DNA from: a virus
IMG/VR virus record: IMGVR_UViG_3300021091_000027
Coordinates: 32,001-96,000 of that record
Reading direction: 5' to 3' (one strand)
Length of the DNA: 64,000 bases
Under the pieces are notes generated by a model that was not told where the DNA came from, ran no database searches, and saw only the letters and a program-made list of their open reading frames with translations. This document shows, one piece after another, positions 1-64,000 of the stretch (its first letter is position 1; the number at the start of each line of letters is the position of its first letter). The position numbers and the translations under genes were made by a program.

Positions 1-1107
1 TCTAGTAGAGCGGCGTTACTAGAATCTTTGGTAAATAGCGGAGTAATAGAAAGGACAGAAAGGGGTCAGATACTATCTATTCTTGGAAATAGTATGGATC
101 GTTTTGGCTTAGCTGCCGATCGGGGGCCTCAGCGCACAGCAACGGTTAGACTAAAAGAAGAACTTGACATAGAAAAATATGGTGCAACTAGCATGGTACT
201 GCAGGCACAGGCAGTTACTGAGAATCAGAATGCAATAAACTCTACTTTAAGAAGCAGCAAAGGCAATCTTCAACAAAACGTTTCTTCTGCCTTGGGCGCC
301 ATAAGAAGAGCCAAAATAGATAAGTTAAAAGCGGGAAGTCCCGGCATGTCGGATGACGACGCCGCTGCGGCTGTGGAAGGGGCGGGTTTTACATTTGGGG
401 AGATAGTAGAGGCAGCCTCAGGTACGTCATCTGTAGAGCTCGAGGAGGCCTTGAATACCAGAGCTCAAACTCTTGAGGGCGAACTTAAGAAATTGGAAGC
501 ACTGTCCAGCCCTAACCAAAAGCAAAAAAGAGAAACAGAAGTAGTTAAAAGGGCGCTCGCAGATATCCGGGGTATCCAGGCTGTTAGAGCGGCTACTACT
601 GAGGATGAAAAGAAAAAACTGATGGAAGAAATAAAAGCTAGGACAAGTCCACCATCTTCAACTGTTACCGCGGCTACCGCTACCGCGGCTACTGAAGAGC
701 AGCAGAAGAAGAGAGCAGAGGTTGAAAAAAGAGTACAGGACTACATGAAGTCCAGAGGTGTTACCGAAGCGGAGGCAAGAGTGAATGTTGAGCTAGAGTA
801 CGAACGTGAAGCGCGCCAACTGATTGCCCCTACTAGTGCCGCAAGTGTAGCCTCCTCCCCCGCTGTGCCCGAACTGCTTGCACGTCCAGTTGAGGGTACC
901 GAAAAGACACCTGTAGGCGAAGCTCCTGTTGCAAGAAGCTCCGACTCTTTTGTTGATGCTAGGCCAGTAAAAGCAGATGAAGTTAATAAAGCTATAGTAA
1001 TGATGAGCAGTGTTCTAGATGATGTGAAGAAACTGCTTGTAAAACTAGTGGCTTCGTCTCAAAGAGGCGCCGATGCCGGCCAAGCTATGGCAGATGCCAC
1101 TCAATAA
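1..1107 (+). CDS. C-terminal part of a long helical protein, probably tail tape measure (5'-truncated)
   Basis: Frame open from base 1; Ala/Glu/Lys-rich helical sequence directly upstream of tail/baseplate genes. Confidence 0.5.
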   Translation, partial: SSRAALLESLVNSGVIERTERGQILSILGNSMDRFGLAADRGPQRTATVRLKEELDIEKYGATSMVLQAQAVTENQNAINSTLRSSKGNLQQNVSSALGAIRRAKIDKLKAGSPGMSDDDAAAAVEGAGFTFGEIVEAASGTSSVELEEALNTRAQTLEGELKKLEALSSPNQKQKRETEVVKRALADIRGIQAVRAATTEDEKKKLMEEIKARTSPPSSTVTAATATAATEEQQKKRAEVEKRVQDYMKSRGVTEAEARVNVELEYEREARQLIAPTSAASVASSPAVPELLARPVEGTEKTPVGEAPVARSSDSFVDARPVKADEVNKAIVMMSSVLDDVKKLLVKLVASSQRGADAGQAMADATQ

Positions 1108-1118
1108 GGATATCTACA

Positions 1119-1601
1119 ATGCCAGACATATTTGGATCTAGTTTTGGAAAGATGTTCAAGGTGCCAAATTCCACTCCAGCGAAATTAGCATCGATAGATC
1201 TTATGCCATCTAAGCTGGGCGGTAGTAATGTAGATATACTTATAACTAGTGTTGGGTTGAGTCAATCTGCTAAATTGGCATTTTTTCACACTCTCAGCGA
1301 CTCAATATATATTTATCCGCTGGGAAATGAAATATCCAAATGCGTTATTGAGGGAATTGCAGTTAACTCTTGTGATACCAACGAATACAGTGCAGCTAAA
1401 AAAATAATAGACTTTTATGAAAATAATAGAGCTTCAAATTTTAAAAATATATCAACTCCGATCACATTGACCATACCTCCTATAAATAATTTAGTTGGAT
1501 TTATAGACGGCATGACGATGCAGATAAATGCTTCAGGTAATGAATTTGGTTTTGCAAAATTTAGTATAAGTATGTCAGTGATTCCAAGTAGGAATAGATA
1601 A
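1119..1601 (+). CDS. Putative tail tube-associated/baseplate protein
   Basis: 160 aa beta-rich ORF after the putative tape measure; AAGGA upstream; call is positional. Confidence 0.4.
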   Translation: MPDIFGSSFGKMFKVPNSTPAKLASIDLMPSKLGGSNVDILITSVGLSQSAKLAFFHTLSDSIYIYPLGNEISKCVIEGIAVNSCDTNEYSAAKKIIDFYENNRASNFKNISTPITLTIPPINNLVGFIDGMTMQINASGNEFGFAKFSISMSVIPSRNR

Positions 1602-2344
1602 TGACAGTATATGATTCTACTAACCCAATTCCTGTAGACGCCCCGTTCTCAAAGATGCTCGGCGCCTTGTCCATGGATGGTTATTTTCCAGGATTTCCTC
1701 ATACTTCTTCAGGGGAGTACTCATTACAGCAGCTTGCCGTATATGAAAAAGCAGCTAAATTGCTTGGGCTTGTTTCGACTGACCCTATGTATCTGGCGTA
1801 TAGAATAAGGCACCTTGACTACTGCATAAGGAATAGCAAATTTAAAGATGTAATATCTTGGAGGTCTGGGTTAGAAGCTTTGAATCAATTAGATTCAATT
1901 TTTGATCAACCTCACAAATTGGTGGAGTCAACTAAAACTTCTAATCTCAACATAAGCTATTACATATCCGGACCTTTGAATAAATTTAATCTTCAATGGT
2001 CTCTTAGAGTTTATGGAATATATCCAAGTTTAAAAATAGATATAAACGGATTATTTAATCAGAGTTGGTCAGCAGCCAACCCTATTTCATTTGAACTGGG
2101 CACCTCCGGCTACAATGTAACACTTAAATGTACCGCAGGAAACGGAGATCCCGTAGAGGGGTTGTTTAAGTTTATAACTCCCTATTCCGGAGATTTAGTT
2201 CAAATATGGAAAGACATCAAGTTAGATAAAGATTTTTTGACGCAACTGATGTACGGGAAGTCAGAATATTCCGAAGCCTTATTTTTCTCTACCTCAGTAG
2301 AAGACGGTATTGCCGCCTTTATATTGGCAGTTAACGAAGCATGA
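1601..2344 (+). CDS. Hypothetical protein (tail operon)
   Basis: 247 aa, TAATG-coupled to previous gene. Confidence 0.6.
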   Translation: MTVYDSTNPIPVDAPFSKMLGALSMDGYFPGFPHTSSGEYSLQQLAVYEKAAKLLGLVSTDPMYLAYRIRHLDYCIRNSKFKDVISWRSGLEALNQLDSIFDQPHKLVESTKTSNLNISYYISGPLNKFNLQWSLRVYGIYPSLKIDINGLFNQSWSAANPISFELGTSGYNVTLKCTAGNGDPVEGLFKFITPYSGDLVQIWKDIKLDKDFLTQLMYGKSEYSEALFFSTSVEDGIAAFILAVNEA

Positions 2345-3954
2345 ACTCAATACCATCTAATCAAGCTGCATATCAACTGGAGGCATACTTAACTGTAAAA
2401 GATAAGTCGATTCCAATTGTAGACATGGTGGTTGAGTTCGTACTTAATCAGATACCAATAGCCAGAGTACAGATACCGTCAGGGGTAACTTTAAATAATC
2501 CAGCTAATTCAATTAATTTAACCCCGGATGACATAAAGTCTAAAACAAAAGCTTCCATAAAAGTTAAGGGGTTTGGAAAGCCCCATCCCGACAATGTTAA
2601 AGACGCTCTTCCAAAAGGAGACTCTGAAGATATTATTTTTGATGGATATGTGTTGTCGAGCACAGTTGACTTTAATACAACTGGAACAACTACAACAATT
2701 GTGCTTATTCACTGGCTTTATGATCTTGACATAAGTTCGTTCGCATCTGGTGATTTTGACAAAAATACTCCATACGACTGGTTCAAGACAGAGTTCAGTC
2801 AATTAGCGATACCCGATGTTCCAAATGCTCCAAGAGTGGCAGGGGGAGCAGGAGGCACTCCTATTGATTTTAACGTATACGGAGAAAGCGATTGGTGGGA
2901 GGACGTTATAAAGCCTTCTATGATCTTTAAGGCGGAGCAGCCTCTTGCAAATTTTATCAGGCAGCCCCCCTCCAATAATTCTTTAGCAGTGGATGCTCTT
3001 AAAAAAATATTTAGCTATGGCGGTATGAAATTAACATCCAAAGCTTCCAGTGCCTTGACGAAGGTTCCAGATGTTTTGAGAAATATAAATGAACTGGTGG
3101 GATCCGTAATACTTACTGGAGAAGGAGGATCCAGCGGATTTGAAAAGCTGACATCTTTATTATCTACATTTGGCTGTGTGCTTATACCGGGAGTCAAGAC
3201 ATGCAAGGTGTCTCCATATCCTTCTACGGCCCTTGCACTGAAAACATTTAAGGATTATGAATTTGATTTTGCAGGAGGATCCCCAAATATTGGAATTTTG
3301 CCAACAGGGGCCATACTGTATGGAAACGCCCAATCAGATGAGCTTGCTAAGTCCGGCTCCCCTAAGGTAATAGATACTAGATTTGTAGGGCAATTTGTAC
3401 CGACATTACCTGGCATAGACGGTGGGCCATTCATGGTGTTTCCTTTGCCGAATTATATGAGTTGCGTATACAGAAGCAGATTGGATAAAGGTCAGTTTAA
3501 ATCAAAGGTAGGAATAGTACCTTCATATGAACCTTCTCCTAATTCTGCTCCAAGCTCTTCAAGTTCTACTACAGCTCAAGATATTGCTGATTTTGCAGAT
3601 GAGTTAACTAAGTCTTATTATTTTTCAAAGCTATTTAGCACAAGAACTCAAGATATAATGTTTGGATATAGGTTAGATATATGTCCGGGTAATGTAATAC
3701 TTTTGGAGAGGAATACAGGATCTAGTGCAGGAGAAAATATATCAGGTTTGGCTAAGGATTGGAAGAAAAGAGGTGTAGTTGAATCGGTATCCATCATTAT
3801 GTCTACGTCTTCCAATAGAGTAATGACTAGCGTGAGAATAAGGCATGTAATGGAAAAACAAGACTTAGATATTTTTGAACAATATTTATCTGGTTCTGAG
3901 TTGGCATTATTTAAAGGCTCTACCTCAGTGTTAAAGTCAAAATTATTAGACTAA
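2341..3954 (+). CDS. Putative baseplate hub protein (gp27/GPD-like)
   Basis: 537 aa; N-terminal FVLNQIPIARVQI..IIFDGYV and C-terminal RLDICPGNVILL..GVVESVSI beta-barrel-like ends; position before gp25/J. Confidence 0.5.
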   Translation: MNSIPSNQAAYQLEAYLTVKDKSIPIVDMVVEFVLNQIPIARVQIPSGVTLNNPANSINLTPDDIKSKTKASIKVKGFGKPHPDNVKDALPKGDSEDIIFDGYVLSSTVDFNTTGTTTTIVLIHWLYDLDISSFASGDFDKNTPYDWFKTEFSQLAIPDVPNAPRVAGGAGGTPIDFNVYGESDWWEDVIKPSMIFKAEQPLANFIRQPPSNNSLAVDALKKIFSYGGMKLTSKASSALTKVPDVLRNINELVGSVILTGEGGSSGFEKLTSLLSTFGCVLIPGVKTCKVSPYPSTALALKTFKDYEFDFAGGSPNIGILPTGAILYGNAQSDELAKSGSPKVIDTRFVGQFVPTLPGIDGGPFMVFPLPNYMSCVYRSRLDKGQFKSKVGIVPSYEPSPNSAPSSSSSTTAQDIADFADELTKSYYFSKLFSTRTQDIMFGYRLDICPGNVILLERNTGSSAGENISGLAKDWKKRGVVESVSIIMSTSSNRVMTSVRIRHVMEKQDLDIFEQYLSGSELALFKGSTSVLKSKLLD

Positions 3955-3974
3955 TTCTTTTGTAGTAAAAATAC

Positions 3975-3988
3975 GGTAAAATAACAAT
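3975..3988 (+). promoter_or_regulatory. Candidate -10 element GGTAAAATA, 5 nt before ATG (leaderless-type)
   Basis: Identical 9-mer with identical spacing at 52912-52920; no SD. Confidence 0.45.
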
Positions 3989-5011
3989 ATGGACTTATTT
4001 CCAACCATACCTAAACCTTCAAAGACTCTAAGTCTGTTTAATGGATTTGAGCAACCCGCTTTCTACGATTCAATGGAGGCTATTAAGAAGCCTGCAGAGC
4101 CTCCTTTAGCTCCAGAGCTTCCAGAAGAGCCCCTAAAGGCTCCGGAGCCCCCAGAGCCCCTAGAGCCCATATTCCCCAAACTTGCCCCAACAGGCACTGA
4201 CGGACTTCCTAAATCCCCGCAGATTGCAACAACTACTTTCCCCGCTGCCAGCGCCTCTCCGATTCCTCAAGCTCCGGTAAAAAAACAAACCTTAGAGGAA
4301 ATGCACTCTGATTGGGCTAAAAATAAAAAAACTGAAAATATGCAAAAGATTCTTGATGAACTTTCATCAGATATTGATAAGGCAATTTACGCTTATTCTG
4401 GTCTCAATGCCGGTCCTGCTGTAAAGAGTAAGGCCAAAGTATTGGCAGCAAAAGCTATAAAAACTTATGACCCTAAATCTGGAGCATCTTTAAAAAGTTG
4501 GGTATACACCCAGTTACAGCCTTTAAGCAGATACTCTAGAGATCTTAATCCTTCTCCTATGCCAGAGCGTGCCTATCAGCAGCTAAGTTCCATTAAGAAG
4601 CATGAGGCTGAGTTCTACGAAAATAAAGGCCGTCCGCCTTCAGATGCAGAATTAGCAGATTTAACTGGAATGTCAGTAAAGCAGATTCAAAAAGTAAAGG
4701 AAATGGAAAAGAAGACTTACAGCGAAGGACACACTGCCTACTCCGGAAGCACCCCTGCCACCTCTCAAGAAATTACTGCAACCGAAAATACTAATTTTAA
4801 AAAGAACGTACTTGACACTTTATACAGTTCGCTAACTCCTCAAGAGCAGTTAATCTTAGAACATAAATTAGGCTATAATGGTAAAAAAATACTTTCTAAT
4901 AATGAAATATCTAAAAAACTTGGAATAAGCCCAGGAAGAGTTAGTCAACTTACTTCAGAGCTATCTAAAAAACTGGAGGAGTACGTAGAGTTAAATAAAG
5001 GCAGCATGTGA
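3989..5011 (+). CDS. Sigma-70 family RNA polymerase sigma factor with Pro-rich N-terminal extension
   Basis: Region 2-like AIKTYDPKSGASLKSWV; region 3 FYENKGRPPSDAELADLTGMS; region 4 HTH LTPQEQLILEHKLG..SNNEISKKLGISPGRVSQL. Confidence 0.85.
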   Translation: MDLFPTIPKPSKTLSLFNGFEQPAFYDSMEAIKKPAEPPLAPELPEEPLKAPEPPEPLEPIFPKLAPTGTDGLPKSPQIATTTFPAASASPIPQAPVKKQTLEEMHSDWAKNKKTENMQKILDELSSDIDKAIYAYSGLNAGPAVKSKAKVLAAKAIKTYDPKSGASLKSWVYTQLQPLSRYSRDLNPSPMPERAYQQLSSIKKHEAEFYENKGRPPSDAELADLTGMSVKQIQKVKEMEKKTYSEGHTAYSGSTPATSQEITATENTNFKKNVLDTLYSSLTPQEQLILEHKLGYNGKKILSNNEISKKLGISPGRVSQLTSELSKKLEEYVELNKGSM

Positions 5012-5418
5012 AAGAAGTAACCAAAACTGTTTTTAAGGCACTCAAAAAGGTCAGCAAGGACTCCTCCTCTGGCTTGAGCGGTGGCTCTTTTTTTAGAAAT
5101 TTATGGGAGCCGGAAGAGGGAAATAATAACTTCAAAGAGTTGGTCGATATGTTTGATCGTTCTGAGTTGGAGCAAGAGTATGTTGCCACTACCGTTCTTG
5201 AGTCTTTTAAATTCTTTGATTTGATGAAACTGCAGATGCAAAACGATGCGGTGGCTCCAATTCATAGAGATATGGCCTATAGGTACTCGTCTAGGATAAA
5301 CAGAGTGCTAAACGAGGTTGGTAGAAGAGAAGCCATGGCCCAGGATAAGACGGGAATCATATCTCAACTTGAGGATGCTATTACTGGATTCTTGGCTACT
5401 AGAGAGGGGGAGAGATGA
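5008..5418 (+). CDS. Hypothetical protein
   Basis: 136 aa, GTG start overlapping the sigma stop; overlaps the next start. Confidence 0.6.
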   Translation: MKEVTKTVFKALKKVSKDSSSGLSGGSFFRNLWEPEEGNNNFKELVDMFDRSELEQEYVATTVLESFKFFDLMKLQMQNDAVAPIHRDMAYRYSSRINRVLNEVGRREAMAQDKTGIISQLEDAITGFLATREGER

Positions 5419-5870
5419 CGGTATCGCAAAACTATGTAGGCAAGAATGTGGATATATGCGTACTTGAGACTGGAGCTTCTGCCGGCCCTGCGGATGTATT
5501 CGTTGGCTGGAAGCAGTCGGGAACAGTTATTTCTGGGCCCTATAAAATAGTGCAGAAGTTTGTAAAGTTTCTGCTGACCGAACGGGGCACTGTACCGTCC
5601 GACACAACATACGGAACATCATTCATAGGTAAACTTACAACTGGTCAAATATCTACACAACTTGCCTTGTCCCTTGAATTCTATGCCGATTTGCCTGAGA
5701 TACTTAATTATATAGATTCTACGAATCTCAATCCAAGTCCTGATGAAACTTTATCAAAAGTAACATTGCAATCTTTTACCGTATCTTTAGATTCGGCTAC
5801 AATGAAGCTTTTATTTGAATTTAAAGACTCTTCCACAATACTGACTCCAGTGAATATATCTACGATTTAA
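5415..5870 (+). CDS. Baseplate wedge / sheath initiator gp25-like protein
   Basis: KIVQKFVKFLLTERGT..TYGTSF motif, 151 aa, precedes baseplate J. Confidence 0.75.
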   Translation: MTVSQNYVGKNVDICVLETGASAGPADVFVGWKQSGTVISGPYKIVQKFVKFLLTERGTVPSDTTYGTSFIGKLTTGQISTQLALSLEFYADLPEILNYIDSTNLNPSPDETLSKVTLQSFTVSLDSATMKLLFEFKDSSTILTPVNISTI

Positions 5871-5871
5871 T

Positions 5872-7566
5872 ATGGAAACTCCACTAGCTGAACAACCTCC
5901 AGAAAAAATCTATGCAAAGGAAGAGCAAATACTTTCCTTTGTAAAGGCCACATACCCAAATTTAGATCTATCGCCAGGAACCATCTTGAGAGATCTGGTA
6001 GTAAAACTATATGCGCACCTCGAAACTCGTGTACAAGAGCAGATTGATCTGGCTACTATCTCTAGCAGTTTGCTTGAAATTAGCAAAAATCCTAATGTTG
6101 TAAATAATGAGCAGGTATCTAGAGTATTGTCTAATTTTAATGTTGAGCGAGGCGATGGGTCTACAGCATCCGGACTGTTAAGGCTGTTTTTAACCACAAG
6201 CTCCTCTGTAGTAATATCTCCCGATACTAAGTTTACAGTTGGCGGTGTGACCTTTAGCACCTCTTCTTCATATGTGCTAGTTACTTCGACTAATTTTACA
6301 GGAGCTGCGTCTCAAAGACTTATAGAGTCCTCGGGTACTCTGTTTACCGCTACCTTACCGGTATCGGCAACTAATCCTGGGTCCATAGGAAATGTCAGAG
6401 CATCAACGGTGATTTCTTCTATTGTCCCAGCAATATCTTCTATAGTATCTGGAAAAGCTGATTCCGATTTCATCGGAGGCGCTGATGTAGAGGACAATGT
6501 ATCTTTACTCAATAAGGCTAAGACAGGGGTGGTCGGTAAGGCGCTTTCAGGCAGGGCACACATAAATGCCAAGTTGAAGTCTCAATTTGCTGAGATAAAG
6601 GACGTCGGAGTGGTGGGATTTCTTGATCCAGAGATGCATAGAGATGTTGTCGACGAAGTCCACATAGGTAACAGAATAGATTTATATGTTAAGTCTGCAA
6701 GCTATCCTTCGAGGATAACGGAAAGGCTGCCTATGCAGATGATTTCCTATGACCATCAGTACACCCAGGAGGCGATATTTGAAATCGTGTTGCCGCCTTC
6801 TAAAGCGTCCGGCATATACACAATAGAATCTATTCGCTCTGATCTAACACAGGCTGGATCGTTTGAACTCATATCTGATAAAAGAACCATGCAGGGAAAT
6901 TCAATTCATTTGGTTTCCGATAAGGAGACTCCTGCGTTTACTTCATATCAAAATATAGTATTTAGATTTAAGATTCCATATGTTCATATAAATGAGTGCG
7001 CACTGCCGGCTAATAATGCGATGAGCTCATGGGTAAGTAATGCGGCGCCGCCTGCAATATTTCTCAATCAAGAATCGAGTACACCAGACCAGTTCCATGT
7101 ATACGTAGAATACTTAAAGATGCCTAATCTTAAGGAGGTGCAAGCTTACGTCGATTCGGCCGAGGAGCGTAGTCTCAGCGCAGACATGCTTGTAAAGGCG
7201 CCTATTCCTGTAATGTGCAGTATGCAAATGCGATTACTTAAACCTACTGGCTCTGAAAGTCCTAATGTAAATATTCTAAAATCGGCACTGGTATCTAAGT
7301 TTAATTCTTTTGGGATAGGAAAATCAATTCCAGCAAGTGCCCTAATACATACAGCTTATCAGAATTTGCCGGCCGGATATTCCATAGATCTGCCAATACA
7401 TATGTACGGCGTCATTATAAATCCAGACTTATCGAAGGATGTAATTTTTTCTTCTGATGCGCTGAGGCCTCCTAAAAACTATTCTAAGGGTGTTAGTGAA
7501 AACACCTGTGCTTTCTTCATAGAAGCTAATCTTATCGATATCTCCGTAGTGGAGTGCAACTCTTGA
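5872..7566 (+). CDS. Baseplate J-like (gp6-like) wedge protein
   Basis: YPNLDLSPGTILRDL, ASGLLRLF, ATNPGSIGNV, FIGGADVEDN motifs. Confidence 0.85.
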   Translation: METPLAEQPPEKIYAKEEQILSFVKATYPNLDLSPGTILRDLVVKLYAHLETRVQEQIDLATISSSLLEISKNPNVVNNEQVSRVLSNFNVERGDGSTASGLLRLFLTTSSSVVISPDTKFTVGGVTFSTSSSYVLVTSTNFTGAASQRLIESSGTLFTATLPVSATNPGSIGNVRASTVISSIVPAISSIVSGKADSDFIGGADVEDNVSLLNKAKTGVVGKALSGRAHINAKLKSQFAEIKDVGVVGFLDPEMHRDVVDEVHIGNRIDLYVKSASYPSRITERLPMQMISYDHQYTQEAIFEIVLPPSKASGIYTIESIRSDLTQAGSFELISDKRTMQGNSIHLVSDKETPAFTSYQNIVFRFKIPYVHINECALPANNAMSSWVSNAAPPAIFLNQESSTPDQFHVYVEYLKMPNLKEVQAYVDSAEERSLSADMLVKAPIPVMCSMQMRLLKPTGSESPNVNILKSALVSKFNSFGIGKSIPASALIHTAYQNLPAGYSIDLPIHMYGVIINPDLSKDVIFSSDALRPPKNYSKGVSENTCAFFIEANLIDISVVECNS

Positions 7567-8738
7567 AATTGCTGAAGACCAGTTATGTACTGTCCCTGCT
7601 GGGAACTTTCTGGTCCAGATTTTTTAAATCTGTTGAATTGCTTAAATCTATAGTTTCTGGGCAGCTGAGCGTACACGCTCAGTCCGAGCAAGCTGTAGAT
7701 GAGCTGTTGCTGTCTACATCAAATATCGAGATGCCCGCAGGTAAGACAACTGTATGGGAGAAATACGTATTTAGTAATTACAATCAAGCCAAGGAGATAT
7801 TTGGAAATTCAAACAGTAAATATGGTTTTAGTTATTTTTATGGCGAGCCAAGTAGCAATGCTGCTCAATATGCGATACCTGAAGAAATACTATCCATACC
7901 CTTTATGTATGACAGCATTTCCAATCCTACTAAGGTTTTAATCGAAGGAATAGATTATAAATTATCTAAAGGCTTGCTGACTTTTAAACAAACTTTAAAT
8001 GCTTTTCCAACAATATTTTACGCTAAAAATGTTGTAAAGGAATCTGGATTTGTGACCAGCAGACTTGGCTATGCTGTAGGAGTTCAGCTATCCGACGAGG
8101 TATATAGAAAAGTGCCATTCAAACATATATGGAGGCTATTTTCTTATGGTCAGAATTATTTTGACCTTATAAATATGCTTGGGTATTGTGCTAATTCTCC
8201 TATAAGCCAACAAGATGAGACAGTGGAGGCAGTGTTTAATTATCCAAATGTTTGCCAAATCATAACTGATAAGTCTTGCTATATGGTAAAGCCGTCAAAG
8301 ATAAAACAGGATATTGTCGTAGGTAAATTAGTTAAAAAAGGCGAATGCTTTACGTATGGGGTGGAAATCCTACACGATAAGTCTCCAAATATTTTGGAAA
8401 ACATTCCTCAAAATTATAAATCAAATAATACATTTAGATATGGCAGTAAACTGGCAAAAGCCAGTTCTTTGATTCTTATAAAGGCAGATATAGATGGGCT
8501 GGCAAGCTCTTCACTAAAGGTATTACAACAAGTGCTACCTTTGAATATTAGAACTTTAATATTTACAAATGTAGACGTCCCAGCTGCTAATGCGGTTAAT
8601 GCTAATTTTTCTTTTACATGCCTTGGAAGTTTGTCGATTAAGGCTCCTAGCGCTATGATTGGCGTCAGCCCTGACTTAAACCCAAAAATCTCCATTAAAG
8701 CTCAAGGCAGAGTAAAATACACCTCCTACGGATATTAA
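7554..8738 (+). CDS. Putative baseplate wedge protein
   Basis: Follows baseplate J; LGTFWSRFF N-terminus; EGIDY Ig-like strand. Confidence 0.5.
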   Translation: MQLLKLLKTSYVLSLLGTFWSRFFKSVELLKSIVSGQLSVHAQSEQAVDELLLSTSNIEMPAGKTTVWEKYVFSNYNQAKEIFGNSNSKYGFSYFYGEPSSNAAQYAIPEEILSIPFMYDSISNPTKVLIEGIDYKLSKGLLTFKQTLNAFPTIFYAKNVVKESGFVTSRLGYAVGVQLSDEVYRKVPFKHIWRLFSYGQNYFDLINMLGYCANSPISQQDETVEAVFNYPNVCQIITDKSCYMVKPSKIKQDIVVGKLVKKGECFTYGVEILHDKSPNILENIPQNYKSNNTFRYGSKLAKASSLILIKADIDGLASSSLKVLQQVLPLNIRTLIFTNVDVPAANAVNANFSFTCLGSLSIKAPSAMIGVSPDLNPKISIKAQGRVKYTSYGY

Positions 8739-8739
8739 A

Positions 8740-9234
8740 ATGCCCACAGTAACTGTATTTACATCAGAATTCCCCCAAGCAATGGCAGAGGCCATCTCAG
8801 AAAAGCCTCATAAAATGTTTATGTATCTGGAGTACATTAATGGCAGCCCTCCTAACTATCCAGATGCAAGCTCTGTGCTTGGATTCTCAGATCCTAAGGC
8901 TTACTATTCTGGATTAGGCTCTTCGTCAAACTATCTTAGAGTCCCTGCAATAAAAGATCCAAATGTTCAATTAAACAATTCTAGCCCCTATTCAGCAACT
9001 GTAAACTTTTTTGGACAGTCTAATTCCGCTGCAACAGGGGTAAATGAATCCGGAGCGCCGTTTGGAAGCGGCGTTACCTGCTACGGAGCGGCATTGGTTC
9101 TGGCGCCTTTTGAGCAAGATAAAACCCAGGATCTAATCATAGCCAGGGCATATTTCACAAATGCCCCTTTGATAAAGACAGCTAGCTCCGAGCTGTTCGT
9201 AACCTTCCCATTCTCCACTAGCATAACTGGTTGA
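8740..9234 (+). CDS. Putative baseplate/fibre attachment protein
   Basis: 164 aa in structural operon; C-terminal DLIIARAYF..IKT resembles tail-collar type proteins. Confidence 0.45.
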   Translation: MPTVTVFTSEFPQAMAEAISEKPHKMFMYLEYINGSPPNYPDASSVLGFSDPKAYYSGLGSSSNYLRVPAIKDPNVQLNNSSPYSATVNFFGQSNSAATGVNESGAPFGSGVTCYGAALVLAPFEQDKTQDLIIARAYFTNAPLIKTASSELFVTFPFSTSITG

Positions 9235-11486
9235 CGCAAATGATCATTCAATCGTGGCAGAACATCCTAGACTCAATTAGAAACGGCGAACCAGTAACCG
9301 CAGAGGTTGCCAATCGCGCCATATTTCAACTTGCTCAAAGAACTGAGCACCTCAAGACTCGTCAGGATGCGCAAGATTACGCCCAGGCACTATTCGTAGC
9401 AGACGCTCCGTTCACCGCAGATGTCAAAACCGGTCATGCGGTGTACTTTGACAAGATCTCAAACAAATTTGCGCCAGCGTATGCCGAGATGGTATATAAA
9501 GATGGTTACCTATCCTTAAGCGAAGCAAGCGCAGTGGTCGGCCTCGTCGTTAACAAGGATACTGCGGACTCAGGTGTAATAGTCGTTGAGGGTCTGATTG
9601 ATCCGACTAAGTATACCGGCATAGACTGCACCGGCGACGACATGACGGCAAATATGCTGGTAAATCAGAACGACAGGGGTCTGCTATATCTGTCCTCCGG
9701 ATTTGCAAATGCCGGATCCCTGATACCAAAACCTGGAGTGCTCAACGTTCCAGTATGCCATCTTTTTGACTCAAAGCATCTTTTGGTCAGACCTCCAGTA
9801 TCGTCTGCCCTTGAGACACAGGCTCTTAAATTCAATCTACATAGCGGACCCGCAACGCCAGAGCTTATACTGCAGAGAGTGTCGGGGTCGACAACAGAGA
9901 ACTTTGCATCTGCGCCGTTCTTAGTTGGAGCAAAGGTGCGATTGGTGTCCGTCCCTTCAAGCAATCCTGACGGAGCTATTATAGACACCTATTTAACCGC
10001 AACGGTGCACAAGATCGACCTTACCCCTGGTAAGATATCGCTGATAGATGTTAAGGTCTCAAAGCATCTGGTGGAATTGCTTGGATCCACAAATCCCCTA
10101 ATAGGCAATTACTCCTCTGTGATGAAAGCTCCATCGGGAAGGGAGCTGGTCTTAAAGCCTATGGATTCGCTGACAGGAACCCAAATAAGCTACAACTCAG
10201 CCTCCATTTCCTCATACGTATCCGTAATCCTAAACGAACCTATTGGACACTCCATAAATACAACCTACGTGGACAAGAGTCTTCCAGGATGGTTGCCGGC
10301 AACTTCTACCTACTTTCCTGACGTTCAGATACCTGCAGGAGCAAGATATGGATACAACTTTGCAGCCGACAGCAACCTGAATCAGCTTTTTCCAGAAGGC
10401 GTAGTTGGAACTTACGTAGTTTTCAAGGATGGCCAAGCTGTATCCTCCCAAGTAGTCAGCACCAACAGCAACGCTATTTGGTGGTTTGACAGCTTCAACG
10501 AACTCCCTTGGGGCAAGTTAGGATACTCCCCCAATGATAGACATATACTGCCAAACACCAACATAACCTACACTGATTGGACTCTAGATGACGCTTCGGG
10601 CATCATAAAGCCCACCCAACTTACTCTGGTGTATACAAAACTGGTAAGCGGCGGGATCAGGGTAGTGACATCGTTAGAGGCCGATACGAATTCTCCTATA
10701 ACAATTACTGATCCTAACGGCAATCCGGCTACAACGGGACCGCTAAAGTTAAGTGCAGGACTCACTATAACTAACCCTTCAAATTCAGAAACAGGGGCCA
10801 TAGTTGTAAAAGACATAACTGGGTTTGCCATGAAGCGTGGGCCAGTGGTGGAAAAACTAGTGGCAGGAGAAAATATATCTCTGAATTCAAGTCTTCCAAA
10901 TGGCCAGGGGGCGGTCACTGTTTCCGTATTAGGGCTCGATGGAAAACTAGAAGGTCAGCCTGATATTCTTGCTATAGACGACATACTAGTCGAAAAGGAT
11001 GCAAGTTTGCCTCTTTTTTATTCAGCAATGCCTCCAGGTAAGGATTCATGTATACTCGGTAAGGTAGATATTCCGGAATTTTTACAGGGCACCTATAAAT
11101 TAAAATTAATTTTTAACTTTATAGCTTTGCACCCCGCCCCGAACGCCGAGCAACTACCTTCATTGGCCTTAACTTGGATTTCAATGAAAGCGCCGCCGAT
11201 CGATGAAGTATACAATTTATCAAGTGGTCCAAATGTTCCGGTTTATGGAGAATACGCGGATCCCGATACCCACTATACCGGCATGCCTCCATTTATTGGA
11301 ATGGCATCTAATAGAGATAACTTTAGAAAAGAAGCAGCTACAGCTTCAGTCACTGCCGGAGGAACGGTATTCTTTAAATTGGCAAGATATAGTTTAAATA
11401 TAGAAGCAGAGTCTGACCCTCCTTACCCTTATAAAATTGGCATAGTGTCAATCAAATATAGACTTGAAAAAGTTGTTGTTGTTTGA
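9231..11486 (+). CDS. Putative tail fibre/baseplate structural protein
   Basis: 751 aa; N-terminal GEPVTAEVANRAIFQLAQRTEHLK typical of fibre N-termini; beta-rich remainder. Confidence 0.6.
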   Translation: MTQMIIQSWQNILDSIRNGEPVTAEVANRAIFQLAQRTEHLKTRQDAQDYAQALFVADAPFTADVKTGHAVYFDKISNKFAPAYAEMVYKDGYLSLSEASAVVGLVVNKDTADSGVIVVEGLIDPTKYTGIDCTGDDMTANMLVNQNDRGLLYLSSGFANAGSLIPKPGVLNVPVCHLFDSKHLLVRPPVSSALETQALKFNLHSGPATPELILQRVSGSTTENFASAPFLVGAKVRLVSVPSSNPDGAIIDTYLTATVHKIDLTPGKISLIDVKVSKHLVELLGSTNPLIGNYSSVMKAPSGRELVLKPMDSLTGTQISYNSASISSYVSVILNEPIGHSINTTYVDKSLPGWLPATSTYFPDVQIPAGARYGYNFAADSNLNQLFPEGVVGTYVVFKDGQAVSSQVVSTNSNAIWWFDSFNELPWGKLGYSPNDRHILPNTNITYTDWTLDDASGIIKPTQLTLVYTKLVSGGIRVVTSLEADTNSPITITDPNGNPATTGPLKLSAGLTITNPSNSETGAIVVKDITGFAMKRGPVVEKLVAGENISLNSSLPNGQGAVTVSVLGLDGKLEGQPDILAIDDILVEKDASLPLFYSAMPPGKDSCILGKVDIPEFLQGTYKLKLIFNFIALHPAPNAEQLPSLALTWISMKAPPIDEVYNLSSGPNVPVYGEYADPDTHYTGMPPFIGMASNRDNFRKEAATASVTAGGTVFFKLARYSLNIEAESDPPYPYKIGIVSIKYRLEKVVVV

Positions 11487-11545
11487 TTAATTTGATATAC
11501 ACTGAGCTTTTAGTACACTAGACTTTTTGGCTAGGAGGCTATTAT

Positions 11546-12484
11546 ATGTCTGGAATTATAGGAACTGAATGGCTGAACTCTAATTTGCTGAGAAACTATC
11601 CTCTCAGCCAGTCTGCCACATTAAAATCAATAGATAGTTCGTTTGTCATTCCCGATAGCCTTATGGTAGATATGAAAATCGCCATACCGTTTTTAGCTAA
11701 CTTTCACCCAACAAATGTCTACGTTAGCGCCATAACCATATACCCGCAGGGACTTATAATTCAGTTAGGGTATAAAGACATTACCTCTATCGCTGTATCA
11801 GATCCTATTCTTTTCTCGGGATTTCAAGAATATTCAGCCACTTATTTCAGAGGAGTGGTAAGCGGATTGGCAGACTTTTCTCAACTTTTTGGTACAGCTA
11901 TTATTGGAAAAGTAGATTCCATAAAATCCTATCTTGGCACGTTTAAATTCGAATTGGAGGCAGGGAGATTAGAATCATCCGTAGTATCAGTTGGAGCCAA
12001 AAGAATAAGTGGAATCAAGGTAGTAAAGTCTGAGGCAACTACTCCGGTGCTCTCCGGACAAATTGCTTTTGAGAGCGGCTCAAACCACTCAATTCAGGTA
12101 GATGAAAACACCTTGAAGTTTAATGCAGTAGACGGAGGAGGGCTGCAGACACAGTGTGAGTGCAACGACGTACAGCTAGGACCGTGTATACGCACGATAA
12201 ATAATGTTGAAGGCGATTCTTTGGGTAACATAGTGGTAGCCGCCGGAGACTGCATATCAATAGCCAGTCAAATAGGCGGAATATCTATATCCGATTCATG
12301 CGCAAAACCTTGCTGTGGCTGTAACGAACTGCAAGTCGTAGTCACCGATGTCGAGTCGCTATCTACTCAACTATCTTTTCTTGCTAATCAAATAGCTATA
12401 CTGACCAGTAGTGTTCAGTCGCTGCAGGCTACTTGCCTGGCATCAAATGTAGATTCGTCAAGTTGCGCTCAAGACGGAAACTAA
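11546..12484 (+). CDS. Cys-containing structural protein, paralog family member 1
   Basis: AGGAGG SD; EWLNSNLLRNYPL, RTINNVEGD..GNI, CAKPCCGC, then a coiled coil. Confidence 0.65.
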   Translation: MSGIIGTEWLNSNLLRNYPLSQSATLKSIDSSFVIPDSLMVDMKIAIPFLANFHPTNVYVSAITIYPQGLIIQLGYKDITSIAVSDPILFSGFQEYSATYFRGVVSGLADFSQLFGTAIIGKVDSIKSYLGTFKFELEAGRLESSVVSVGAKRISGIKVVKSEATTPVLSGQIAFESGSNHSIQVDENTLKFNAVDGGGLQTQCECNDVQLGPCIRTINNVEGDSLGNIVVAAGDCISIASQIGGISISDSCAKPCCGCNELQVVVTDVESLSTQLSFLANQIAILTSSVQSLQATCLASNVDSSSCAQDGN

Positions 12485-12485
12485 A

Positions 12486-15400
12486 ATGCGCATAGATAAT
12501 TATAATAGTACCAAACACGATATTTATACGTTTGATGAGACCTACCTGAGACTCATTAGCTGGGGGTTTGGCTCAGGTCCCATAATCCCTTGCGTTACAA
12601 CAGAGTATTCGTCTTATGTAAATTCCAGCGGTCAGACAATTCCAATTCCTCCCGGGGGGCCACTTCCTGATGGATTCATATTTAGACAGCACGCTCCAGT
12701 AATTGGGTATAACCCCGGAATGGTCTCTTTCCTGCAGTCAAGGGGAGTTGACGTACCTGATTTCAGCGGACTGCATGTTAGAAATAGAGGGTCAAATCTC
12801 AATAGGTTTGCGTTCAGATCTGATAGCGGCTTCATACAGGGTGAACCTTTCTGGATCCTTGCCGATAATGGAAACATTCAGAATCCGACTAACGGAATGT
12901 ATGCCGAAAATCCTATTTTTAATCCCCTTGATCACAACAATTGGAACAATGGGGTGCCGCCATTCTGCATGGTGTCTCCGAAGCACTTTCTTGGATGTAA
13001 CCACTTTGTAGGACCTGAAAATAATACAAATCAAACTATACGACTTTTAAAAAAAAATGGTGACATAGTTAATAGGGAAGGTCAATTCATATCTAGATAT
13101 GAGGATGCTAATTTATATAGACTGCTAATTCCACTTACTGAGGAAGAGCAACAACAAATTAATTGCTACGATATAGTTGACTTTAGAACTATTCCCCCTG
13201 AAGTAAAAATTTGGAGACAAGATTCAAACGGTAAATATTTAGTATATACTGTTACTCAAGGTAGCAGTTACTATTCGTCGTCTGGTTTCTCTGGATATTC
13301 GCCTATATTATATAGGCCATATCAAGACCATTCTGGAGAATTTCCAGTTCCCTGGAACCCGCCAAATACACCTTCATGGTATTCAGGTTTAGGTTTTGTT
13401 TGGAATGGTGACAGCGGAAGCCCGCTACTGCTTACTGCAAATGGAAAAACTTATTTATATGGCTTTAGTAATGGCATTATTGACTCCTTTGCCAAAAATA
13501 CTCCGCAAACTGATTGGCTATTAGGAGCGTTGGAGCAAGACGGGGTGGTAAAAAAGCTTGTAAATGCTGAAGAAGGTGGCCAGCTTATTAAATTACCTAC
13601 AGCCTATAAGGCTGGATTTTTAGAGGAAGCAGAATCTAGCGGTCTTCCATTTATAGTTAAAAATCCAAATGGAAATCCCGCTATAGTAAGTGTAAAACTT
13701 TCTGGAGAGTACAACGTATACCCCGGAGAACAGGTTTATCTTAACGACATAGAGATATCTAGTATCTTTAACACTTCAATAGATACGTCTTCTACTGAAG
13801 AAGGTTTGGTCTTTTATATACTTACATGCAACGTATACGCTGGCGATAGATTATTGATAAGTAAATCAGACTTTCAATCATCAGGAGCTTACACGGCAAA
13901 GATTGTAAATATTGGAAAATACAATCACCTTCAACTGAATATAGACGAAGGAAGGCTGGCATTGACAATAGTGTTTTTAAGTGTGCCGACGCTTGTTGAT
14001 TTTAGTCCAACAGATAACTTTCCGCTATCTCCCTTTTGCCTGGAACCTTACACTGGACAGGTATCGCTAAATTTACAAGATCGCAATATATCTACAGGAT
14101 TGTTAACTTTTTCTTCAGGATACAACTATCAATTAGATTATAAATCTGAAAATTTCACAGCAGTGAATTTTGCCGTATCAATAGGGGCTGGAGAGGGGCT
14201 GCAGCCTTGCGAAGATCTTATAGACGTACCTGGCTACCTTAGATCTATAAATGGAGTATCGCCAAACGATAGGGGCGATATAAAGTTGCAAGCCCCTTCG
14301 GAAGATTGTGTCAGTGTTGATACGGGGTACTCTGCTACGTCAGGAGGCAAAATAAAACTTGATTCTCACTGCGCCCCTTGCTGCAGATGCACCGACTATG
14401 AGAATTCATCGGACTACATAAAAGGCGTAGCGGTAAAGTACAGCGAGCTCGTAAAGCAATATAACGCTCTTGTATCCATTTATAATAATGTTCAAACTAA
14501 TTTTGAAGATAGTTTACGCTCCTGTCCAACTCAAGGAAAGCTGAATTCCAGATTTAGAATGTGGCCTCAGCAGAACTTTAAAGTTCAAGTGCAGGCCATG
14601 GTAGAAAATAATACTAATACGCCAACGATAATCAAGAAACTTAAACTTGAGTTAAGTTTAAGCCTTTACAATCCAATATCGGCGGTAGATCCGGAAACAA
14701 ATGCTACGTATCAGATGGATGAAAATGATTCTGTGGCCGCAGTACCGCTTGAGGATGCGTCGTATTTGTACTACAAGAATCTGAATCCAGTATCGCAGGG
14801 CTTCACATTTAGCGTACCGAACTCTGGATCACTTAAATTCGAGGCCGATTTGACTCAATCTGGAATGCCTGTTCCTGGCGGACCCCCAGGGCAAAGTCCT
14901 TATATAACTCCGCCATGTAGCGGGTATGCCATGATAACTGGTGGCTTTGTTATAGTTGATCCTCTGTTTAGAAAGATAGTATCGCTTAATTACAGATCAG
15001 GACTTAACATAAAATTAAATATACTATTTAAATACACTGGAACGGCTCAAGATGAGGATCCATGTAATAATCCGGACGAAGCGGAACATTTGCTAGTTCC
15101 AGCGGGAGGAGTGGAAAAGTCCATAACAATACGGCCTAATAAAAGTTCGGTTAATCCATGCGATTCAATACAGCCTAGCACAATAGCTCAATCTGTAAAT
15201 GAAGAAAATAATATTTTATTTAATTTAAACTTACCTCAAGTAACCTATGGTACCGGCCAGGTAACGATCACCTATAAATCCTTGACAGATGCAGGCTGGC
15301 AAGAGTTTTCCTCGTCTACTGTTAATATAAGTACCGGAAACGCAGGAACTCAGACAATTTCTTTAGGAGGCCTTCCAGAGAACTTAGGAAGTGGAAATCA

Positions 15401-15533
15401 CCAGGTATTGATATCCTATGTACCTGAAGCTGGTGCTAGGCTGTACACAAAGTGCGTGAGATCAGACGATTCAAATGATGTGGCGGAAATACCTGTAGCT
15501 CCATTTCAGGTAGGCAAAGCCTTTAATTTGTAA
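12486..15533 (+). CDS. Large structural protein with trypsin-like serine protease domain, paralog family member 2
   Basis: SPKHFLGCNHF (His), EDANLYRL (Asp), NGDSGSPLL (Ser); later RSINGVSPNDRGDI, HCAPCCRC, coiled coil. Confidence 0.75.
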   Translation: MRIDNYNSTKHDIYTFDETYLRLISWGFGSGPIIPCVTTEYSSYVNSSGQTIPIPPGGPLPDGFIFRQHAPVIGYNPGMVSFLQSRGVDVPDFSGLHVRNRGSNLNRFAFRSDSGFIQGEPFWILADNGNIQNPTNGMYAENPIFNPLDHNNWNNGVPPFCMVSPKHFLGCNHFVGPENNTNQTIRLLKKNGDIVNREGQFISRYEDANLYRLLIPLTEEEQQQINCYDIVDFRTIPPEVKIWRQDSNGKYLVYTVTQGSSYYSSSGFSGYSPILYRPYQDHSGEFPVPWNPPNTPSWYSGLGFVWNGDSGSPLLLTANGKTYLYGFSNGIIDSFAKNTPQTDWLLGALEQDGVVKKLVNAEEGGQLIKLPTAYKAGFLEEAESSGLPFIVKNPNGNPAIVSVKLSGEYNVYPGEQVYLNDIEISSIFNTSIDTSSTEEGLVFYILTCNVYAGDRLLISKSDFQSSGAYTAKIVNIGKYNHLQLNIDEGRLALTIVFLSVPTLVDFSPTDNFPLSPFCLEPYTGQVSLNLQDRNISTGLLTFSSGYNYQLDYKSENFTAVNFAVSIGAGEGLQPCEDLIDVPGYLRSINGVSPNDRGDIKLQAPSEDCVSVDTGYSATSGGKIKLDSHCAPCCRCTDYENSSDYIKGVAVKYSELVKQYNALVSIYNNVQTNFEDSLRSCPTQGKLNSRFRMWPQQNFKVQVQAMVENNTNTPTIIKKLKLELSLSLYNPISAVDPETNATYQMDENDSVAAVPLEDASYLYYKNLNPVSQGFTFSVPNSGSLKFEADLTQSGMPVPGGPPGQSPYITPPCSGYAMITGGFVIVDPLFRKIVSLNYRSGLNIKLNILFKYTGTAQDEDPCNNPDEAEHLLVPAGGVEKSITIRPNKSSVNPCDSIQPSTIAQSVNEENNILFNLNLPQVTYGTGQVTITYKSLTDAGWQEFSSSTVNISTGNAGTQTISLGGLPENLGSGNHQVLISYVPEAGARLYTKCVRSDDSNDVAEIPVAPFQVGKAFNL

Positions 15534-15541
15534 GGAATCAT

Positions 15542-17101
15542 ATGAGAGTAGTAACCAGAGATTTTCTAAACGATAACGAGTTTAAATCGTATCCTATAGA
15601 TATAAGGGCTACCTACGAGCCCTATTACTCTACTGATAAAGTCTCCAGCATAAATTGTCTCCTTACGGATATGTCTATAACTATTCCGGAAAGTGCAGCG
15701 GCTTGCATATTTATAGCAAACATTTCAATAACCCGATCTCTAATATCTATGACTATAATGGGATCTAAGTCTCATCCCTTTTCCGATAATGCGCCGGATG
15801 CCGACGACTACTCCTTGGAGTACTCCATGCTTGGATCCTACGTTGTCGCCACTGTAGAAACTCGTAGACAAACAAATATGAATGGGGTTACCGTTGCTAT
15901 ATCTCCAAAAATTCCAGGAGTCGGTGGATGGATAACCTTTGGATCTGGGGCCTCTAAGGAAGGCGTTTGGATATTTCAAGGGCCTAGCAGTTCTATGATT
16001 TCAGATTTTTGCATAACCAAATACTCCTATGGAGGTGTGACCACTATTGGAAGATTGGGGTATGACACAGTTTTGGATGGCAGAGTCGAAATGACTGGGC
16101 AAAACGGAATTGAAATACAGCCGGATTCCGATAAGAATGAAATAATAATACGGTTCTCTGGAACATCCAACGAAATAAAACAATCCTTGAGACAATATTC
16201 AGGTGCATGTGGCGGCAGACCTGAATCTGAAACGTGCAGTTTCAGCCCCATAAAAACTATAAATGGGATAAGACCAGAAGGATTAAATTCTGAGATAGTG
16301 CTGGTATTGGATCGTCCACTTTATGCAACCATAACTAACCAGCAGACTGAAAGAGAGAATTTCAAGATATCCTCGGATATTCCATTGGAATCTTTCTGCA
16401 AGGGCAGAATATCCATACCTGAAAGTTGTGCCTCCTCTCAAAGTCTTACAAATATTTTAAAGCAGGCATTCAACGAGACTACAAGTCAGATAGTCCCCGA
16501 TCCATCCATAAAATTGGTATTTGAGGTTCATAGCACAGGGGCACATGTCTTTACTATATTCAATTATAGCCATCAAAATCCATTGAATGCAGGACAAGCC
16601 ATATTCAAGTCTAATGGCAGCGTCAATGTGTTGGGGGAGTCGCTGAATGAGTTGGTTATTGACATGGCTCTTGGAGAGTGGCAAATGTATGGGGTGTCCG
16701 GAGTAAGCATGACTTTATTCGGATCCCTACTGAATAATCTAAGAGCTTTCAAAGAAATTACATATCAGGGGATTACATATCAGGTGTATATTGGCATAGC
16801 TACGGTCTATGATCTGCAGGAAGTGTATGCCGTGGATGTAATTATATCTGCCCCAGACTCATTTGAGGAGGCTGGAAAATATGTTCGTATAGCACATTCT
16901 AGATATGTGCATTCAAATAATCCAGAATACTCCCTTGAATTGAGAGGAACTGGAAATTCTTGGATACTGTCTAAAAATGGAATGTTGTTAGGGGCTGGAA
17001 CGCTAGATGACCAAGGATTCGATTCTAAAGTTCAGTCATACGTTCGTACCAATGGCGAGTCTGCGATAAGAAGTTTGGCTATTAGGAAGGCTGCAGAATG
17101 A
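15542..17101 (+). CDS. Structural protein, paralog family member 3
   Basis: DFLNDNEFKSYPI, CGGRPESETC, KTINGIRP; AAGGA SD. Confidence 0.65.
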   Translation: MRVVTRDFLNDNEFKSYPIDIRATYEPYYSTDKVSSINCLLTDMSITIPESAAACIFIANISITRSLISMTIMGSKSHPFSDNAPDADDYSLEYSMLGSYVVATVETRRQTNMNGVTVAISPKIPGVGGWITFGSGASKEGVWIFQGPSSSMISDFCITKYSYGGVTTIGRLGYDTVLDGRVEMTGQNGIEIQPDSDKNEIIIRFSGTSNEIKQSLRQYSGACGGRPESETCSFSPIKTINGIRPEGLNSEIVLVLDRPLYATITNQQTERENFKISSDIPLESFCKGRISIPESCASSQSLTNILKQAFNETTSQIVPDPSIKLVFEVHSTGAHVFTIFNYSHQNPLNAGQAIFKSNGSVNVLGESLNELVIDMALGEWQMYGVSGVSMTLFGSLLNNLRAFKEITYQGITYQVYIGIATVYDLQEVYAVDVIISAPDSFEEAGKYVRIAHSRYVHSNNPEYSLELRGTGNSWILSKNGMLLGAGTLDDQGFDSKVQSYVRTNGESAIRSLAIRKAAE

Positions 17102-17973
17102 ATTCATTAAATAACTTAGGGTGGAGAAACCTTAATTCAATGAGGAATTACCCTTTCACCGATTCCTCAACTTTATCTATGAATAGTTTATTTCTGCCCC
17201 AAACATGGATACTGGATGCTAGAGTTTATTGCAACAACTCTTATGAAGCAACGGAGACTCCATATATATCTAAGATTATAAAGACAGAGCTATTAATATC
17301 ATTAGTTATATCTTCATCAAATGGCGAAGAGATCGGAGAAGCCAAAGTATTCTTAAATAAGACTGATGACTCAATTAAAATCGCAGATTCAAAAGGATTT
17401 ACAAATGGATGTATAGTTATAGATCCAAATAGTACAGCTTTGGCTCAAGCCTTGCCTGATGGTGAAACCGAATTAGTTCCATCAGTAGCTAGATTTTTAC
17501 CACATGTATGTCAATACTTGCCAGGTCCGCAAGTTCAAAGTATAAATGGAAAACATGGAAATATTGAATTAGTAGCAGAAGTTGGAGTAAAGCTTACTGC
17601 TGTTTCACATGAGAGCAGCTCATCCACCGAACATACGAGCACTATAAGAATAGATTTGATAGGAGATCCTCATTTTACTAGATATAACTGTATAACAGGC
17701 GCAAACGATCAGACAGATGACATATTTGAGTTAAGTTCAAGATTTTTGAAGAGATTAAAAGTTTTGCATTATGTAAAAAGTCCAAGTACCGGACAAATTA
17801 CTGGGCCGTATAAAAGTTCGCTAAAGAGGAAAAAGAACGGATCGATAATGCTGGCTCTATCCACTCCATTGAGCGATCCTAGCGGTACTACTGTTGAAAT
17901 AAGAGAAGCAAGACCTTCTTTTAGAATTCAAGTATCAGATAACAAAATAACTCTAAATTTAGCAGGTGCATAA
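17098..17973 (+). CDS. Structural protein, paralog family member 4
   Basis: GWRNLNSMRNYPF, VQSINGKHGNI. Confidence 0.65.
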   Translation: MNSLNNLGWRNLNSMRNYPFTDSSTLSMNSLFLPQTWILDARVYCNNSYEATETPYISKIIKTELLISLVISSSNGEEIGEAKVFLNKTDDSIKIADSKGFTNGCIVIDPNSTALAQALPDGETELVPSVARFLPHVCQYLPGPQVQSINGKHGNIELVAEVGVKLTAVSHESSSSTEHTSTIRIDLIGDPHFTRYNCITGANDQTDDIFELSSRFLKRLKVLHYVKSPSTGQITGPYKSSLKRKKNGSIMLALSTPLSDPSGTTVEIREARPSFRIQVSDNKITLNLAGA

Positions 17974-18944
17974 TGTATGAATATTTTAAGACAGTAAGCT
18001 ATCCATTAAAGGAATTTAACTCGGATTACTTTTCGGAGAATCAAAATGATGCTATAAAATCTACGATAGTAGATTTTGGCATCAATATATACGGTTTATC
18101 GCCAGAACTTGAAAATCTTATAATTGGGACACCTAGGATATTTTTAACAGAAATTGGATCCTCCGACTCCTATTCTTTAATACTTAAATTACAATTAATG
18201 ATAACAATCGACGACTTAGACTTCTCTTTAGCTGGCGGGGACTTATCAGTTTCTACAGATACTCACCCAGCAAATGAAGAATTTATTAGAGTTTATTTTG
18301 ATAGTGAGGACTTTGAATCGCCCGGCTTTATTATTGATGGATTTCTGTGCTTAAATAATTACTCAAAATTAATTAGAGTATTAGATGGAACAATCTTTAA
18401 TCCTCCAAATATGGAATTTGAGCCTACAACTATAAATTTCTTTTCTAGGCATAGGGTAAATAGTATAACTTGTAAAAACTCAAAGCCTCTAATAATGCAA
18501 AAAGCTAATGAGCTGATACACCAACCTCCACAGGATCCGGTATTTGGAGATATAAAGCTAGTGCCCGGAAATAATTGCACTATATCTGTGCGACCTCAAA
18601 CTAATACAGTAATTATAGGGGCAGTTTTAAATGCTAATGACACCCCCGAAGAAATCTGCGGAGTGTGGAAAGATAAAATTTCAGGTACAGGTTCAAAAGA
18701 TTTACTTTGTAGTGAAGTTGTGTATTCTATAGCTGGCGCAAAGCCAGATAATTTTGGCAATATTGAAATACAGGCAAATACGCCTCTTAGTGTTAACGCT
18801 TTAGTAAAAGATGATTTACCAACTCCATTTAAAACTTTTATAAACGGATCTAGTTCAGAGTTTTCCCCTATAATACACTATATATACATAGGGCTCCCCC
18901 AATCTAATGGGAATTCAAGTGTATTTGATTGTCAAACGGAGTAA
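17973..18944 (+). CDS. Structural protein, paralog family member 5
   Basis: YFKTVSYPL, GDIKLVPGNNC, YSIAGAKPDNFGNI. Confidence 0.6.
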   Translation: MYEYFKTVSYPLKEFNSDYFSENQNDAIKSTIVDFGINIYGLSPELENLIIGTPRIFLTEIGSSDSYSLILKLQLMITIDDLDFSLAGGDLSVSTDTHPANEEFIRVYFDSEDFESPGFIIDGFLCLNNYSKLIRVLDGTIFNPPNMEFEPTTINFFSRHRVNSITCKNSKPLIMQKANELIHQPPQDPVFGDIKLVPGNNCTISVRPQTNTVIIGAVLNANDTPEEICGVWKDKISGTGSKDLLCSEVVYSIAGAKPDNFGNIEIQANTPLSVNALVKDDLPTPFKTFINGSSSEFSPIIHYIYIGLPQSNGNSSVFDCQTE

Positions 18945-18953
18945 CTAGTTCCA

Positions 18954-20156
18954 ATGCCACTAGCTCTAGACTCATGCGTACCAATTAATCCAGTAGTATC
19001 TGGGACAACCTGCGTGACTAACGGAGAAGTAAGTTGCGACACTGGAATTATTCCAATTAAAAAATGTGGACCCGATCCTAACAATCCTACAGCAGAAATA
19101 AAATGCGTAAATGACATAGTCAGAAGACCTTGGCCTACTCCGCCACCTGCTGAAATAGGCTGCAATCCTCTAACGGTAAATATTGAAAATACAGTACCAG
19201 ACGAAGACGACCCCGATCAGACAATGAGGTTGGAGGGTAGCGTCGGTTATATATCTGGGGATGCCTGTTTGCCAAAGGTTAATCTAAAGCTAGTGGCTCC
19301 GCCCAGCATACTTATTGGGGGCGGATCTCCGAACGTATACGGATCAGGATACAATCTAAATGGGATTTGTCATCCAGTAGGGCCAACAAGTGAAGCTGAA
19401 TTTAAGACTCCTCAGCAGTTTTTGGGTAATGAAAGAAATGCTCACTTGTTTACGCCCACTAGCAACTTTCAAGAAGCTCAAAGCCGTTGTCAAGATTCAT
19501 GCGATAGAAGAAGCCGATATGGAGCCAGTGCGGCAAGGTTTAATATTATTGGACCTTTCTTAGCATCAATAACTTCACGTCAGGCTATCGGGCAAACAAC
19601 AATACCTTATACAAATGAAAACGGGGAATCAGTAACTGAGGTCGTAGTTTTTGCCTGGAGGTATGGCTTCAATGCCGAGCAATGCGTAATTGCAGGAAAC
19701 GCATGTCAATATCCTTGTGCACCTACAAATAGCTGGGCACAATATCCTAGTGATCTTGAGTACATGCTGGCATTTAATATAAAAGAAAATTTGGAAAATC
19801 CCTACAGCTCTGGAGATAAGATATACGGAGTGGGGGTCAATCTCAGCGACATGCTTAGTAAAGGATACAGACCTCAACCAATAATGTTAGGGGCAATGGT
19901 TATGGTGTATGGCTATATAAGTTGGGGCACAAGTATTGAATATCAGAGCAGCGGATCAGGAACTACATCTGAGGCAGATCCAACTACCTGCGACTGTCCA
20001 GTGGTGTGGTTTATAGATGAACAGAATGCTTTTGATGGACAATGCCGAGAAAGCGAAACTTCTGATGCTGTCCAAGCACTATCTAATCTACCTCAAAGAA
20101 ACGTAACTTCTGCAGGTATGTTCTTCGGAGTAAACGACAATGCCAATAGAGTTTAA
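18954..20156 (+). CDS. Cys/Pro-rich hypothetical structural protein
   Basis: 400 aa with many dispersed Cys and Pro; within tail operon. Confidence 0.6.
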   Translation: MPLALDSCVPINPVVSGTTCVTNGEVSCDTGIIPIKKCGPDPNNPTAEIKCVNDIVRRPWPTPPPAEIGCNPLTVNIENTVPDEDDPDQTMRLEGSVGYISGDACLPKVNLKLVAPPSILIGGGSPNVYGSGYNLNGICHPVGPTSEAEFKTPQQFLGNERNAHLFTPTSNFQEAQSRCQDSCDRRSRYGASAARFNIIGPFLASITSRQAIGQTTIPYTNENGESVTEVVVFAWRYGFNAEQCVIAGNACQYPCAPTNSWAQYPSDLEYMLAFNIKENLENPYSSGDKIYGVGVNLSDMLSKGYRPQPIMLGAMVMVYGYISWGTSIEYQSSGSGTTSEADPTTCDCPVVWFIDEQNAFDGQCRESETSDAVQALSNLPQRNVTSAGMFFGVNDNANRV

Positions 20157-20574
20157 AAGTGTTGTACATAGACACTCAATTCAAACTGGAATAGTTCCCA
20201 GTTCAACAGAGCTATATCCTGGCGAATTGGCACTTAATTTAATTGATCAAAAGTTATTTACTATGGGCGTCGGCGGAAACATAATAGATCTTACGTCGGC
20301 TAATTCGATGTTTTCTTTTTCCGGCGTTACAGCAGGAGCTGTGCTCATATATGACTCTGCTTCAAGTAGATTCATTTCAGAAGGCGGAGCAAGCTATATA
20401 AGAGCCGTAGCCGATGTACCAGCTAGAGACGCTATACTTCCTGAAAGAAGACAGGTAGGAATGTTGGTGTATGTCGTAGATGTCGGTAAATACTATACTC
20501 TTACAGATGGAATACTTAATACTGATTGGGTAGAGTTTGACGGAGTGCTAACAATGGATGGAGGGGTGTACTGA
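20140..20574 (+). CDS. Small tail-fibre-associated protein
   Basis: VPSSTELYPGELALNLIDQKLF fibre N-terminal collar motif; ARDAILPERRQVGMLVYV module; terminal DGGVY. Confidence 0.65.
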   Translation: MPIEFKSVVHRHSIQTGIVPSSTELYPGELALNLIDQKLFTMGVGGNIIDLTSANSMFSFSGVTAGAVLIYDSASSRFISEGGASYIRAVADVPARDAILPERRQVGMLVYVVDVGKYYTLTDGILNTDWVEFDGVLTMDGGVY

Positions 20575-20984
20575 TGGCAAGATTTTCTATAAGCTTTGCA
20601 ACAAATGTCATGTATGAGGCTGACAAAGATCCTGTATACAGGGTGAGGGTATCCACTGGGCTGCAGGAGCCTGCAAACTTTTCCGCAATTGATTCAAATT
20701 TATTGGTTATAAGTAGAAATAAAAATAGCGATAGCGACTACGTAGATACGTTTTACGGAATAATTAAGCCTTCCGACTTTGCGGCAATGAGTAAAAACAA
20801 ACCTAAGCCTGGAGTAAATTTCTACAGGGCTGCTGAATGGAATTTAATATTCTATAATTTAAAAACCATGAATGAAGCAATTACTCTAATGAAAAAGCAG
20901 ATTGATATACTGGCAGAGGACATGACGGTTTTCTTTAGAGAGCAAAATAATCGCTACGAAACACACATATCGACCTCATTTTAA
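20574..20984 (+). CDS. Hypothetical protein
   Basis: 136 aa, TGATG-coupled. Confidence 0.6.
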   Translation: MARFSISFATNVMYEADKDPVYRVRVSTGLQEPANFSAIDSNLLVISRNKNSDSDYVDTFYGIIKPSDFAAMSKNKPKPGVNFYRAAEWNLIFYNLKTMNEAITLMKKQIDILAEDMTVFFREQNNRYETHISTSF

Positions 20985-20996
20985 TAGGGTATTTTC

Positions 20997-21284
20997 ATGG
21001 AAAAAAAATTTGCAATGACGTACGCTACCATAAACGCTCTTCTTAATAACGAAGAGGTAAGACAGATAAGCCCCTTGATTAAAAATGCTTATGATGTTGT
21101 AAACTCAGATATAACATCATCTGGGTGTTCATCTTGTGCTAAAAGAAAGAAGCTGAATGATGCTGCAATTTCGCTTTTAAGCCAACTTCAAAGCGCCTCA
21201 GACATGGAGTTAGATAGAATAAAGAAAGCCCTAGGTGTAGATAAACTAGTGTTTGCAAGTGGGTTTAAGGCTATCGAGCGGTGA
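20997..21284 (+). CDS. Small CxxC protein
   Basis: 95 aa, GCSSCAKRKK. Confidence 0.6.
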   Translation: MEKKFAMTYATINALLNNEEVRQISPLIKNAYDVVNSDITSSGCSSCAKRKKLNDAAISLLSQLQSASDMELDRIKKALGVDKLVFASGFKAIER

Positions 21285-22318
21285 TGTCGACCAATCCAGC
21301 TATACCTTGTTGCTGCATAAGTCCTAAATTTGTATGCTGCAAAACATACGCTGTAGCTTTAACTTGCCCTGTGGAACAGATAGGGGATGATTGCGATGTA
21401 ATTTCAGGGGTTCCTCCAGAAGTTAAATGCGAGTATGAATATAAAATAGTTTCATGTGTGGATAGTGAGGAGGAGTGTGTATGTGAGGAAATATCTGAAC
21501 AAGAGGTGACAGGTACTGGAGGATTCGGCAGCGGTGGCGGCGGCGGTGGAATGGGCGGTAGCTCTGGAGGCCTCCCACCAGGACATACAATATCTGCATG
21601 CATATCAGCTGTATTTCATAATATAAAGTGTGAAAATAATCAACCTCCTAACGACAGGGAGATTTGCAAGAACGACAAAAATAGACCGTGTTGCAAAAAA
21701 GAATGCGGCCCGTGTGGACCTATGGCCGCCGGATGCGCAGATGACTGCCCTCCTCCAAATTGCGAAGAACAGGAGTGTTGTGAGCCTCCGCCTCCTACGC
21801 TATGCTGCTGCTCTACTATTGAAGGGGGCGAATGCTCAGTTAAAACTTGCGGTCCATGCCCTCCTGATCCCATTCCTCCAAACTGTTATCAGGTCCCTGC
21901 CTGCGATCAGTGTACAGATGGGCCAGATGACTGTACTTTTTACCAATCAGCCTTATGTTGTCCAACCGAGTTCTGCTGTTGCAACCCGGAGGCGACCTGC
22001 GACTGCTGCGACGGCAGCATCCCTGCCTGCTGCGAATGCGAGGAGCCCGGCTGCGTGCGTTTCAAGTGCATATGTCCGTGTGGTTCAGGCCCACCGTCAG
22101 GTCCGCCTCTTTGTATGGGATGTGGTCAACCTACGGCAAACCCAGCGGGTTGTTTGGCGTTGGGGCTCCAGACCGAAATGCAACATCCCGGAAATAAATT
22201 TGAGGATAACTTTGGTACCTTCGTAGAAAACAGTATTGAGAAGGGATTGATAAAAACTAAGACTGATGTTAAGCTGAACACCTTGTTTCTATTTGGCTAT
22301 GGATATAAAAATCTATGA
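21281..22318 (+). CDS. Extremely Cys-rich (about 50 Cys), Pro/Gly-rich protein
   Basis: CCC, CC and CxC clusters, poly-Gly linker; overlaps neighbours by GTGA/ATGA. Confidence 0.7.
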   Translation: MMSTNPAIPCCCISPKFVCCKTYAVALTCPVEQIGDDCDVISGVPPEVKCEYEYKIVSCVDSEEECVCEEISEQEVTGTGGFGSGGGGGGMGGSSGGLPPGHTISACISAVFHNIKCENNQPPNDREICKNDKNRPCCKKECGPCGPMAAGCADDCPPPNCEEQECCEPPPPTLCCCSTIEGGECSVKTCGPCPPDPIPPNCYQVPACDQCTDGPDDCTFYQSALCCPTEFCCCNPEATCDCCDGSIPACCECEEPGCVRFKCICPCGSGPPSGPPLCMGCGQPTANPAGCLALGLQTEMQHPGNKFEDNFGTFVENSIEKGLIKTKTDVKLNTLFLFGYGYKNL

Positions 22319-23247
22319 GAGCAATTCATTCATATAAGTTTGATAAGTTAAGACCGCTATTAGAATCTATTGGCGGGGCGTCAGTGGTAAAGCCAATTAT
22401 AACCATGATGGCGCTTTCGGCAGTCAGTATACGCAAACATCATGATGACTTTGTCCTGATTACAGACGATATTGGAGCTGAACTTGCTAAAGCATGTAGT
22501 TTGCCTTACTCAAAGGTCGTTTCAGTTGGTTATGAGTTTGGTTCGCACGAATGTTTCTGGATTCACAGTAAGCTGCACACCTACGCAACAATAGATTGCC
22601 CATTTGTTCACTACGATATCGATTTATTTTTGTGGGATCCGCTTCCAAAAGAATTTTTAGATAACGATATATTTAACTTTTACTCAGAGGCCCACGTTTG
22701 GCCTAGATATGAACAGATCCTTGAAAATTTCATTGCCTCAGGTGTAAAGGTTCCACTTTACGATAAACTATACCCTGAGAATAAATCTCCATTAAATATG
22801 GCGATATTTGGAGGGCACGACATAAAAACCATTAAATCCTGTGGTCAAGAACTTTTAGATTTAATGGAAACTAATGATAGATTTTATAACAAGTCAGATG
22901 AGATAGTATACGCAATAGAAAATGGAATTTCCTATATAGAACAAGCGCTAAGTTCTTACATACTTCAGAGCAAACATAGAAAAAGAGTAGTGCCACTTCT
23001 AAAAGAGCATCAGGTATTATCCGGAAAAACCGTTCCAGGGATTAAGGTAACGCACTTGCACTCCTTGAAACAAGTAGCACAAGCCCAAGGAAAAATTAAT
23101 GAATTACAAGCAAAACTTGACAGTAAGTTGAAATATCTGGCTCCAGACGTACACTCTGCCGTAGCAAAGTTTACTAAAGTTAAAGTTAATATAGATGACA
23201 TGATAAAGGAGGCAAACTTAAATGATTCGAATCTCACCAATAAATAA
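22315..23247 (+). CDS. DUF6734-like putative nucleotide-sugar transferase (GT-A, DxD)
   Basis: FWIHSKLHTY..PFVHYDIDLFLWDPLP, NMAIFGG, IEQ motifs. Confidence 0.6.
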   Translation: MRAIHSYKFDKLRPLLESIGGASVVKPIITMMALSAVSIRKHHDDFVLITDDIGAELAKACSLPYSKVVSVGYEFGSHECFWIHSKLHTYATIDCPFVHYDIDLFLWDPLPKEFLDNDIFNFYSEAHVWPRYEQILENFIASGVKVPLYDKLYPENKSPLNMAIFGGHDIKTIKSCGQELLDLMETNDRFYNKSDEIVYAIENGISYIEQALSSYILQSKHRKRVVPLLKEHQVLSGKTVPGIKVTHLHSLKQVAQAQGKINELQAKLDSKLKYLAPDVHSAVAKFTKVKVNIDDMIKEANLNDSNLTNK

Positions 23248-23497
23248 ACATGAACAGATTCAAGACGAGGGTCTCAGAGTATATATAGAGGGGGTTGCTC
23301 CATTGGCTCTCACCTCGCCAGAGGCTCAAAGGATGGTATTTAATTACGTAAAAGAAGCAGGTCTGAAAGAATATGGAATGAATAAGTTTGTAGCTATGGA
23401 GTCACGTAATCTCAGCAATAATGATTTATATCCTTATAAAGGATATTGGCTAATGCTTCCAAATCAGTGGAATCAAAAGAAGACAGTTAAAGTATGA
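23222..23497 (+). CDS. Hypothetical protein
   Basis: 91 aa in operon. Confidence 0.55.
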   Translation: MIRISPINKHEQIQDEGLRVYIEGVAPLALTSPEAQRMVFNYVKEAGLKEYGMNKFVAMESRNLSNNDLYPYKGYWLMLPNQWNQKKTVKV

Positions 23498-23784
23498 GTA
23501 CCACTTTAACCAACGCTGAACAAAAGATATTTGTACGGAAAAGCGAGTTCGCAGATAAACTAATACCCATATGTGAAGCCTTAAAGTTAGCAGGATTCGA
23601 AATTGCAACAATTGCAGATATTATGGAAAATCTGCAAAACGAAAAAGAACTTCCTGCTAAGTTTTCAATCATAAATAATAGATATCTCGTGTATAAGAAG
23701 GATTTGGTATACGATTTATATAAATCGACTGCAATTGAGCAGCCGGATGAACAGAAAAGAATGGCGATTATATTTTGGATTTAG
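23494..23784 (+). CDS. Hypothetical protein
   Basis: 96 aa, ATGA-coupled. Confidence 0.55.
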   Translation: MSTTLTNAEQKIFVRKSEFADKLIPICEALKLAGFEIATIADIMENLQNEKELPAKFSIINNRYLVYKKDLVYDLYKSTAIEQPDEQKRMAIIFWI

Positions 23785-24094
23785 CATGGAAGTAAAGCTG
23801 CGCAACAATACTTGGAAAATAGTTAAAATGGATTTAGGGCCCTCTATAAGAGGAGAAATAGATCCACCGAGCTATGTAAATAAAAGCATAAGAATTTCAA
23901 CTAGGCTTAGAAAAAGTCAGGAGATTTTGGAGGTACTTCTTCATGAATGCCTGCACGGATGCTTTTGGGACATAGACGAGGAAGCTGTGGAAAGAGCGGC
24001 TTTCGATATCTCTAGAGCACTTTACAAACTAGGTGCAAGAGTAGACGCAAGCAAGCTATCTAAGAAAATAACAAATACTACTAGGGGCTCTTAA
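23735..24094 (+). CDS. Small HExxH metallopeptidase-like protein (true start may be the ATG at 23786)
   Basis: EVLLHECLHG..DEEAVE zincin-like motif. Confidence 0.65.
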   Translation: MSSRMNRKEWRLYFGFSMEVKLRNNTWKIVKMDLGPSIRGEIDPPSYVNKSIRISTRLRKSQEILEVLLHECLHGCFWDIDEEAVERAAFDISRALYKLGARVDASKLSKKITNTTRGS

Positions 24095-24146
24095 GGGCAA
24101 GCTAAGGCGGATGATTCGCCTTCCCCCCAATAAACGCCCCATACGT

Positions 24147-24184
24147 AACAAAACCCAGGGTTCATGGGCCCTGGGTTTTGTTTT
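24147..24184. terminator. Bidirectional rho-independent terminator between convergent operons
   Basis: Perfect 14-bp inverted repeat AACAAAACCCAGGG/CCCTGGGTTTTGTT with A- and T-tracts; second small hairpin at 24104-24122. Confidence 0.8.
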
Positions 24185-24202
24185 AATATGTCTATTAAGT
24201 TT

Positions 24203-24778
24203 TTAGAGTAAACCTTTTTGAATTAGCCTTCTTTGAAAATCTCTTGCCAGCTGTTGTTTAAGCTCTGGGTCGGAGAACACCTCTACATCACCTAGATCTG
24301 CTCCAACCGGCAGGTTTTGCATCAAGTTTTCAATTTCCTTATTCTTTCTTACTTTCTTACCATAGCCGTACATTGCTCCAGCGCCGCCTCCCAGTAGAGC
24401 GCCTATAGCTGCGCCAAGTGGAGCATTAGAGCCTCTTAAAGCTCCGACGCTTCCGCCTAATCCTCCGCCCAATAAAGCTCCCAAGGCTCCTGCGCCCAAG
24501 CCTGCCCACGATGGACTGGATAGGCCTGAAGATACTGGGTCTGCTGGGGTGCTAAATAACATTGGCAAAATCTTGGCTTTAGCTTTGTCTATTTCATCAA
24601 TTTCGTCTTTAGTAAAGTATCTTTTGCAACCAAATCCGGGGGTGCACTTGATAGGAACATCTACTATGGATTCTGAAGATGAGATTTCGGCTTTTTTCTC
24701 GGAGATGTCCGCACAGCTTTCTTTAAGCCATCTTCTTAGATCTGCCTTCTTTAAATTAATGTATGCATCAAGATTCAT
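24203..24778 (-). CDS. Glycine-zipper protein, putative virion internal/ejected protein
   Basis: WAGLGAGALGALLGGGLGG..GAAIGALLGGGAGAMYG; KKA motifs near N-terminus. Confidence 0.65.
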   Translation of the reverse strand: MNLDAYINLKKADLRRWLKESCADISEKKAEISSSESIVDVPIKCTPGFGCKRYFTKDEIDEIDKAKAKILPMLFSTPADPVSSGLSSPSWAGLGAGALGALLGGGLGGSVGALRGSNAPLGAAIGALLGGGAGAMYGYGKKVRKNKEIENLMQNLPVGADLGDVEVFSDPELKQQLARDFQRRLIQKGLL

Positions 24779-25476
24779 TTAGACACTCCCTTTGCAAACC
24801 CTGATACAAACTTATTCCATGACCTAGAGTCCTTATTCATCAATGGCACGTTGTTAAGCTCCAGCATCATCTTGCTGGTCCTCCTATCGACATATGCCTG
24901 TACGTCATCTTTGAATTTAATTTGATTTTGGATCATTATTTGAAGTTGTACGGTATCTGTAGCGTAGGATTCCATATTTGCTACATAATCGTTTGGGCCC
25001 ATTTCCGCTACTTTTGAAAGCGATGGAGGCAAACGATAGAGGCCCAGCTCCTTACAGATCTCGCCTATATATCTACGAACTTCTGGACTGAGACGCTCAG
25101 GGGTGTTGGAGTCCAGCATAGTGAGCTCGGTAATAGCCCAAGCACATTCATATGGATCGGCTATGTCAAAGACGTCATAGCTCATAGGTGTTCCACTTAA
25201 AACATTGGCACAGTTCATAAAAGTGGACACATCTGTATGAACTAGGTCGGTCGTCAAAGAGTTCCAAAGTGCCCATATTTTATCGGTGTTCACATCAGGG
25301 ATATCAGATACTGAAAACCCCTCCTCAAGCTCCTGACGAAATGCCTGAGGGTCCATATCAAAGATCTCCTGACCGTAAGAGTCCAGAATCATAGTAAGCA
25401 GCACAGTGCCGACGGTATCCCGACTTTTCCACAGCTGATCGTACGCTTTAGATGCTGTTATGCTTTTAATTGGCAT
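24775..25476 (-). CDS. Hypothetical protein (probable head module)
   Basis: 233 aa globular ORF in the minus-strand operon. Confidence 0.65.
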   Translation of the reverse strand: MPIKSITASKAYDQLWKSRDTVGTVLLTMILDSYGQEIFDMDPQAFRQELEEGFSVSDIPDVNTDKIWALWNSLTTDLVHTDVSTFMNCANVLSGTPMSYDVFDIADPYECAWAITELTMLDSNTPERLSPEVRRYIGEICKELGLYRLPPSLSKVAEMGPNDYVANMESYATDTVQLQIMIQNQIKFKDDVQAYVDRRTSKMMLELNNVPLMNKDSRSWNKFVSGFAKGVSK

Positions 25477-25487
25477 TAGATTTCAGT

Positions 25488-26300
25488 TTATTCTTCTGCC
25501 TTTGCAAGGTTATCTGCGAATATGCCGGCGTTAGGATAAGCCTCGTTGATAAGTTTAGATTGCATCTCAATCTGCTTCTTCAGATCCTTCTTTGTATCAA
25601 GGATATGAGATATAGCTGGATTCTTATAGGTGCCAGTATATCTCTTTTTGGCGGCATCTGATAGCTGCTTGTACATCTTTGCAACAGCTTTGTAGTCGGC
25701 ACCTGGCGCTGCAACGCCTAAGGTGTGCTCCTTTATCAGAGTTTGAATCTGCTTAGCTATATTTGGGTTTTTAGATAGGCTATCAACTATATTCTTGTCC
25801 GAGGTGAATATCCTAGAAAGAAAGCCCATTTCCTTCTTTCTCTCTGCCAATAACTCATCCAGTCGCTTGTCTGCTTCAGATCTATCAAGTAAGGTTAGCG
25901 CTGCACTGCTTAGATTTTTACGTGAATCAGATGTTACCAATGGGTGTTGGCCAAGGCTTATTCCCGTTATTCCCAAAGCTCGTAAGTAAGCGATTGTACT
26001 CGCAGCTAATGCAGTAGCGGTTCCGGGACCAAAAGCTATATCCTTGTCCTTAAGCTTCTTTCCGTCTAGCATCCCCTTTCTACTGACACTCTTGGCCTGT
26101 CGTGCAGCATCGTTGATATTCATTGCTGCGAACTGCAAAACCGTCTTGTTGATGTCGTCGGCCGTCAGGTTTCTATTCTCATGCGGATGCGGAGTCATAC
26201 CTGCCATTCTGTCGTTCCAAAATGACATAAGATACTCCTCTTCTGATGGAATACTGTGTGTGGCAGCTAATTTTCTTAAATTATTTGCTACTTTAATCAT
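25488..26300 (-). CDS. Putative internal head protein with MIKVANNL leader
   Basis: 270 aa; first 21 nt identical to those of 26315-26731. Confidence 0.6.
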   Translation of the reverse strand: MIKVANNLRKLAATHSIPSEEEYLMSFWNDRMAGMTPHPHENRNLTADDINKTVLQFAAMNINDAARQAKSVSRKGMLDGKKLKDKDIAFGPGTATALAASTIAYLRALGITGISLGQHPLVTSDSRKNLSSAALTLLDRSEADKRLDELLAERKKEMGFLSRIFTSDKNIVDSLSKNPNIAKQIQTLIKEHTLGVAAPGADYKAVAKMYKQLSDAAKKRYTGTYKNPAISHILDTKKDLKKQIEMQSKLINEAYPNAGIFADNLAKAEE

Positions 26301-26314
26301 AACTTATTTTTCTT

Positions 26315-26731
26315 TTATTTGTTCCCGGGTGTTTTCCCAGGATATAACGGACCTAACTCGGTCTCGACTGTGGTCGAACCTTCACCTTGAGATCTAGGGT
26401 TCCCGGGAATCGTTATTGTTGGATTGCCGTGTATGGGGATGTAATCATCCAGCAGGCGATTTTTAGCTTTAAGACCCCCGTACAGGCCTACTCCGCCACC
26501 CAGTCCGAGTCCGGCCAGGCCACCATAGCCGAGGCCTTTTAGAATCGACTTGCCTCTCAGCGCCTGAATCAAGCCGCCAATGGCAGAACCCCCCAGGGCC
26601 CCCAGACCGCCGCCGATGGCGGTGTTCGTATACGGCAGGATCTTGGCGAGATCTGCGAGCGTTCCACTCCACTGCAAACCGGCAGACTTGACAGAGACCA
26701 TACGTTGAAGATTATTTGCTACTTTAATCAT
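26315..26731 (-). CDS. Glycine-zipper protein with MIKVANNL leader
   Basis: AIGGGLGALGGSAIGG..GYGGLAGLGLGGGVG; shared leader. Confidence 0.65.
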   Translation of the reverse strand: MIKVANNLQRMVSVKSAGLQWSGTLADLAKILPYTNTAIGGGLGALGGSAIGGLIQALRGKSILKGLGYGGLAGLGLGGGVGLYGGLKAKNRLLDDYIPIHGNPTITIPGNPRSQGEGSTTVETELGPLYPGKTPGNK

Positions 26732-26733
26732 AA

Positions 26734-28080
26734 TTACATTTCTTGGGCTGTGCCTATTTGAGAGTTAAGAGAGTTCTGTTCGTGCTGTTGTCTTGCTTGT
26801 CGAGCCTTAACCGCAGCGAGTCCAGCCTGAGCATCGAGAGCATCTAGTTTAGCTTGTTCTTTCTTTTCGTTCATGCGAGCCTCAAAAGAAGAATCGTCTT
26901 CGCCGGGCATTGGATTAGTGTCATCCATAAGCATTTGTTGCATAGCGGGCATCATGCCCATATTGGCTTCTTTAAATAAACGACTCAGTAGATCGTCGGT
27001 TGTTTCTGGTATATAGCCGGAGGTCTTAACAGCTTCTTCAAAGCGGCGGGCTTCTGGTTTAGGCATAGTGGGCAGAATTTCTGCAGCCTTGTTGCGGTCT
27101 ACGTTAAAGCCATCTGTCTGGCAGTAAGACAAAAAATCGTCTCCAGCAATCTTAAGGCCTTTTTCAAGTTGATGGTCGCTGATCTTGGTGAGATCTACTG
27201 GGATGCCAGTAGTTAAATGAACAATTCCATCAGCTACTGATGCAGCTTTAGTAAGGCTGACCCTAAAGCATACATCAATGGGGTGCTGCAGAGCCGAACC
27301 CCACTTTGAATTTAAGCCGTGTTTAATATCAAAAGCCTCTAGGCAGTTACAAATTATATCCCCCGCGTTACACAATTCAAATGGATGGGTGCTTAAATCA
27401 TTGGCTACTTTTAATAACTCATCTTCAAGTTCTGACCACTTAACGGTAGGTATGCTACTTAATCTGTCTGTGATAGCAACAGCTATTTTGCAGTTTATAT
27501 TTGAATAAGTATTTGAATTAGCAACTCTGTCAATATAGGCAGCAGCTTTTACGTTTAATTTAAAAATGTCTGCCCTTGCCTGCAACTTAGAGGCTGTTTT
27601 CCTTTGAACATCTGTAAGAAACTTATACCTATTTTCATATAGCCACTCTGCGCTGGCCGTAGCTGCTTCTTTGGTGTGATCTGGACATCTTTCTATCTTT
27701 GCACCTTTATGCTCAAATGTCATAGCATACGATACTGGAATAATTTGTTGTTCAAATGCAGATTTGATAGTTTCTACATCTTCTAAGATGCCCCAAACTC
27801 TTGCTGCATTTAATAATTTTACTTCAGCTTGTTTCCCTATCGGTGAAGTGCTACACTGGTTGCCGTAGAAATAAAGAGCAGAACACCAGCAATCAGATTT
27901 ACTGTCGAGGGCAAATTTCTTGTTTACTGTGTCCGCAAAGCATTTAGAACTCTTTATAGCAGCGGCGTCTTTAGTAAGAACGCCTGCAGACTTAACATAT
28001 TCAGGCATTGCCACTTGTTGTATGAGCGCATTATAGTACTTTTTAGAGACGTCATCAGTTATGTCAATCCAGCGAATCAT
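26734..28080 (-). CDS. Putative head-associated protein with recurrent K-x-A motifs
   Basis: 448 aa; VKSA, GKQA, RKTA, LKVA, TKAA, FKEA; AAGGA SD and TATAAT upstream. Confidence 0.6.
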   Translation of the reverse strand: MIRWIDITDDVSKKYYNALIQQVAMPEYVKSAGVLTKDAAAIKSSKCFADTVNKKFALDSKSDCWCSALYFYGNQCSTSPIGKQAEVKLLNAARVWGILEDVETIKSAFEQQIIPVSYAMTFEHKGAKIERCPDHTKEAATASAEWLYENRYKFLTDVQRKTASKLQARADIFKLNVKAAAYIDRVANSNTYSNINCKIAVAITDRLSSIPTVKWSELEDELLKVANDLSTHPFELCNAGDIICNCLEAFDIKHGLNSKWGSALQHPIDVCFRVSLTKAASVADGIVHLTTGIPVDLTKISDHQLEKGLKIAGDDFLSYCQTDGFNVDRNKAAEILPTMPKPEARRFEEAVKTSGYIPETTDDLLSRLFKEANMGMMPAMQQMLMDDTNPMPGEDDSSFEARMNEKKEQAKLDALDAQAGLAAVKARQARQQHEQNSLNSQIGTAQEM

Positions 28081-30733
28081 AGATGGTGTTCCTTCGGAAA
28101 AGTTCTACTCGGCCTTCCATTATACAAAAATTCTGAAACTTTTGGGCTACGACGATATTGCCAAACCTGGCAGTTATGTTAGATGCATTAAGTGTAAAAC
28201 TGCAAATATGTACGTTTCGGCGTTAATTCCATTTGGCGGATGGATGTACTGCGATAAATGTAAACTTTCATGTGAAGGCCTTCGCCTGTACGGCCAGGCG
28301 TACAAGATCTTAAATCCAGAAGAATTAGTACATAAAATTGCAGAAGAGCTAAAAATAAAAGATCTGTTAATGGAAGATTTAATTAGTTATTCTACATTTT
28401 ATCAAAGGTATTACAATAAAGTATTGAAGGTGTGGGAAATCGCCAGAAACAACATGTTTCCAACCGCTAATAGATTTGCTACAGGCAGACTTAGCGAACT
28501 TAATCTTTGGGTAAGTCAGGAGACCTATAATCGAGGATTTACAGATTGGTTCGGATATGCCCATAAACATGAAATAGAGGAGCTGCTGGAAGATAAAATC
28601 CATGGATTTGGAAAAGCTACAGAAGGGCTAATAGTTACTCCTTTTTACTTAAACCCTGGATTTATTTCAGGATTTGGATTTATAGGAAATAAAGACCAGC
28701 TTAATTATTTAAACGTCTTAAGTGGGCACTATCCAGGATACTGCGGCTTAAATTCTTGTCATAGAGACCCCTCTGCAGAGGTCTATGTCTTAGATCACCC
28801 CCTTCAAGCAGCGAGAATAGTCCAAAAATGTACGATAGAGCGTTATAATAAATTGTCTGTGGTGGCCAAGTCCCCAATAGGTCAATTAGATCCACTGTTC
28901 TTACCTAAGCCAACAATCGTTTGGACGGACGCCCCAGATACCGCATTTTTAAAAACTTGTATAAAGTCTAAAAACTTTAAAATAATGCTAGATGATACTC
29001 CGTATATTTGGAGGCCTGCTGAGAAAACATCAAAGTTATGGATGGGTAATTTAATGCCTACGATCCATAAACATATATCTGAAAATAATTTAATCAATCC
29101 TTTGGATTTTCTCACTACAGAACTTATCACAATGGGGGTTGTAAACGCTAGGAATGTCGTAAAAGCTATGGAGCTTTCGACATTTCAAAAGAACCTCATA
29201 CTTGCTTCGTGCTCAAATACGATACGAGAAGAGCTTGAGGATATTCTTGAGAATGTGGCAACCTCTCAACTAGTAATAATAGATAAAAAAATAGTATTTG
29301 AAAAAGATGGAAAACTGTGGATGCAGGGTTCCAGGGAAATTCCAGATGAACTCATATGCAATGCTACAGTGAGAATCACTAATATATGCAGATCAAAACA
29401 AGATGGAAAGGCGTCTTTGTTTGGGAGATTTACATTTGAAGGCAAAGAAGTGGATTTTCAGATGGACGAAGAACTCCTGGAATCCGATCCTGCAAAAGCT
29501 CTTGCATTAATTTCTGTCAATGCAGGCATATCAAAGCATCCATTTTTGCTCGATTCAATGTCTAAAAAGTATTTAGACATAATATTGAGACTTAGTTCAC
29601 CAGAGGTGCATGCTGTGCAGAACTACGTTGGCTATGACTTTGATACCGGTAGATTCAATATACCTAGAATGTCGATAGATTCGCACCAGATAAGAGTCGG
29701 AGTTCCATTCGTAATGGATGACGTGGAGCCGCCCTGTGCATCCGTAATGATGGATCCCGGCATAGCCATAGACTCAATAGCCAGTTTATTTGATTATGGG
29801 CCAGAAACAGCGGCATATATGGCAGGAATGGCCTCCATGATTTCTGCTATACATTCGGTCATCAACGAATCTTCGAGAACAAATACCTTGTTTGGGGGTA
29901 GCAAAGGATCCTTGGCAGAATATATATTTGACGTAATCAGGATGGATTTAGGCCTGAAGGCCACCACTTTGAACAACAAAGATGATATGGAGTCTGCTCA
30001 CTCCTTAGCCACTATACACCACGTACCTGTAGCCATAGATGGCAATAGATCCAAGCCCAAGCTTTTGGCTCAGTGGCTGGAGGGACAAGGCCTAAACAGC
30101 ATGGTTGTCGTTAATCCTATGATGGCGTCGGCCCTAGCTGCTGATAAGGATTGGGCATTTGTGCGAGCAGATGTGCCGTTCTCATATGAAACAAAGGCTT
30201 TATTGAAAAGTGAAAATGCATTTCCTTTTCTCATGCAGTATTCTCTTACAGTAAAGCATAATGGACCACATAGCTTTTTAGATAACCTAAAGTATTTGGC
30301 TAATTCTCTAAACAAACCCGCACGAGTAATAGAGGCCGCAAAGGCTATGGTTTCCACAAAAGGTTACATAAATAGCTCTTCAGCAGCCGCACACTTAATA
30401 AACTTTATACATGAGGGTGTCGAAAACGGCATGTTCAAGACCTTTACTGGGGAAAGCACTAAGAAGCGGTATGTGATATTAAAAAATCCAATGGAAGACA
30501 TTGTGGCAATAGATTTAGCTAATTTGTGGGGTCAGATGAGGTATTACAACATACCTGTAGTGGCTTGGGAAGCAGCTATTTTACATTTAAAAGACCTTGG
30601 AGCAAAAAGTATGACCAAAAATGGAGTATCCTTATTGGTATTACCTAAGCCCACATGGAATACCCTTGTGTCGTCAATAAAGAGATTAAAAAGCCTTAGA
30701 AAAGCGGCTTTGATGAATCTATTTAACAACTAA
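28061..30733 (+). CDS. Large Zn-finger protein, possibly a degenerate primase/helicase-like DNA-binding protein
   Basis: N-terminal CIKC..CDKC; no intact Walker A or TOPRIM motif recognised; 890 aa. Confidence 0.45.
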   Translation: MSIQRIIDGVPSEKFYSAFHYTKILKLLGYDDIAKPGSYVRCIKCKTANMYVSALIPFGGWMYCDKCKLSCEGLRLYGQAYKILNPEELVHKIAEELKIKDLLMEDLISYSTFYQRYYNKVLKVWEIARNNMFPTANRFATGRLSELNLWVSQETYNRGFTDWFGYAHKHEIEELLEDKIHGFGKATEGLIVTPFYLNPGFISGFGFIGNKDQLNYLNVLSGHYPGYCGLNSCHRDPSAEVYVLDHPLQAARIVQKCTIERYNKLSVVAKSPIGQLDPLFLPKPTIVWTDAPDTAFLKTCIKSKNFKIMLDDTPYIWRPAEKTSKLWMGNLMPTIHKHISENNLINPLDFLTTELITMGVVNARNVVKAMELSTFQKNLILASCSNTIREELEDILENVATSQLVIIDKKIVFEKDGKLWMQGSREIPDELICNATVRITNICRSKQDGKASLFGRFTFEGKEVDFQMDEELLESDPAKALALISVNAGISKHPFLLDSMSKKYLDIILRLSSPEVHAVQNYVGYDFDTGRFNIPRMSIDSHQIRVGVPFVMDDVEPPCASVMMDPGIAIDSIASLFDYGPETAAYMAGMASMISAIHSVINESSRTNTLFGGSKGSLAEYIFDVIRMDLGLKATTLNNKDDMESAHSLATIHHVPVAIDGNRSKPKLLAQWLEGQGLNSMVVVNPMMASALAADKDWAFVRADVPFSYETKALLKSENAFPFLMQYSLTVKHNGPHSFLDNLKYLANSLNKPARVIEAAKAMVSTKGYINSSSAAAHLINFIHEGVENGMFKTFTGESTKKRYVILKNPMEDIVAIDLANLWGQMRYYNIPVVAWEAAILHLKDLGAKSMTKNGVSLLVLPKPTWNTLVSSIKRLKSLRKAALMNLFNN
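28119..28127 (-). promoter_or_regulatory. Candidate -10 (TTGTATAAT) for the minus-strand operon, inside the opposite-strand CDS
   Basis: + strand ATTATA at 28119-28124 lies ~40 nt upstream of the 28080 start; no TTGACA-like -35. Confidence 0.35.
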
Positions 30734-30848
30734 TAATGTGTTAAAATAATATAACGGTTGCTAACTCTATATTAGCAGAAAAATGTAGGCTAAAATAGCC
30801 TTATTAATATGTTAAAATACTTTAGTACCTATTTGCTACTAAAGCGCA

Positions 30849-30896
30849 CTTTTTCTATCTTATTACAGGTTTATACATATAATAAGATAGAAAAAG
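30849..30896. repeat. Perfect 17-bp inverted repeat in AT-rich intergenic region
   Basis: CTTTTTCTATCTTATTA (30849-30865) / TAATAAGATAGAAAAAG (30880-30896), 14-nt spacer. Confidence 0.85.
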
Positions 30897-30941
30897 GCGT
30901 ACTGCCCTGATTTAAACTACTTGTTTTTTCAGCCTTAGCTA

Positions 30942-32891
30942 TTAGTCAAGATCGGTATTATTGTAGTAGGCCGATGGATTACTCATGTGTATGTGCTCGT
31001 CTCCATCCAATACTTCGTCCATAAGGTTTGGTATGAGCTCTGGGTATCTTCTCCACAAGGTTATTACAGCAAATGCTACGGCATGTAGGAAATCGTCTGG
31101 CATTCCAGGATTTCTACGGATGTATCTTCGCTCTGTGCCAAACATACTTTCACTACTTTCTTCATAAACAGCCAAAAAATGGTCCATTATGTTCTGGCCC
31201 ACTGAGTCAACCATGCTGTCATACTGGGGAAATCGTATGTTTTTGTTCTTAATTGCCAGGCATACCGCCGCTATAACTTTACTTTTGTCCAAATTGTAAT
31301 AGCTAGTTGGATTTATACTCGTAGGGGGTACGAATTGCAGCATGGATTTTATACTTCCGCTGGCTGCATATCTGCAGTTTATGAGTCTAGAGTCCGGAAC
31401 TCCGATGCTTCTCATGATGCTAAGCCTTACTTCTCCTGCAACTGCAACGTCATGGGCTATGGTGGTGCATTTAAATTCATTGGAGATTTCTACAATCTCT
31501 TTGGTTTCGAGCACCGAGTCCATCATTGCAGGAAATACATGGCCAAATACGATATCTATGTTTCCATCTGGCATGTAGCAAGCCACTGCAGCAGCTGTCA
31601 TTGATTGAAATCGACTTCCTTTTCCTCCCCAATCCACCCCTAGCACTCTGTCTACGTATTTTAAGACCTGAGAAGCATTTTCCTTAGAGTTGGCAGGTAA
31701 AACTCCAGCGGCCTTTAGCTCACTCTGACTCACCAACCTTTGGCCCTCATCACACGCCTCTCCAAGAACTTCATTGATAAAAACAGCCGGAGCCACCAAC
31801 TCTCTTTTTAAAAGCAATGATTTCCAATTTTTGGGGTTTGCATAATGAACTGGGGCTATGACTTGAGGAACGTGGTAGCTCGGAAAGTTATTAGACTTTT
31901 CTTTATATTTATGAACCCAGAATCCCTTTTCAGGTTGAAGTAGTTTATGACATTTGGCACAGCACAATCCTTCGGGACGAATCATTTCCATAACGCCAAG
32001 GCCAGGACCTGAGCCTTCAACGGTGGGAATATTCCAATGGTTGCAATGGTCGCACTTCATAAACCATTCGGCCTGAGATGATTGGAGTCTTAACTGCTCT
32101 ATAACGTTATCTACGGTTTTGCTAGTGCCGGCGTACATTTCTGATCGTTTTTCAGACGCAGACATGCACTCTCTAACAATGTCTAGGAATTCTGGATTGA
32201 GATCCTGTATCTCGTCCATTCGTATGCCATCCACAGACAAGCCGCGAATTCTATCTACGGACAGTTTGGCAAATGAGAACCACAGCTCTGATCCGTTTTT
32301 GAACGTTTTTTGCATGACTGAATCCACGCAGTTATTGTCCATCAGTATGGACTTAATGTAGGACTCGTGCACAAATTGTCGTATATATTGGTGGCTAAAC
32401 CGACGTATTTGCTCGAACTGAGGTGCCATATATAACACCTTGAAACGATTTATCGAGGCTGCCTGCAAAACTCCTTGGGCAGCAATGTGAGTAGACTTGC
32501 CAACTTGACGAGCACATACAAGCAATGTTCTGTCTGGTAAATTAGGATAAAAAAGTGGCTCAAAAAACTTATGTTTGACCAAAGTAAACGGTCGTCCATT
32601 TAATCTGAGCATTGATGCGAGACAAATTGGAGACGACTTATTCATGCTCAAATACATGTTCATGAATTTTGTAAAATCCTCAATGTTGAGGCGACTGTAC
32701 ATTTCTTTAATTTTTTCTGGAGGTAGGGCAAATATCATGTTGTCTATATCGTCTACCTGACATATAGATTTCATATTATTAGCCATATCCACAACCCATT
32801 TGGGGGCCAAAGAAGTCAAATCCGTTTTTGACTTTTGTTCGTTACTTTTTTCGGAGTTATTCATGCAATTATCTGAAAGCCCAGGAGACAT
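30942..32891 (-). CDS. terL: Terminase large subunit (GpA-like; start may be 32864)
   Basis: Walker A CARQVGKST, Walker B IRMDEIQD, CDHC/CAKC Zn ribbon, nuclease VLGVDWG..PDDFLHA. Confidence 0.9.
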   Translation of the reverse strand: MSPGLSDNCMNNSEKSNEQKSKTDLTSLAPKWVVDMANNMKSICQVDDIDNMIFALPPEKIKEMYSRLNIEDFTKFMNMYLSMNKSSPICLASMLRLNGRPFTLVKHKFFEPLFYPNLPDRTLLVCARQVGKSTHIAAQGVLQAASINRFKVLYMAPQFEQIRRFSHQYIRQFVHESYIKSILMDNNCVDSVMQKTFKNGSELWFSFAKLSVDRIRGLSVDGIRMDEIQDLNPEFLDIVRECMSASEKRSEMYAGTSKTVDNVIEQLRLQSSQAEWFMKCDHCNHWNIPTVEGSGPGLGVMEMIRPEGLCCAKCHKLLQPEKGFWVHKYKEKSNNFPSYHVPQVIAPVHYANPKNWKSLLLKRELVAPAVFINEVLGEACDEGQRLVSQSELKAAGVLPANSKENASQVLKYVDRVLGVDWGGKGSRFQSMTAAAVACYMPDGNIDIVFGHVFPAMMDSVLETKEIVEISNEFKCTTIAHDVAVAGEVRLSIMRSIGVPDSRLINCRYAASGSIKSMLQFVPPTSINPTSYYNLDKSKVIAAVCLAIKNKNIRFPQYDSMVDSVGQNIMDHFLAVYEESSESMFGTERRYIRRNPGMPDDFLHAVAFAVITLWRRYPELIPNLMDEVLDGDEHIHMSNPSAYYNNTDLD

Positions 32892-33084
32892 GCTGGCAAG
32901 ACTGGCTAAAGACTTTTTTGTATCTGCCTATAAATTGTGTATTTTATTGGCCACAGGTTTGATAATACTAGGTAAATTTGTTTTTGACAACTTATACAAG
33001 CTAGTGGATATCGATAAAAAGGGACAAACTGAAGTAAGAAGGGTAGTATATGAGACAGAAGAGGAGAGTAGTAACAATAAATGA
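32863..33084 (+). CDS. Small single-TM protein (start uncertain)
   Basis: GGAG upstream of ATG 32863; hydrophobic LCILLATGLIILGKFVF followed by charged tail. Confidence 0.5.
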   Translation: MQLSESPGDMLARLAKDFFVSAYKLCILLATGLIILGKFVFDNLYKLVDIDKKGQTEVRRVVYETEEESSNNK

Positions 33085-33260
33085 GCAAAATTTTAAAATC
33101 AGAATCTCCAGATGAATACTTAAAAAGAGCAGGAATCAAAGCTTTTGATTCTTCACTTGTCGCCGAGAATCCGCTACCTACAATTGACCTCAGTAAGTTG
33201 CAAAACTTTAATCAACTAAAGGAGCGTCCCGATTCTTCAGATTGCAATAAATGTAAGTAG
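33081..33260 (+). CDS. 59-aa hypothetical protein (absent from ORF track)
   Basis: GAGGAG upstream, ATGA overlap; MSKILKSESPDEYLKRAGIKAF..CNKCK. Confidence 0.55.
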   Translation: MSKILKSESPDEYLKRAGIKAFDSSLVAENPLPTIDLSKLQNFNQLKERPDSSDCNKCK

Positions 33261-33390
33261 AGGTAAAGCTTGTTTGCATTATTGTGTTTGCTCTTTTTAA
33301 TGTTTCTTCTATCGGATCGCGATAAATATAAATAGAGGTAAAAATTGTTCCCACTGCTATGTTTGCTCTTTTTAATATTTCTTTTTATTG
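33247..33390 (+). repeat. Imperfect tandem duplication, 75-bp period, 2 copies
   Basis: ATAAAT.TAA.TAGAGGTAAA..TTGTT...TGTTTGCTCTTTTTAAT.TTTCTT.TAT starts at 33247 and again at 33322. Confidence 0.8.
33270..33335 (+). CDS. 21-aa hydrophobic micro-peptide
   Basis: GAGGT SD + TTG; MFALLCLLFLMFLLSDRDKYK. Confidence 0.45.
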   Translation: MFALLCLLFLMFLLSDRDKYK

Positions 33391-33461
33391 ACCCCTGCAC
33401 AACAATAGCCATAGCGCTCACAGCTCTGCTAGGCTACTCAATAATTAACGGTAAAAAATAA
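33345..33461 (+). CDS. 38-aa hydrophobic micro-peptide, paralog of the previous one
   Basis: GAGGT SD + TTG; MFPLLCLLFLIFLFIDPCTTIAIALTALLGYSIINGKK; TAATG-coupled to the next gene. Confidence 0.55.
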   Translation: MFPLLCLLFLIFLFIDPCTTIAIALTALLGYSIINGKK

Positions 33462-33778
33462 TGATCGAGTGGATACTTACAGTCGCCCTCTCGGCGATAT
33501 CTATTGGCGTCATGTCCTACATGATAGTGTGGGGCGTGCATAACTTTGAACTGACGGTGAACACCATAATGGTATGGGCCGATCAACAAGAAACTTTTTT
33601 GCAAAAAATGATATCGTGCTCTGTGTGCCTGGCCGTCCAGAGCACATTGGCACTGACCTCACTACACTGCCTTGTATTCAAACTAGGTCTGTGGACATGG
33701 ATATGTACAACACTTATAGCGTGTTTGGTTGCGCTCGTGTTGATAAAGAGGATAAATCCCTTAGCAGACTCAAAATAA
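33461..33778 (+). CDS. Multi-TM membrane protein with CxxC (DUF1360-like)
   Basis: About 3 hydrophobic segments; LQKMISCSVCL. Confidence 0.55.
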   Translation: MIEWILTVALSAISIGVMSYMIVWGVHNFELTVNTIMVWADQQETFLQKMISCSVCLAVQSTLALTSLHCLVFKLGLWTWICTTLIACLVALVLIKRINPLADSK

Positions 33779-33854
33779 TAAAAAAGATGTGGTAATGTTT
33801 TGAAAGAAAGTATTAAGACCCAAAGAGTTTGCTCAGCAAAAAAAAATATTTAAA

Positions 33855-34988
33855 ATGCCAAAACCAATACTAGCGTTTTGCGCTGACTTGCAAGCCAGGG
33901 AGTCGGCGTACAGATCTGTTTACGAATTAAGAGGCGACGACCTGTACGCCCTGAACCAGGTTGTTGACTACTGCAACAGCAATTCGAGGCAGGGTAATCC
34001 CCTGCACATGATAATGGGGGGCGATCAAGTCGATACCCCTACGATAAGCGACGAACACACAGTGGCCCTCAGGAAAGTTCTTCGTAAGATTCCTGGAGAT
34101 AGATGTTTATACATTGACGGCAATCACGAACGTGGATTCAAAAGACTATCGTTGGAAGGCGGAGGCGCATCAGTCGCCAGACCCATGGAGGGAAAGATAT
34201 TCGACATAGCTGGATACCGTGTGGCTGGATACAACTGGCGCACTCGCCGTCAATGGGAGTCGTTTATAGAAACCGGTAACTTTGTTGAAGCTGACATATT
34301 GATTCTTCATGGGTTTGCGTCACAAGTCGTTTCAGCACTTGGACTTCCGCCAGATGAAGCCCCATTATGCGACATGGATTTGGAGTGGTTTGACGGGAAA
34401 TACAAGCTGGTCCTCATGGGGGACATCCATATGGAGTGGCAGTGGCAAGGGCCTAAGGGTACTCGGTTTATGTACTCAGGCTCTATGTGGATGCACCGTC
34501 TTGGCGAACCTGAGGCAAAGTCGTTTATCGTTGTTAATGACGATTTGTCCGTAGAGAAAGTGCCGTTGAGGTCTCGTCCATTTCTAAGGACAGACATGAA
34601 ATCAAAGGAAGATATTTCTAGAATTCAAAGTTGGCTTGACAGCTGCTCAAATGTTCCATATGTTCTGGACATGCAAGAATACATGGGAAAGACGCTTCCC
34701 CGACTGCATATCACTGTACCTTCGGAAATGACTTCTGAATTGGCTGGAGCCATAGATAAATTTAAACAAAAGGCATTTGTATTTGAAAAAGTAGATGTAT
34801 CTCATGACAGAGACCTCACAGAAGTGAAGGGGTCTCTGTCGGAGAAAGTTGACCTTGACACTGCTCTCGCTCAACTTTTAGATGTTAAAGAAGAATCACA
34901 ATCGGATGCAATGGAGTTTGTAAAGCAAGCAATGGAAATGGGATTCGACAAAGCTGTAAGTAGCTTAAAAGAAAAGGTAGGAATATAG
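33855..34988 (+). CDS. sbcD: SbcD/Mre11-like nuclease (metallophosphoesterase)
   Basis: FCADLQ, GGDQVD, DGNHE, LILHG, MGDIH, YSGS motifs; SbcC nearby. Confidence 0.85.
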   Translation: MPKPILAFCADLQARESAYRSVYELRGDDLYALNQVVDYCNSNSRQGNPLHMIMGGDQVDTPTISDEHTVALRKVLRKIPGDRCLYIDGNHERGFKRLSLEGGGASVARPMEGKIFDIAGYRVAGYNWRTRRQWESFIETGNFVEADILILHGFASQVVSALGLPPDEAPLCDMDLEWFDGKYKLVLMGDIHMEWQWQGPKGTRFMYSGSMWMHRLGEPEAKSFIVVNDDLSVEKVPLRSRPFLRTDMKSKEDISRIQSWLDSCSNVPYVLDMQEYMGKTLPRLHITVPSEMTSELAGAIDKFKQKAFVFEKVDVSHDRDLTEVKGSLSEKVDLDTALAQLLDVKEESQSDAMEFVKQAMEMGFDKAVSSLKEKVGI

Positions 34989-35689
34989 TGACAACAAAAG
35001 TAAAAAAGGCGCAGTTCAAGAAAAATAAAACAGAAAGCTGCCCGTATGCGTCTGCCAGGATAACTAAGAAGCAGAAGACCACGTCTACCGATGCAATGAG
35101 AGTTGCAATTGCAAAGGATGTAATCTCTCAACTCAACTCAAAAAAACTCATACCCGAAAGACTCATCTGGGTTGAAGATTCTAAGATGGGCAGTATTGAC
35201 GACTTTATAAACTCTAAGGTTGATAAGATACCCCAAGATGAGTTAGACGACTTTGCAGTAGACTTAAGTGAATATGTATGTAATATTAAGAAATGCGAAG
35301 TATGCGCTCTTGGAGCTATATTTGTATCTGCTGTGTCACTATACAATGACATGACAATATACCCAGGTCGCAATTACATTGCCGAGAATCTTAATTGGAA
35401 AGTATTTGAAGATTTGGACACGTCTCCGTTCATCAAGTATTTCACAAAGAGTCAGATGGAGTTGATTGAAAGTGCCTATGAAGGTCACGAGGGCACCCAC
35501 GGAGTCTCTTCGGATAAAGAAGAGGTCATTTGCAAGGCGTTTTACTCCAAGTACCCAAATGACAAGGATCGCATGATTGCAATAATGAAAAATATAATAG
35601 ACAACAATGGAACGTTTGACCCCAAGAAGAGTATAAATATTGAAGATGTGATCGATTACACAGTCCGCACCAAAATTAGTGCTTTATAA
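34988..35689 (+). CDS. Hypothetical protein with CxxC
   Basis: 233 aa; CEVCALGAIF. Confidence 0.6.
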   Translation: MTTKVKKAQFKKNKTESCPYASARITKKQKTTSTDAMRVAIAKDVISQLNSKKLIPERLIWVEDSKMGSIDDFINSKVDKIPQDELDDFAVDLSEYVCNIKKCEVCALGAIFVSAVSLYNDMTIYPGRNYIAENLNWKVFEDLDTSPFIKYFTKSQMELIESAYEGHEGTHGVSSDKEEVICKAFYSKYPNDKDRMIAIMKNIIDNNGTFDPKKSINIEDVIDYTVRTKISAL

Positions 35690-35704
35690 AAAAAGGAATC
35701 TACC

Positions 35705-36382
35705 ATGAGTATTGTTGACAGAATTTTAAACGGCGAATTTGATGACGAAAACATTAAAGTAGACGAAGGAAATGATCTTACGCCAGATTCAGATGAGGAG
35801 CTTGACGATATCGACGAGGTGTATTTAGACGAGGAGGAAGAGGAAGAAGAGGAAGAATTTTTTGAAGAAATTCCCTCAGAAGAAGTTGAGGATCTTAATT
35901 CAACTACTACAATGTCAGACGACACGCCTTCAGAAGAATGGATGAAAGAATACGCAAAGAAAAATAACATAGAAATCGTAAACGAATCTGAACTGGCAGC
36001 GACTGCGTCAGTTCCATACGTAGAAAAACCAAAGCAGTCAAAAGTACGAGAAATCAACAAAAAGAAAGACACCATGACAACGCATAGCACCAATGTTAAT
36101 AATACTCCCAAGCAGTCTGTTGCCTCTAGCACGGAGCACAAGAAGCGTGGAGCTCCACACAAGCTCAAGGATAATTTGGAGAATGTCGTTCGCTTTTACA
36201 ACGAAGGCGTAGGGGCAAAGCAGATTGCCGAGAAGTTCGGGGTTAGCGTCTCCTGTGTAATCAATACGCTGAAGCGTAACAACATAGCTGTTCGCCCAAA
36301 AGGCCGTCGTAGTAACGACACGGAGTCGTCGCCATCACCATCAGCAAAAACATCTCAATATAAACTTAAAACTAACGACTGA
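35705..36382 (+). CDS. HTH DNA-binding protein with acidic N-terminal region
   Basis: Poly-Glu/Asp N-terminus; C-terminal YNEGVGAKQIAEKFGVSVSCVINTLKR HTH. Confidence 0.7.
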   Translation: MSIVDRILNGEFDDENIKVDEGNDLTPDSDEELDDIDEVYLDEEEEEEEEEFFEEIPSEEVEDLNSTTTMSDDTPSEEWMKEYAKKNNIEIVNESELAATASVPYVEKPKQSKVREINKKKDTMTTHSTNVNNTPKQSVASSTEHKKRGAPHKLKDNLENVVRFYNEGVGAKQIAEKFGVSVSCVINTLKRNNIAVRPKGRRSNDTESSPSPSAKTSQYKLKTND

Positions 36383-36392
36383 GTAAATACAT

Positions 36393-38579
36393 ATGAAACT
36401 GCTCTCCCTGAAGGGCAGGAACATTGGTCTCCTTAAAGGAGATTTTGAGTTTGAGTTTGACGACGCACTGACCGTGATAACCGGTCCGATCGGCTGCGGC
36501 AAGTCAACCGTACTCACAATGATCCGAGCGTCTCTTACGAATTCATTTCCAGGGAATGCAAACAGCTGGGCCTCTTGGGGAACACCGCCCCAAGAGGCCT
36601 GCTATTTTGTTGTATCCTGGCGCATAGGAAATAAAGTGCTGCATATCGCCAAAGCGGTAGCAGGAGAAAAGAAATTCGGTACGCTTAATATTCCACGTCT
36701 GCGCATCGAACACGATGACGGAAAAGTAGAAGAAATATTTGGATCGAAGGAGGCGCTGGATAAAACGCACTCGCTGATTCCAGTTCCTGCCAGCATAATA
36801 GACGGCCATCTGATAGTCGACCAAGATTCAATAACCACCCCTGTGTCTGCCACTCCAGCTAAGTTTAAGGAGATCATTCACACGCTAACAAGAACTAGCG
36901 AATTAGAGGTTATGAGAGGTCAAATTAAAGATCTTTTACTAGCGATTACAGTGCCCGATATAAACGGACCTTTGCAAGAGGCTCAAGTGGAAAGAAACTT
37001 GGCTGAAGGCGAAGTCAATCGACTTAATACCGAAATATCGGAATTGATGGCTCAGTACGTCGCATTTGATATACAGTCCATTAACGTAAAGCTAGATGTG
37101 CTGGAACAGCTAAAGAAAAATGACGATAAGCGAAATCAACTTGATCAAAGAATAAAGACTAGCAAGTCAATTTTATTGCAGTTAAAGGTCACGCTCAAGG
37201 CTCAGCAGGATACGCTAAGTTCTTTACTTCAAAAAAGAGAGTCGTCCAAAGAAGAGGCTGAGCAAGCCAAAAAGAATTTGTATTCTGCGGACATGTTGAT
37301 TGCGGCAAATGTTCGCATAGATCTACTAAAGACCAAGGCTTCTAAGCTGGCAGAAGAACTGCAGAAGTGCATATCCACTCGGCCGGTAGAGCCCAAGGAG
37401 AAACAGCCTGCCGAAGGCGCAGATACAAAAATACAGGACGATCTCAATGAGAAAAAGCAACAGCACTATATGGCTGCGAAAAGGCTTAATTTGGTTGACC
37501 AAGGTAAATGCCCGGAATGCGGCACAGAGACAGCTATATGTGCCCATGATCGTGCAGCGCTGTCCATAGAGGTTCAGCAATTAGCATCCGAGGTAGAACT
37601 TCTTGTCGAGACTCTAAAGTACGTAAAGGCGCTTAACAAAGAGTGGGATACGTACGAGACGGATCAAGCTTCTTACATATCATTTACTAGTACCACCATG
37701 GCGCAGGCCACGGAAGTCAATAAAGAATTGGAAGACCTTGTAGCCACTACTCCAAAAATGACTGCCGACATGAAGAAAGCCTTTGCCAAAACAGTCAGCG
37801 ATTTTGACATGCTTGAAAGAGGCGTGTCTACAATAAAAGAAAATATTTGTGCCGTAAATGGGCAAATACAATCCCAGATATCGCTGGAAGAATCTTTGAC
37901 AAACGAGTTGGCTGGCATTCATCCAGCTAGATATGACGAGCATGAGTATGCCCGTCTTACTAAGTTGCACCAGGATGCCGTGACCGTCAAGGACAAGGTT
38001 ACAAGATTGGATGGCAGTCTTGATAATGCTAAGATTTCTCTTGACAGGGCGGAGCATAAGCTTGATCTCCAAGAGAAAAGGGCTGCATCAGTTAAACCAA
38101 TAGAGAAATTCAGAAAGATTTTGGACAAGGTGAATGAAGTTCTTATGAAGGACGGGCTTCCGAGGCTGCTGTCTCTTCAGTATATGAAGCTGCTCAATGA
38201 CCGGTTGAGGTTTTACCTCAGCACCATAAATGCCGATTTCACGGCCCATATCGACGACAATCTTGAATTTATGGCCACTAAGTCCGATGGGCTGGTGCAT
38301 CATGCCAAAAGATTGTCTGGAGGTCAGAAGCAGCAGGCCAGCGTCTGCTATCTGTTGGCTGTAAATGATGTATTTGCAAGCACGCTTGGAGTCTTGGCTC
38401 TCGACGAGCCATCAGGAGCAATGCAGGAATCTAATTCTAGAGATCTTGCGGAAGCTTTTAACTATCTTGCAAAAATAGGTAGGCAGACTGGTCGACAGTT
38501 TATAGTAATTACTCATAGTCCTGCGCTTGCGGCCTATGGCTGCAAGAATATTGCATTGGATGGATCTGAAAGAATGTAG
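36393..38579 (+). CDS. sbcC: SbcC/Rad50-like SMC ATPase
   Basis: Walker A GPIGCGKST, coiled coils, zinc hook CPECG, LSGGQ, LDEP, ITH. Confidence 0.92.
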   Translation: MKLLSLKGRNIGLLKGDFEFEFDDALTVITGPIGCGKSTVLTMIRASLTNSFPGNANSWASWGTPPQEACYFVVSWRIGNKVLHIAKAVAGEKKFGTLNIPRLRIEHDDGKVEEIFGSKEALDKTHSLIPVPASIIDGHLIVDQDSITTPVSATPAKFKEIIHTLTRTSELEVMRGQIKDLLLAITVPDINGPLQEAQVERNLAEGEVNRLNTEISELMAQYVAFDIQSINVKLDVLEQLKKNDDKRNQLDQRIKTSKSILLQLKVTLKAQQDTLSSLLQKRESSKEEAEQAKKNLYSADMLIAANVRIDLLKTKASKLAEELQKCISTRPVEPKEKQPAEGADTKIQDDLNEKKQQHYMAAKRLNLVDQGKCPECGTETAICAHDRAALSIEVQQLASEVELLVETLKYVKALNKEWDTYETDQASYISFTSTTMAQATEVNKELEDLVATTPKMTADMKKAFAKTVSDFDMLERGVSTIKENICAVNGQIQSQISLEESLTNELAGIHPARYDEHEYARLTKLHQDAVTVKDKVTRLDGSLDNAKISLDRAEHKLDLQEKRAASVKPIEKFRKILDKVNEVLMKDGLPRLLSLQYMKLLNDRLRFYLSTINADFTAHIDDNLEFMATKSDGLVHHAKRLSGGQKQQASVCYLLAVNDVFASTLGVLALDEPSGAMQESNSRDLAEAFNYLAKIGRQTGRQFIVITHSPALAAYGCKNIALDGSERM

Positions 38580-38587
38580 GTAATTAA

Positions 38588-38635
38588 GGGGGGGAGGGGG
38601 CAACCCCCCCCCCCCCCCCCCCCCCACAAAAAAAA
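38588..38635. terminator. G-run/GCAA/C-run hairpin followed by an A-tract
   Basis: G7-A-G5-CAA-C22 immediately after the sbcC stop. Confidence 0.45.
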
Positions 38636-38642
38636 CACAAAA

Positions 38643-38981
38643 ATGAAAATATCATCAAAGCTCAATCTTTTGCCAATTAGTAGCACTCCCATCACCGATA
38701 ACATGATGCACGCCGCTATCACTGATGACGCTGCAGTCGCCATAAAGCTAATCGCCAAGGCGGATTTCACTAAAATTCAGTGCGTAAATTCTAGAGACGC
38801 TAAACTTATCTCAAATAGGTTGTCTAATTTTATATTTTCTCGCAGTCAAAAGGAATTCAACCGCTTCATGCAGTACTACTATCTTAATTCCCTGGTCGAC
38901 AGCAACTACCTTGGGGAAATTAATAAGATCTTTAATGAGGCCTATGAATTCAACGATGGCATCTGCATTACTGTTATTTAA
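38643..38981 (+). CDS. Hypothetical protein
   Basis: 112 aa, A-rich leader. Confidence 0.55.
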   Translation: MKISSKLNLLPISSTPITDNMMHAAITDDAAVAIKLIAKADFTKIQCVNSRDAKLISNRLSNFIFSRSQKEFNRFMQYYYLNSLVDSNYLGEINKIFNEAYEFNDGICITVI

Positions 38982-38989
38982 TCGACATC

Positions 38990-40459
38990 GTGAAAACTGA
39001 CAGTCTAAGGAGCATTATGAGTAACAAAGTCGTATTGCAACGAATAATGAGATTTTTGAGAACTCCAGAGGGCCCACATAATGAAGTGCTACAGCGGGAA
39101 TTTCAATACTTACATAGCTCCCAAGTTCGTGAGCCTGGTCGGGCGCCTCGCTATGTGAGCACTCCTGTCAACCTGTATGCAATGCAGGATGGTTGGATGT
39201 ATTTCCCCTGCGGTCTGCTGGAACGATGCCTGAGGATTCTTGCAAAGGCTGGATTCAAACCCGAGTATTCGGATCTTAGGTCCACGAAGTTTCCAATTCC
39301 AGATGCCTCCAAACTGGTCGGGCTTAGGCCAGGCCAGTTGGAGGTTATTAATGAAATCGTTAAAGCCGATTTTGGAATAGTGGATGCTCTTACCGGTTTT
39401 GGCAAAGGCGTTATCATAGAAAAGATTATTGAGCTTTATCCAAAGCAGCAGCATGCTGTCATAAGTAAGTCAAAGACAATTTGCAATCAGCTATATCAAC
39501 GCCTAAAGACATGTTTTCCGAAGGCCGGCGTTTGGAATTCAGATCATCATATAAAAGGAAATCCCATGATATGCACATCGGGATCTCTTGGAGGTCTGGA
39601 GCTAGACAAGTTCGACGTAGTGCAACTGGACGAAGTGCACGAACTTCTGATTCCCTCATTTCTAGAATATTATCCTGCGTTCGGAGAGTGTAAGTTAATA
39701 TCATACTCCGCTTCTCCTGACCAAAGACTGGATAATACAGCACTAGCTATGGAGGCATATTTTGGAAACAAGATATGCAAAGTCGACTACCAAGAAGGCG
39801 TAGACTTGGGACTCGTCGTGCCTATAGAGGTGTGGAAGGTGGACTGGGGGTGCACTTCTGTTGATGCAATTAGAAATTTCAAATCTGATGTCAAAAGAAT
39901 GCGCCTTGGATACTGGGGCAACTTTGCTCGCAATACCGCAATATCCAGAGCGGTATATGAAACGATACCTCAGCGCTTGACAGAAAAAGATCCGCAAATA
40001 CTAATACTTGTTGATAAAATTGAACATGCCTTAGAGCTCAAAAAGTTGATGCCTGATTTCGAAGCGGTATATGGAAGCATGGACGATGAAACAGCGGAAT
40101 ACTTTAAAAAGCGAAAACTTCTTGAAGGAAATCCGTTAACCAAAAAGCAGGTAGAGGAAATACGAAAAAAATTTAGTTCAGGCCAATTGAAAAGAGCTAT
40201 TGCAACAGGAATATGGAGCACCGGAGTTGACTTTCCTCAGCTGTCGGTCATAATACGTGCCGATGGCGGAGCATCTCCAATTAAAGATATACAAATGCCT
40301 GGACGTGTTTGCCGAATTTCTTCTGGAAAAAACAAAGGCATTCTGATTGATTTTGCAGACACATTTGACTTATGGACAGCGAGACGATCCAAAACCCGAT
40401 TTCAAAGTTACGAAAACAAAAAATGGGAGATATTGAAGGTAAACTTGAGCGTACAGTAG
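38990..40459 (+). CDS. Superfamily 2 DEAD/DEAH helicase (UvsW-like)
   Basis: LRPGQ, TGFGKG, LDEVH, SAS, STGVDFP, QMPGRVCR. Confidence 0.9.
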   Translation: MKTDSLRSIMSNKVVLQRIMRFLRTPEGPHNEVLQREFQYLHSSQVREPGRAPRYVSTPVNLYAMQDGWMYFPCGLLERCLRILAKAGFKPEYSDLRSTKFPIPDASKLVGLRPGQLEVINEIVKADFGIVDALTGFGKGVIIEKIIELYPKQQHAVISKSKTICNQLYQRLKTCFPKAGVWNSDHHIKGNPMICTSGSLGGLELDKFDVVQLDEVHELLIPSFLEYYPAFGECKLISYSASPDQRLDNTALAMEAYFGNKICKVDYQEGVDLGLVVPIEVWKVDWGCTSVDAIRNFKSDVKRMRLGYWGNFARNTAISRAVYETIPQRLTEKDPQILILVDKIEHALELKKLMPDFEAVYGSMDDETAEYFKKRKLLEGNPLTKKQVEEIRKKFSSGQLKRAIATGIWSTGVDFPQLSVIIRADGGASPIKDIQMPGRVCRISSGKNKGILIDFADTFDLWTARRSKTRFQSYENKKWEILKVNLSVQ

Positions 40460-40992
40460 CGTCTATAAAAGAGACGTATGCCAAATGCAAACTTAACGTA
40501 ACTGGACGCATGGAAGACTATATCTACGCCATGAACTCCAAGAATAAAAGAGTCGAAGACACGTGGAAAAAAGTCGCATTTAAATGCATAGACTGGTCTG
40601 TCAACCCCAGGGCATATGTAGAGTGGTGCTTCTTTAATGAATATCCAGCCTACCCAATGCCGTACAAGTTTGGATTAGATAAAAATTTCAACTTCTACAT
40701 GACTAGCGGAAAGCCTGATCCGCAATACCAGCAACATAAGCTTAGGTTTGAACTTATGTTTAAAAAAATGGAAAAGCTGTCTGCAGGACAAGACGTATTA
40801 AAATTCTTGCAGGATCCGCTGAATACATTTGATGAAGTTTTCATATATGCGGTAGCAAAAAATCTGGGAGTGCAGGGCAAGCTGCCCCAGAATATACTAT
40901 CGGCAGCAAGACGGCAGGCTTTTTGCCATCCTGTTTATTTAGAAAAATTTAACGATTTTATACCTCAGGAAGTTTTAAACCCATGGATATAA
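40372..40992 (+). CDS. Hypothetical protein upstream of DnaB (possible loader; start may be downstream)
   Basis: 206 aa between the two helicases. Confidence 0.5.
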   Translation: MDSETIQNPISKLRKQKMGDIEGKLERTVASIKETYAKCKLNVTGRMEDYIYAMNSKNKRVEDTWKKVAFKCIDWSVNPRAYVEWCFFNEYPAYPMPYKFGLDKNFNFYMTSGKPDPQYQQHKLRFELMFKKMEKLSAGQDVLKFLQDPLNTFDEVFIYAVAKNLGVQGKLPQNILSAARRQAFCHPVYLEKFNDFIPQEVLNPWI

Positions 40993-42458
40993 ACCAAACA
41001 TATAGCAAATGGCTAATCCTAGGCTTCCTGAGGTCTCCCGACGTAATGGAGGAGGCTTTCAGTAAGCTGTCATTAAAAGATTTTAAAGAAAGCGAAAATC
41101 CATTACGAGTGGCCTACATCATCGGCAGCAGTTGGTTCAAACAATCTAAGAGCGCAGTTCCTTACGATATCGTGCTATCAGAGTTCGAACATAAAGTATT
41201 AAGAAACAATCTAATATCTGAATCGGATGCGGTGTTGTTCGGAGAACAGTTGCAGTGGGCGTATTCTTCAATATCCGACATCAAAGAAGTAAAGGATTAC
41301 ATTCTTGAGGAACTCAAGAAGCTACTAATTACCAGAAAGATACTGCCAGTAATTGAACAACTTCCAAAATCTGGAGACTTGTTAGAGGGAATTAGTAAGC
41401 TAAATCAGGAGGTTGCAAAGTCGTCCATTTGCAAAACGGGAGCTGTTGATCCGTTTGCAAAAGACGACCCAATGTTGATTGATAATAAAAGAAAGCCATG
41501 GGGTGTAGACTTCGTGGACGTGGTTACAAGCGGAGGCTCGTCTCCAGGAGAAACCACTCTTCTATTAGCTCCCTCCGGAGGCGGCAAGACCTTAACTAAC
41601 GTTCAGATGGCTACCACGACCGCTTTGAATGGCGAGGATTCTATGATCATTAGTTACGAGCAGGCCGTTGTGCCCGGCATCACCAATAGAATTTATTCTT
41701 ATGCGCTTGGCATACCAATAGCATCGCTAAACAGTATGAGTGTATCTAAGTTTAAAGACAACAAGGCCATGATGACTAAATGGGCTGATATAAAGAGCCG
41801 ACTCAAAGGAAGGCTACATCTATTTGATATGCTGGAAGCGGCCAGGAATAACAAGGGTGGTAGTGGCGGACCTCCTGAAATCGCAAGAATGATTAAACAA
41901 GTTCTGGACAAGGGCGCCAATCTGAGATATGTGGGTATAGACTGGCTTGGACCCATGGTGAATAACTATATGGCACTCAGGAACATAAATCAGAACGACA
42001 TAACCAAAGTAATGAATGATTGCGCCGACCAGATAAGAAAAATAGGCACCGACTACGGAGTCAATATTTTCATATATCACCAGCTTGGAACTCAAGCTGC
42101 CCAGGCAGGCGCAAGGAGGAAGCCAGAGGCTACAGATGCATTTCAATGCAGAACTCTGCATCATTACATGGATACAGTTATATGCATAGGAAACAGAGAT
42201 CCTGAAAGTAACTTGGCCTGGATTACTGCACCTAAGGTAAGAAACGGCCAGCCATTTATGGATATGACAATCCAGATGGAAGGCGCTTTGTCAAGATGGA
42301 AGTATGTGGACAAAGCAAATGTAGATATTGAGTCTATGAAGGTTTACGATCAGGACAGTTTATCAGAGGCAGGATCACCAACTTTATTTGATAGGCACTC
42401 TCGCAAGGCAGTAAGCGCTGCAGAATTTAGCTCAGCAGTTAGAGAAAATCTAGGATGA
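40983..42458 (+). CDS. dnaB: Replicative DnaB-like helicase
   Basis: LAPSGGGKT, ISYEQ, GIDWLG, YHQLG, KVRNG. Confidence 0.88.
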   Translation: MDINQTYSKWLILGFLRSPDVMEEAFSKLSLKDFKESENPLRVAYIIGSSWFKQSKSAVPYDIVLSEFEHKVLRNNLISESDAVLFGEQLQWAYSSISDIKEVKDYILEELKKLLITRKILPVIEQLPKSGDLLEGISKLNQEVAKSSICKTGAVDPFAKDDPMLIDNKRKPWGVDFVDVVTSGGSSPGETTLLLAPSGGGKTLTNVQMATTTALNGEDSMIISYEQAVVPGITNRIYSYALGIPIASLNSMSVSKFKDNKAMMTKWADIKSRLKGRLHLFDMLEAARNNKGGSGGPPEIARMIKQVLDKGANLRYVGIDWLGPMVNNYMALRNINQNDITKVMNDCADQIRKIGTDYGVNIFIYHQLGTQAAQAGARRKPEATDAFQCRTLHHYMDTVICIGNRDPESNLAWITAPKVRNGQPFMDMTIQMEGALSRWKYVDKANVDIESMKVYDQDSLSEAGSPTLFDRHSRKAVSAAEFSSAVRENLG

Positions 42459-43552
42459 AACCCATAAATGAAAAATTGTACAAAGCTCTTCAAGGTAAAT
42501 TTGGAAAAGTAAAGATAAACAATTCTGGAGTAGAGGCAAAATATAGAATAGTAACCGATGCCCTAGCGTCGTATTTCGACCTTAATACTAAAAAGAAAAT
42601 AAACATAATTAATTGGGGCGAAACCTATTCTGTCAACTGCCCAAAATGCAACGATAAACGTTCACGTCTGTACATTAGTCATGTATGGGGCACCAGATGC
42701 GAGGAGGCAGGCAGAAAAATATATTCCTGCATAAAGTGTCATAATGAAGCTTGCGATTGGTCGGACATGTGGGAGGCGCTTTATGGCAACTCCGACATAG
42801 CGGCATACGACGTGAAAACCGATTCGCTTAAAACTGGAGTTGACGCGGACACCAGGAAAATGGAATTGCCTGGAGACGTAGACGACCTTGTGCCTATTAA
42901 TGAACTGCCAGAAGATCACCCCGCCATATCCTACCTGGTGTCCCGGGGATTTAACGACATAAACAAAATGGCGTCCGAATACCAATTTTGTTACTGCAAA
43001 AAAAGTCCATGGAAAAGAAGCTTTATGGATTCAGGTGGCATCTGGCATACTGTAACTCCTGAACGTAGACTGATAATACCAAATGTTCAACAAGGAGTGT
43101 GGCAGGGGTGGATGGCTAGATACATTGGCCCCATACCATATGATTCAATTACCAAAAAGCCCGTTATACAAAAATACTTGAATGCCCCAGGGTATTCATT
43201 CAGTAATTCTGTATATAGATTGGATGACGCTAGAAAATTCAGCGAGGGTATGTTCTGCATAGTTTGTGAGGGGGCCTTATCAGCGATTGCATGCGGTCGT
43301 GCTGGAGTATGCACGTTTGGTATGTATCCCAAGCCTATGCAGGAGGAATTGCTAGCAAATACATTCAAAGACGGACAGATCATATTTATGGTGGAGTACG
43401 AGGCTGCTATCAATGGCAGAATTTTTGAGTGCATAGAAAGGCTGAACTGTAAGATAGCTAAAGGCTGTATTACGGTGAAATTACCAAAGGGTCAGGATCC
43501 AGCCACCATGTCTACCCTAGAGTTAATGGAAGCCATAGGCAATTGGCAATAA
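42455..43552 (+). CDS. DNA primase (Zn-binding + TOPRIM)
   Basis: CPKC..KCHNEAC, GWMARY, KYLN, VCEGALSA, KGQDPA. Confidence 0.82.
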   Translation: MKPINEKLYKALQGKFGKVKINNSGVEAKYRIVTDALASYFDLNTKKKINIINWGETYSVNCPKCNDKRSRLYISHVWGTRCEEAGRKIYSCIKCHNEACDWSDMWEALYGNSDIAAYDVKTDSLKTGVDADTRKMELPGDVDDLVPINELPEDHPAISYLVSRGFNDINKMASEYQFCYCKKSPWKRSFMDSGGIWHTVTPERRLIIPNVQQGVWQGWMARYIGPIPYDSITKKPVIQKYLNAPGYSFSNSVYRLDDARKFSEGMFCIVCEGALSAIACGRAGVCTFGMYPKPMQEELLANTFKDGQIIFMVEYEAAINGRIFECIERLNCKIAKGCITVKLPKGQDPATMSTLELMEAIGNWQ

Positions 43553-43573
43553 ATAAAAAAAAGGACACATAAA

Positions 43574-43861
43574 ATGAATAAACAAATTGCAGATGCTCCG
43601 AATACCGATACTGATAGCGCACCACTTCCGCAATGGATGGTGCTAGTGCATAATGACGATGTAAATACGTTTGAACACGTAATCAATTGCTTTATGGAAA
43701 TAGTGGGAATGATGCCGCACCATGCGGTCATAAAGACTTTAGAGGTAGATAAGGAAGGCGTTTCCATAATCAAGATCACGCATAAGGAGTATGCTGAATT
43801 CATAATGGAGCAATTGATATCCCGCGGTTTAAGTTGTTCAATAGAGCCTACCTGTGAATAA
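43574..43861 (+). CDS. clpS: Clp protease adaptor ClpS
   Basis: WMVLVHNDDVNTFEHVI..TLEVDKEGVSII..KEYAE..LSCSIEP. Confidence 0.9.
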   Translation: MNKQIADAPNTDTDSAPLPQWMVLVHNDDVNTFEHVINCFMEIVGMMPHHAVIKTLEVDKEGVSIIKITHKEYAEFIMEQLISRGLSCSIEPTCE

Positions 43862-43911
43862 GCAAAGATAAATTGTGAAATCTAGATAGGACGCCAAAAT
43901 TAAACATTGGA

Positions 43912-46776
43912 GTGACAATGCCAGTAGAAATAGTAGATAAAGACATAGAGACGTATGGAAACGTCGTTATTAAGGTTGCCAAAGAGCGCAGTCAGAGCGT
44001 CGCATATACAGCTACGGACATACTAAATAAAGTATATGAGACAACCAAAACTGGAGAAACGGGCATAACCTCACCTATGATTATATTGCCCGGCATCCAT
44101 CTGGACTCTGTAGGCACCGATAAGTATGCAAACGTAGGTCCAAGTTACAAAAAAATCATGATGGTTGGATCGTGGCCCAACTCCATAGAGGAAAAAGAGA
44201 AAAGGCTTTTTCATGGAGACTGGACGATTGAATTCAAGGATTTGATGTCTAAAACCGGATTAAATATAAACGACGTGTACCTTACCACCTTTGTTAAGAC
44301 TCACGTTCACGGTAAGAAGACGACTATTCCAAAAGATCTGATTGAAGACTATATGCCAATGTTCAAGAAGGAGTTGGAGCTGGTTAAGCCGGATCTTCTG
44401 ATCATCCTGGGCGCTAAGGTTCTCAAGGCTCTATTTGGCGCAAAAGCGACAATGGAGCAATACAAAAACAGGACACTGACGGCGGAGGAAAGTCCGCTCA
44501 GCGTAAAAACCACTGCAATAACCGACTTTTCGGCCGTGCTGCACGTTCCGGAAATGAGGGGCGGCTTGGAAATGGAACTTACCAGAATCGCTGAAGAACT
44601 GAATTCCAACACTACTCAAATCGTGGACGATGTGCACATATCGTACACCTACTGCTATAGCTTAGATCATCTGGAGAACAGCCTCAAAACAATTGAATCA
44701 GAGTACTCCGGGTGGGTTTCTGTGGATTGCGAGTGGGGAGGCAGAAACCACGTTGACGGAGAACTCAGATGTATTCAATTCAGCTGGACTCCCGGCAAGG
44801 CCCTTGTTATCGTGTTCAATCATGCTGGCATGACTCCTACCCAACTTGGATGCAACAAAGTTGAAGCGTGGAAGCTGATAAAGAAATTTATTGAGAATGG
44901 AAGAACCAGGTTAGTGGGCCACTTTATTAGGGCAGACTTGCCCTGGATGGTATCCAACGGAGTAGACGTCACCCTATCAGTGTTGTTTGGTTGGGATACA
45001 GCTCTTGCCGGCCATCTGCTCAATGAGAATTGGGCACAGGGTTTGGAGGTGTACACATCTAGGCATACGAAGATGGGCAGATATGAGCTGGCCTTGAATA
45101 ATTGGATTAAGAATAACAAGTATGATGTTGATGTGCATAGCTACGGAGGCATACCTGACGATATTTTGTTCGAGTATGCGGCTAAAGATGCCGATGTCAC
45201 GTTTAGAATATTTCAGACGCAAAATCATGAGATGAATCTTAAAGAAAATATTAAGATCAAATCTTTGTTTGAGACAGTGGTTATGCCGGCAACAATGCCT
45301 ATTCTTGAGATGGAGATGACTGGTATGGGCGTCGATGTGCAAAGACTGGAACTTTTGTCTCAAAAATACTCTGAAAAACGCAGAGAGCTGGTCGACCGTC
45401 TGAAGGAAATGTTAAATTGGTCGGACTTTAATCCTGACTCTTCAATTCAAAAGGCGGCAGCGCTTTTTGGATGGATAAAGCCTGGAGCCAAGACTAATCC
45501 CCCTAGCACAGCTACTCTAAAAAGATTTGAGCCTATCAAAGCTACAAACGAAAAAAAGTGGTCGGATGTTATAAAGAACCCTGAAACAATCGAAAGCTAT
45601 ACACCGTCCACTGAACGTGCTGTAATCCAGGAGTTATTGCTATCTCACAAGGATGACGAATTCTTAAACACCATGCTGCTGTATACAGCTGTTTCTCAAA
45701 CAGTTAAAACTTTCTGTGGATCGTTTGTGGTTGCAGAAGATGGATCCCACTTCATAGAAGGCGGAATTCTTCCAAAGTTATGGTCGGACGGTAGAACCCA
45801 TACTAAAATTAGACAGACGGTAGAAACTGGACGATATGGACACTCTGATCCAAATATGGCCCAGCTGCCAAAGACTGCAGAAGATTTAGTAGGACGTGCT
45901 TTTAAAGATACTGGAAAGAAAATTCCATCTATAAGATCTTGCTTCCGTGCAGATCCAGGCTGGGCATTATTGGATTGCGATTGGGTTCAAGCTGAGCTGT
46001 TCGTCATGGCTTGGCTTAGCAAAGATGGAAATATGCAACAAAAGTTAAACGATCCAGGCTCGGACTTCCACTCTGAAGTTGCTATAGACATGTTTCGTTT
46101 GCCAAAGCCACCGGCGGACTATTCAAAGGGACTTAAGGAGTGGCTAAAAGAATCAGGTAACGGAAAGTATAGAACCATTGCGAAAACTATTACATTTGGA
46201 ATTGCGTATGGTCGTGGTGCAGCTGCAATTCGTCAAGCAGTATATATGGAAGGAATTAATATCACAGTGGAGGAGGCTCAAGACTCTGTTGACAAGTTTA
46301 AAGAGACTTTTCCAAACCTTGCATATTGGTTAGAGCTGCAACAGGCTTGCGTAGGCGATAATACGCAAGGATATGTAGAAAATGGCTTTGGCCGTAAAAG
46401 AAGGTTTGACAAAACCAAAGACAAAGAGCTCATATCGCATCAAAAGAGACAGGCTATGAACGCGCCCATTCAGGGAACTGTTGGCGACTTAATGTCGTTG
46501 GCCTTGGTCAATTTGTTCTTAATCAGAAATGAAGAAAGGCCGCATCTCAAATATAAGATAATCATGAGCGTTCACGACCAAGTTATAGTAACTTGCCCAG
46601 TAAGTCAGGTAGAAGAAACTTTAGAAGTAATAAAAATCGCAATGTGCGATAGGTGCAGAATTCCAGGAAATGATCTTCTGCTAAATATAGATCCAGAAGT
46701 ATGCATTCGATGGGGAGAGCCCTTGACAGATGAAGATGTAACACAGTATCCTGTTTTATCCAAGTACAAAAAGTAA
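43912..46776 (+). CDS. polA: Family A DNA polymerase with N-terminal uracil-DNA glycosylase-like domain and 3'-5' exonuclease
   Basis: UDG-like KIMMVGSWP..ELELVKPDLLIILGAKV; exo VDCEW, GHFIRAD, YAAKDAD; pol DWVQAE, RTIAKTITFGIAYG, MNAPIQGT, VHDQ. Confidence 0.92.
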   Translation: MTMPVEIVDKDIETYGNVVIKVAKERSQSVAYTATDILNKVYETTKTGETGITSPMIILPGIHLDSVGTDKYANVGPSYKKIMMVGSWPNSIEEKEKRLFHGDWTIEFKDLMSKTGLNINDVYLTTFVKTHVHGKKTTIPKDLIEDYMPMFKKELELVKPDLLIILGAKVLKALFGAKATMEQYKNRTLTAEESPLSVKTTAITDFSAVLHVPEMRGGLEMELTRIAEELNSNTTQIVDDVHISYTYCYSLDHLENSLKTIESEYSGWVSVDCEWGGRNHVDGELRCIQFSWTPGKALVIVFNHAGMTPTQLGCNKVEAWKLIKKFIENGRTRLVGHFIRADLPWMVSNGVDVTLSVLFGWDTALAGHLLNENWAQGLEVYTSRHTKMGRYELALNNWIKNNKYDVDVHSYGGIPDDILFEYAAKDADVTFRIFQTQNHEMNLKENIKIKSLFETVVMPATMPILEMEMTGMGVDVQRLELLSQKYSEKRRELVDRLKEMLNWSDFNPDSSIQKAAALFGWIKPGAKTNPPSTATLKRFEPIKATNEKKWSDVIKNPETIESYTPSTERAVIQELLLSHKDDEFLNTMLLYTAVSQTVKTFCGSFVVAEDGSHFIEGGILPKLWSDGRTHTKIRQTVETGRYGHSDPNMAQLPKTAEDLVGRAFKDTGKKIPSIRSCFRADPGWALLDCDWVQAELFVMAWLSKDGNMQQKLNDPGSDFHSEVAIDMFRLPKPPADYSKGLKEWLKESGNGKYRTIAKTITFGIAYGRGAAAIRQAVYMEGINITVEEAQDSVDKFKETFPNLAYWLELQQACVGDNTQGYVENGFGRKRRFDKTKDKELISHQKRQAMNAPIQGTVGDLMSLALVNLFLIRNEERPHLKYKIIMSVHDQVIVTCPVSQVEETLEVIKIAMCDRCRIPGNDLLLNIDPEVCIRWGEPLTDEDVTQYPVLSKYKK

Positions 46777-46825
46777 TAAACAACAACACACAACTCTAAC
46801 AAACGCAAAAGGAAATACAATTATT

Positions 46826-48274
46826 ATGGCATTTAATTTTAACAAAGCAATTTACGAAGACAGCAAAAACAACGTAGTATCCCGCAGTTCAGACTACCAA
46901 AAAATATTTAATGATGATGCGCCCTCCATGGGCTACATCTCGAGCAAAGCTCCATGCGAGTTTATTCTGGTGCCTCCCCATGCAAGCTATGGAGCAAGCG
47001 CCGCCATGACTAGCGGTGGATTTCGACAGGATTCTACCAGAGGTGTGGTACCTACTCTGGGCCAATACGGCATTGACTGGGTCATGGTCTATCGCAAAGT
47101 TGGCAATGATCCGGACTACAAAAAACGTAAGGACATTCTTGCCATCAATATGATGGAAGGACCGGACGGGATGACTGTTCAAACCGAGCGTGACTGGGGC
47201 AAGGGCTACATGAGTCCGATGTACAAATTACGTGAGTTCCTCTGGCGCACCGGAGGTGGCCACAAGTACAATAAAGCTCTGCGTCGTTCTGAGCCTACGA
47301 TCAACGTTGATACCAGCACCGCCAAATACAAGAGGGCCCACGAGTTGGTTCCGGTTGATGGCAATGACCTTAATTCTCCGCTGAGCAAGGGTGTTCGCAC
47401 CATGTTTCTGCAAGGATTTATGGTCAATAACGCTGGCATCAATTACACGGTCGACGAAGAAGGACAGCCCTGCTGGCCGCGTCACAAGATTCTGATGATT
47501 AATCAAATTTCTGCAATTAAGTCTCGTGAAGATGCAAGAACCAAAGAAGGTTTTTATGATGTTTGGTTTGAGCGTGCTGATGGAATTAACATGGATCCAG
47601 AGTACATCATTGATCATTTTGGCGATGTTTCTCAGAGTGAGACGGCCCAGACAAACTGGGAGGCAGGATTCCGTCACTCAGATTTTGCCGTAAAGCAAAA
47701 ACTAGTGACATTCTCCTCCTATCCATCTGGTCCTGCAGGTATAGCCACCTATACCTGTGCCGTCCAGAATCTTTCGGATCGCTTTGGGGAGCAATATGTG
47801 CTGCCTGACGAGGTTCTGAAGAAGGTTCGTCCGTTCAGTGATTATATCTTGGAGAACAACGAGAAGCTGCAAATTCAATGGCTGCTTGAGCTGTTCCCTG
47901 GAGATGAGTGGGCTTTTATCGAAGCTGGCATTATCCAAGACGGTAGCAACAGTGTGGCAATGGGAGGCTTTTCCGTTCCTACACCAGCACCTACTCCTGT
48001 TACGGTAATTTCAACTCCGGTTGTACAGCCTGCTGTACAGCCCCCTGTCGCACGAGCTCCTATGTTTACAACTAAGCCGCCATACACTACCCCTGAATCT
48101 GTATCATCTGTGACAAAGCCAAAGGCACCGCCTATTCCGGTGGCGCCTGTTGCTAATTCGGCTCCTACAGTTCCCCCGGTGGCGGCGCCAGTTAATCTGT
48201 CGGCTGGAGGTCCAGATTTATCATCACAGATGAAAGCGTTAATGTCCAAATTACAAAACAACGTTAATAAGTGA
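46826..48274 (+). CDS. Hypothetical protein with Pro-rich C-terminal tail, possible ssDNA-binding protein
   Basis: 482 aa between Pol and RecA; call is positional. Confidence 0.45.
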   Translation: MAFNFNKAIYEDSKNNVVSRSSDYQKIFNDDAPSMGYISSKAPCEFILVPPHASYGASAAMTSGGFRQDSTRGVVPTLGQYGIDWVMVYRKVGNDPDYKKRKDILAINMMEGPDGMTVQTERDWGKGYMSPMYKLREFLWRTGGGHKYNKALRRSEPTINVDTSTAKYKRAHELVPVDGNDLNSPLSKGVRTMFLQGFMVNNAGINYTVDEEGQPCWPRHKILMINQISAIKSREDARTKEGFYDVWFERADGINMDPEYIIDHFGDVSQSETAQTNWEAGFRHSDFAVKQKLVTFSSYPSGPAGIATYTCAVQNLSDRFGEQYVLPDEVLKKVRPFSDYILENNEKLQIQWLLELFPGDEWAFIEAGIIQDGSNSVAMGGFSVPTPAPTPVTVISTPVVQPAVQPPVARAPMFTTKPPYTTPESVSSVTKPKAPPIPVAPVANSAPTVPPVAAPVNLSAGGPDLSSQMKALMSKLQNNVNK

Positions 48275-49521
48275 ATACAACAATGTCAAAGAAAAAGAAA
48301 GACGAAATCATTAATAACAATTCAGAACTTGATGCTGGAATCAGCGCCCTCATGGCTCACGCCATGAGGGCCTCTGGCAATCAGGTTTGTCTCGCATCCG
48401 ATCTGGCGGACAGAATATGGGGGCTTCCCTGTGATTATTTGTCCTACAGGTGGCTGGCAGATAATACCTGCTATCAAATGAGTAGAATTATTGGAGTTGC
48501 AGGAATGAAAGAATCCTGTAAGTCGGCATTTGCTATGACCTTGGCAAAGCTATGGATGGATTTCGGAGGACTTTGCGTTTATGTGGACACTGAAAACAAG
48601 AAATCTGCCACTTTGTACAAAGCTGTTGTTGGAGCTGTAAACACTAAAAAGACCTTGGAATATCCTGCCTTCTCCACCGAGCAATGGCAAGAGCAAATTC
48701 TTGGATCGCTTAGGTTTGCATCAGAAGATCCAGCTATGCATGATAGACCGGTCATGTTTATTATCGACTCCCTTGGCGGCGTAGATACCAAGGAGACGGA
48801 TGCCAGAATTGAAAAAGAAGGTGGTATCAATCCTCGCAATACCGGCGGCATGATTAAGTGCAAGTCGCATAACGAATTCTTTAGACACGTTAACAAGCAT
48901 TTATACATGAAGCCATACGCATTGGTGTACATCAACCACCTTTCAGATGACCCCAATAGTCCCATTCAAGGTGCTAAGAGAAAGCCTGGCGGCACTGGAC
49001 AAGACTACCATGCAGTGCTTGATTTGTGGTTTTCTGTCGTAAAGGGAACTCCAGTGTTCAAGGCTACTCGTGGCTTTACAGAAAAGATTTTGAAGATCAC
49101 GGTAAACAAGAATTCTATGGGTGCTAGCAAACGTAACATCGAAATTCCTTATCGCTGGAAGGGCGACGAAGGAGGGCAAATCAGCGAATGCTGGTTTGAC
49201 TGGGATGCAGCCACGGCAATGCTGCTTACTGACGACAGTCCAACAGGGGTTAAAGGCCGCTTAAAGGATATAGTCAACGTAACGGTCAATAGCAATAAGT
49301 ACAGCTGCAAAGAACTGGGATTGGTCGCCGTGAGTGACTCAGAGATGGGCGAGGCCATACGTAATAATGTCGAATTGCGAGAAAGACTCTCAGATGCCCT
49401 GGGAATAAATAGAATGAAGGTTTGGCCAGGGTTAAAGTTAGAAAATAAATATGTATATGAGAAGACGTCATACTCCATAAGCAATCAGCCAATTGAACAA
49501 AAGCAAGAGGTTGGAGAATGA
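48271..49521 (+). CDS. recA: RecA/UvsX-like recombinase
   Basis: GMKESCKS P-loop variant, YVDTE, IIDSLG, YINHL, KPGG, VNKN. Confidence 0.85.
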   Translation: MNTTMSKKKKDEIINNNSELDAGISALMAHAMRASGNQVCLASDLADRIWGLPCDYLSYRWLADNTCYQMSRIIGVAGMKESCKSAFAMTLAKLWMDFGGLCVYVDTENKKSATLYKAVVGAVNTKKTLEYPAFSTEQWQEQILGSLRFASEDPAMHDRPVMFIIDSLGGVDTKETDARIEKEGGINPRNTGGMIKCKSHNEFFRHVNKHLYMKPYALVYINHLSDDPNSPIQGAKRKPGGTGQDYHAVLDLWFSVVKGTPVFKATRGFTEKILKITVNKNSMGASKRNIEIPYRWKGDEGGQISECWFDWDAATAMLLTDDSPTGVKGRLKDIVNVTVNSNKYSCKELGLVAVSDSEMGEAIRNNVELRERLSDALGINRMKVWPGLKLENKYVYEKTSYSISNQPIEQKQEVGE

Positions 49522-50039
49522 AAGAACGTCAAGAATCAGAGTTTTTTGATAGCCTTTCAAATTTTTATGAAAAACAAGAGATAAATCGTCAAAGCGCATA
49601 TGAAAACAAAATTTGCAAAAAGCTGATAGCGAAGCTTTTTGATCAAAGCAGTCCTGAATTTGACGTTTGGAGGGAGCGGCTAGAGGCGAGCAGTGAGCCT
49701 CTAGCCGAGCTCCAGGATCTGTTTGGACAGTTCTGGATAACTACTCACAGGCTACAGGACTGGAGTATAAATGATTTGCTAAAGTCTCCAACAAAATTAG
49801 ACCGGCATCCGCTTTGGAAAGAATTTGCCAAAAAGGTTGCTGTATGTCAAAAGGGGCAAATCGCTGCCATGATATTTTATAATTCAGTAATAGGTCAGGA
49901 TATGGTTATACATACCGGAATATCTACTCGCATGCCTGATGGCTATTTTAGATTAGTACGATCTTCGTCTTCAGGAGATGGAGGGGTTGCTATAGACACT
50001 TTAGAAGGGTTTCTGAAGATGATTGCAGGAAATAAATGA
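49518..50039 (+). CDS. Hypothetical protein
   Basis: 173 aa, ATGA-coupled. Confidence 0.6.
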   Translation: MKERQESEFFDSLSNFYEKQEINRQSAYENKICKKLIAKLFDQSSPEFDVWRERLEASSEPLAELQDLFGQFWITTHRLQDWSINDLLKSPTKLDRHPLWKEFAKKVAVCQKGQIAAMIFYNSVIGQDMVIHTGISTRMPDGYFRLVRSSSSGDGGVAIDTLEGFLKMIAGNK

Positions 50040-50407
50040 AATATAAAACACTTTTAGAGTATGAAGTTGTAAGTAAACTAAAAGAAGAATTACCAAAAAT
50101 TTACCAAGGAATGTGGCTTCTAGATTTGGATAAGAGGGCAGAAAAACATTTGCTCGGACCTTTTGATACCGTAGCCGAGGCCCACGACAACAGGGATTAC
50201 ATCTGGAGCTATGGAGATAGATATGGCAGGTATCTGTGGCTAGTCAATAAAGTTGCTGCTAATGTACTTAAACACAATGCCGATAAGGTACAACATATAG
50301 AGGTGGCTATAGATACACTTCCACTTGAAGTTATTGGATTTAAATTAAAAGTAAAAGGATTGGATGAATGGGTAAGGGCTCCATGTAAAAGAAGGATAAA
50401 GAAATGA
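50036..50407 (+). CDS. Hypothetical protein
   Basis: 123 aa, ATGA-coupled. Confidence 0.55.
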   Translation: MKYKTLLEYEVVSKLKEELPKIYQGMWLLDLDKRAEKHLLGPFDTVAEAHDNRDYIWSYGDRYGRYLWLVNKVAANVLKHNADKVQHIEVAIDTLPLEVIGFKLKVKGLDEWVRAPCKRRIKK

Positions 50408-50907
50408 TTAATGATAAGCCTGAAAGAATGCCGTTAAAAGATACCCTAAAATTCACCATACAGATAGCGATAACGGATGCCTCTATATTTAATCACTACA
50501 TACTTAAGGAATATGCTCCTAGATGTCAGGGGCCGTTAGCAATAAGCAAAAGCCCAGCTAAACACACGTTAGAAAATTGCCTGTATGATGAGATATGTGG
50601 CTGGCTAGACGCACCATCTATTACTGGCATATCAATCTTAGACATACAAGCAAGTTCTTCTGCATTTAAAAATGAAATTTTGAATAATGACCCTAAAATC
50701 TACTTTCGTGAAATAGTGGATTTATTGTATGATATATGTAAACTTCAAGTTTCTGGTAAACAAGAAAGCTCTAATATACTGGTCGACAAAGTTAGATTTG
50801 AGCATATAAAGGAAAAGTGTAAAACAATCCTAAAGAATGTTGACAGGGTTGAATTTAATGGCACAGAACCCGCTAAAATATCAAAACAAATGGGTTCTAG
50901 CCTATGA
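50404..50907 (+). CDS. Hypothetical protein
   Basis: 167 aa, ATGA-coupled. Confidence 0.55.
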   Translation: MINDKPERMPLKDTLKFTIQIAITDASIFNHYILKEYAPRCQGPLAISKSPAKHTLENCLYDEICGWLDAPSITGISILDIQASSSAFKNEILNNDPKIYFREIVDLLYDICKLQVSGKQESSNILVDKVRFEHIKEKCKTILKNVDRVEFNGTEPAKISKQMGSSL

Positions 50908-51073
50908 GCAAAATGGCTTTCTAGTAGATTACCTTCGACATCCTGAGTTTATATTTGAAAACATGGAATTGGCATATGAAAGAAAATCAGATGCCGTTAT
51001 TTTATTAAATAAGGTGTACCCTAATTTAACTACAGATAAAATATTTGTCGCACCATTAAGAGACTTTTTGTAG
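50837..51073 (+). CDS. Small hypothetical protein
   Basis: Up to 78 aa; fills the operon gap. Confidence 0.45.
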   Translation: MLTGLNLMAQNPLKYQNKWVLAYEQNGFLVDYLRHPEFIFENMELAYERKSDAVILLNKVYPNLTTDKIFVAPLRDFL

Positions 51074-51552
51074 TGACAAAATACATCATATACATACCGG
51101 ACTCAGACTCAATAATGATGGATGGAAAAGAGCCATATGTAGACACTGAAAAAGAAGTTAAAAGAGTCATAGTGGAAGAAACTGTACATAAAAAGGCAAT
51201 GTATGAGCCTAAGCCAGTATCGTTTTTGAAGACCTGGGCTAAAAAGCAACAGGAAAAAGAACAAAAGCAAAAATCAAAACCCTACAAATTTTCTCCAACT
51301 TTTACAGAAATAAAGTATATAAAACCTGCAAGGCAAAAAAGATTTTTGCTGGTGGTTGGTGTAGAAGGGATAAAAAATAGCGGAACGCTAGTAAAAGACT
51401 TTGACATCTTAGAAGATGCTGCTAGACTGGCCAATAAGTCAATCAAAGGATTAATCAAAGAGTTTCCTCAATTTGGATATTATATCTATGACACAAAACT
51501 TGAAACCTATGTCCTCGAAATCTCAGGATCAAATGAATCCGTCGCAAAATAA
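51073..51552 (+). CDS. Hypothetical protein
   Basis: 159 aa. Confidence 0.55.
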   Translation: MTKYIIYIPDSDSIMMDGKEPYVDTEKEVKRVIVEETVHKKAMYEPKPVSFLKTWAKKQQEKEQKQKSKPYKFSPTFTEIKYIKPARQKRFLLVVGVEGIKNSGTLVKDFDILEDAARLANKSIKGLIKEFPQFGYYIYDTKLETYVLEISGSNESVAK

Positions 51553-51991
51553 AATCTTAGATCTTGGTAAAGGAAATGGCAGAATGGCTGGATCCCCTTT
51601 AAAGAACATGCTCAAGGAAAGCGATTTCCACAACTCTGAAGTAAATAAAAACGAAACAATTGATAGGCAGTGGCTTTTAAACCTCCACAGGGAGCTAACC
51701 GAAGAGGCTAGATCTTTGTCGGAACGTAAAAACCACGATTACAGTGGCGGGAAAGACTCCACCCACCCCTTCCTAAACTTTACCAGATGCGAATCTATGG
51801 GGGTTTGTGCAACAGAGGCTGGTATCATGGTCCGGCTTACCGACAAGATGTCCCGGCTATCCACGTTCATCACTACGGGGTCTTTTAAAGTTAAAGACGA
51901 GGCTCTTAGAGATACTATTCTTGATGTAATTAACTATGTTATTATTTTATATGCTTATATTCAAAGCAAAAAAATAATAAAAAATGATTAA
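51473..51991 (+). CDS. DUF1599 / nucleotide modification-associated domain 1-like protein (start probably downstream)
   Basis: RKNHDYSG..NF..GIMVRLTDKMSRL..EALRDTILDVINY. Confidence 0.75.
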   Translation: MDIISMTQNLKPMSSKSQDQMNPSQNKILDLGKGNGRMAGSPLKNMLKESDFHNSEVNKNETIDRQWLLNLHRELTEEARSLSERKNHDYSGGKDSTHPFLNFTRCESMGVCATEAGIMVRLTDKMSRLSTFITTGSFKVKDEALRDTILDVINYVIILYAYIQSKKIIKND

Positions 51992-52014
51992 ACGAGACCT
52001 TTGGCTTAAGGAGT

Positions 52015-52209
52015 ATGACGATCTTGCGTAATATAACTGTAAAAATAAAGACAATAAAACAAATAAACAATAATGTTGACTCAGTGGATCAGCAGCTGAA
52101 TAATCATATTAAAGTAGTCTCACTTTTAAATTCTAATCAATATTTAAAAATTACAACTCAACAACTATTAGAATTTAAAGATGAAGAATTAAATAATATC
52201 TGTCGTTAA
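52015..52209 (+). CDS. Small hypothetical protein
   Basis: 64 aa, AAGGAG upstream but close to the start. Confidence 0.35.
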   Translation: MTILRNITVKIKTIKQINNNVDSVDQQLNNHIKVVSLLNSNQYLKITTQQLLEFKDEELNNICR

Positions 52210-52251
52210 AACGGCTTAAACACTAATAAGCATTAATACATTTTTAAAAAA

Positions 52252-52854
52252 TTGATAAAAAGATATTTAATCATGAGCGATACTCTAGAGTTTGTGGTCG
52301 TCGGTCTCAATTCAATTGGTAGAACCCTGGCAGGACTTTTTTCTGTAAGCAACTTAGGTACAGTAACTTTAATTGATGATAAAAAGGTTTCAGCTAAATG
52401 CCTAGCTTCTGGCTATTTAGAAATAGATATCGGACAGTACCGCACAGATGCTACCGCAGATGCTATTAAAGAGATAAACCCCCAGGCAAAGATTAATAAA
52501 CTTATGAGATTAGACGAGTCAGCAATTCAAACGTTGACTTCAAAGATTAGCGGTAATACAGTCATGCTGTGTTGCGACTCCATGAGTGATAAGTCCAGGC
52601 TACACATATGCACAGAAATGAGAAATGCCTGTCTGGCAATATATTTCTTTGGATTTGATGAAGATGGCAGCGATTGCAGTATTACTCGTATTGTCCCAGG
52701 AAACGATAATTTAGAAAAAACATTAGAAAACATTCCTGCAGGCAAGGAGAGTCTTGAAAAAGGTAGGTTTGCTGCAGCAAAAGCTTTTGCCTCAACTGTT
52801 TTCTTGCAAAAGCTTGAAGATACGAGTTCTAATTTTTCACTAGAGAAGACTTAA
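52252..52854 (+). CDS. ThiF/MoeB/E1-like Rossmann-fold protein (divergent)
   Basis: VVVGLNSIG..GTVTLIDDKKV..DIGQYRTDA..IKEINP..CCDS. Confidence 0.75.
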   Translation: MIKRYLIMSDTLEFVVVGLNSIGRTLAGLFSVSNLGTVTLIDDKKVSAKCLASGYLEIDIGQYRTDATADAIKEINPQAKINKLMRLDESAIQTLTSKISGNTVMLCCDSMSDKSRLHICTEMRNACLAIYFFGFDEDGSDCSITRIVPGNDNLEKTLENIPAGKESLEKGRFAAAKAFASTVFLQKLEDTSSNFSLEKT

Positions 52855-52911
52855 AATGCAGCATGAATTAGAGAGTAGGATAGAGATGACTCTACTTTTT
52901 TCTCTAAATTA

Positions 52912-52925
52912 GGTAAAATAGTTTT
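52912..52925 (+). promoter_or_regulatory. Candidate -10 element GGTAAAATA, 5 nt before ATG
   Basis: Same motif and spacing as 3975-3983. Confidence 0.45.
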
Positions 52926-55454
52926 ATGCCTTCACTTATTGATTTAACTCAATACAAAACAAAATCAGAGCTGCAGCTAGCAGATAACCATAATCGACTA
53001 GTAGATGCTTTGAATTATAATTTCGACTACACGATTAATCAAGTAACAAGCCCTATACCGGCCACCACATTAGGCAGCTCTCTTGATGTTCTTCACATTA
53101 AGCAAAATGGCAGTTTGGGCTATATCAATGTAAGTGATCTTATATCTGCTCAAAGAATACTGAATAATAATCAGAATTCTGTCTTAAAATTAAACCACTC
53201 CCTTGCTTTCAATCTGCAAGGAGAGGATGGAAGTCCTAACGCCTACACTATTTTTGCATCCTTTCCAGGCGGGCTTAAAGGCAATAGCGTTACGTTTAAG
53301 CAAATTAACCCGTCTGGACACATCCTGGAGATGCATTCAGTTCACCAGTTCCAGGTATTAACTAATGGCGGATACATAAATGTAAATGATGGCTATTTTT
53401 CTATAAATTCTCTGAAGGTAGCTGGATATCAGCTACCAACAGAAACTCCTACACTTGGAAAAATCCTTAGGGCAAATTCTCAAGGAAACTTAGAGTTTCA
53501 AAATCTTCCGCAGCCCCTCTACTTTGACAGCATAGGTATGAAATACAAGTTAGAGGAGGAGGGACCGATAGCTCTAAAGTCTGTTAACTCCTGGGATACC
53601 AGTGCAAACATAGAGCTTCAGCATTTTAAATTTGGATATGCAAATTTACTTCCGTCGAAATCCTCGGGCGCCTTCTTAAAAATGAGGGAACATCTGATAC
53701 TCACAGTAGAAGATCTTGAGGATAAATCCTATATTCAAATGTATAGCCCATTTTGTTTGCCCCCAGTTAAATCCATGCTGCCGGGGGCTAATCCAGTTGG
53801 ATCCTTGTGGTATGACAATGCCCAGGAAAACCTGGTCTTGGTCTCCTCTACTGGAATAAAATACATAAATCCTCAAGCTATAGCTCAAACAGTAAATACC
53901 GAGGAAGTAAAAGATTTTACTTTGCAGCCGGCCTCAACATTGAGCGTAAGCTCTGGATCCGAAATAAAGCCTGCGCTAAATATTGGGGGCGTTGGGCTTG
54001 TATCAACATCCGAATCGCTAAAGTTTATTGTGGCAGGAGGTGCAGTGACCCAGATGTCCAAGGAGGGCATAGTGTCGGCCATAGCAGGATCGACAGGAAC
54101 TGCAAAAATTCTTCTGAATGCTCAAGCAGCAATTAACAATTCAGTAAACCCCACCTATACATTTAAAGAGGCGGAAGGACTGGGATTGTACAGATCGGAC
54201 ATCAATGGTATGGCCGTGGCTGTAAAGGGCAATCCTGTAATTGAGTTTTCTGATAAGAAAATAAGTACGAAGGGTAATAAAATATCGAATGTCGGCGCTC
54301 CGTCAGAAGCCTCAGATGCAGCTAATAAGCAATACGTAGATGCTAGGGTTCCCATTGGAATCACTCATGGCGCCATGCCCATAGTCGACAGCTCCACTGG
54401 AGTGTATATTGAAAGTAGTGCTAAGTACTTAGCAGGAAAGTTAGAAATAGGAACAATATCCGAACCAGCAACATTCAAGTTAAACTCTTCAAACGGCGGA
54501 TCGGTGACCATAAAAGTTCCGACTATAGCTAATAACATAGTTTTTAATTTGCCTAACAACCAACTGGCAAATGGAGTTTTGCAGTACGTAGATGGAGAAT
54601 CACGATGGGTCAGCGTTGACTCAATTACCCCTAACATGGTAAAGGCCGATGGATCTACAGCACTGAGTGGGGGCCTGAAGATAAATTCTAATACTTCTCC
54701 AAATGCTCCTATGATAAGTAGCAATGGAATTGGATTATACGCCGAATCATATACTGAAAAGAAAATAGGATTTTCGGCGAATGGCATTAAACTACTTGAA
54801 GTAAATGCCACAAATAATACTCTTATCGGAAAGTCCACCAGCAACAATGCTCCCCTCATAAGATTAACTAATAGTATCAGTAGCTATTCGCCAGAACTTG
54901 GAGTCTCAGGTACTCCGACGTATTCGTTTGTTGGCGACAATATGACAGGTATGGGGCAGAGCAAATTACAATCGGTTGCCATGATAGTAAATGGCAACAG
55001 TGTTATATCGGCTTCGTCCGACGGAATCAATGCGCACTTAAACAGGATTAAAGGCGTAGCGTATCCGTTGGAAATATCCGATGCGGCTACAAAACAATAT
55101 GTCGATAGTGTCGTTAAACCTAGGATTGAAATAAGTTTTAGAGTAACAGCACTTCCTATAGGGTGGACAAGTGGCAGCAGTTTAATGCTGTCAATATATG
55201 ACAGCGCTTTAATATATCAAAGTGCATCAGCTAGTTTGACTTACGAATCGGCAAGTGATAAAACAAGGATAATAATTCCCGCAAATTTCGCACTAAATCC
55301 AGATTGTCAAGTATATTTAGAAAACCTCAGATTGATAAAGATGGCCAGCGCTTCAGGCGTAAGGCAAGTTGCCTACGCTACAAACAGAAGCATCCTGATC
55401 AACTACGACTTGAACATTGGGAATATAGTTACTATACACTTGCCTTACCAGTAA
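52926..55454 (+). CDS. Tail/head fibre-like virion protein
   Basis: Repeated KISNVGAPSEASDAANKQYVD / RIKGVAYPLEISDAATKQYVD and PTY[TS]F..G[LM] modules. Confidence 0.7.
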   Translation: MPSLIDLTQYKTKSELQLADNHNRLVDALNYNFDYTINQVTSPIPATTLGSSLDVLHIKQNGSLGYINVSDLISAQRILNNNQNSVLKLNHSLAFNLQGEDGSPNAYTIFASFPGGLKGNSVTFKQINPSGHILEMHSVHQFQVLTNGGYINVNDGYFSINSLKVAGYQLPTETPTLGKILRANSQGNLEFQNLPQPLYFDSIGMKYKLEEEGPIALKSVNSWDTSANIELQHFKFGYANLLPSKSSGAFLKMREHLILTVEDLEDKSYIQMYSPFCLPPVKSMLPGANPVGSLWYDNAQENLVLVSSTGIKYINPQAIAQTVNTEEVKDFTLQPASTLSVSSGSEIKPALNIGGVGLVSTSESLKFIVAGGAVTQMSKEGIVSAIAGSTGTAKILLNAQAAINNSVNPTYTFKEAEGLGLYRSDINGMAVAVKGNPVIEFSDKKISTKGNKISNVGAPSEASDAANKQYVDARVPIGITHGAMPIVDSSTGVYIESSAKYLAGKLEIGTISEPATFKLNSSNGGSVTIKVPTIANNIVFNLPNNQLANGVLQYVDGESRWVSVDSITPNMVKADGSTALSGGLKINSNTSPNAPMISSNGIGLYAESYTEKKIGFSANGIKLLEVNATNNTLIGKSTSNNAPLIRLTNSISSYSPELGVSGTPTYSFVGDNMTGMGQSKLQSVAMIVNGNSVISASSDGINAHLNRIKGVAYPLEISDAATKQYVDSVVKPRIEISFRVTALPIGWTSGSSLMLSIYDSALIYQSASASLTYESASDKTRIIIPANFALNPDCQVYLENLRLIKMASASGVRQVAYATNRSILINYDLNIGNIVTIHLPYQ

Positions 55455-55466
55455 AGGTAAAAAAAA

Positions 55467-56438
55467 ATGTCACAATCGATGCAAAAGATGGACTTTAAAG
55501 TTCATCTAAGGGCTACACCATTCAAACTTACTCCCCTTTTATGGAAGGTAATGGATAATCAGATATCTCTGTTAATAAATAATCCCAACATGGATATAGG
55601 CATAAGTTTGGTAAATAATCTAAGAACCAGTGGAAGAGAAAATCCATCAGAGTTCATATTTAATTATGGATGTTATTCAACAGGATTAACTAAGTCTCAT
55701 GCAGCCTCCGTTATTCGCAGAGGGGCCCTAGGTTCATTCAACTTAAGATTCAATCAGCTGTGCCTTTCTACACTTGCTAGTGCGTCTAATAAAGAAGTAA
55801 TCAGGCAGAACGCATGTCCTCCAATAGGTTTTGGATATGGCGTAGGATCTGCGGCGTACGTATACCCATGTAAGGGAATCTTCTGCACTAATTGCTATAT
55901 GCGAAAAGCAAATCAAATCAGAAAGGAATTAGCCAGTAGGCTGGAGCTAAAAGGTACTCCGCCAGAGTCAGCCAAGGCTTTGATTGTAAGATCCTGCAAT
56001 GTAGGTCAAATTAATTCTTATGGATACGATTTTAATTTAGACGACGATCTATCTGAAAGAATAACTTATAGATTAAAAAAAATAAACTTTATTGCCATAA
56101 GAACTATTGGAGCTACAATGGGCCAGGGTAGAGTACCGATAGCGTGTACTACTACTGCAATAATACTGGATGCAGAAAATATAGAGACAGCCACTAAATC
56201 CTTAACAAAATTAAAGGCATCAGTGTTTAAGAAAAATCCAAATAGAACAATCGAAGTTACTTCTGAGCAAGGCCTAGACAATATATGCCTACGGCTGTAT
56301 GATTCCCCACCCGTATGTTTGGCGGGTATATCTTCAGATGGAATACATAACTCGATGCTTCAACACAGTCTAGAAAGTTATAAGTCTATTGTAAAAGGAA
56401 AGAAAAAAGCAATTATATTTGGAACAGGAGTTATTTAA
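55467..56438 (+). CDS. Hypothetical protein with C-x4-C-x2-C
   Basis: 323 aa; PCKGIFCTNC. Confidence 0.6.
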   Translation: MSQSMQKMDFKVHLRATPFKLTPLLWKVMDNQISLLINNPNMDIGISLVNNLRTSGRENPSEFIFNYGCYSTGLTKSHAASVIRRGALGSFNLRFNQLCLSTLASASNKEVIRQNACPPIGFGYGVGSAAYVYPCKGIFCTNCYMRKANQIRKELASRLELKGTPPESAKALIVRSCNVGQINSYGYDFNLDDDLSERITYRLKKINFIAIRTIGATMGQGRVPIACTTTAIILDAENIETATKSLTKLKASVFKKNPNRTIEVTSEQGLDNICLRLYDSPPVCLAGISSDGIHNSMLQHSLESYKSIVKGKKKAIIFGTGVI

Positions 56439-58947
56439 ATTGAGTAATAAAACAATGAATACGCCGGCAGCAGCAACAGCAGTAGTTGGATATTCGTACG
56501 AAGAGGCCGTAGCGGCATCTGCCGAGTATTTCAATGGCGACGATCTTGCCGCAAGAGTATTTGTGGATAAATACGCATTGAGAGATACCGAGCAAAACTT
56601 GTTAGAGAAAACCCCAGAGGATATGCATAGGCGAATTTCCAAAGAGTTTGCCAGAATAGAGGCTGCCAAGTTTAAAGATCCATATACGGAAGAGGAGATC
56701 TTTCAAGCTTTGCACAAGTTTAATAGAATTGTGCCACAAGGCAGTCCGATGTACGGAATAGGCAATCCTTATCAGATCATTAGCCTAAGTAATTGCTATG
56801 TAATTCAAAGTCCACAAGATTGCTATGCAGGAATATGCAGAGCGGACGAGGAGCTGGTTCAGATCAGTAAGAGACGGGGCGGATGCGGCATAGACATATC
56901 CACCCTTAGACCTGAAGGCACTTTGACCAAAAATGCTGCCAGAACCAGTACTGGTAGCCTCACATTTGCTGAAAGATTCTCAAACTCCATACGAGAGGTT
57001 GGGCAGAATGGAAGACGTGGAGCCCTGATGCTCACCCAGTCGATCCACCACCCCGATGTGGAAAAATTTATTTCCTGCAAGAAAGATCTTACTAAAATTA
57101 CAGGAGCTAATATTTCTGTCAGACTGAGCGATGAGTTTATGTTTGCCGTAGAAAGTGAAAAGCAATATGAGCAAAGATGGCCTGAAGAGAATGCCAAACA
57201 GTCAAAGATGGTTGATGCTAAAAAGATATGGAATGCGCTGATTGAAGCCGCCCATGCAACTGCCGAACCAGGCATGTTGATATGGGATAACATCCTCAAA
57301 GAGTCTATTCCTGACTGCTATGCCAACGAGGGGTTTAAGACCGTATGCACTAATCCGTGCTCTGAAATACCTTTATCCGCATACGATTCCTGTCGGTTAA
57401 TGCTGCTGAATGCATACTCATATGTATCTGAACCTTTTACAAAGAAGGCCAAATTCGATTTCGACAGATTCCGCAAAGATGCTTATATGCTTCAAAGACT
57501 TATGGACGATATGGTCGATTTGGAACTAGAGTGCATAGACCGCATTCAAGCCAAGATTGCTGCAGATCCGGAGGATGCTGCATTAAAGTCGCACGAAGCA
57601 CAGCTATGGGAAAAGATTCGCACAGCGGCAGTTAATGGCCGTCGTACTGGATCAGGCATGACCGCAATTGGAGATACGCTTGCAGCACTTGGAATTTCCT
57701 ACGGTTCGAAGAGGGGAATCTCCATGATTAACTTCATATACAAGGAGTTCAAGCTGGCCTGCTATTCCTCATCAGTAGACATGGCCAAAGAAATAGGAGC
57801 TTTTCCGATATTTAATGCGGAACAAGAGGCCAACAATCCATTCCTTATTAGAATAAAGGATGAGGATTCTGCGCTATATGAAAATATGCAAAAGTATGGC
57901 AGACGCAACATAGCCCTGCTTACGACTGCACCCTGTGGCTCAGTGTCTATTCTCACGCAAACTAGCTCCGGCATTGAACCCCAGTTCATGATCCAACCTT
58001 ACACCCGACGCAAGAAGGGAAATCCTGGAGACAAGAACTTCCGATCTGACTTCGTAGATCAAAGCGGCGATCACTGGATGGAATTTACTGTGTATCCGCC
58101 TAAGGTGTCAGAATGGATGAGGGTTACCGGAGAAACTGATCTTTCAAAGAGCCCATGGGCTGGAGCTACAGCTCAAGAAATTGATTGGGAAAGTAGAGTA
58201 AGCATTCAAGCAGCAGCACAAAAGCACATAGATCATGCTATTAGTAGCACTATTAATCTACCTTCAGATACATCTGTCGAAACGGTCAATAAAATATACT
58301 TAAAAGCCTGGAAATCAGGCTGCAAGGGTATGACGATCTATCGAGATAAATGTCGAACGGGAGTCTTGGTGTCCAAGGAAGATCCTAAGCCAAAAAAGAA
58401 AGATGATTACAAGCGGCCAAACATGCTGCCTTGTGAAATCTATCACTATACAGTAGGCTCTGTTCCTTATTTTGTACTAATCAGCCTTAATGATGCCAAG
58501 CCTTATGAGGTATTTGCTGGAATCAATAAGAACGACGATGCAGAGCCCATCATTCCAAAAAGATTCAAAGCCGGCACATTGACTAAGATGGGCCGAGGTC
58601 ATTACAAAGGTCAGTTTGTAGACGACCAAAACGAGGGCGAGTTACTTCAAATCAATAAGCTCGGTAATCTGGTGTCTAGCGAAGAGGGGGCGATTACCCG
58701 CCTTTTATCTACGCTACTGAGGCACGGCGTCGAAGTTCACCACCTAGTGCATCAGCTTGAAAAAGTGAAAGGCGACATGTTCTCTTTTTCTAAAATTGTT
58801 GCTCGTGCGCTAAAGAAGTACATTCCAGATGGCACAGAAGTTACTGGAGAGGTTTGTGAAAGTTGTAGCACTAAAGATAAGTGTATTTTAGTTAGGCAGG
58901 AAGGGTGCGTTACCTGTAAGTCCTGCGGTTATAGCAAATGTGGATAA
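56419..58947 (+). CDS. nrdJ: Class II (B12-dependent) ribonucleotide reductase (likely start 56455)
   Basis: LSNCYV, RRGALM, TNPCSE, TTAPCGS, AISSTINLP, KGMTIYRD; C-terminal CESC..CVTCKSCGYSKC; no NrdB in window. Confidence 0.9.
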   Translation: MEQELFKLSNKTMNTPAAATAVVGYSYEEAVAASAEYFNGDDLAARVFVDKYALRDTEQNLLEKTPEDMHRRISKEFARIEAAKFKDPYTEEEIFQALHKFNRIVPQGSPMYGIGNPYQIISLSNCYVIQSPQDCYAGICRADEELVQISKRRGGCGIDISTLRPEGTLTKNAARTSTGSLTFAERFSNSIREVGQNGRRGALMLTQSIHHPDVEKFISCKKDLTKITGANISVRLSDEFMFAVESEKQYEQRWPEENAKQSKMVDAKKIWNALIEAAHATAEPGMLIWDNILKESIPDCYANEGFKTVCTNPCSEIPLSAYDSCRLMLLNAYSYVSEPFTKKAKFDFDRFRKDAYMLQRLMDDMVDLELECIDRIQAKIAADPEDAALKSHEAQLWEKIRTAAVNGRRTGSGMTAIGDTLAALGISYGSKRGISMINFIYKEFKLACYSSSVDMAKEIGAFPIFNAEQEANNPFLIRIKDEDSALYENMQKYGRRNIALLTTAPCGSVSILTQTSSGIEPQFMIQPYTRRKKGNPGDKNFRSDFVDQSGDHWMEFTVYPPKVSEWMRVTGETDLSKSPWAGATAQEIDWESRVSIQAAAQKHIDHAISSTINLPSDTSVETVNKIYLKAWKSGCKGMTIYRDKCRTGVLVSKEDPKPKKKDDYKRPNMLPCEIYHYTVGSVPYFVLISLNDAKPYEVFAGINKNDDAEPIIPKRFKAGTLTKMGRGHYKGQFVDDQNEGELLQINKLGNLVSSEEGAITRLLSTLLRHGVEVHHLVHQLEKVKGDMFSFSKIVARALKKYIPDGTEVTGEVCESCSTKDKCILVRQEGCVTCKSCGYSKCG

Positions 58948-58956
58948 GGAGTAAAA

Positions 58957-59358
58957 ATGAATAATAATAATTTTGAAGCGGTTGTAACTGGAAACCTGGC
59001 CGAAACCCCCATTAATCCGAAAAGGGGTCTAATGAGTCCTACTGAAGTTATGGCGTTTGAAAAGCCTGAAACTTTAGAGGAAGCGGAGAAAATATTAAAA
59101 TTAGATAACCTGTGGGAAACAATATCGGATGAACATTGGACTGAGCCAAAATTAGGAGAAAGTATTTCAAATACTTTTAGACGAACTACTAAAAAGCTGC
59201 CTGTTGAAGGCGGATACTTGTACTCAGTGGCAACGTATGTAATGACCTACATTCGTGGAGTTGCAGATAATAGCGTATCTGAATCCATAACGTTTGTCCC
59301 ATTTAGCGACATTAAACTGACTAATTTTACCCCAAAAACTAAAACTACCAAGAAGTAA
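58957..59358 (+). CDS. Hypothetical protein
   Basis: AAGGAG SD; 133 aa. Confidence 0.65.
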   Translation: MNNNNFEAVVTGNLAETPINPKRGLMSPTEVMAFEKPETLEEAEKILKLDNLWETISDEHWTEPKLGESISNTFRRTTKKLPVEGGYLYSVATYVMTYIRGVADNSVSESITFVPFSDIKLTNFTPKTKTTKK

Positions 59359-59407
59359 TTTGCATAAAATCTTGCAATAAGATAAATAGTGGTGTAAGGA
59401 GCCAAAT

Positions 59408-59833
59408 ATGCCTTACACCACTATTTATTTGCAGTATGCTGAAAGTAGAAATGAAGAATCCGATCTTTCTGAGATAGACGAACCAGAATCCGAAGACGAA
59501 GATTATGAAAATTTAGACGACAGAGTGTTTGTAGAATTTACTCCTTTAAAAATATGCGCAAAAGAACCAAAAGAAGATTTCATAGAATTAGAGTTGGATT
59601 TTGATGCAAAAATAGGGGATATACTACATTTAGTCATTGTTAGATATAACAACTACAGGGCAGGACTGTTGGAAGAATGGTGCTTAGAAAAGGTTCTGGA
59701 GAGTGGTGACGAGGCGGAAGAATTCGTAGAAGCCTTGGAAGATGGATTTAGCATCTCTGAGTGCGCAGAAGGCAGAGGACATGAATCTCTAATAGTCAAA
59801 GCTGAAGTATTCAGTATGCAGTTGCATAAATAG
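59408..59833 (+). CDS. Acidic hypothetical protein
   Basis: AAGGAG SD; strongly Glu/Asp-rich. Confidence 0.65.
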   Translation: MPYTTIYLQYAESRNEESDLSEIDEPESEDEDYENLDDRVFVEFTPLKICAKEPKEDFIELELDFDAKIGDILHLVIVRYNNYRAGLLEEWCLEKVLESGDEAEEFVEALEDGFSISECAEGRGHESLIVKAEVFSMQLHK

Positions 59834-59943
59834 AAACAATGCACAACCCTAAACTACAACTACTAAAAGCCATAGGTATCGTATTGTTTTGGGCAGCACT
59901 AGTGCTGTCTTTTAATGGTTGGATTTAATTAAAACTTATTCTA

Positions 59944-61017
59944 ATGGCAATTATCTATAAAATTACCAATACAGTCAACGGCAAAATCTACATTGGCTAC
60001 ACCAACCAAACGCTTAAAAGTAGATGGGCAGAACATTGCAAAGCCAGTAGAAACTTAGCTAACAGAAGGGGCAACTCAAGATTTATGCGCGCTATTAGAA
60101 AATATGGCGTCGCCGCTTTTGTCAGAGAAATTCTTATTGAAGACGAAGACGCAGAAAAATGTTTAAATTACTGGGAACCTTTTTTTATTGCTAAATTCAA
60201 CTCAACAGATCGAGCCATAGGCTACAATAGCACTAGTGGGGGCGGGGTAATGTTCACTTATACCCCTGAAGTCCTAGCTAAAATAAGTGCTGCAGCAAAA
60301 GCTAGATGGGCAGATCCTGAATACGCAGCTAAAACGAGTGCTGCAGTAAAAGCTAGATGTGCAGATCCTGAGGTTAAAGCTAGACGGAGTGCTGCAGCAA
60401 AAGCTAGATGGGCAGATCCTGAGGTCAAAGCTAAAATGGGTGCTGCAGTAAAAGCTAGATGGGCAGATCCTGAATACGTAGCTAGACAAAGTGCTGTATC
60501 AAAAGCTAACTGGGCAGATCCTGAATACGTAGCTAAAATGAGTGCTGTATCAAAAGCTAACTGGGCAGATCCTGAGGTCAAAGCTAAAATGAGTGCTGCA
60601 ATAAAAGCTAAATGGGCAGATCCTGAATACGCAGCTAAAATAAGTGCTGCAGTAAAAGCTAACTGGGCAGATCCTGAGGTCAAAGCTAAAAAAAGTGCTG
60701 CATCAAAAGCTAACTGGGCAGATCCTGAGGTCAAAGCTAAAATGAGTGCTGCAGTAAAAGCTAGATGGGCAGATCCTGAATACGTAGCTAAAATGAGTGC
60801 TGTATCAAAAGCTAACTGGGCAGATCCTGAGGTCAAAGCTAAAATGAGTGCTGGAATAAAAGCTAAATGGGCAGATCCTGAGGTTAAAGCTAGACGGAGT
60901 GCTGCATCAAAAGCTAACTGGGCAGATCCTGAGGTCAAAGCTAAAATGAGTGCTGGAATAAAAGAAGCATGGCGTAAACGAAAGGAACAAAACAATGTCA
61001 ATAGTGCCACGACTTGA
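59944..61017 (+). CDS. GIY-YIG homing endonuclease with 17-aa tandem-repeat C-terminus
   Basis: IIYKITNTVNGKIYIGYT..RWAEH..E..GYN..GG followed by (W/C)ADPE repeats. Confidence 0.88.
   Translation: MAIIYKITNTVNGKIYIGYTNQTLKSRWAEHCKASRNLANRRGNSRFMRAIRKYGVAAFVREILIEDEDAEKCLNYWEPFFIAKFNSTDRAIGYNSTSGGGVMFTYTPEVLAKISAAAKARWADPEYAAKTSAAVKARCADPEVKARRSAAAKARWADPEVKAKMGAAVKARWADPEYVARQSAVSKANWADPEYVAKMSAVSKANWADPEVKAKMSAAIKAKWADPEYAAKISAAVKANWADPEVKAKKSAASKANWADPEVKAKMSAAVKARWADPEYVAKMSAVSKANWADPEVKAKMSAGIKAKWADPEVKARRSAASKANWADPEVKAKMSAGIKEAWRKRKEQNNVNSATT
60265..60972 (+). repeat. 51-bp (17-codon) coding tandem repeat, about 14 units
   Basis: GCAGATCCTGA recurs every 51 bp (60310, 60361...); 13 ADPE cores. 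Confidence 0.95.
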
Positions 61018-61321
61018 AGAAAAGGAAATGCTCGATACGTTTCAACCGCTCCACGATTTTGTCGTGATTCGCAAGTGGAAGGCCCCCGAGACAACAGCGG
61101 CAGGAATCATCGTGCCAGACGACCGCAAGGACTATCAGTCTAAGCGAGGCACCGTGATCAAGATAGGCAGTTGTGAGAATTTAAAGGTTCGTAAGCTGCC
61201 AGTACCCAACGTCAAGGTAGGAGACGAAGTTCTATTTACAGCATTCTCAGGTTCTGAAGTTCCTATGCCTGATGGGTATCTGATCATGAGGGTTACAGAG
61301 TTGTTAGGAGTGCTAGAATAA
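60995..61321 (+). CDS. groES: Co-chaperonin GroES (start may be 61028)
   Basis: FQPLHDFVVI..TTAAGIIVPD..GTVIKIG..VKVGDEVLF..YLIMRVTELLGV. Confidence 0.9.
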   Translation: MSIVPRLEEKEMLDTFQPLHDFVVIRKWKAPETTAAGIIVPDDRKDYQSKRGTVIKIGSCENLKVRKLPVPNVKVGDEVLFTAFSGSEVPMPDGYLIMRVTELLGVLE

Positions 61322-61323
61322 TA

Positions 61324-62244
61324 ATGCTGTATGATAAATTTTTGCTGCCTGTAAGCCCCTCTTGCAAATTACAGTCGGCACAACGTACGCTCAAACTGCC
61401 TAAAAAGCCCCTGTACAATCAACCCGAAAAAGCCATGGAAGTCTTTAAGCTAATGAGACTAAAGTTTGACAGACTTAATTTAGTGGGCCGCCCGCTATCA
61501 ACCAAAAATCTTCTTGAGATAGCCAGAGCGGCAGCCAAAGTAACAGGCTGTGAAACAGAAATAGCTAGAAATCTCTTACAGCCATTTAACTCTTGCTATA
61601 TAAACAAAAGAACGCAAGATATTATATGCTGGCAGGTGGCCGGAAACAGAAAAAGAATGAATAACCTACAGCCTCACGTCTACAATTCTGCTACATTTAA
61701 TTTAGGCTGGATGTCTGGGGTTATAGCGGAATATGTAAGCGAAGACGCTTCTAAGATCGGGGCATACAGAGTAAGGATAATGGACGGTCCTGCTGCAGGA
61801 TTAGATATGTTCATGTCTGTCCCGAAGAGAATAAAACTTATGTCTGATGTGCTGGGGGCTACCTATAAAATAGACAAAGACAAAATGCAATTGTCAGATT
61901 ACAGACAGGCAGTTCAGATGCAGGTTGCAGTCTATCCGGAACAGTTGGACATCGTGCAGTTTACGTCAGGAGCCGGACATATAAACCTTAAGCATCTTAC
62001 AAAGGTAAATTCGATTGCAGCTTTAAAGACAACTGCAAAACAAAGAAAAAATAATCTAGAACTTGTAAAAACAAGAAATAAATTATGTCAATATGGCTTT
62101 AGACATCCTTGCCATATTTGTAAAATAGGCTATGATGAGTGTTCAAGAGGATGTTTGCCTCGATCCATAAAAGATGTTAAGGAAAATATAATCCTATTAA
62201 TCAAAGGAAAAAACATATGTCAGAAAACTTTAGAAGAGGCTTAG
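61324..62244 (+). CDS. Hypothetical protein with C-terminal Cys cluster
   Basis: 306 aa; CQYGFRHPCHICKIGYDECSRGC. Confidence 0.6.
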   Translation: MLYDKFLLPVSPSCKLQSAQRTLKLPKKPLYNQPEKAMEVFKLMRLKFDRLNLVGRPLSTKNLLEIARAAAKVTGCETEIARNLLQPFNSCYINKRTQDIICWQVAGNRKRMNNLQPHVYNSATFNLGWMSGVIAEYVSEDASKIGAYRVRIMDGPAAGLDMFMSVPKRIKLMSDVLGATYKIDKDKMQLSDYRQAVQMQVAVYPEQLDIVQFTSGAGHINLKHLTKVNSIAALKTTAKQRKNNLELVKTRNKLCQYGFRHPCHICKIGYDECSRGCLPRSIKDVKENIILLIKGKNICQKTLEEA

Positions 62245-62720
62245 ATATACCGGTAAACTTCCCCCTGCCGTTCAATCCACGGCATATGCTGTCTATAAAT
62301 CCGCACGGATCTACGACAGCAAATGAAACATACGTCCCTCAACATGACATCCTGAATTGTGTTCCAGGGGCATTTGTAGGAATGTGCAAGTTAATCCAAT
62401 CCGTGGACACCGAGGTATCTACTGGCACATTGAATATCTCGGAAGAGGAAATGCAAAAGGCTGTTTTGGCTCTTAGATATATCCTATCAAAAGACGGTTT
62501 GGCCCATGGCACTGTGGAAGAAGCATATGTAGCCTCCGGATTTGTCAACCTATCATGGCAAGCAAGAACATGGGTTCTCAAAAATCTTGGAGACATAATG
62601 ATTAGAATGTGGCATCAAGCAGCTATAGCCCGGGTAAACAACATTAAAGACTTCAGAGATTTCCCTATCAATACGGCTGCTGAATCTTTGTTAAAATCTC
62701 TTGGAAAAGGATTAGACTAA
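62217..62720 (+). CDS. Hypothetical protein
   Basis: 167 aa; AAGGA upstream. Confidence 0.6.
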   Translation: MSENFRRGLDIPVNFPLPFNPRHMLSINPHGSTTANETYVPQHDILNCVPGAFVGMCKLIQSVDTEVSTGTLNISEEEMQKAVLALRYILSKDGLAHGTVEEAYVASGFVNLSWQARTWVLKNLGDIMIRMWHQAAIARVNNIKDFRDFPINTAAESLLKSLGKGLD

Positions 62721-63136
62721 TGCCAAAGGAAAATTTATTAAAAAAAATTGCCATTAATGAAAAGTCTGAAATTGGGTTCATAATGGAAATTCAAGAACTT
62801 GCTGGCACAAAGATATATATGGGGATACCTTTGACCGGGACTGGAAACTGGGTGTCTATAAACCCCAATGTATTTGACGCTCCTGTCAATGCATTGGCAC
62901 TTATGGAAATAGCCATGCATGTGAGCCCGCCTAAAAAACTTTTAGAAAAGAAAAATTTTTCAATAGAAAAAACGGATGCTCCGATTGCAAAATGGGACGC
63001 CTTGTTTACAATGGAGCCTGGATCAGACCTTAATAATATTATAAACTCATTGTTCAAACTGGACCCAGATAAACATATAAATCACGACATCGGCGATTTT
63101 CACGTAGATAACGAAGACGAAGAAGAAACTAATTGA
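62720..63136 (+). CDS. Hypothetical protein
   Basis: 138 aa, TAATG-coupled. Confidence 0.55.
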   Translation: MPKENLLKKIAINEKSEIGFIMEIQELAGTKIYMGIPLTGTGNWVSINPNVFDAPVNALALMEIAMHVSPPKKLLEKKNFSIEKTDAPIAKWDALFTMEPGSDLNNIINSLFKLDPDKHINHDIGDFHVDNEDEEETN

Positions 63137-63756
63137 TCTTATCTGCGTCAAACTCAATAATAGTTTGCCTTGATCTAGCTCTTGCCAATACTGGCATAGC
63201 AGTTCTTGCCATTAATCCCACTGAGGATGAGCTTCTTTATGTGGACACTGTCCATACAGAGAAGACAGATAAAGCAAAACTGAAAAAGGCTAAGATGCGA
63301 GTATCAGACGATGAGTGGCGCAGAACTACAGAATTGGCACAATCTTTAGAGAAACTTCTCATGGAGTACTCTCCATGTCATATATTTATAGAGTGCCCTA
63401 CAGGCGGATCAAAGAGTGCTCAAGCAGCCAAAAGCATGGCGATTGCCAGAGGTGCTGCTTGTGCTATTATAGGTGGATTTAAAATCCCTACTACTCTCGT
63501 GACTCCGTTTGAGGCTAAACGTGCAGCCACTGGCAGCACATCGGCCTCTAAAGATCAAGTTAAAAATTCAGTTGTTAATCAATTTCCTAAATTTAATGGC
63601 TGGATAAAAGGAAAACGTGGACAAATACTTGAAGGAAAAAATGAACATGTCTATGATGCGCTGTCCGTTTACATGGCCGCAAAGCAAACAACTATATACA
63701 AGGAGCTAAAAAATGACACAATCAACAGCAACAACAAAAGTATCTCTACTCAATGA
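63133..63756 (+). CDS. ruvC: RuvC-like Holliday junction resolvase
   Basis: VCLDLALANTG, IFIE, TPFEAKRAATG..ASKDQV, EHVYDALSV. Confidence 0.85.
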   Translation: MILSASNSIIVCLDLALANTGIAVLAINPTEDELLYVDTVHTEKTDKAKLKKAKMRVSDDEWRRTTELAQSLEKLLMEYSPCHIFIECPTGGSKSAQAAKSMAIARGAACAIIGGFKIPTTLVTPFEAKRAATGSTSASKDQVKNSVVNQFPKFNGWIKGKRGQILEGKNEHVYDALSVYMAAKQTTIYKELKNDTINSNNKSISTQ

Positions 63757-64000
63757 AAGCACTTCGTTTACCAGAATTCCTAATCCAAATGGAGAAGGCG
63801 AAATGTTGGAGGTCAAAGTAACCACCAAAGTTCGTACTCCTCTTGGAGTCACGCACGACACCACTCAATCCTTTTTTCTAAACGGGGAAGAGGCTAACGA
63901 CACTCTTGCCTCTTTAAGAGTAATCCACAACAACTTGCAGCTTGCCCTCATGAAAATGCAGCAACAACAAGAAGTTAAAGAAACCGATAAAAGTGAACCT
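63713..64000 (+). CDS. Hypothetical protein, 3'-truncated (absent from ORF track)
   Basis: AAGGAG SD, ATG 63713, open to window end (MTQSTATTKVSLLNE...). Confidence 0.55.
   Translation, partial: MTQSTATTKVSLLNESTSFTRIPNPNGEGEMLEVKVTTKVRTPLGVTHDTTQSFFLNGEEANDTLASLRVIHNNLQLALMKMQQQQEVKETDKSEP

What the first reader, a model, noticed from the sequence alone, without database searches (positions are those of the whole stretch)
21281..22318. Protein with ~15% cysteine, reminiscent of minicollagen/keratin-associated proteins, in a phage tail operon
Seen: about 51 Cys in 345 aa by hand count (CCC three times, many CC/CxC/CxxC), poly-Pro runs and a Gly linker; no signal peptide evident; locally GC-richer around 21960-22100. 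Phages assemble in a reducing cytoplasm, so this is odd. Inference: a polymetallic (metallothionein-like) or post-lysis disulfide-crosslinked virion appendage. Cys/Pro-rich envelope proteins are known in PVC-superphylum bacteria, which is only a weak host hint.
Basis: partly seen in the sequence, partly recalled or inferred. Interest (0 to 1): 0.72.

Follow-up and report, generated by a model that had tools for sequence, protein, structure and literature searches.

The report
Hypervariable disulfide-knot protein in phage tail-fibre operon
An uncultured large phage encodes, at the end of its baseplate and tail-fibre operon, a real 344-residue protein that is 15% cysteine; its relatives always carry an odd number of cysteines while everything between the cysteines evolves about as fast as silent sites, which points to a disulfide-braced, fast-changing virion surface protein (probably a host-recognition part) on a scaffold not described before.

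Summary
The ORF at 21284-22318 (+) has 51 Cys in 344-345 aa, against a proteome mean of 1.4%. The frame is real. About 20 distinct relatives exist, all 312-393 aa and all from metagenomes or viromes, with 24-25 invariant Cys columns. The rival +1 frame is closed in all six related loci.

Three new results:
- All 34 family sequences have an odd Cys count (39 to 57). Distant Cys pairs (68/107, 177/202) are lost together in independent lineages and replaced by residues that do not bind metals. This is a disulfide signature, with one spare Cys.
- Between close relatives the gene has dN/dS of 1.0 and keeps every Cys, while eight neighbouring genes run at 0.05-0.33 (Fisher p 1e-10 to 1e-20).
- It always sits in the same block, translationally coupled between a highly conserved 95-aa CxxC protein and a DUF6734 protein, downstream of Baseplate_J and fibre-like genes.

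No Pfam, PHROG, PDB or fold match was found, and no DGR.

Best reading (about 0.45): a virion-exposed, disulfide-braced hypervariable adhesin or fibre accessory. A metallothionein-like role is not supported. Virion location, the disulfides and the host are all inferred, not shown. Other first readers in this scan noted the same stretch on this genome only.

The parts
21284..22318 (+). Cys-rich gene ('CysR'), 344 aa from ATG 21284 (the ORF lister gives GTG 21281); 51 Cys
   Evidence: The family has about 20 distinct relatives of 312-393 aa with 24-25 invariant Cys columns. All 34 sequences have an odd Cys count. dN/dS is 1.0 between close relatives against 0.05-0.33 for neighbours.
21284..21343 (+). 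Conserved N-terminal motif (NPAIPCCC, then CC about 7 residues later); five invariant Cys in the first 20 residues
   Evidence: Alignments A1 and A2. Mean pairwise identity for residues 2-12 is 0.72, against 0.29-0.46 for the body.
21506..21580 (+). Gly-rich, Cys-free linker (residues 76-100), variable in length among relatives
   Evidence: pLDDT is below 50 here.
21923..22180 (+). Most variable, indel-rich Cys/Pro segment (residues 215-300)
   Evidence: Non-Cys identity is 0.24. dN and dS are highest here in the L003/L005 comparison. The AlphaFold2 model is low-confidence here.
22181..22315 (+). Cys-free conserved C-terminal module ending LFLFGYGYxxL; candidate docking or oligomerisation element
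   Evidence: All five invariant non-Cys columns (G322, F338, G339, Y340, L345) lie here, and identity is 0.57.
20997..21284 (+). 95-aa partner protein with invariant G-C44-S-x-C47-x-K-[RK]-K; its TGA stop overlaps the ATG of CysR
   Evidence: dN/dS is 0.05-0.12. The model has pLDDT 82.6, with the CxxC at the N-cap of helix 45-65. No fold match was found.
22315..23247 (+). DUF6734 protein; its ATG overlaps the CysR stop (ATGA); conserved HYDxD, NMAxFGG and THLH motifs
   Evidence: PF20508 at 4.6e-29. It is syntenic in all related loci. Alignment A5. No PDB or other Pfam match.
18954..20156 (+). 400-aa protein with 16 conserved Cys and a Cys/Pro-rich N-terminus; second-fastest gene of the block
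   Evidence: 70-83% identity where other neighbours keep 82-96%.
20140..20574 (+). 144-aa protein with weak similarity to tail-fibre N-termini
   Evidence: PHROG hits include phrog_1699 (long tail fiber distal subunit, 3e-06) and phrog_25379 (tail protein).
5872..7566 (+). Baseplate J-like wedge protein; marks the start of the baseplate and fibre block on the same strand
   Evidence: PF04865 at 1.6e-11, above the cut-off; phrog_6 at 1.2e-21.

Best explanation
CysR is a structural accessory of the tail-fibre/baseplate apparatus of an uncultured large phage, most likely an exposed adhesin or fibre-tip/decoration protein.

Proposed mechanism:
- The chain has few hydrophobic residues (20% LIVMFWY) and is acidic (net charge -26), so it cannot fold around a hydrophobic core.
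- Instead, about 12 invariant and up to about 28 total intrachain disulfides brace it into an elongated beta-hairpin body.
- The short loops between the cysteines are free to change and are driven to change by the host.
- The conserved N-terminal CCC/CC motif and the Cys-free C-terminal LFLFGYGY module dock it to the conserved part of the virion.
- The one cysteine left over in every family member either makes a covalent link to a partner, as in the disulfide-tethered fibres of cyanophage Pam3, or sits on a symmetry axis.
- Oxidation would happen at or after lysis, possibly helped or held back by the coupled 95-aa CxxC protein.

Shown here: the gene is real, the Cys framework is conserved, Cys numbers are always odd and change in pairs, evolution is near-neutral or faster outside the Cys, and the gene sits in a fixed coupled block of the fibre operon.

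Inferred: the disulfides themselves, virion location, receptor binding, and the roles of the two neighbours.
For: 1. The gene and family are real. There are 10+14 hits among 5.8e9 proteins and 15 among 1.8e9 representatives, all full-length, with 24-25 invariant Cys columns.
2. Parity. All 34 sequences have 39, 41, 43, 45, 49, 51 or 57 Cys. Eight independent sister pairs with different Cys patterns all differ by an even number (2^-8 if parity were free).
3. Paired loss. C68 and C107 are lost together in two non-sister sequences (replaced by A/K and N/A). C177 and C202 are lost together in P0007, P0012, P0013, P0017 and the P0022 group (Y/S, V/S, F/T, F/V, R/S). C227 is lost together with a Cys about 13 residues downstream in three lineages.
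4. dN/dS is 1.00-1.03, or 1.14-1.17 without the conserved Cys codons, in three close pairs, with all 41 Cys kept. Eight neighbours run at 0.05-0.33. Fisher p values are 9e-18, 3e-10 and 1e-20. dS is similar to the neighbours, so this is not a swapped cassette.
5. Synteny and coupling are fixed in seven loci at 30-64% identity, downstream of Baseplate_J and fibre-like genes.
6. AlphaFold2 gives confident long beta-hairpins for residues 10-210, with pLDDT up to 91.
7. The other block proteins keep even Cys counts (10, 16, 6, 4, 6, 16) in three related phages (L002, L003, L005) that are only about 30% identical to the window in CysR.
8. Precedents for disulfides in phage tails: Pam3 fibres are released by DTT (PMC9942802), and a siphovirus tail tube carries inter-ring disulfides (PMC13576161).
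Against: - No virion proteomics, expression data or structure exists for any member.
- There is no signal peptide, so the protein is made in a reducing cytoplasm.
- No Erv, thioredoxin, glutaredoxin or DsbA family gene was found in the 111-kb record. CheckV rates that record only 62% complete.
- Several invariant CxxC motifs (142/145, 190/193, 208/211) could be zinc ligands. The parity rule cannot exclude invariant Cys4 sites.
- The parity sample is phylogenetically structured, and per-branch parsimony on the unstable variable-region alignment was uninformative.
- In the pair closest to the window (window vs L007), dN/dS is 0.46 and does not differ significantly from the neighbours (p=0.15).
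- dN/dS near 1 also fits a non-structural arms-race protein.
- The C-terminal half of the model is low-confidence, and model coordinates could not be inspected for S-S distances.
Confidence: 0.45

Rival explanations
1. CysR is a metal-cluster protein. Most cysteines would bind Zn, Cu, Cd or Fe-S clusters in the reducing cytoplasm, either as the structural glue of a fibre part or as a metallothionein-like metal store or sink.
For: The protein is made in the cytoplasm without a signal peptide. It has many CC, CxC and CxxC motifs, and four or five invariant CxxC-type pairs could form Cys4 sites. It is acidic. Metal ions on fibre axes are common in phage fibres (my own knowledge: T4 gp12 and gp37).
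Against: Cys counts step by two, not four, and are always odd. Lost Cys pairs lie 25-39 residues apart and are replaced by A, K, N, S, V, F, Y, T or R, never by His or Asp. His is absent from several members. No metallothionein or zinc-finger Pfam family matches any of 20 members at E<=10. Fast loop evolution is not expected of a metal store.
Confidence: 0.15
2. CysR is not a virion part. It would be an arms-race effector, made late and acting in the infected cell or released at lysis, for example an inhibitor or decoy for a host defence or surface factor. It would sit in the structural operon only for timing.
For: dN/dS near 1 with a conserved scaffold is also typical of anti-defence and host-interaction proteins. 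No homology to any structural protein was found. DUF6734 and the small downstream ORFs are not known structural proteins either.
Against: The gene holds a fixed position, translationally coupled, inside a long fibre operon across phages that share only 30% identity in it. The conserved terminal modules look like docking elements. A disulfide signature makes little sense for a protein acting in the cytoplasm. The other fibre-block proteins also keep even Cys counts. PADLOC was not searched.
Confidence: 0.15
3. CysR is the substrate or scaffold of a small modification module. The DUF6734 enzyme (with a DxD-like motif, possibly a glycosyltransferase) and the CxxC protein would modify CysR, for example by S- or O-glycosylation or thiol chemistry. 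Alternatively, CysR polymerises by disulfide exchange into a crosslinked sheath or glue, as minicollagens and spore-coat CotY/ExsY do.
For: The three genes are always adjacent and overlap at their start and stop codons. DUF6734 has invariant HYDxD, NMAxFGG and THLH motifs, which from memory recall GT-A/GT8 transferases. The spare Cys and the CCC runs would suit intermolecular exchange.
Against: A polymerising glue would not be expected to evolve at dN/dS of about 1. This reading can coexist with the best explanation rather than replace it.
Confidence: 0.1
4. CysR is an assembly factor (chaperone or scaffold) for the Cys-containing fibres, needed in the cell but not kept in the particle.
For: Fibre chaperones are usually encoded next to fibre genes (my own knowledge: T4 gp38/gp57A, lambda Tfa). 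The upstream fibre proteins carry conserved Cys motifs such as CxxPCCxC.
Against: Chaperones are usually conserved with their client. Here the conserved gene is the 95-aa one (dN/dS 0.05-0.12) and CysR is the fastest gene of the block. At 344 aa with about 25 fixed Cys, it is an odd chaperone.
Confidence: 0.08
5. It is not a gene: a chance ORF, or the overlapping +1 frame is the real one.
For: The +1 frame is open for 199 codons in this window.
Against: The +1 frame has 12-19 stops in all six related loci, and the CysR frame has none. There are 24-25 invariant Cys columns, conserved termini and only in-frame indels.
Confidence: 0.01

Closest known systems
T-even gp38-type adhesins (e.g. phage S16 gp38) at the tip of the long tail fibre
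   Same: Both are encoded late in the fibre gene block. Both have conserved docking parts and a repetitive small-residue scaffold that holds hypervariable segments and evolves fast. This is described in PMC12032242 (abstract) and in the Pam3 paper's comparison.
   Different: In gp38 the scaffold is a polyglycine sandwich of Gly-rich motifs with no cysteine framework. There is no sequence, PHROG or fold similarity. Attachment of CysR to a fibre tip is not shown.
Disulfide-tethered tail parts of phages: cyanophage Pam3 fibre-wedge links, and the siphovirus gp39 tail tube
   Same: Cysteines in tail proteins made in the cytoplasm end up as disulfides in the virion. In Pam3 a single fibre Cys links covalently to the wedge and DTT releases the fibres (PMC9942802). 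In the siphovirus, inter-ring disulfides stabilise the tube (PMC13576161). A spare Cys in CysR could act the same way.
   Different: Those proteins use one to a few Cys in otherwise ordinary folds. CysR has 39-57 Cys (11-15%) and appears to depend on them for folding. There is no homology.
Small disulfide-rich hypervariable scaffolds of eukaryotes (conotoxins, defensins, Giardia VSPs, minicollagen and keratin-associated proteins)
   Same: An invariant Cys framework, loops evolving at or above the neutral rate, a low hydrophobic content and Pro/Gly richness (my own knowledge for the comparison; the CysR data come).
   Different: Those proteins are secreted through an oxidising compartment and have even Cys counts per domain. 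CysR has no signal peptide, is a phage protein, and matches none of their Pfam families.
Metallothioneins
   Same: High Cys content with CC, CxC and CxxC motifs.
   Different: Metallothioneins are small (about 60 aa) with about 30% Cys and few aromatic residues or beta structure. CysR is 344 aa, has 18 Phe+Tyr, has predicted long beta-hairpins, follows a parity rule, and has no Pfam match.
DGR-diversified receptor-binding proteins (Bordetella phage Mtd type)
   Same: A hypervariable phage tail protein on a fixed scaffold.
   Different: There is no template repeat and no reverse transcriptase in the 111-kb record. Variation is spread along the whole chain and is not confined to a C-terminal variable region.

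Membership tests
Metallothionein families (Pfam) | Sequence match to a metallothionein profile | tested here: not met
   hmmscan of all 20 members of A2 against Pfam-A at E<=10 found no Cys-rich family at all.
Metallothionein families (Pfam) | Small size, about 30% Cys, few aromatic residues, Cys used as metal ligands | tested here: not met
   The protein has 344 aa, 14.8% Cys, and 11 Phe + 7 Tyr. Odd Cys counts and paired losses to non-ligand residues argue against ligand sets. Metal content is not testable here.
Keratin-associated, minicollagen and other eukaryotic Cys-rich structural families | Profile match, or the characteristic Cys-rich domain pattern | tested here: not met
   No Pfam match for any member at E<=10. 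No PDB sequence match for profile A2 at E<=1.
gp38-type tail-fibre adhesins | Sequence or fold similarity to gp38 (Gly-rich motif sandwich) | tested here: inconclusive
   No PHROG family at E<=0.01. No Foldseek hit in PDB or BFVD at E<=0.001, and the best VIA Z is 3.6. The C-terminal half of the model is low-confidence.
gp38-type tail-fibre adhesins | Located at the fibre tip and binds the receptor | not testable with these tools
   Only gene position and evolutionary rate bear on this.
DGR target proteins | A cognate template repeat and a reverse transcriptase | tested here: not met
   blastn (word size 7) of the gene against the 111-kb record found only itself. PF00078 was absent at E<=1. 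The record is an estimated 62% complete.
Disulfide-bonded virion tail proteins (functional class, as in Pam3) | Cys pairs behave as disulfide partners in evolution (parity, paired loss) | tested here: met
   34 of 34 sequences have odd Cys counts. All eight independent contrasts are even. The 68/107 and 177/202 pairs are lost together.
Disulfide-bonded virion tail proteins (functional class, as in Pam3) | Disulfides and virion location shown chemically (mass spectrometry, DTT sensitivity) | not testable with these tools
   No cultured member exists. tblastn against 50,697 phage records found no relative.
Erv1/ALR sulfhydryl oxidases (for the 95-aa CxxC neighbour) | PF04777 profile match, or a five-helix FAD-binding fold | tested here: inconclusive
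   PF04777 was not found in six frames at E<=1. The model (pLDDT 82.6) gave no Foldseek hit at E<=0.001 and a best VIA Z of 4.0, to unrelated chains.
DUF6734 (PF20508) for the downstream neighbour | Profile match above the gathering score | tested here: met
   102 bits against a cut-off of 27. All four orthologues match.

The most novel reading that the evidence does not exclude
Phages of this lineage have a receptor-binding scaffold of a new kind: a cytoplasmically made, 40-57-cysteine 'disulfide ladder' whose loops are diversified by ordinary mutation under positive selection. It would be folded or kept in check by a dedicated, co-translated mini CxxC redox partner, and covalently latched to the fibre by its single spare cysteine. 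This would be a phage counterpart of knottin/conotoxin-type hypervariable binders, and a virus-encoded oxidative-folding pair in bacteria.
Probability: 0.25. Interest if true: 0.85.

Novelty: new variant of a known kind. Interest (0 to 1): 0.62.

Why it matters
If the reading is right, this adds a new structural solution to a central problem in phage biology: how to keep a host-recognition part stable outside the cell while changing its surface quickly. Known solutions are beta-helices, Gly-rich sandwiches, and C-type lectin folds diversified by DGRs. A dense disulfide framework would be a fourth.

It would also raise a concrete question about when and how about 20-28 disulfides form in a protein made in a reducing bacterial cytoplasm, with a candidate helper (the 95-aa CxxC protein) encoded beside it.

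Compact disulfide-braced hypervariable scaffolds are also sought as binder frameworks.

The strict odd-Cys rule is a simple, testable regularity that any structural model of the protein must explain.

Tried and rejected
- Searches with CysR that found nothing: Pfam, PHROGs and NCBIfam; PDB by sequence profile; Foldseek against PDB and BFVD; VIA wide search, best Z 3.6; ESM Atlas; tblastn against 50,697 phage records; GTDB genome contigs.
- The neighbours g516, Baseplate_J and DUF6734 have no cultured-phage relatives by tblastn. The best TerL hit is 29% identical, to Salmonella phage Arash.
- Erv-like oxidase idea for the 95-aa CxxC protein: no profile or fold support.
- Thioredoxin, glutaredoxin, DsbA and Thioredoxin_4 are absent from the record and from two related fragments.
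- DGR: rejected.
- Paralogues of CysR in the genome: none. There is only a non-significant 57-residue match to the Cys-rich N-terminus of the 400-aa protein (E=0.11).
- Glycosyltransferase identity of DUF6734: could not be shown.
- Per-branch parsimony of Cys gains and losses: uninformative, because the variable-region alignment is unstable.
- Host assignment: no tRNAs in the window and no bacterial relatives of DUF6734 by pattern scan. An SD-like purine signal precedes about half of the genes, which argues weakly against hosts that rarely use SD sites. The PVC hint is unsupported.
- Promoter and terminator scan of 11000-25000: nothing above shuffled expectation.
- Model coordinates are not exposed, so S-S distances could not be checked.
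Full report
**1. What is there**

The ORF lister gives 21281-22318 (+), 345 codons from a GTG. A script counts 51 Cys (14.8%), 40 Pro and 38 Gly, with CCC three times, 12 overlapping CC, 8 CxC and 6 CxxC.

Relatives begin MSxNP or MGSYNP, and the identical database copy is 344 aa. The real start is therefore the ATG at 21284. It shares one base with the TGA stop of the upstream 95-aa gene. The stop of the Cys-rich gene in turn overlaps the ATG of the next gene (ATGA at 22315-22318).

The window is part of a single 111,051-bp IMG/VR virus record, which CheckV estimates to be 62% complete. Over 110 ORFs of that record the mean Cys content is 1.4%, and the next real gene has 4%.

It lies mainly in codon positions 1 and 2, so it follows from the Cys/Pro/Gly/Ala composition.

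**2. It is a real gene of a small, phage-only family**

- A word-indexed search of 5.8e9 proteins gave 10 hits.
- A full HMMER pass over 1.8e9 cluster representatives gave 15 hits, including one spurious Gly-linker match.
- A profile search added a few more.

All true hits are full-length, at 312-393 aa. No fused or split forms appeared in the search without a length filter.

In an alignment of 34 distinct sequences, 24 columns are invariant Cys and 34 columns are at least 90% Cys. Only five non-Cys columns are invariant, and all lie in the C-terminal LFLFGYGYxxL module.

It carries 12-19 stops in each of six related loci, while the Cys frame has none.

No member matches any Pfam family even at E<=10. 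There is no match in PHROGs, NCBIfam or PDB sequences either.

**3. Context**

Genes are packed on the + strand from 5008 to 24094. Baseplate_J lies at 5872-7566. Several large proteins of unknown family follow. Then comes a 144-aa protein with weak tail-fibre N-terminal PHROG hits, a 136-aa protein, the 95-aa CxxC protein, CysR, DUF6734 (PF20508, 4.6e-29) and three small ORFs. TerL lies further on, on the opposite strand.

The same order is seen in IMG/VR and metagenome loci L002, L003, L005, L007, L008 and L011. The gene lengths in L002 run 516, 277, 309, 376, 92, 133, 94, CysR, 304 aa. CysR itself is only 30-64% identical to the window copy in these loci.

No cultured phage carries relatives of CysR, DUF6734, g516 or the Baseplate_J protein, and TerL is at best 29% identical to a cultured phage. 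This is a deep uncultured lineage, and its host is unknown.

**4. The cysteines behave like disulfide partners**

Every one of the 34 sequences has an odd number of Cys: 39, 41, 43, 45, 49, 51 or 57. Eight phylogenetically independent sister pairs with different Cys patterns differ by 4 to 26 Cys columns, and always by an even number. If parity were free, the chance would be 2^-8.

Specific distant Cys are lost together:
- 68 and 107 in two non-sister sequences, replaced by A/K and N/A.
- 177 and 202 in P0007, P0012, P0013, P0017 and the P0022 group, replaced by Y/S, V/S, F/T, F/V and R/S. There is one exception, P0015, which lost only 202.
- 227, together with a Cys about 13 residues downstream, in three lineages. 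The exact column depends on the alignment.

The replacements are never His or Asp, and several members have no His at all. The chain has only 20% LIVMFWY and a net charge of -26, so it needs covalent or metal bracing to fold.

Steps of two, loss in pairs to non-ligand residues, and one spare Cys fit intrachain disulfides plus one unpaired Cys. They do not fit metallothionein-type clusters. Invariant CxxC pairs could still form a few Cys4 zinc sites, and parity cannot exclude that.

**5. It is the fastest-evolving gene of the block**

Nei-Gojobori estimates for three close pairs (L003, L005, L011) give CysR a dN/dS of 1.00-1.03, or 1.14-1.17 once the conserved Cys codons are removed. All 41 Cys are kept.

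The eight flanking genes run at 0.05-0.33. The 92-aa gene is nominally higher, but on only 6-7 changes. Fisher tests on nonsynonymous against synonymous counts give p values of 9e-18, 3e-10 and 1e-20.

The dS of CysR (0.08-0.15) is like that of its neighbours, so this is acceleration of amino-acid change and not cassette replacement. One 40-codon segment in the variable region has both rates raised and may be mosaic.

At larger distances CysR falls to 44-56% identity, while neighbours keep 82-96%. The 400-aa Cys-containing protein is second fastest, at 70-83%.

In the window/L007 pair CysR is again the most diverged gene (67% identity), but its dN/dS of 0.46 does not differ significantly from the neighbours (p=0.15).

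No DGR explains the variation: there is no template repeat and no reverse transcriptase.

**6. Structure**

AlphaFold2 on the 20-sequence alignment gives mean pLDDT 61. Residues 10-210 are confident (blocks of 80-91) and form long beta-hairpins with strands of 15-21 residues. The Gly linker and residues 215-345 are low-confidence.

Foldseek against PDB and BFVD, and an exhaustive VIA search, gave nothing above background; the best Z was 3.6. This shows no recognisable fold. It does not prove the fold is new.

**7. The neighbours**

The 95-aa protein forms a tiny family of 14 clusters, 57-92% identical. It has an invariant G-C-S-x-C-x-K-[RK]-K motif and a dN/dS of 0.05-0.12.

Its model (pLDDT 82.6) puts the CxxC at the N-cap of a long helix followed by basic residues. 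That geometry is typical of redox-active dithiols (my own knowledge). No Erv, thioredoxin or other fold match was found.

DUF6734 has invariant HYDxD, NMAxFGG and THLH motifs. I could not tie it to any enzyme family. Atlas clusters place the family in tailed phages and Bacteroidota, and it is also present in Bacteroides thetaiotaomicron.

No known thiol oxidoreductase family is present in the record.

**8. Interpretation**

The combination is what one expects of an exposed virion part under host-driven selection:
- a fixed place in the fibre operon;
- conserved end modules;
- a rigid Cys framework;
- loops that change as fast as silent sites;
- an elongated beta-rich body.

I read CysR as a disulfide-braced adhesin or fibre accessory. 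It would work like gp38-type adhesins, with a conserved scaffold and hypervariable segments, but it is not a member of that family.

Disulfides in phage tails are documented. In cyanophage Pam3, fibres are tied to the wedge through a single fibre Cys and are released by DTT (PMC9942802). In a siphovirus, inter-ring disulfides stabilise the tail tube (PMC13576161). The reducing-cytoplasm objection is therefore not fatal. Oxidation at or after lysis is the simplest route, and the spare Cys could make a Pam3-like covalent tether.

What is new is the scale (39-57 Cys per chain), the strict parity rule, the near-neutral loop evolution and the dedicated CxxC partner.

I put about 0.45 on this reading. 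The main rivals are a metal-cluster protein (0.15), a non-virion arms-race effector (0.15), a modification or crosslinking module (0.10) and an assembly factor (0.08). Virion location, the disulfide chemistry, the oligomeric state, the partner roles and the host are all inferred.

**9. Verdict**

This is a real orphan family with unusual, quantifiable evolutionary behaviour. It is a new variant of known kinds: phage fibre adhesins and disulfide-stabilised tails. Interest is moderate to high, and experiments would settle the question quickly.

Noticed in passing
window 20997-21284 (+): A 95-aa protein with an invariant GCSxCxK[RK]K motif. It forms a tiny family (14 clusters, 57-92% identical) always encoded immediately upstream of the Cys-rich gene. 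Its dN/dS is 0.05-0.12. The CxxC is predicted at a helix N-cap. No fold match was found. It is a candidate dedicated redox or assembly partner.
   Followed up: partly
window 22315-23247 (+): A DUF6734 protein with invariant HYDxD, NMAxFGG and THLH motifs, always downstream of the Cys-rich gene. The motifs recall GT-A-type transferases, but no sequence similarity to any enzyme family or solved structure could be shown.
   Followed up: partly
window 11546-20156 (+) and loci L002, L003, L005: The fibre/baseplate proteins of the block keep the same even Cys counts (10, 16, 6, 4, 6, 16) in three related phages (L002, L003, L005). In the window two of them are odd instead (17 and 7). Two carry a CxxPCCxC-type motif (CAKPCCGC, CAPCCRC) just before a predicted coiled-coil-like stretch. 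Disulfide use may be general in this lineage's tail.
   Followed up: partly
window 18954-20156 (+): A 400-aa protein with 16 conserved Cys and a Cys/Pro-rich N-terminus. It is the second-fastest-evolving gene of the block (70-83% identity where others keep 82-96%). It may be a partner of the Cys-rich protein or a second host-contact part.
   Followed up: partly
L003/L005, alignment columns 241-280 of the Cys-rich gene (corresponds to about window 22000-22120): One 40-codon segment has both dS (0.50) and dN (0.35) several-fold above the rest of the gene between close relatives. This suggests a locally exchanged (mosaic) piece inside the variable region.
   Followed up: no
window 12486-15533 (+) vs L002 2643-4598, L003 2664-4562: The 1015-aa protein of the window corresponds to proteins of only 631-651 aa in the related phages, so this fibre-block gene has gained or lost about 370 residues.
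   Followed up: no
whole record G000 (111,051 bp): About half of 95 ATG-started ORFs have a 4-mer Shine-Dalgarno core, with a purine-rich peak at -13 to -8. There are no tRNA genes in the window. TerL is at most 29% identical to any cultured phage. This is a deep uncultured lineage with no host assignment.
   Followed up: partly
window 3989-5011 (+): A phage-encoded sigma-factor-like protein (phrog_351, 4.8e-17) lies just upstream of the baseplate genes.
   Followed up: no
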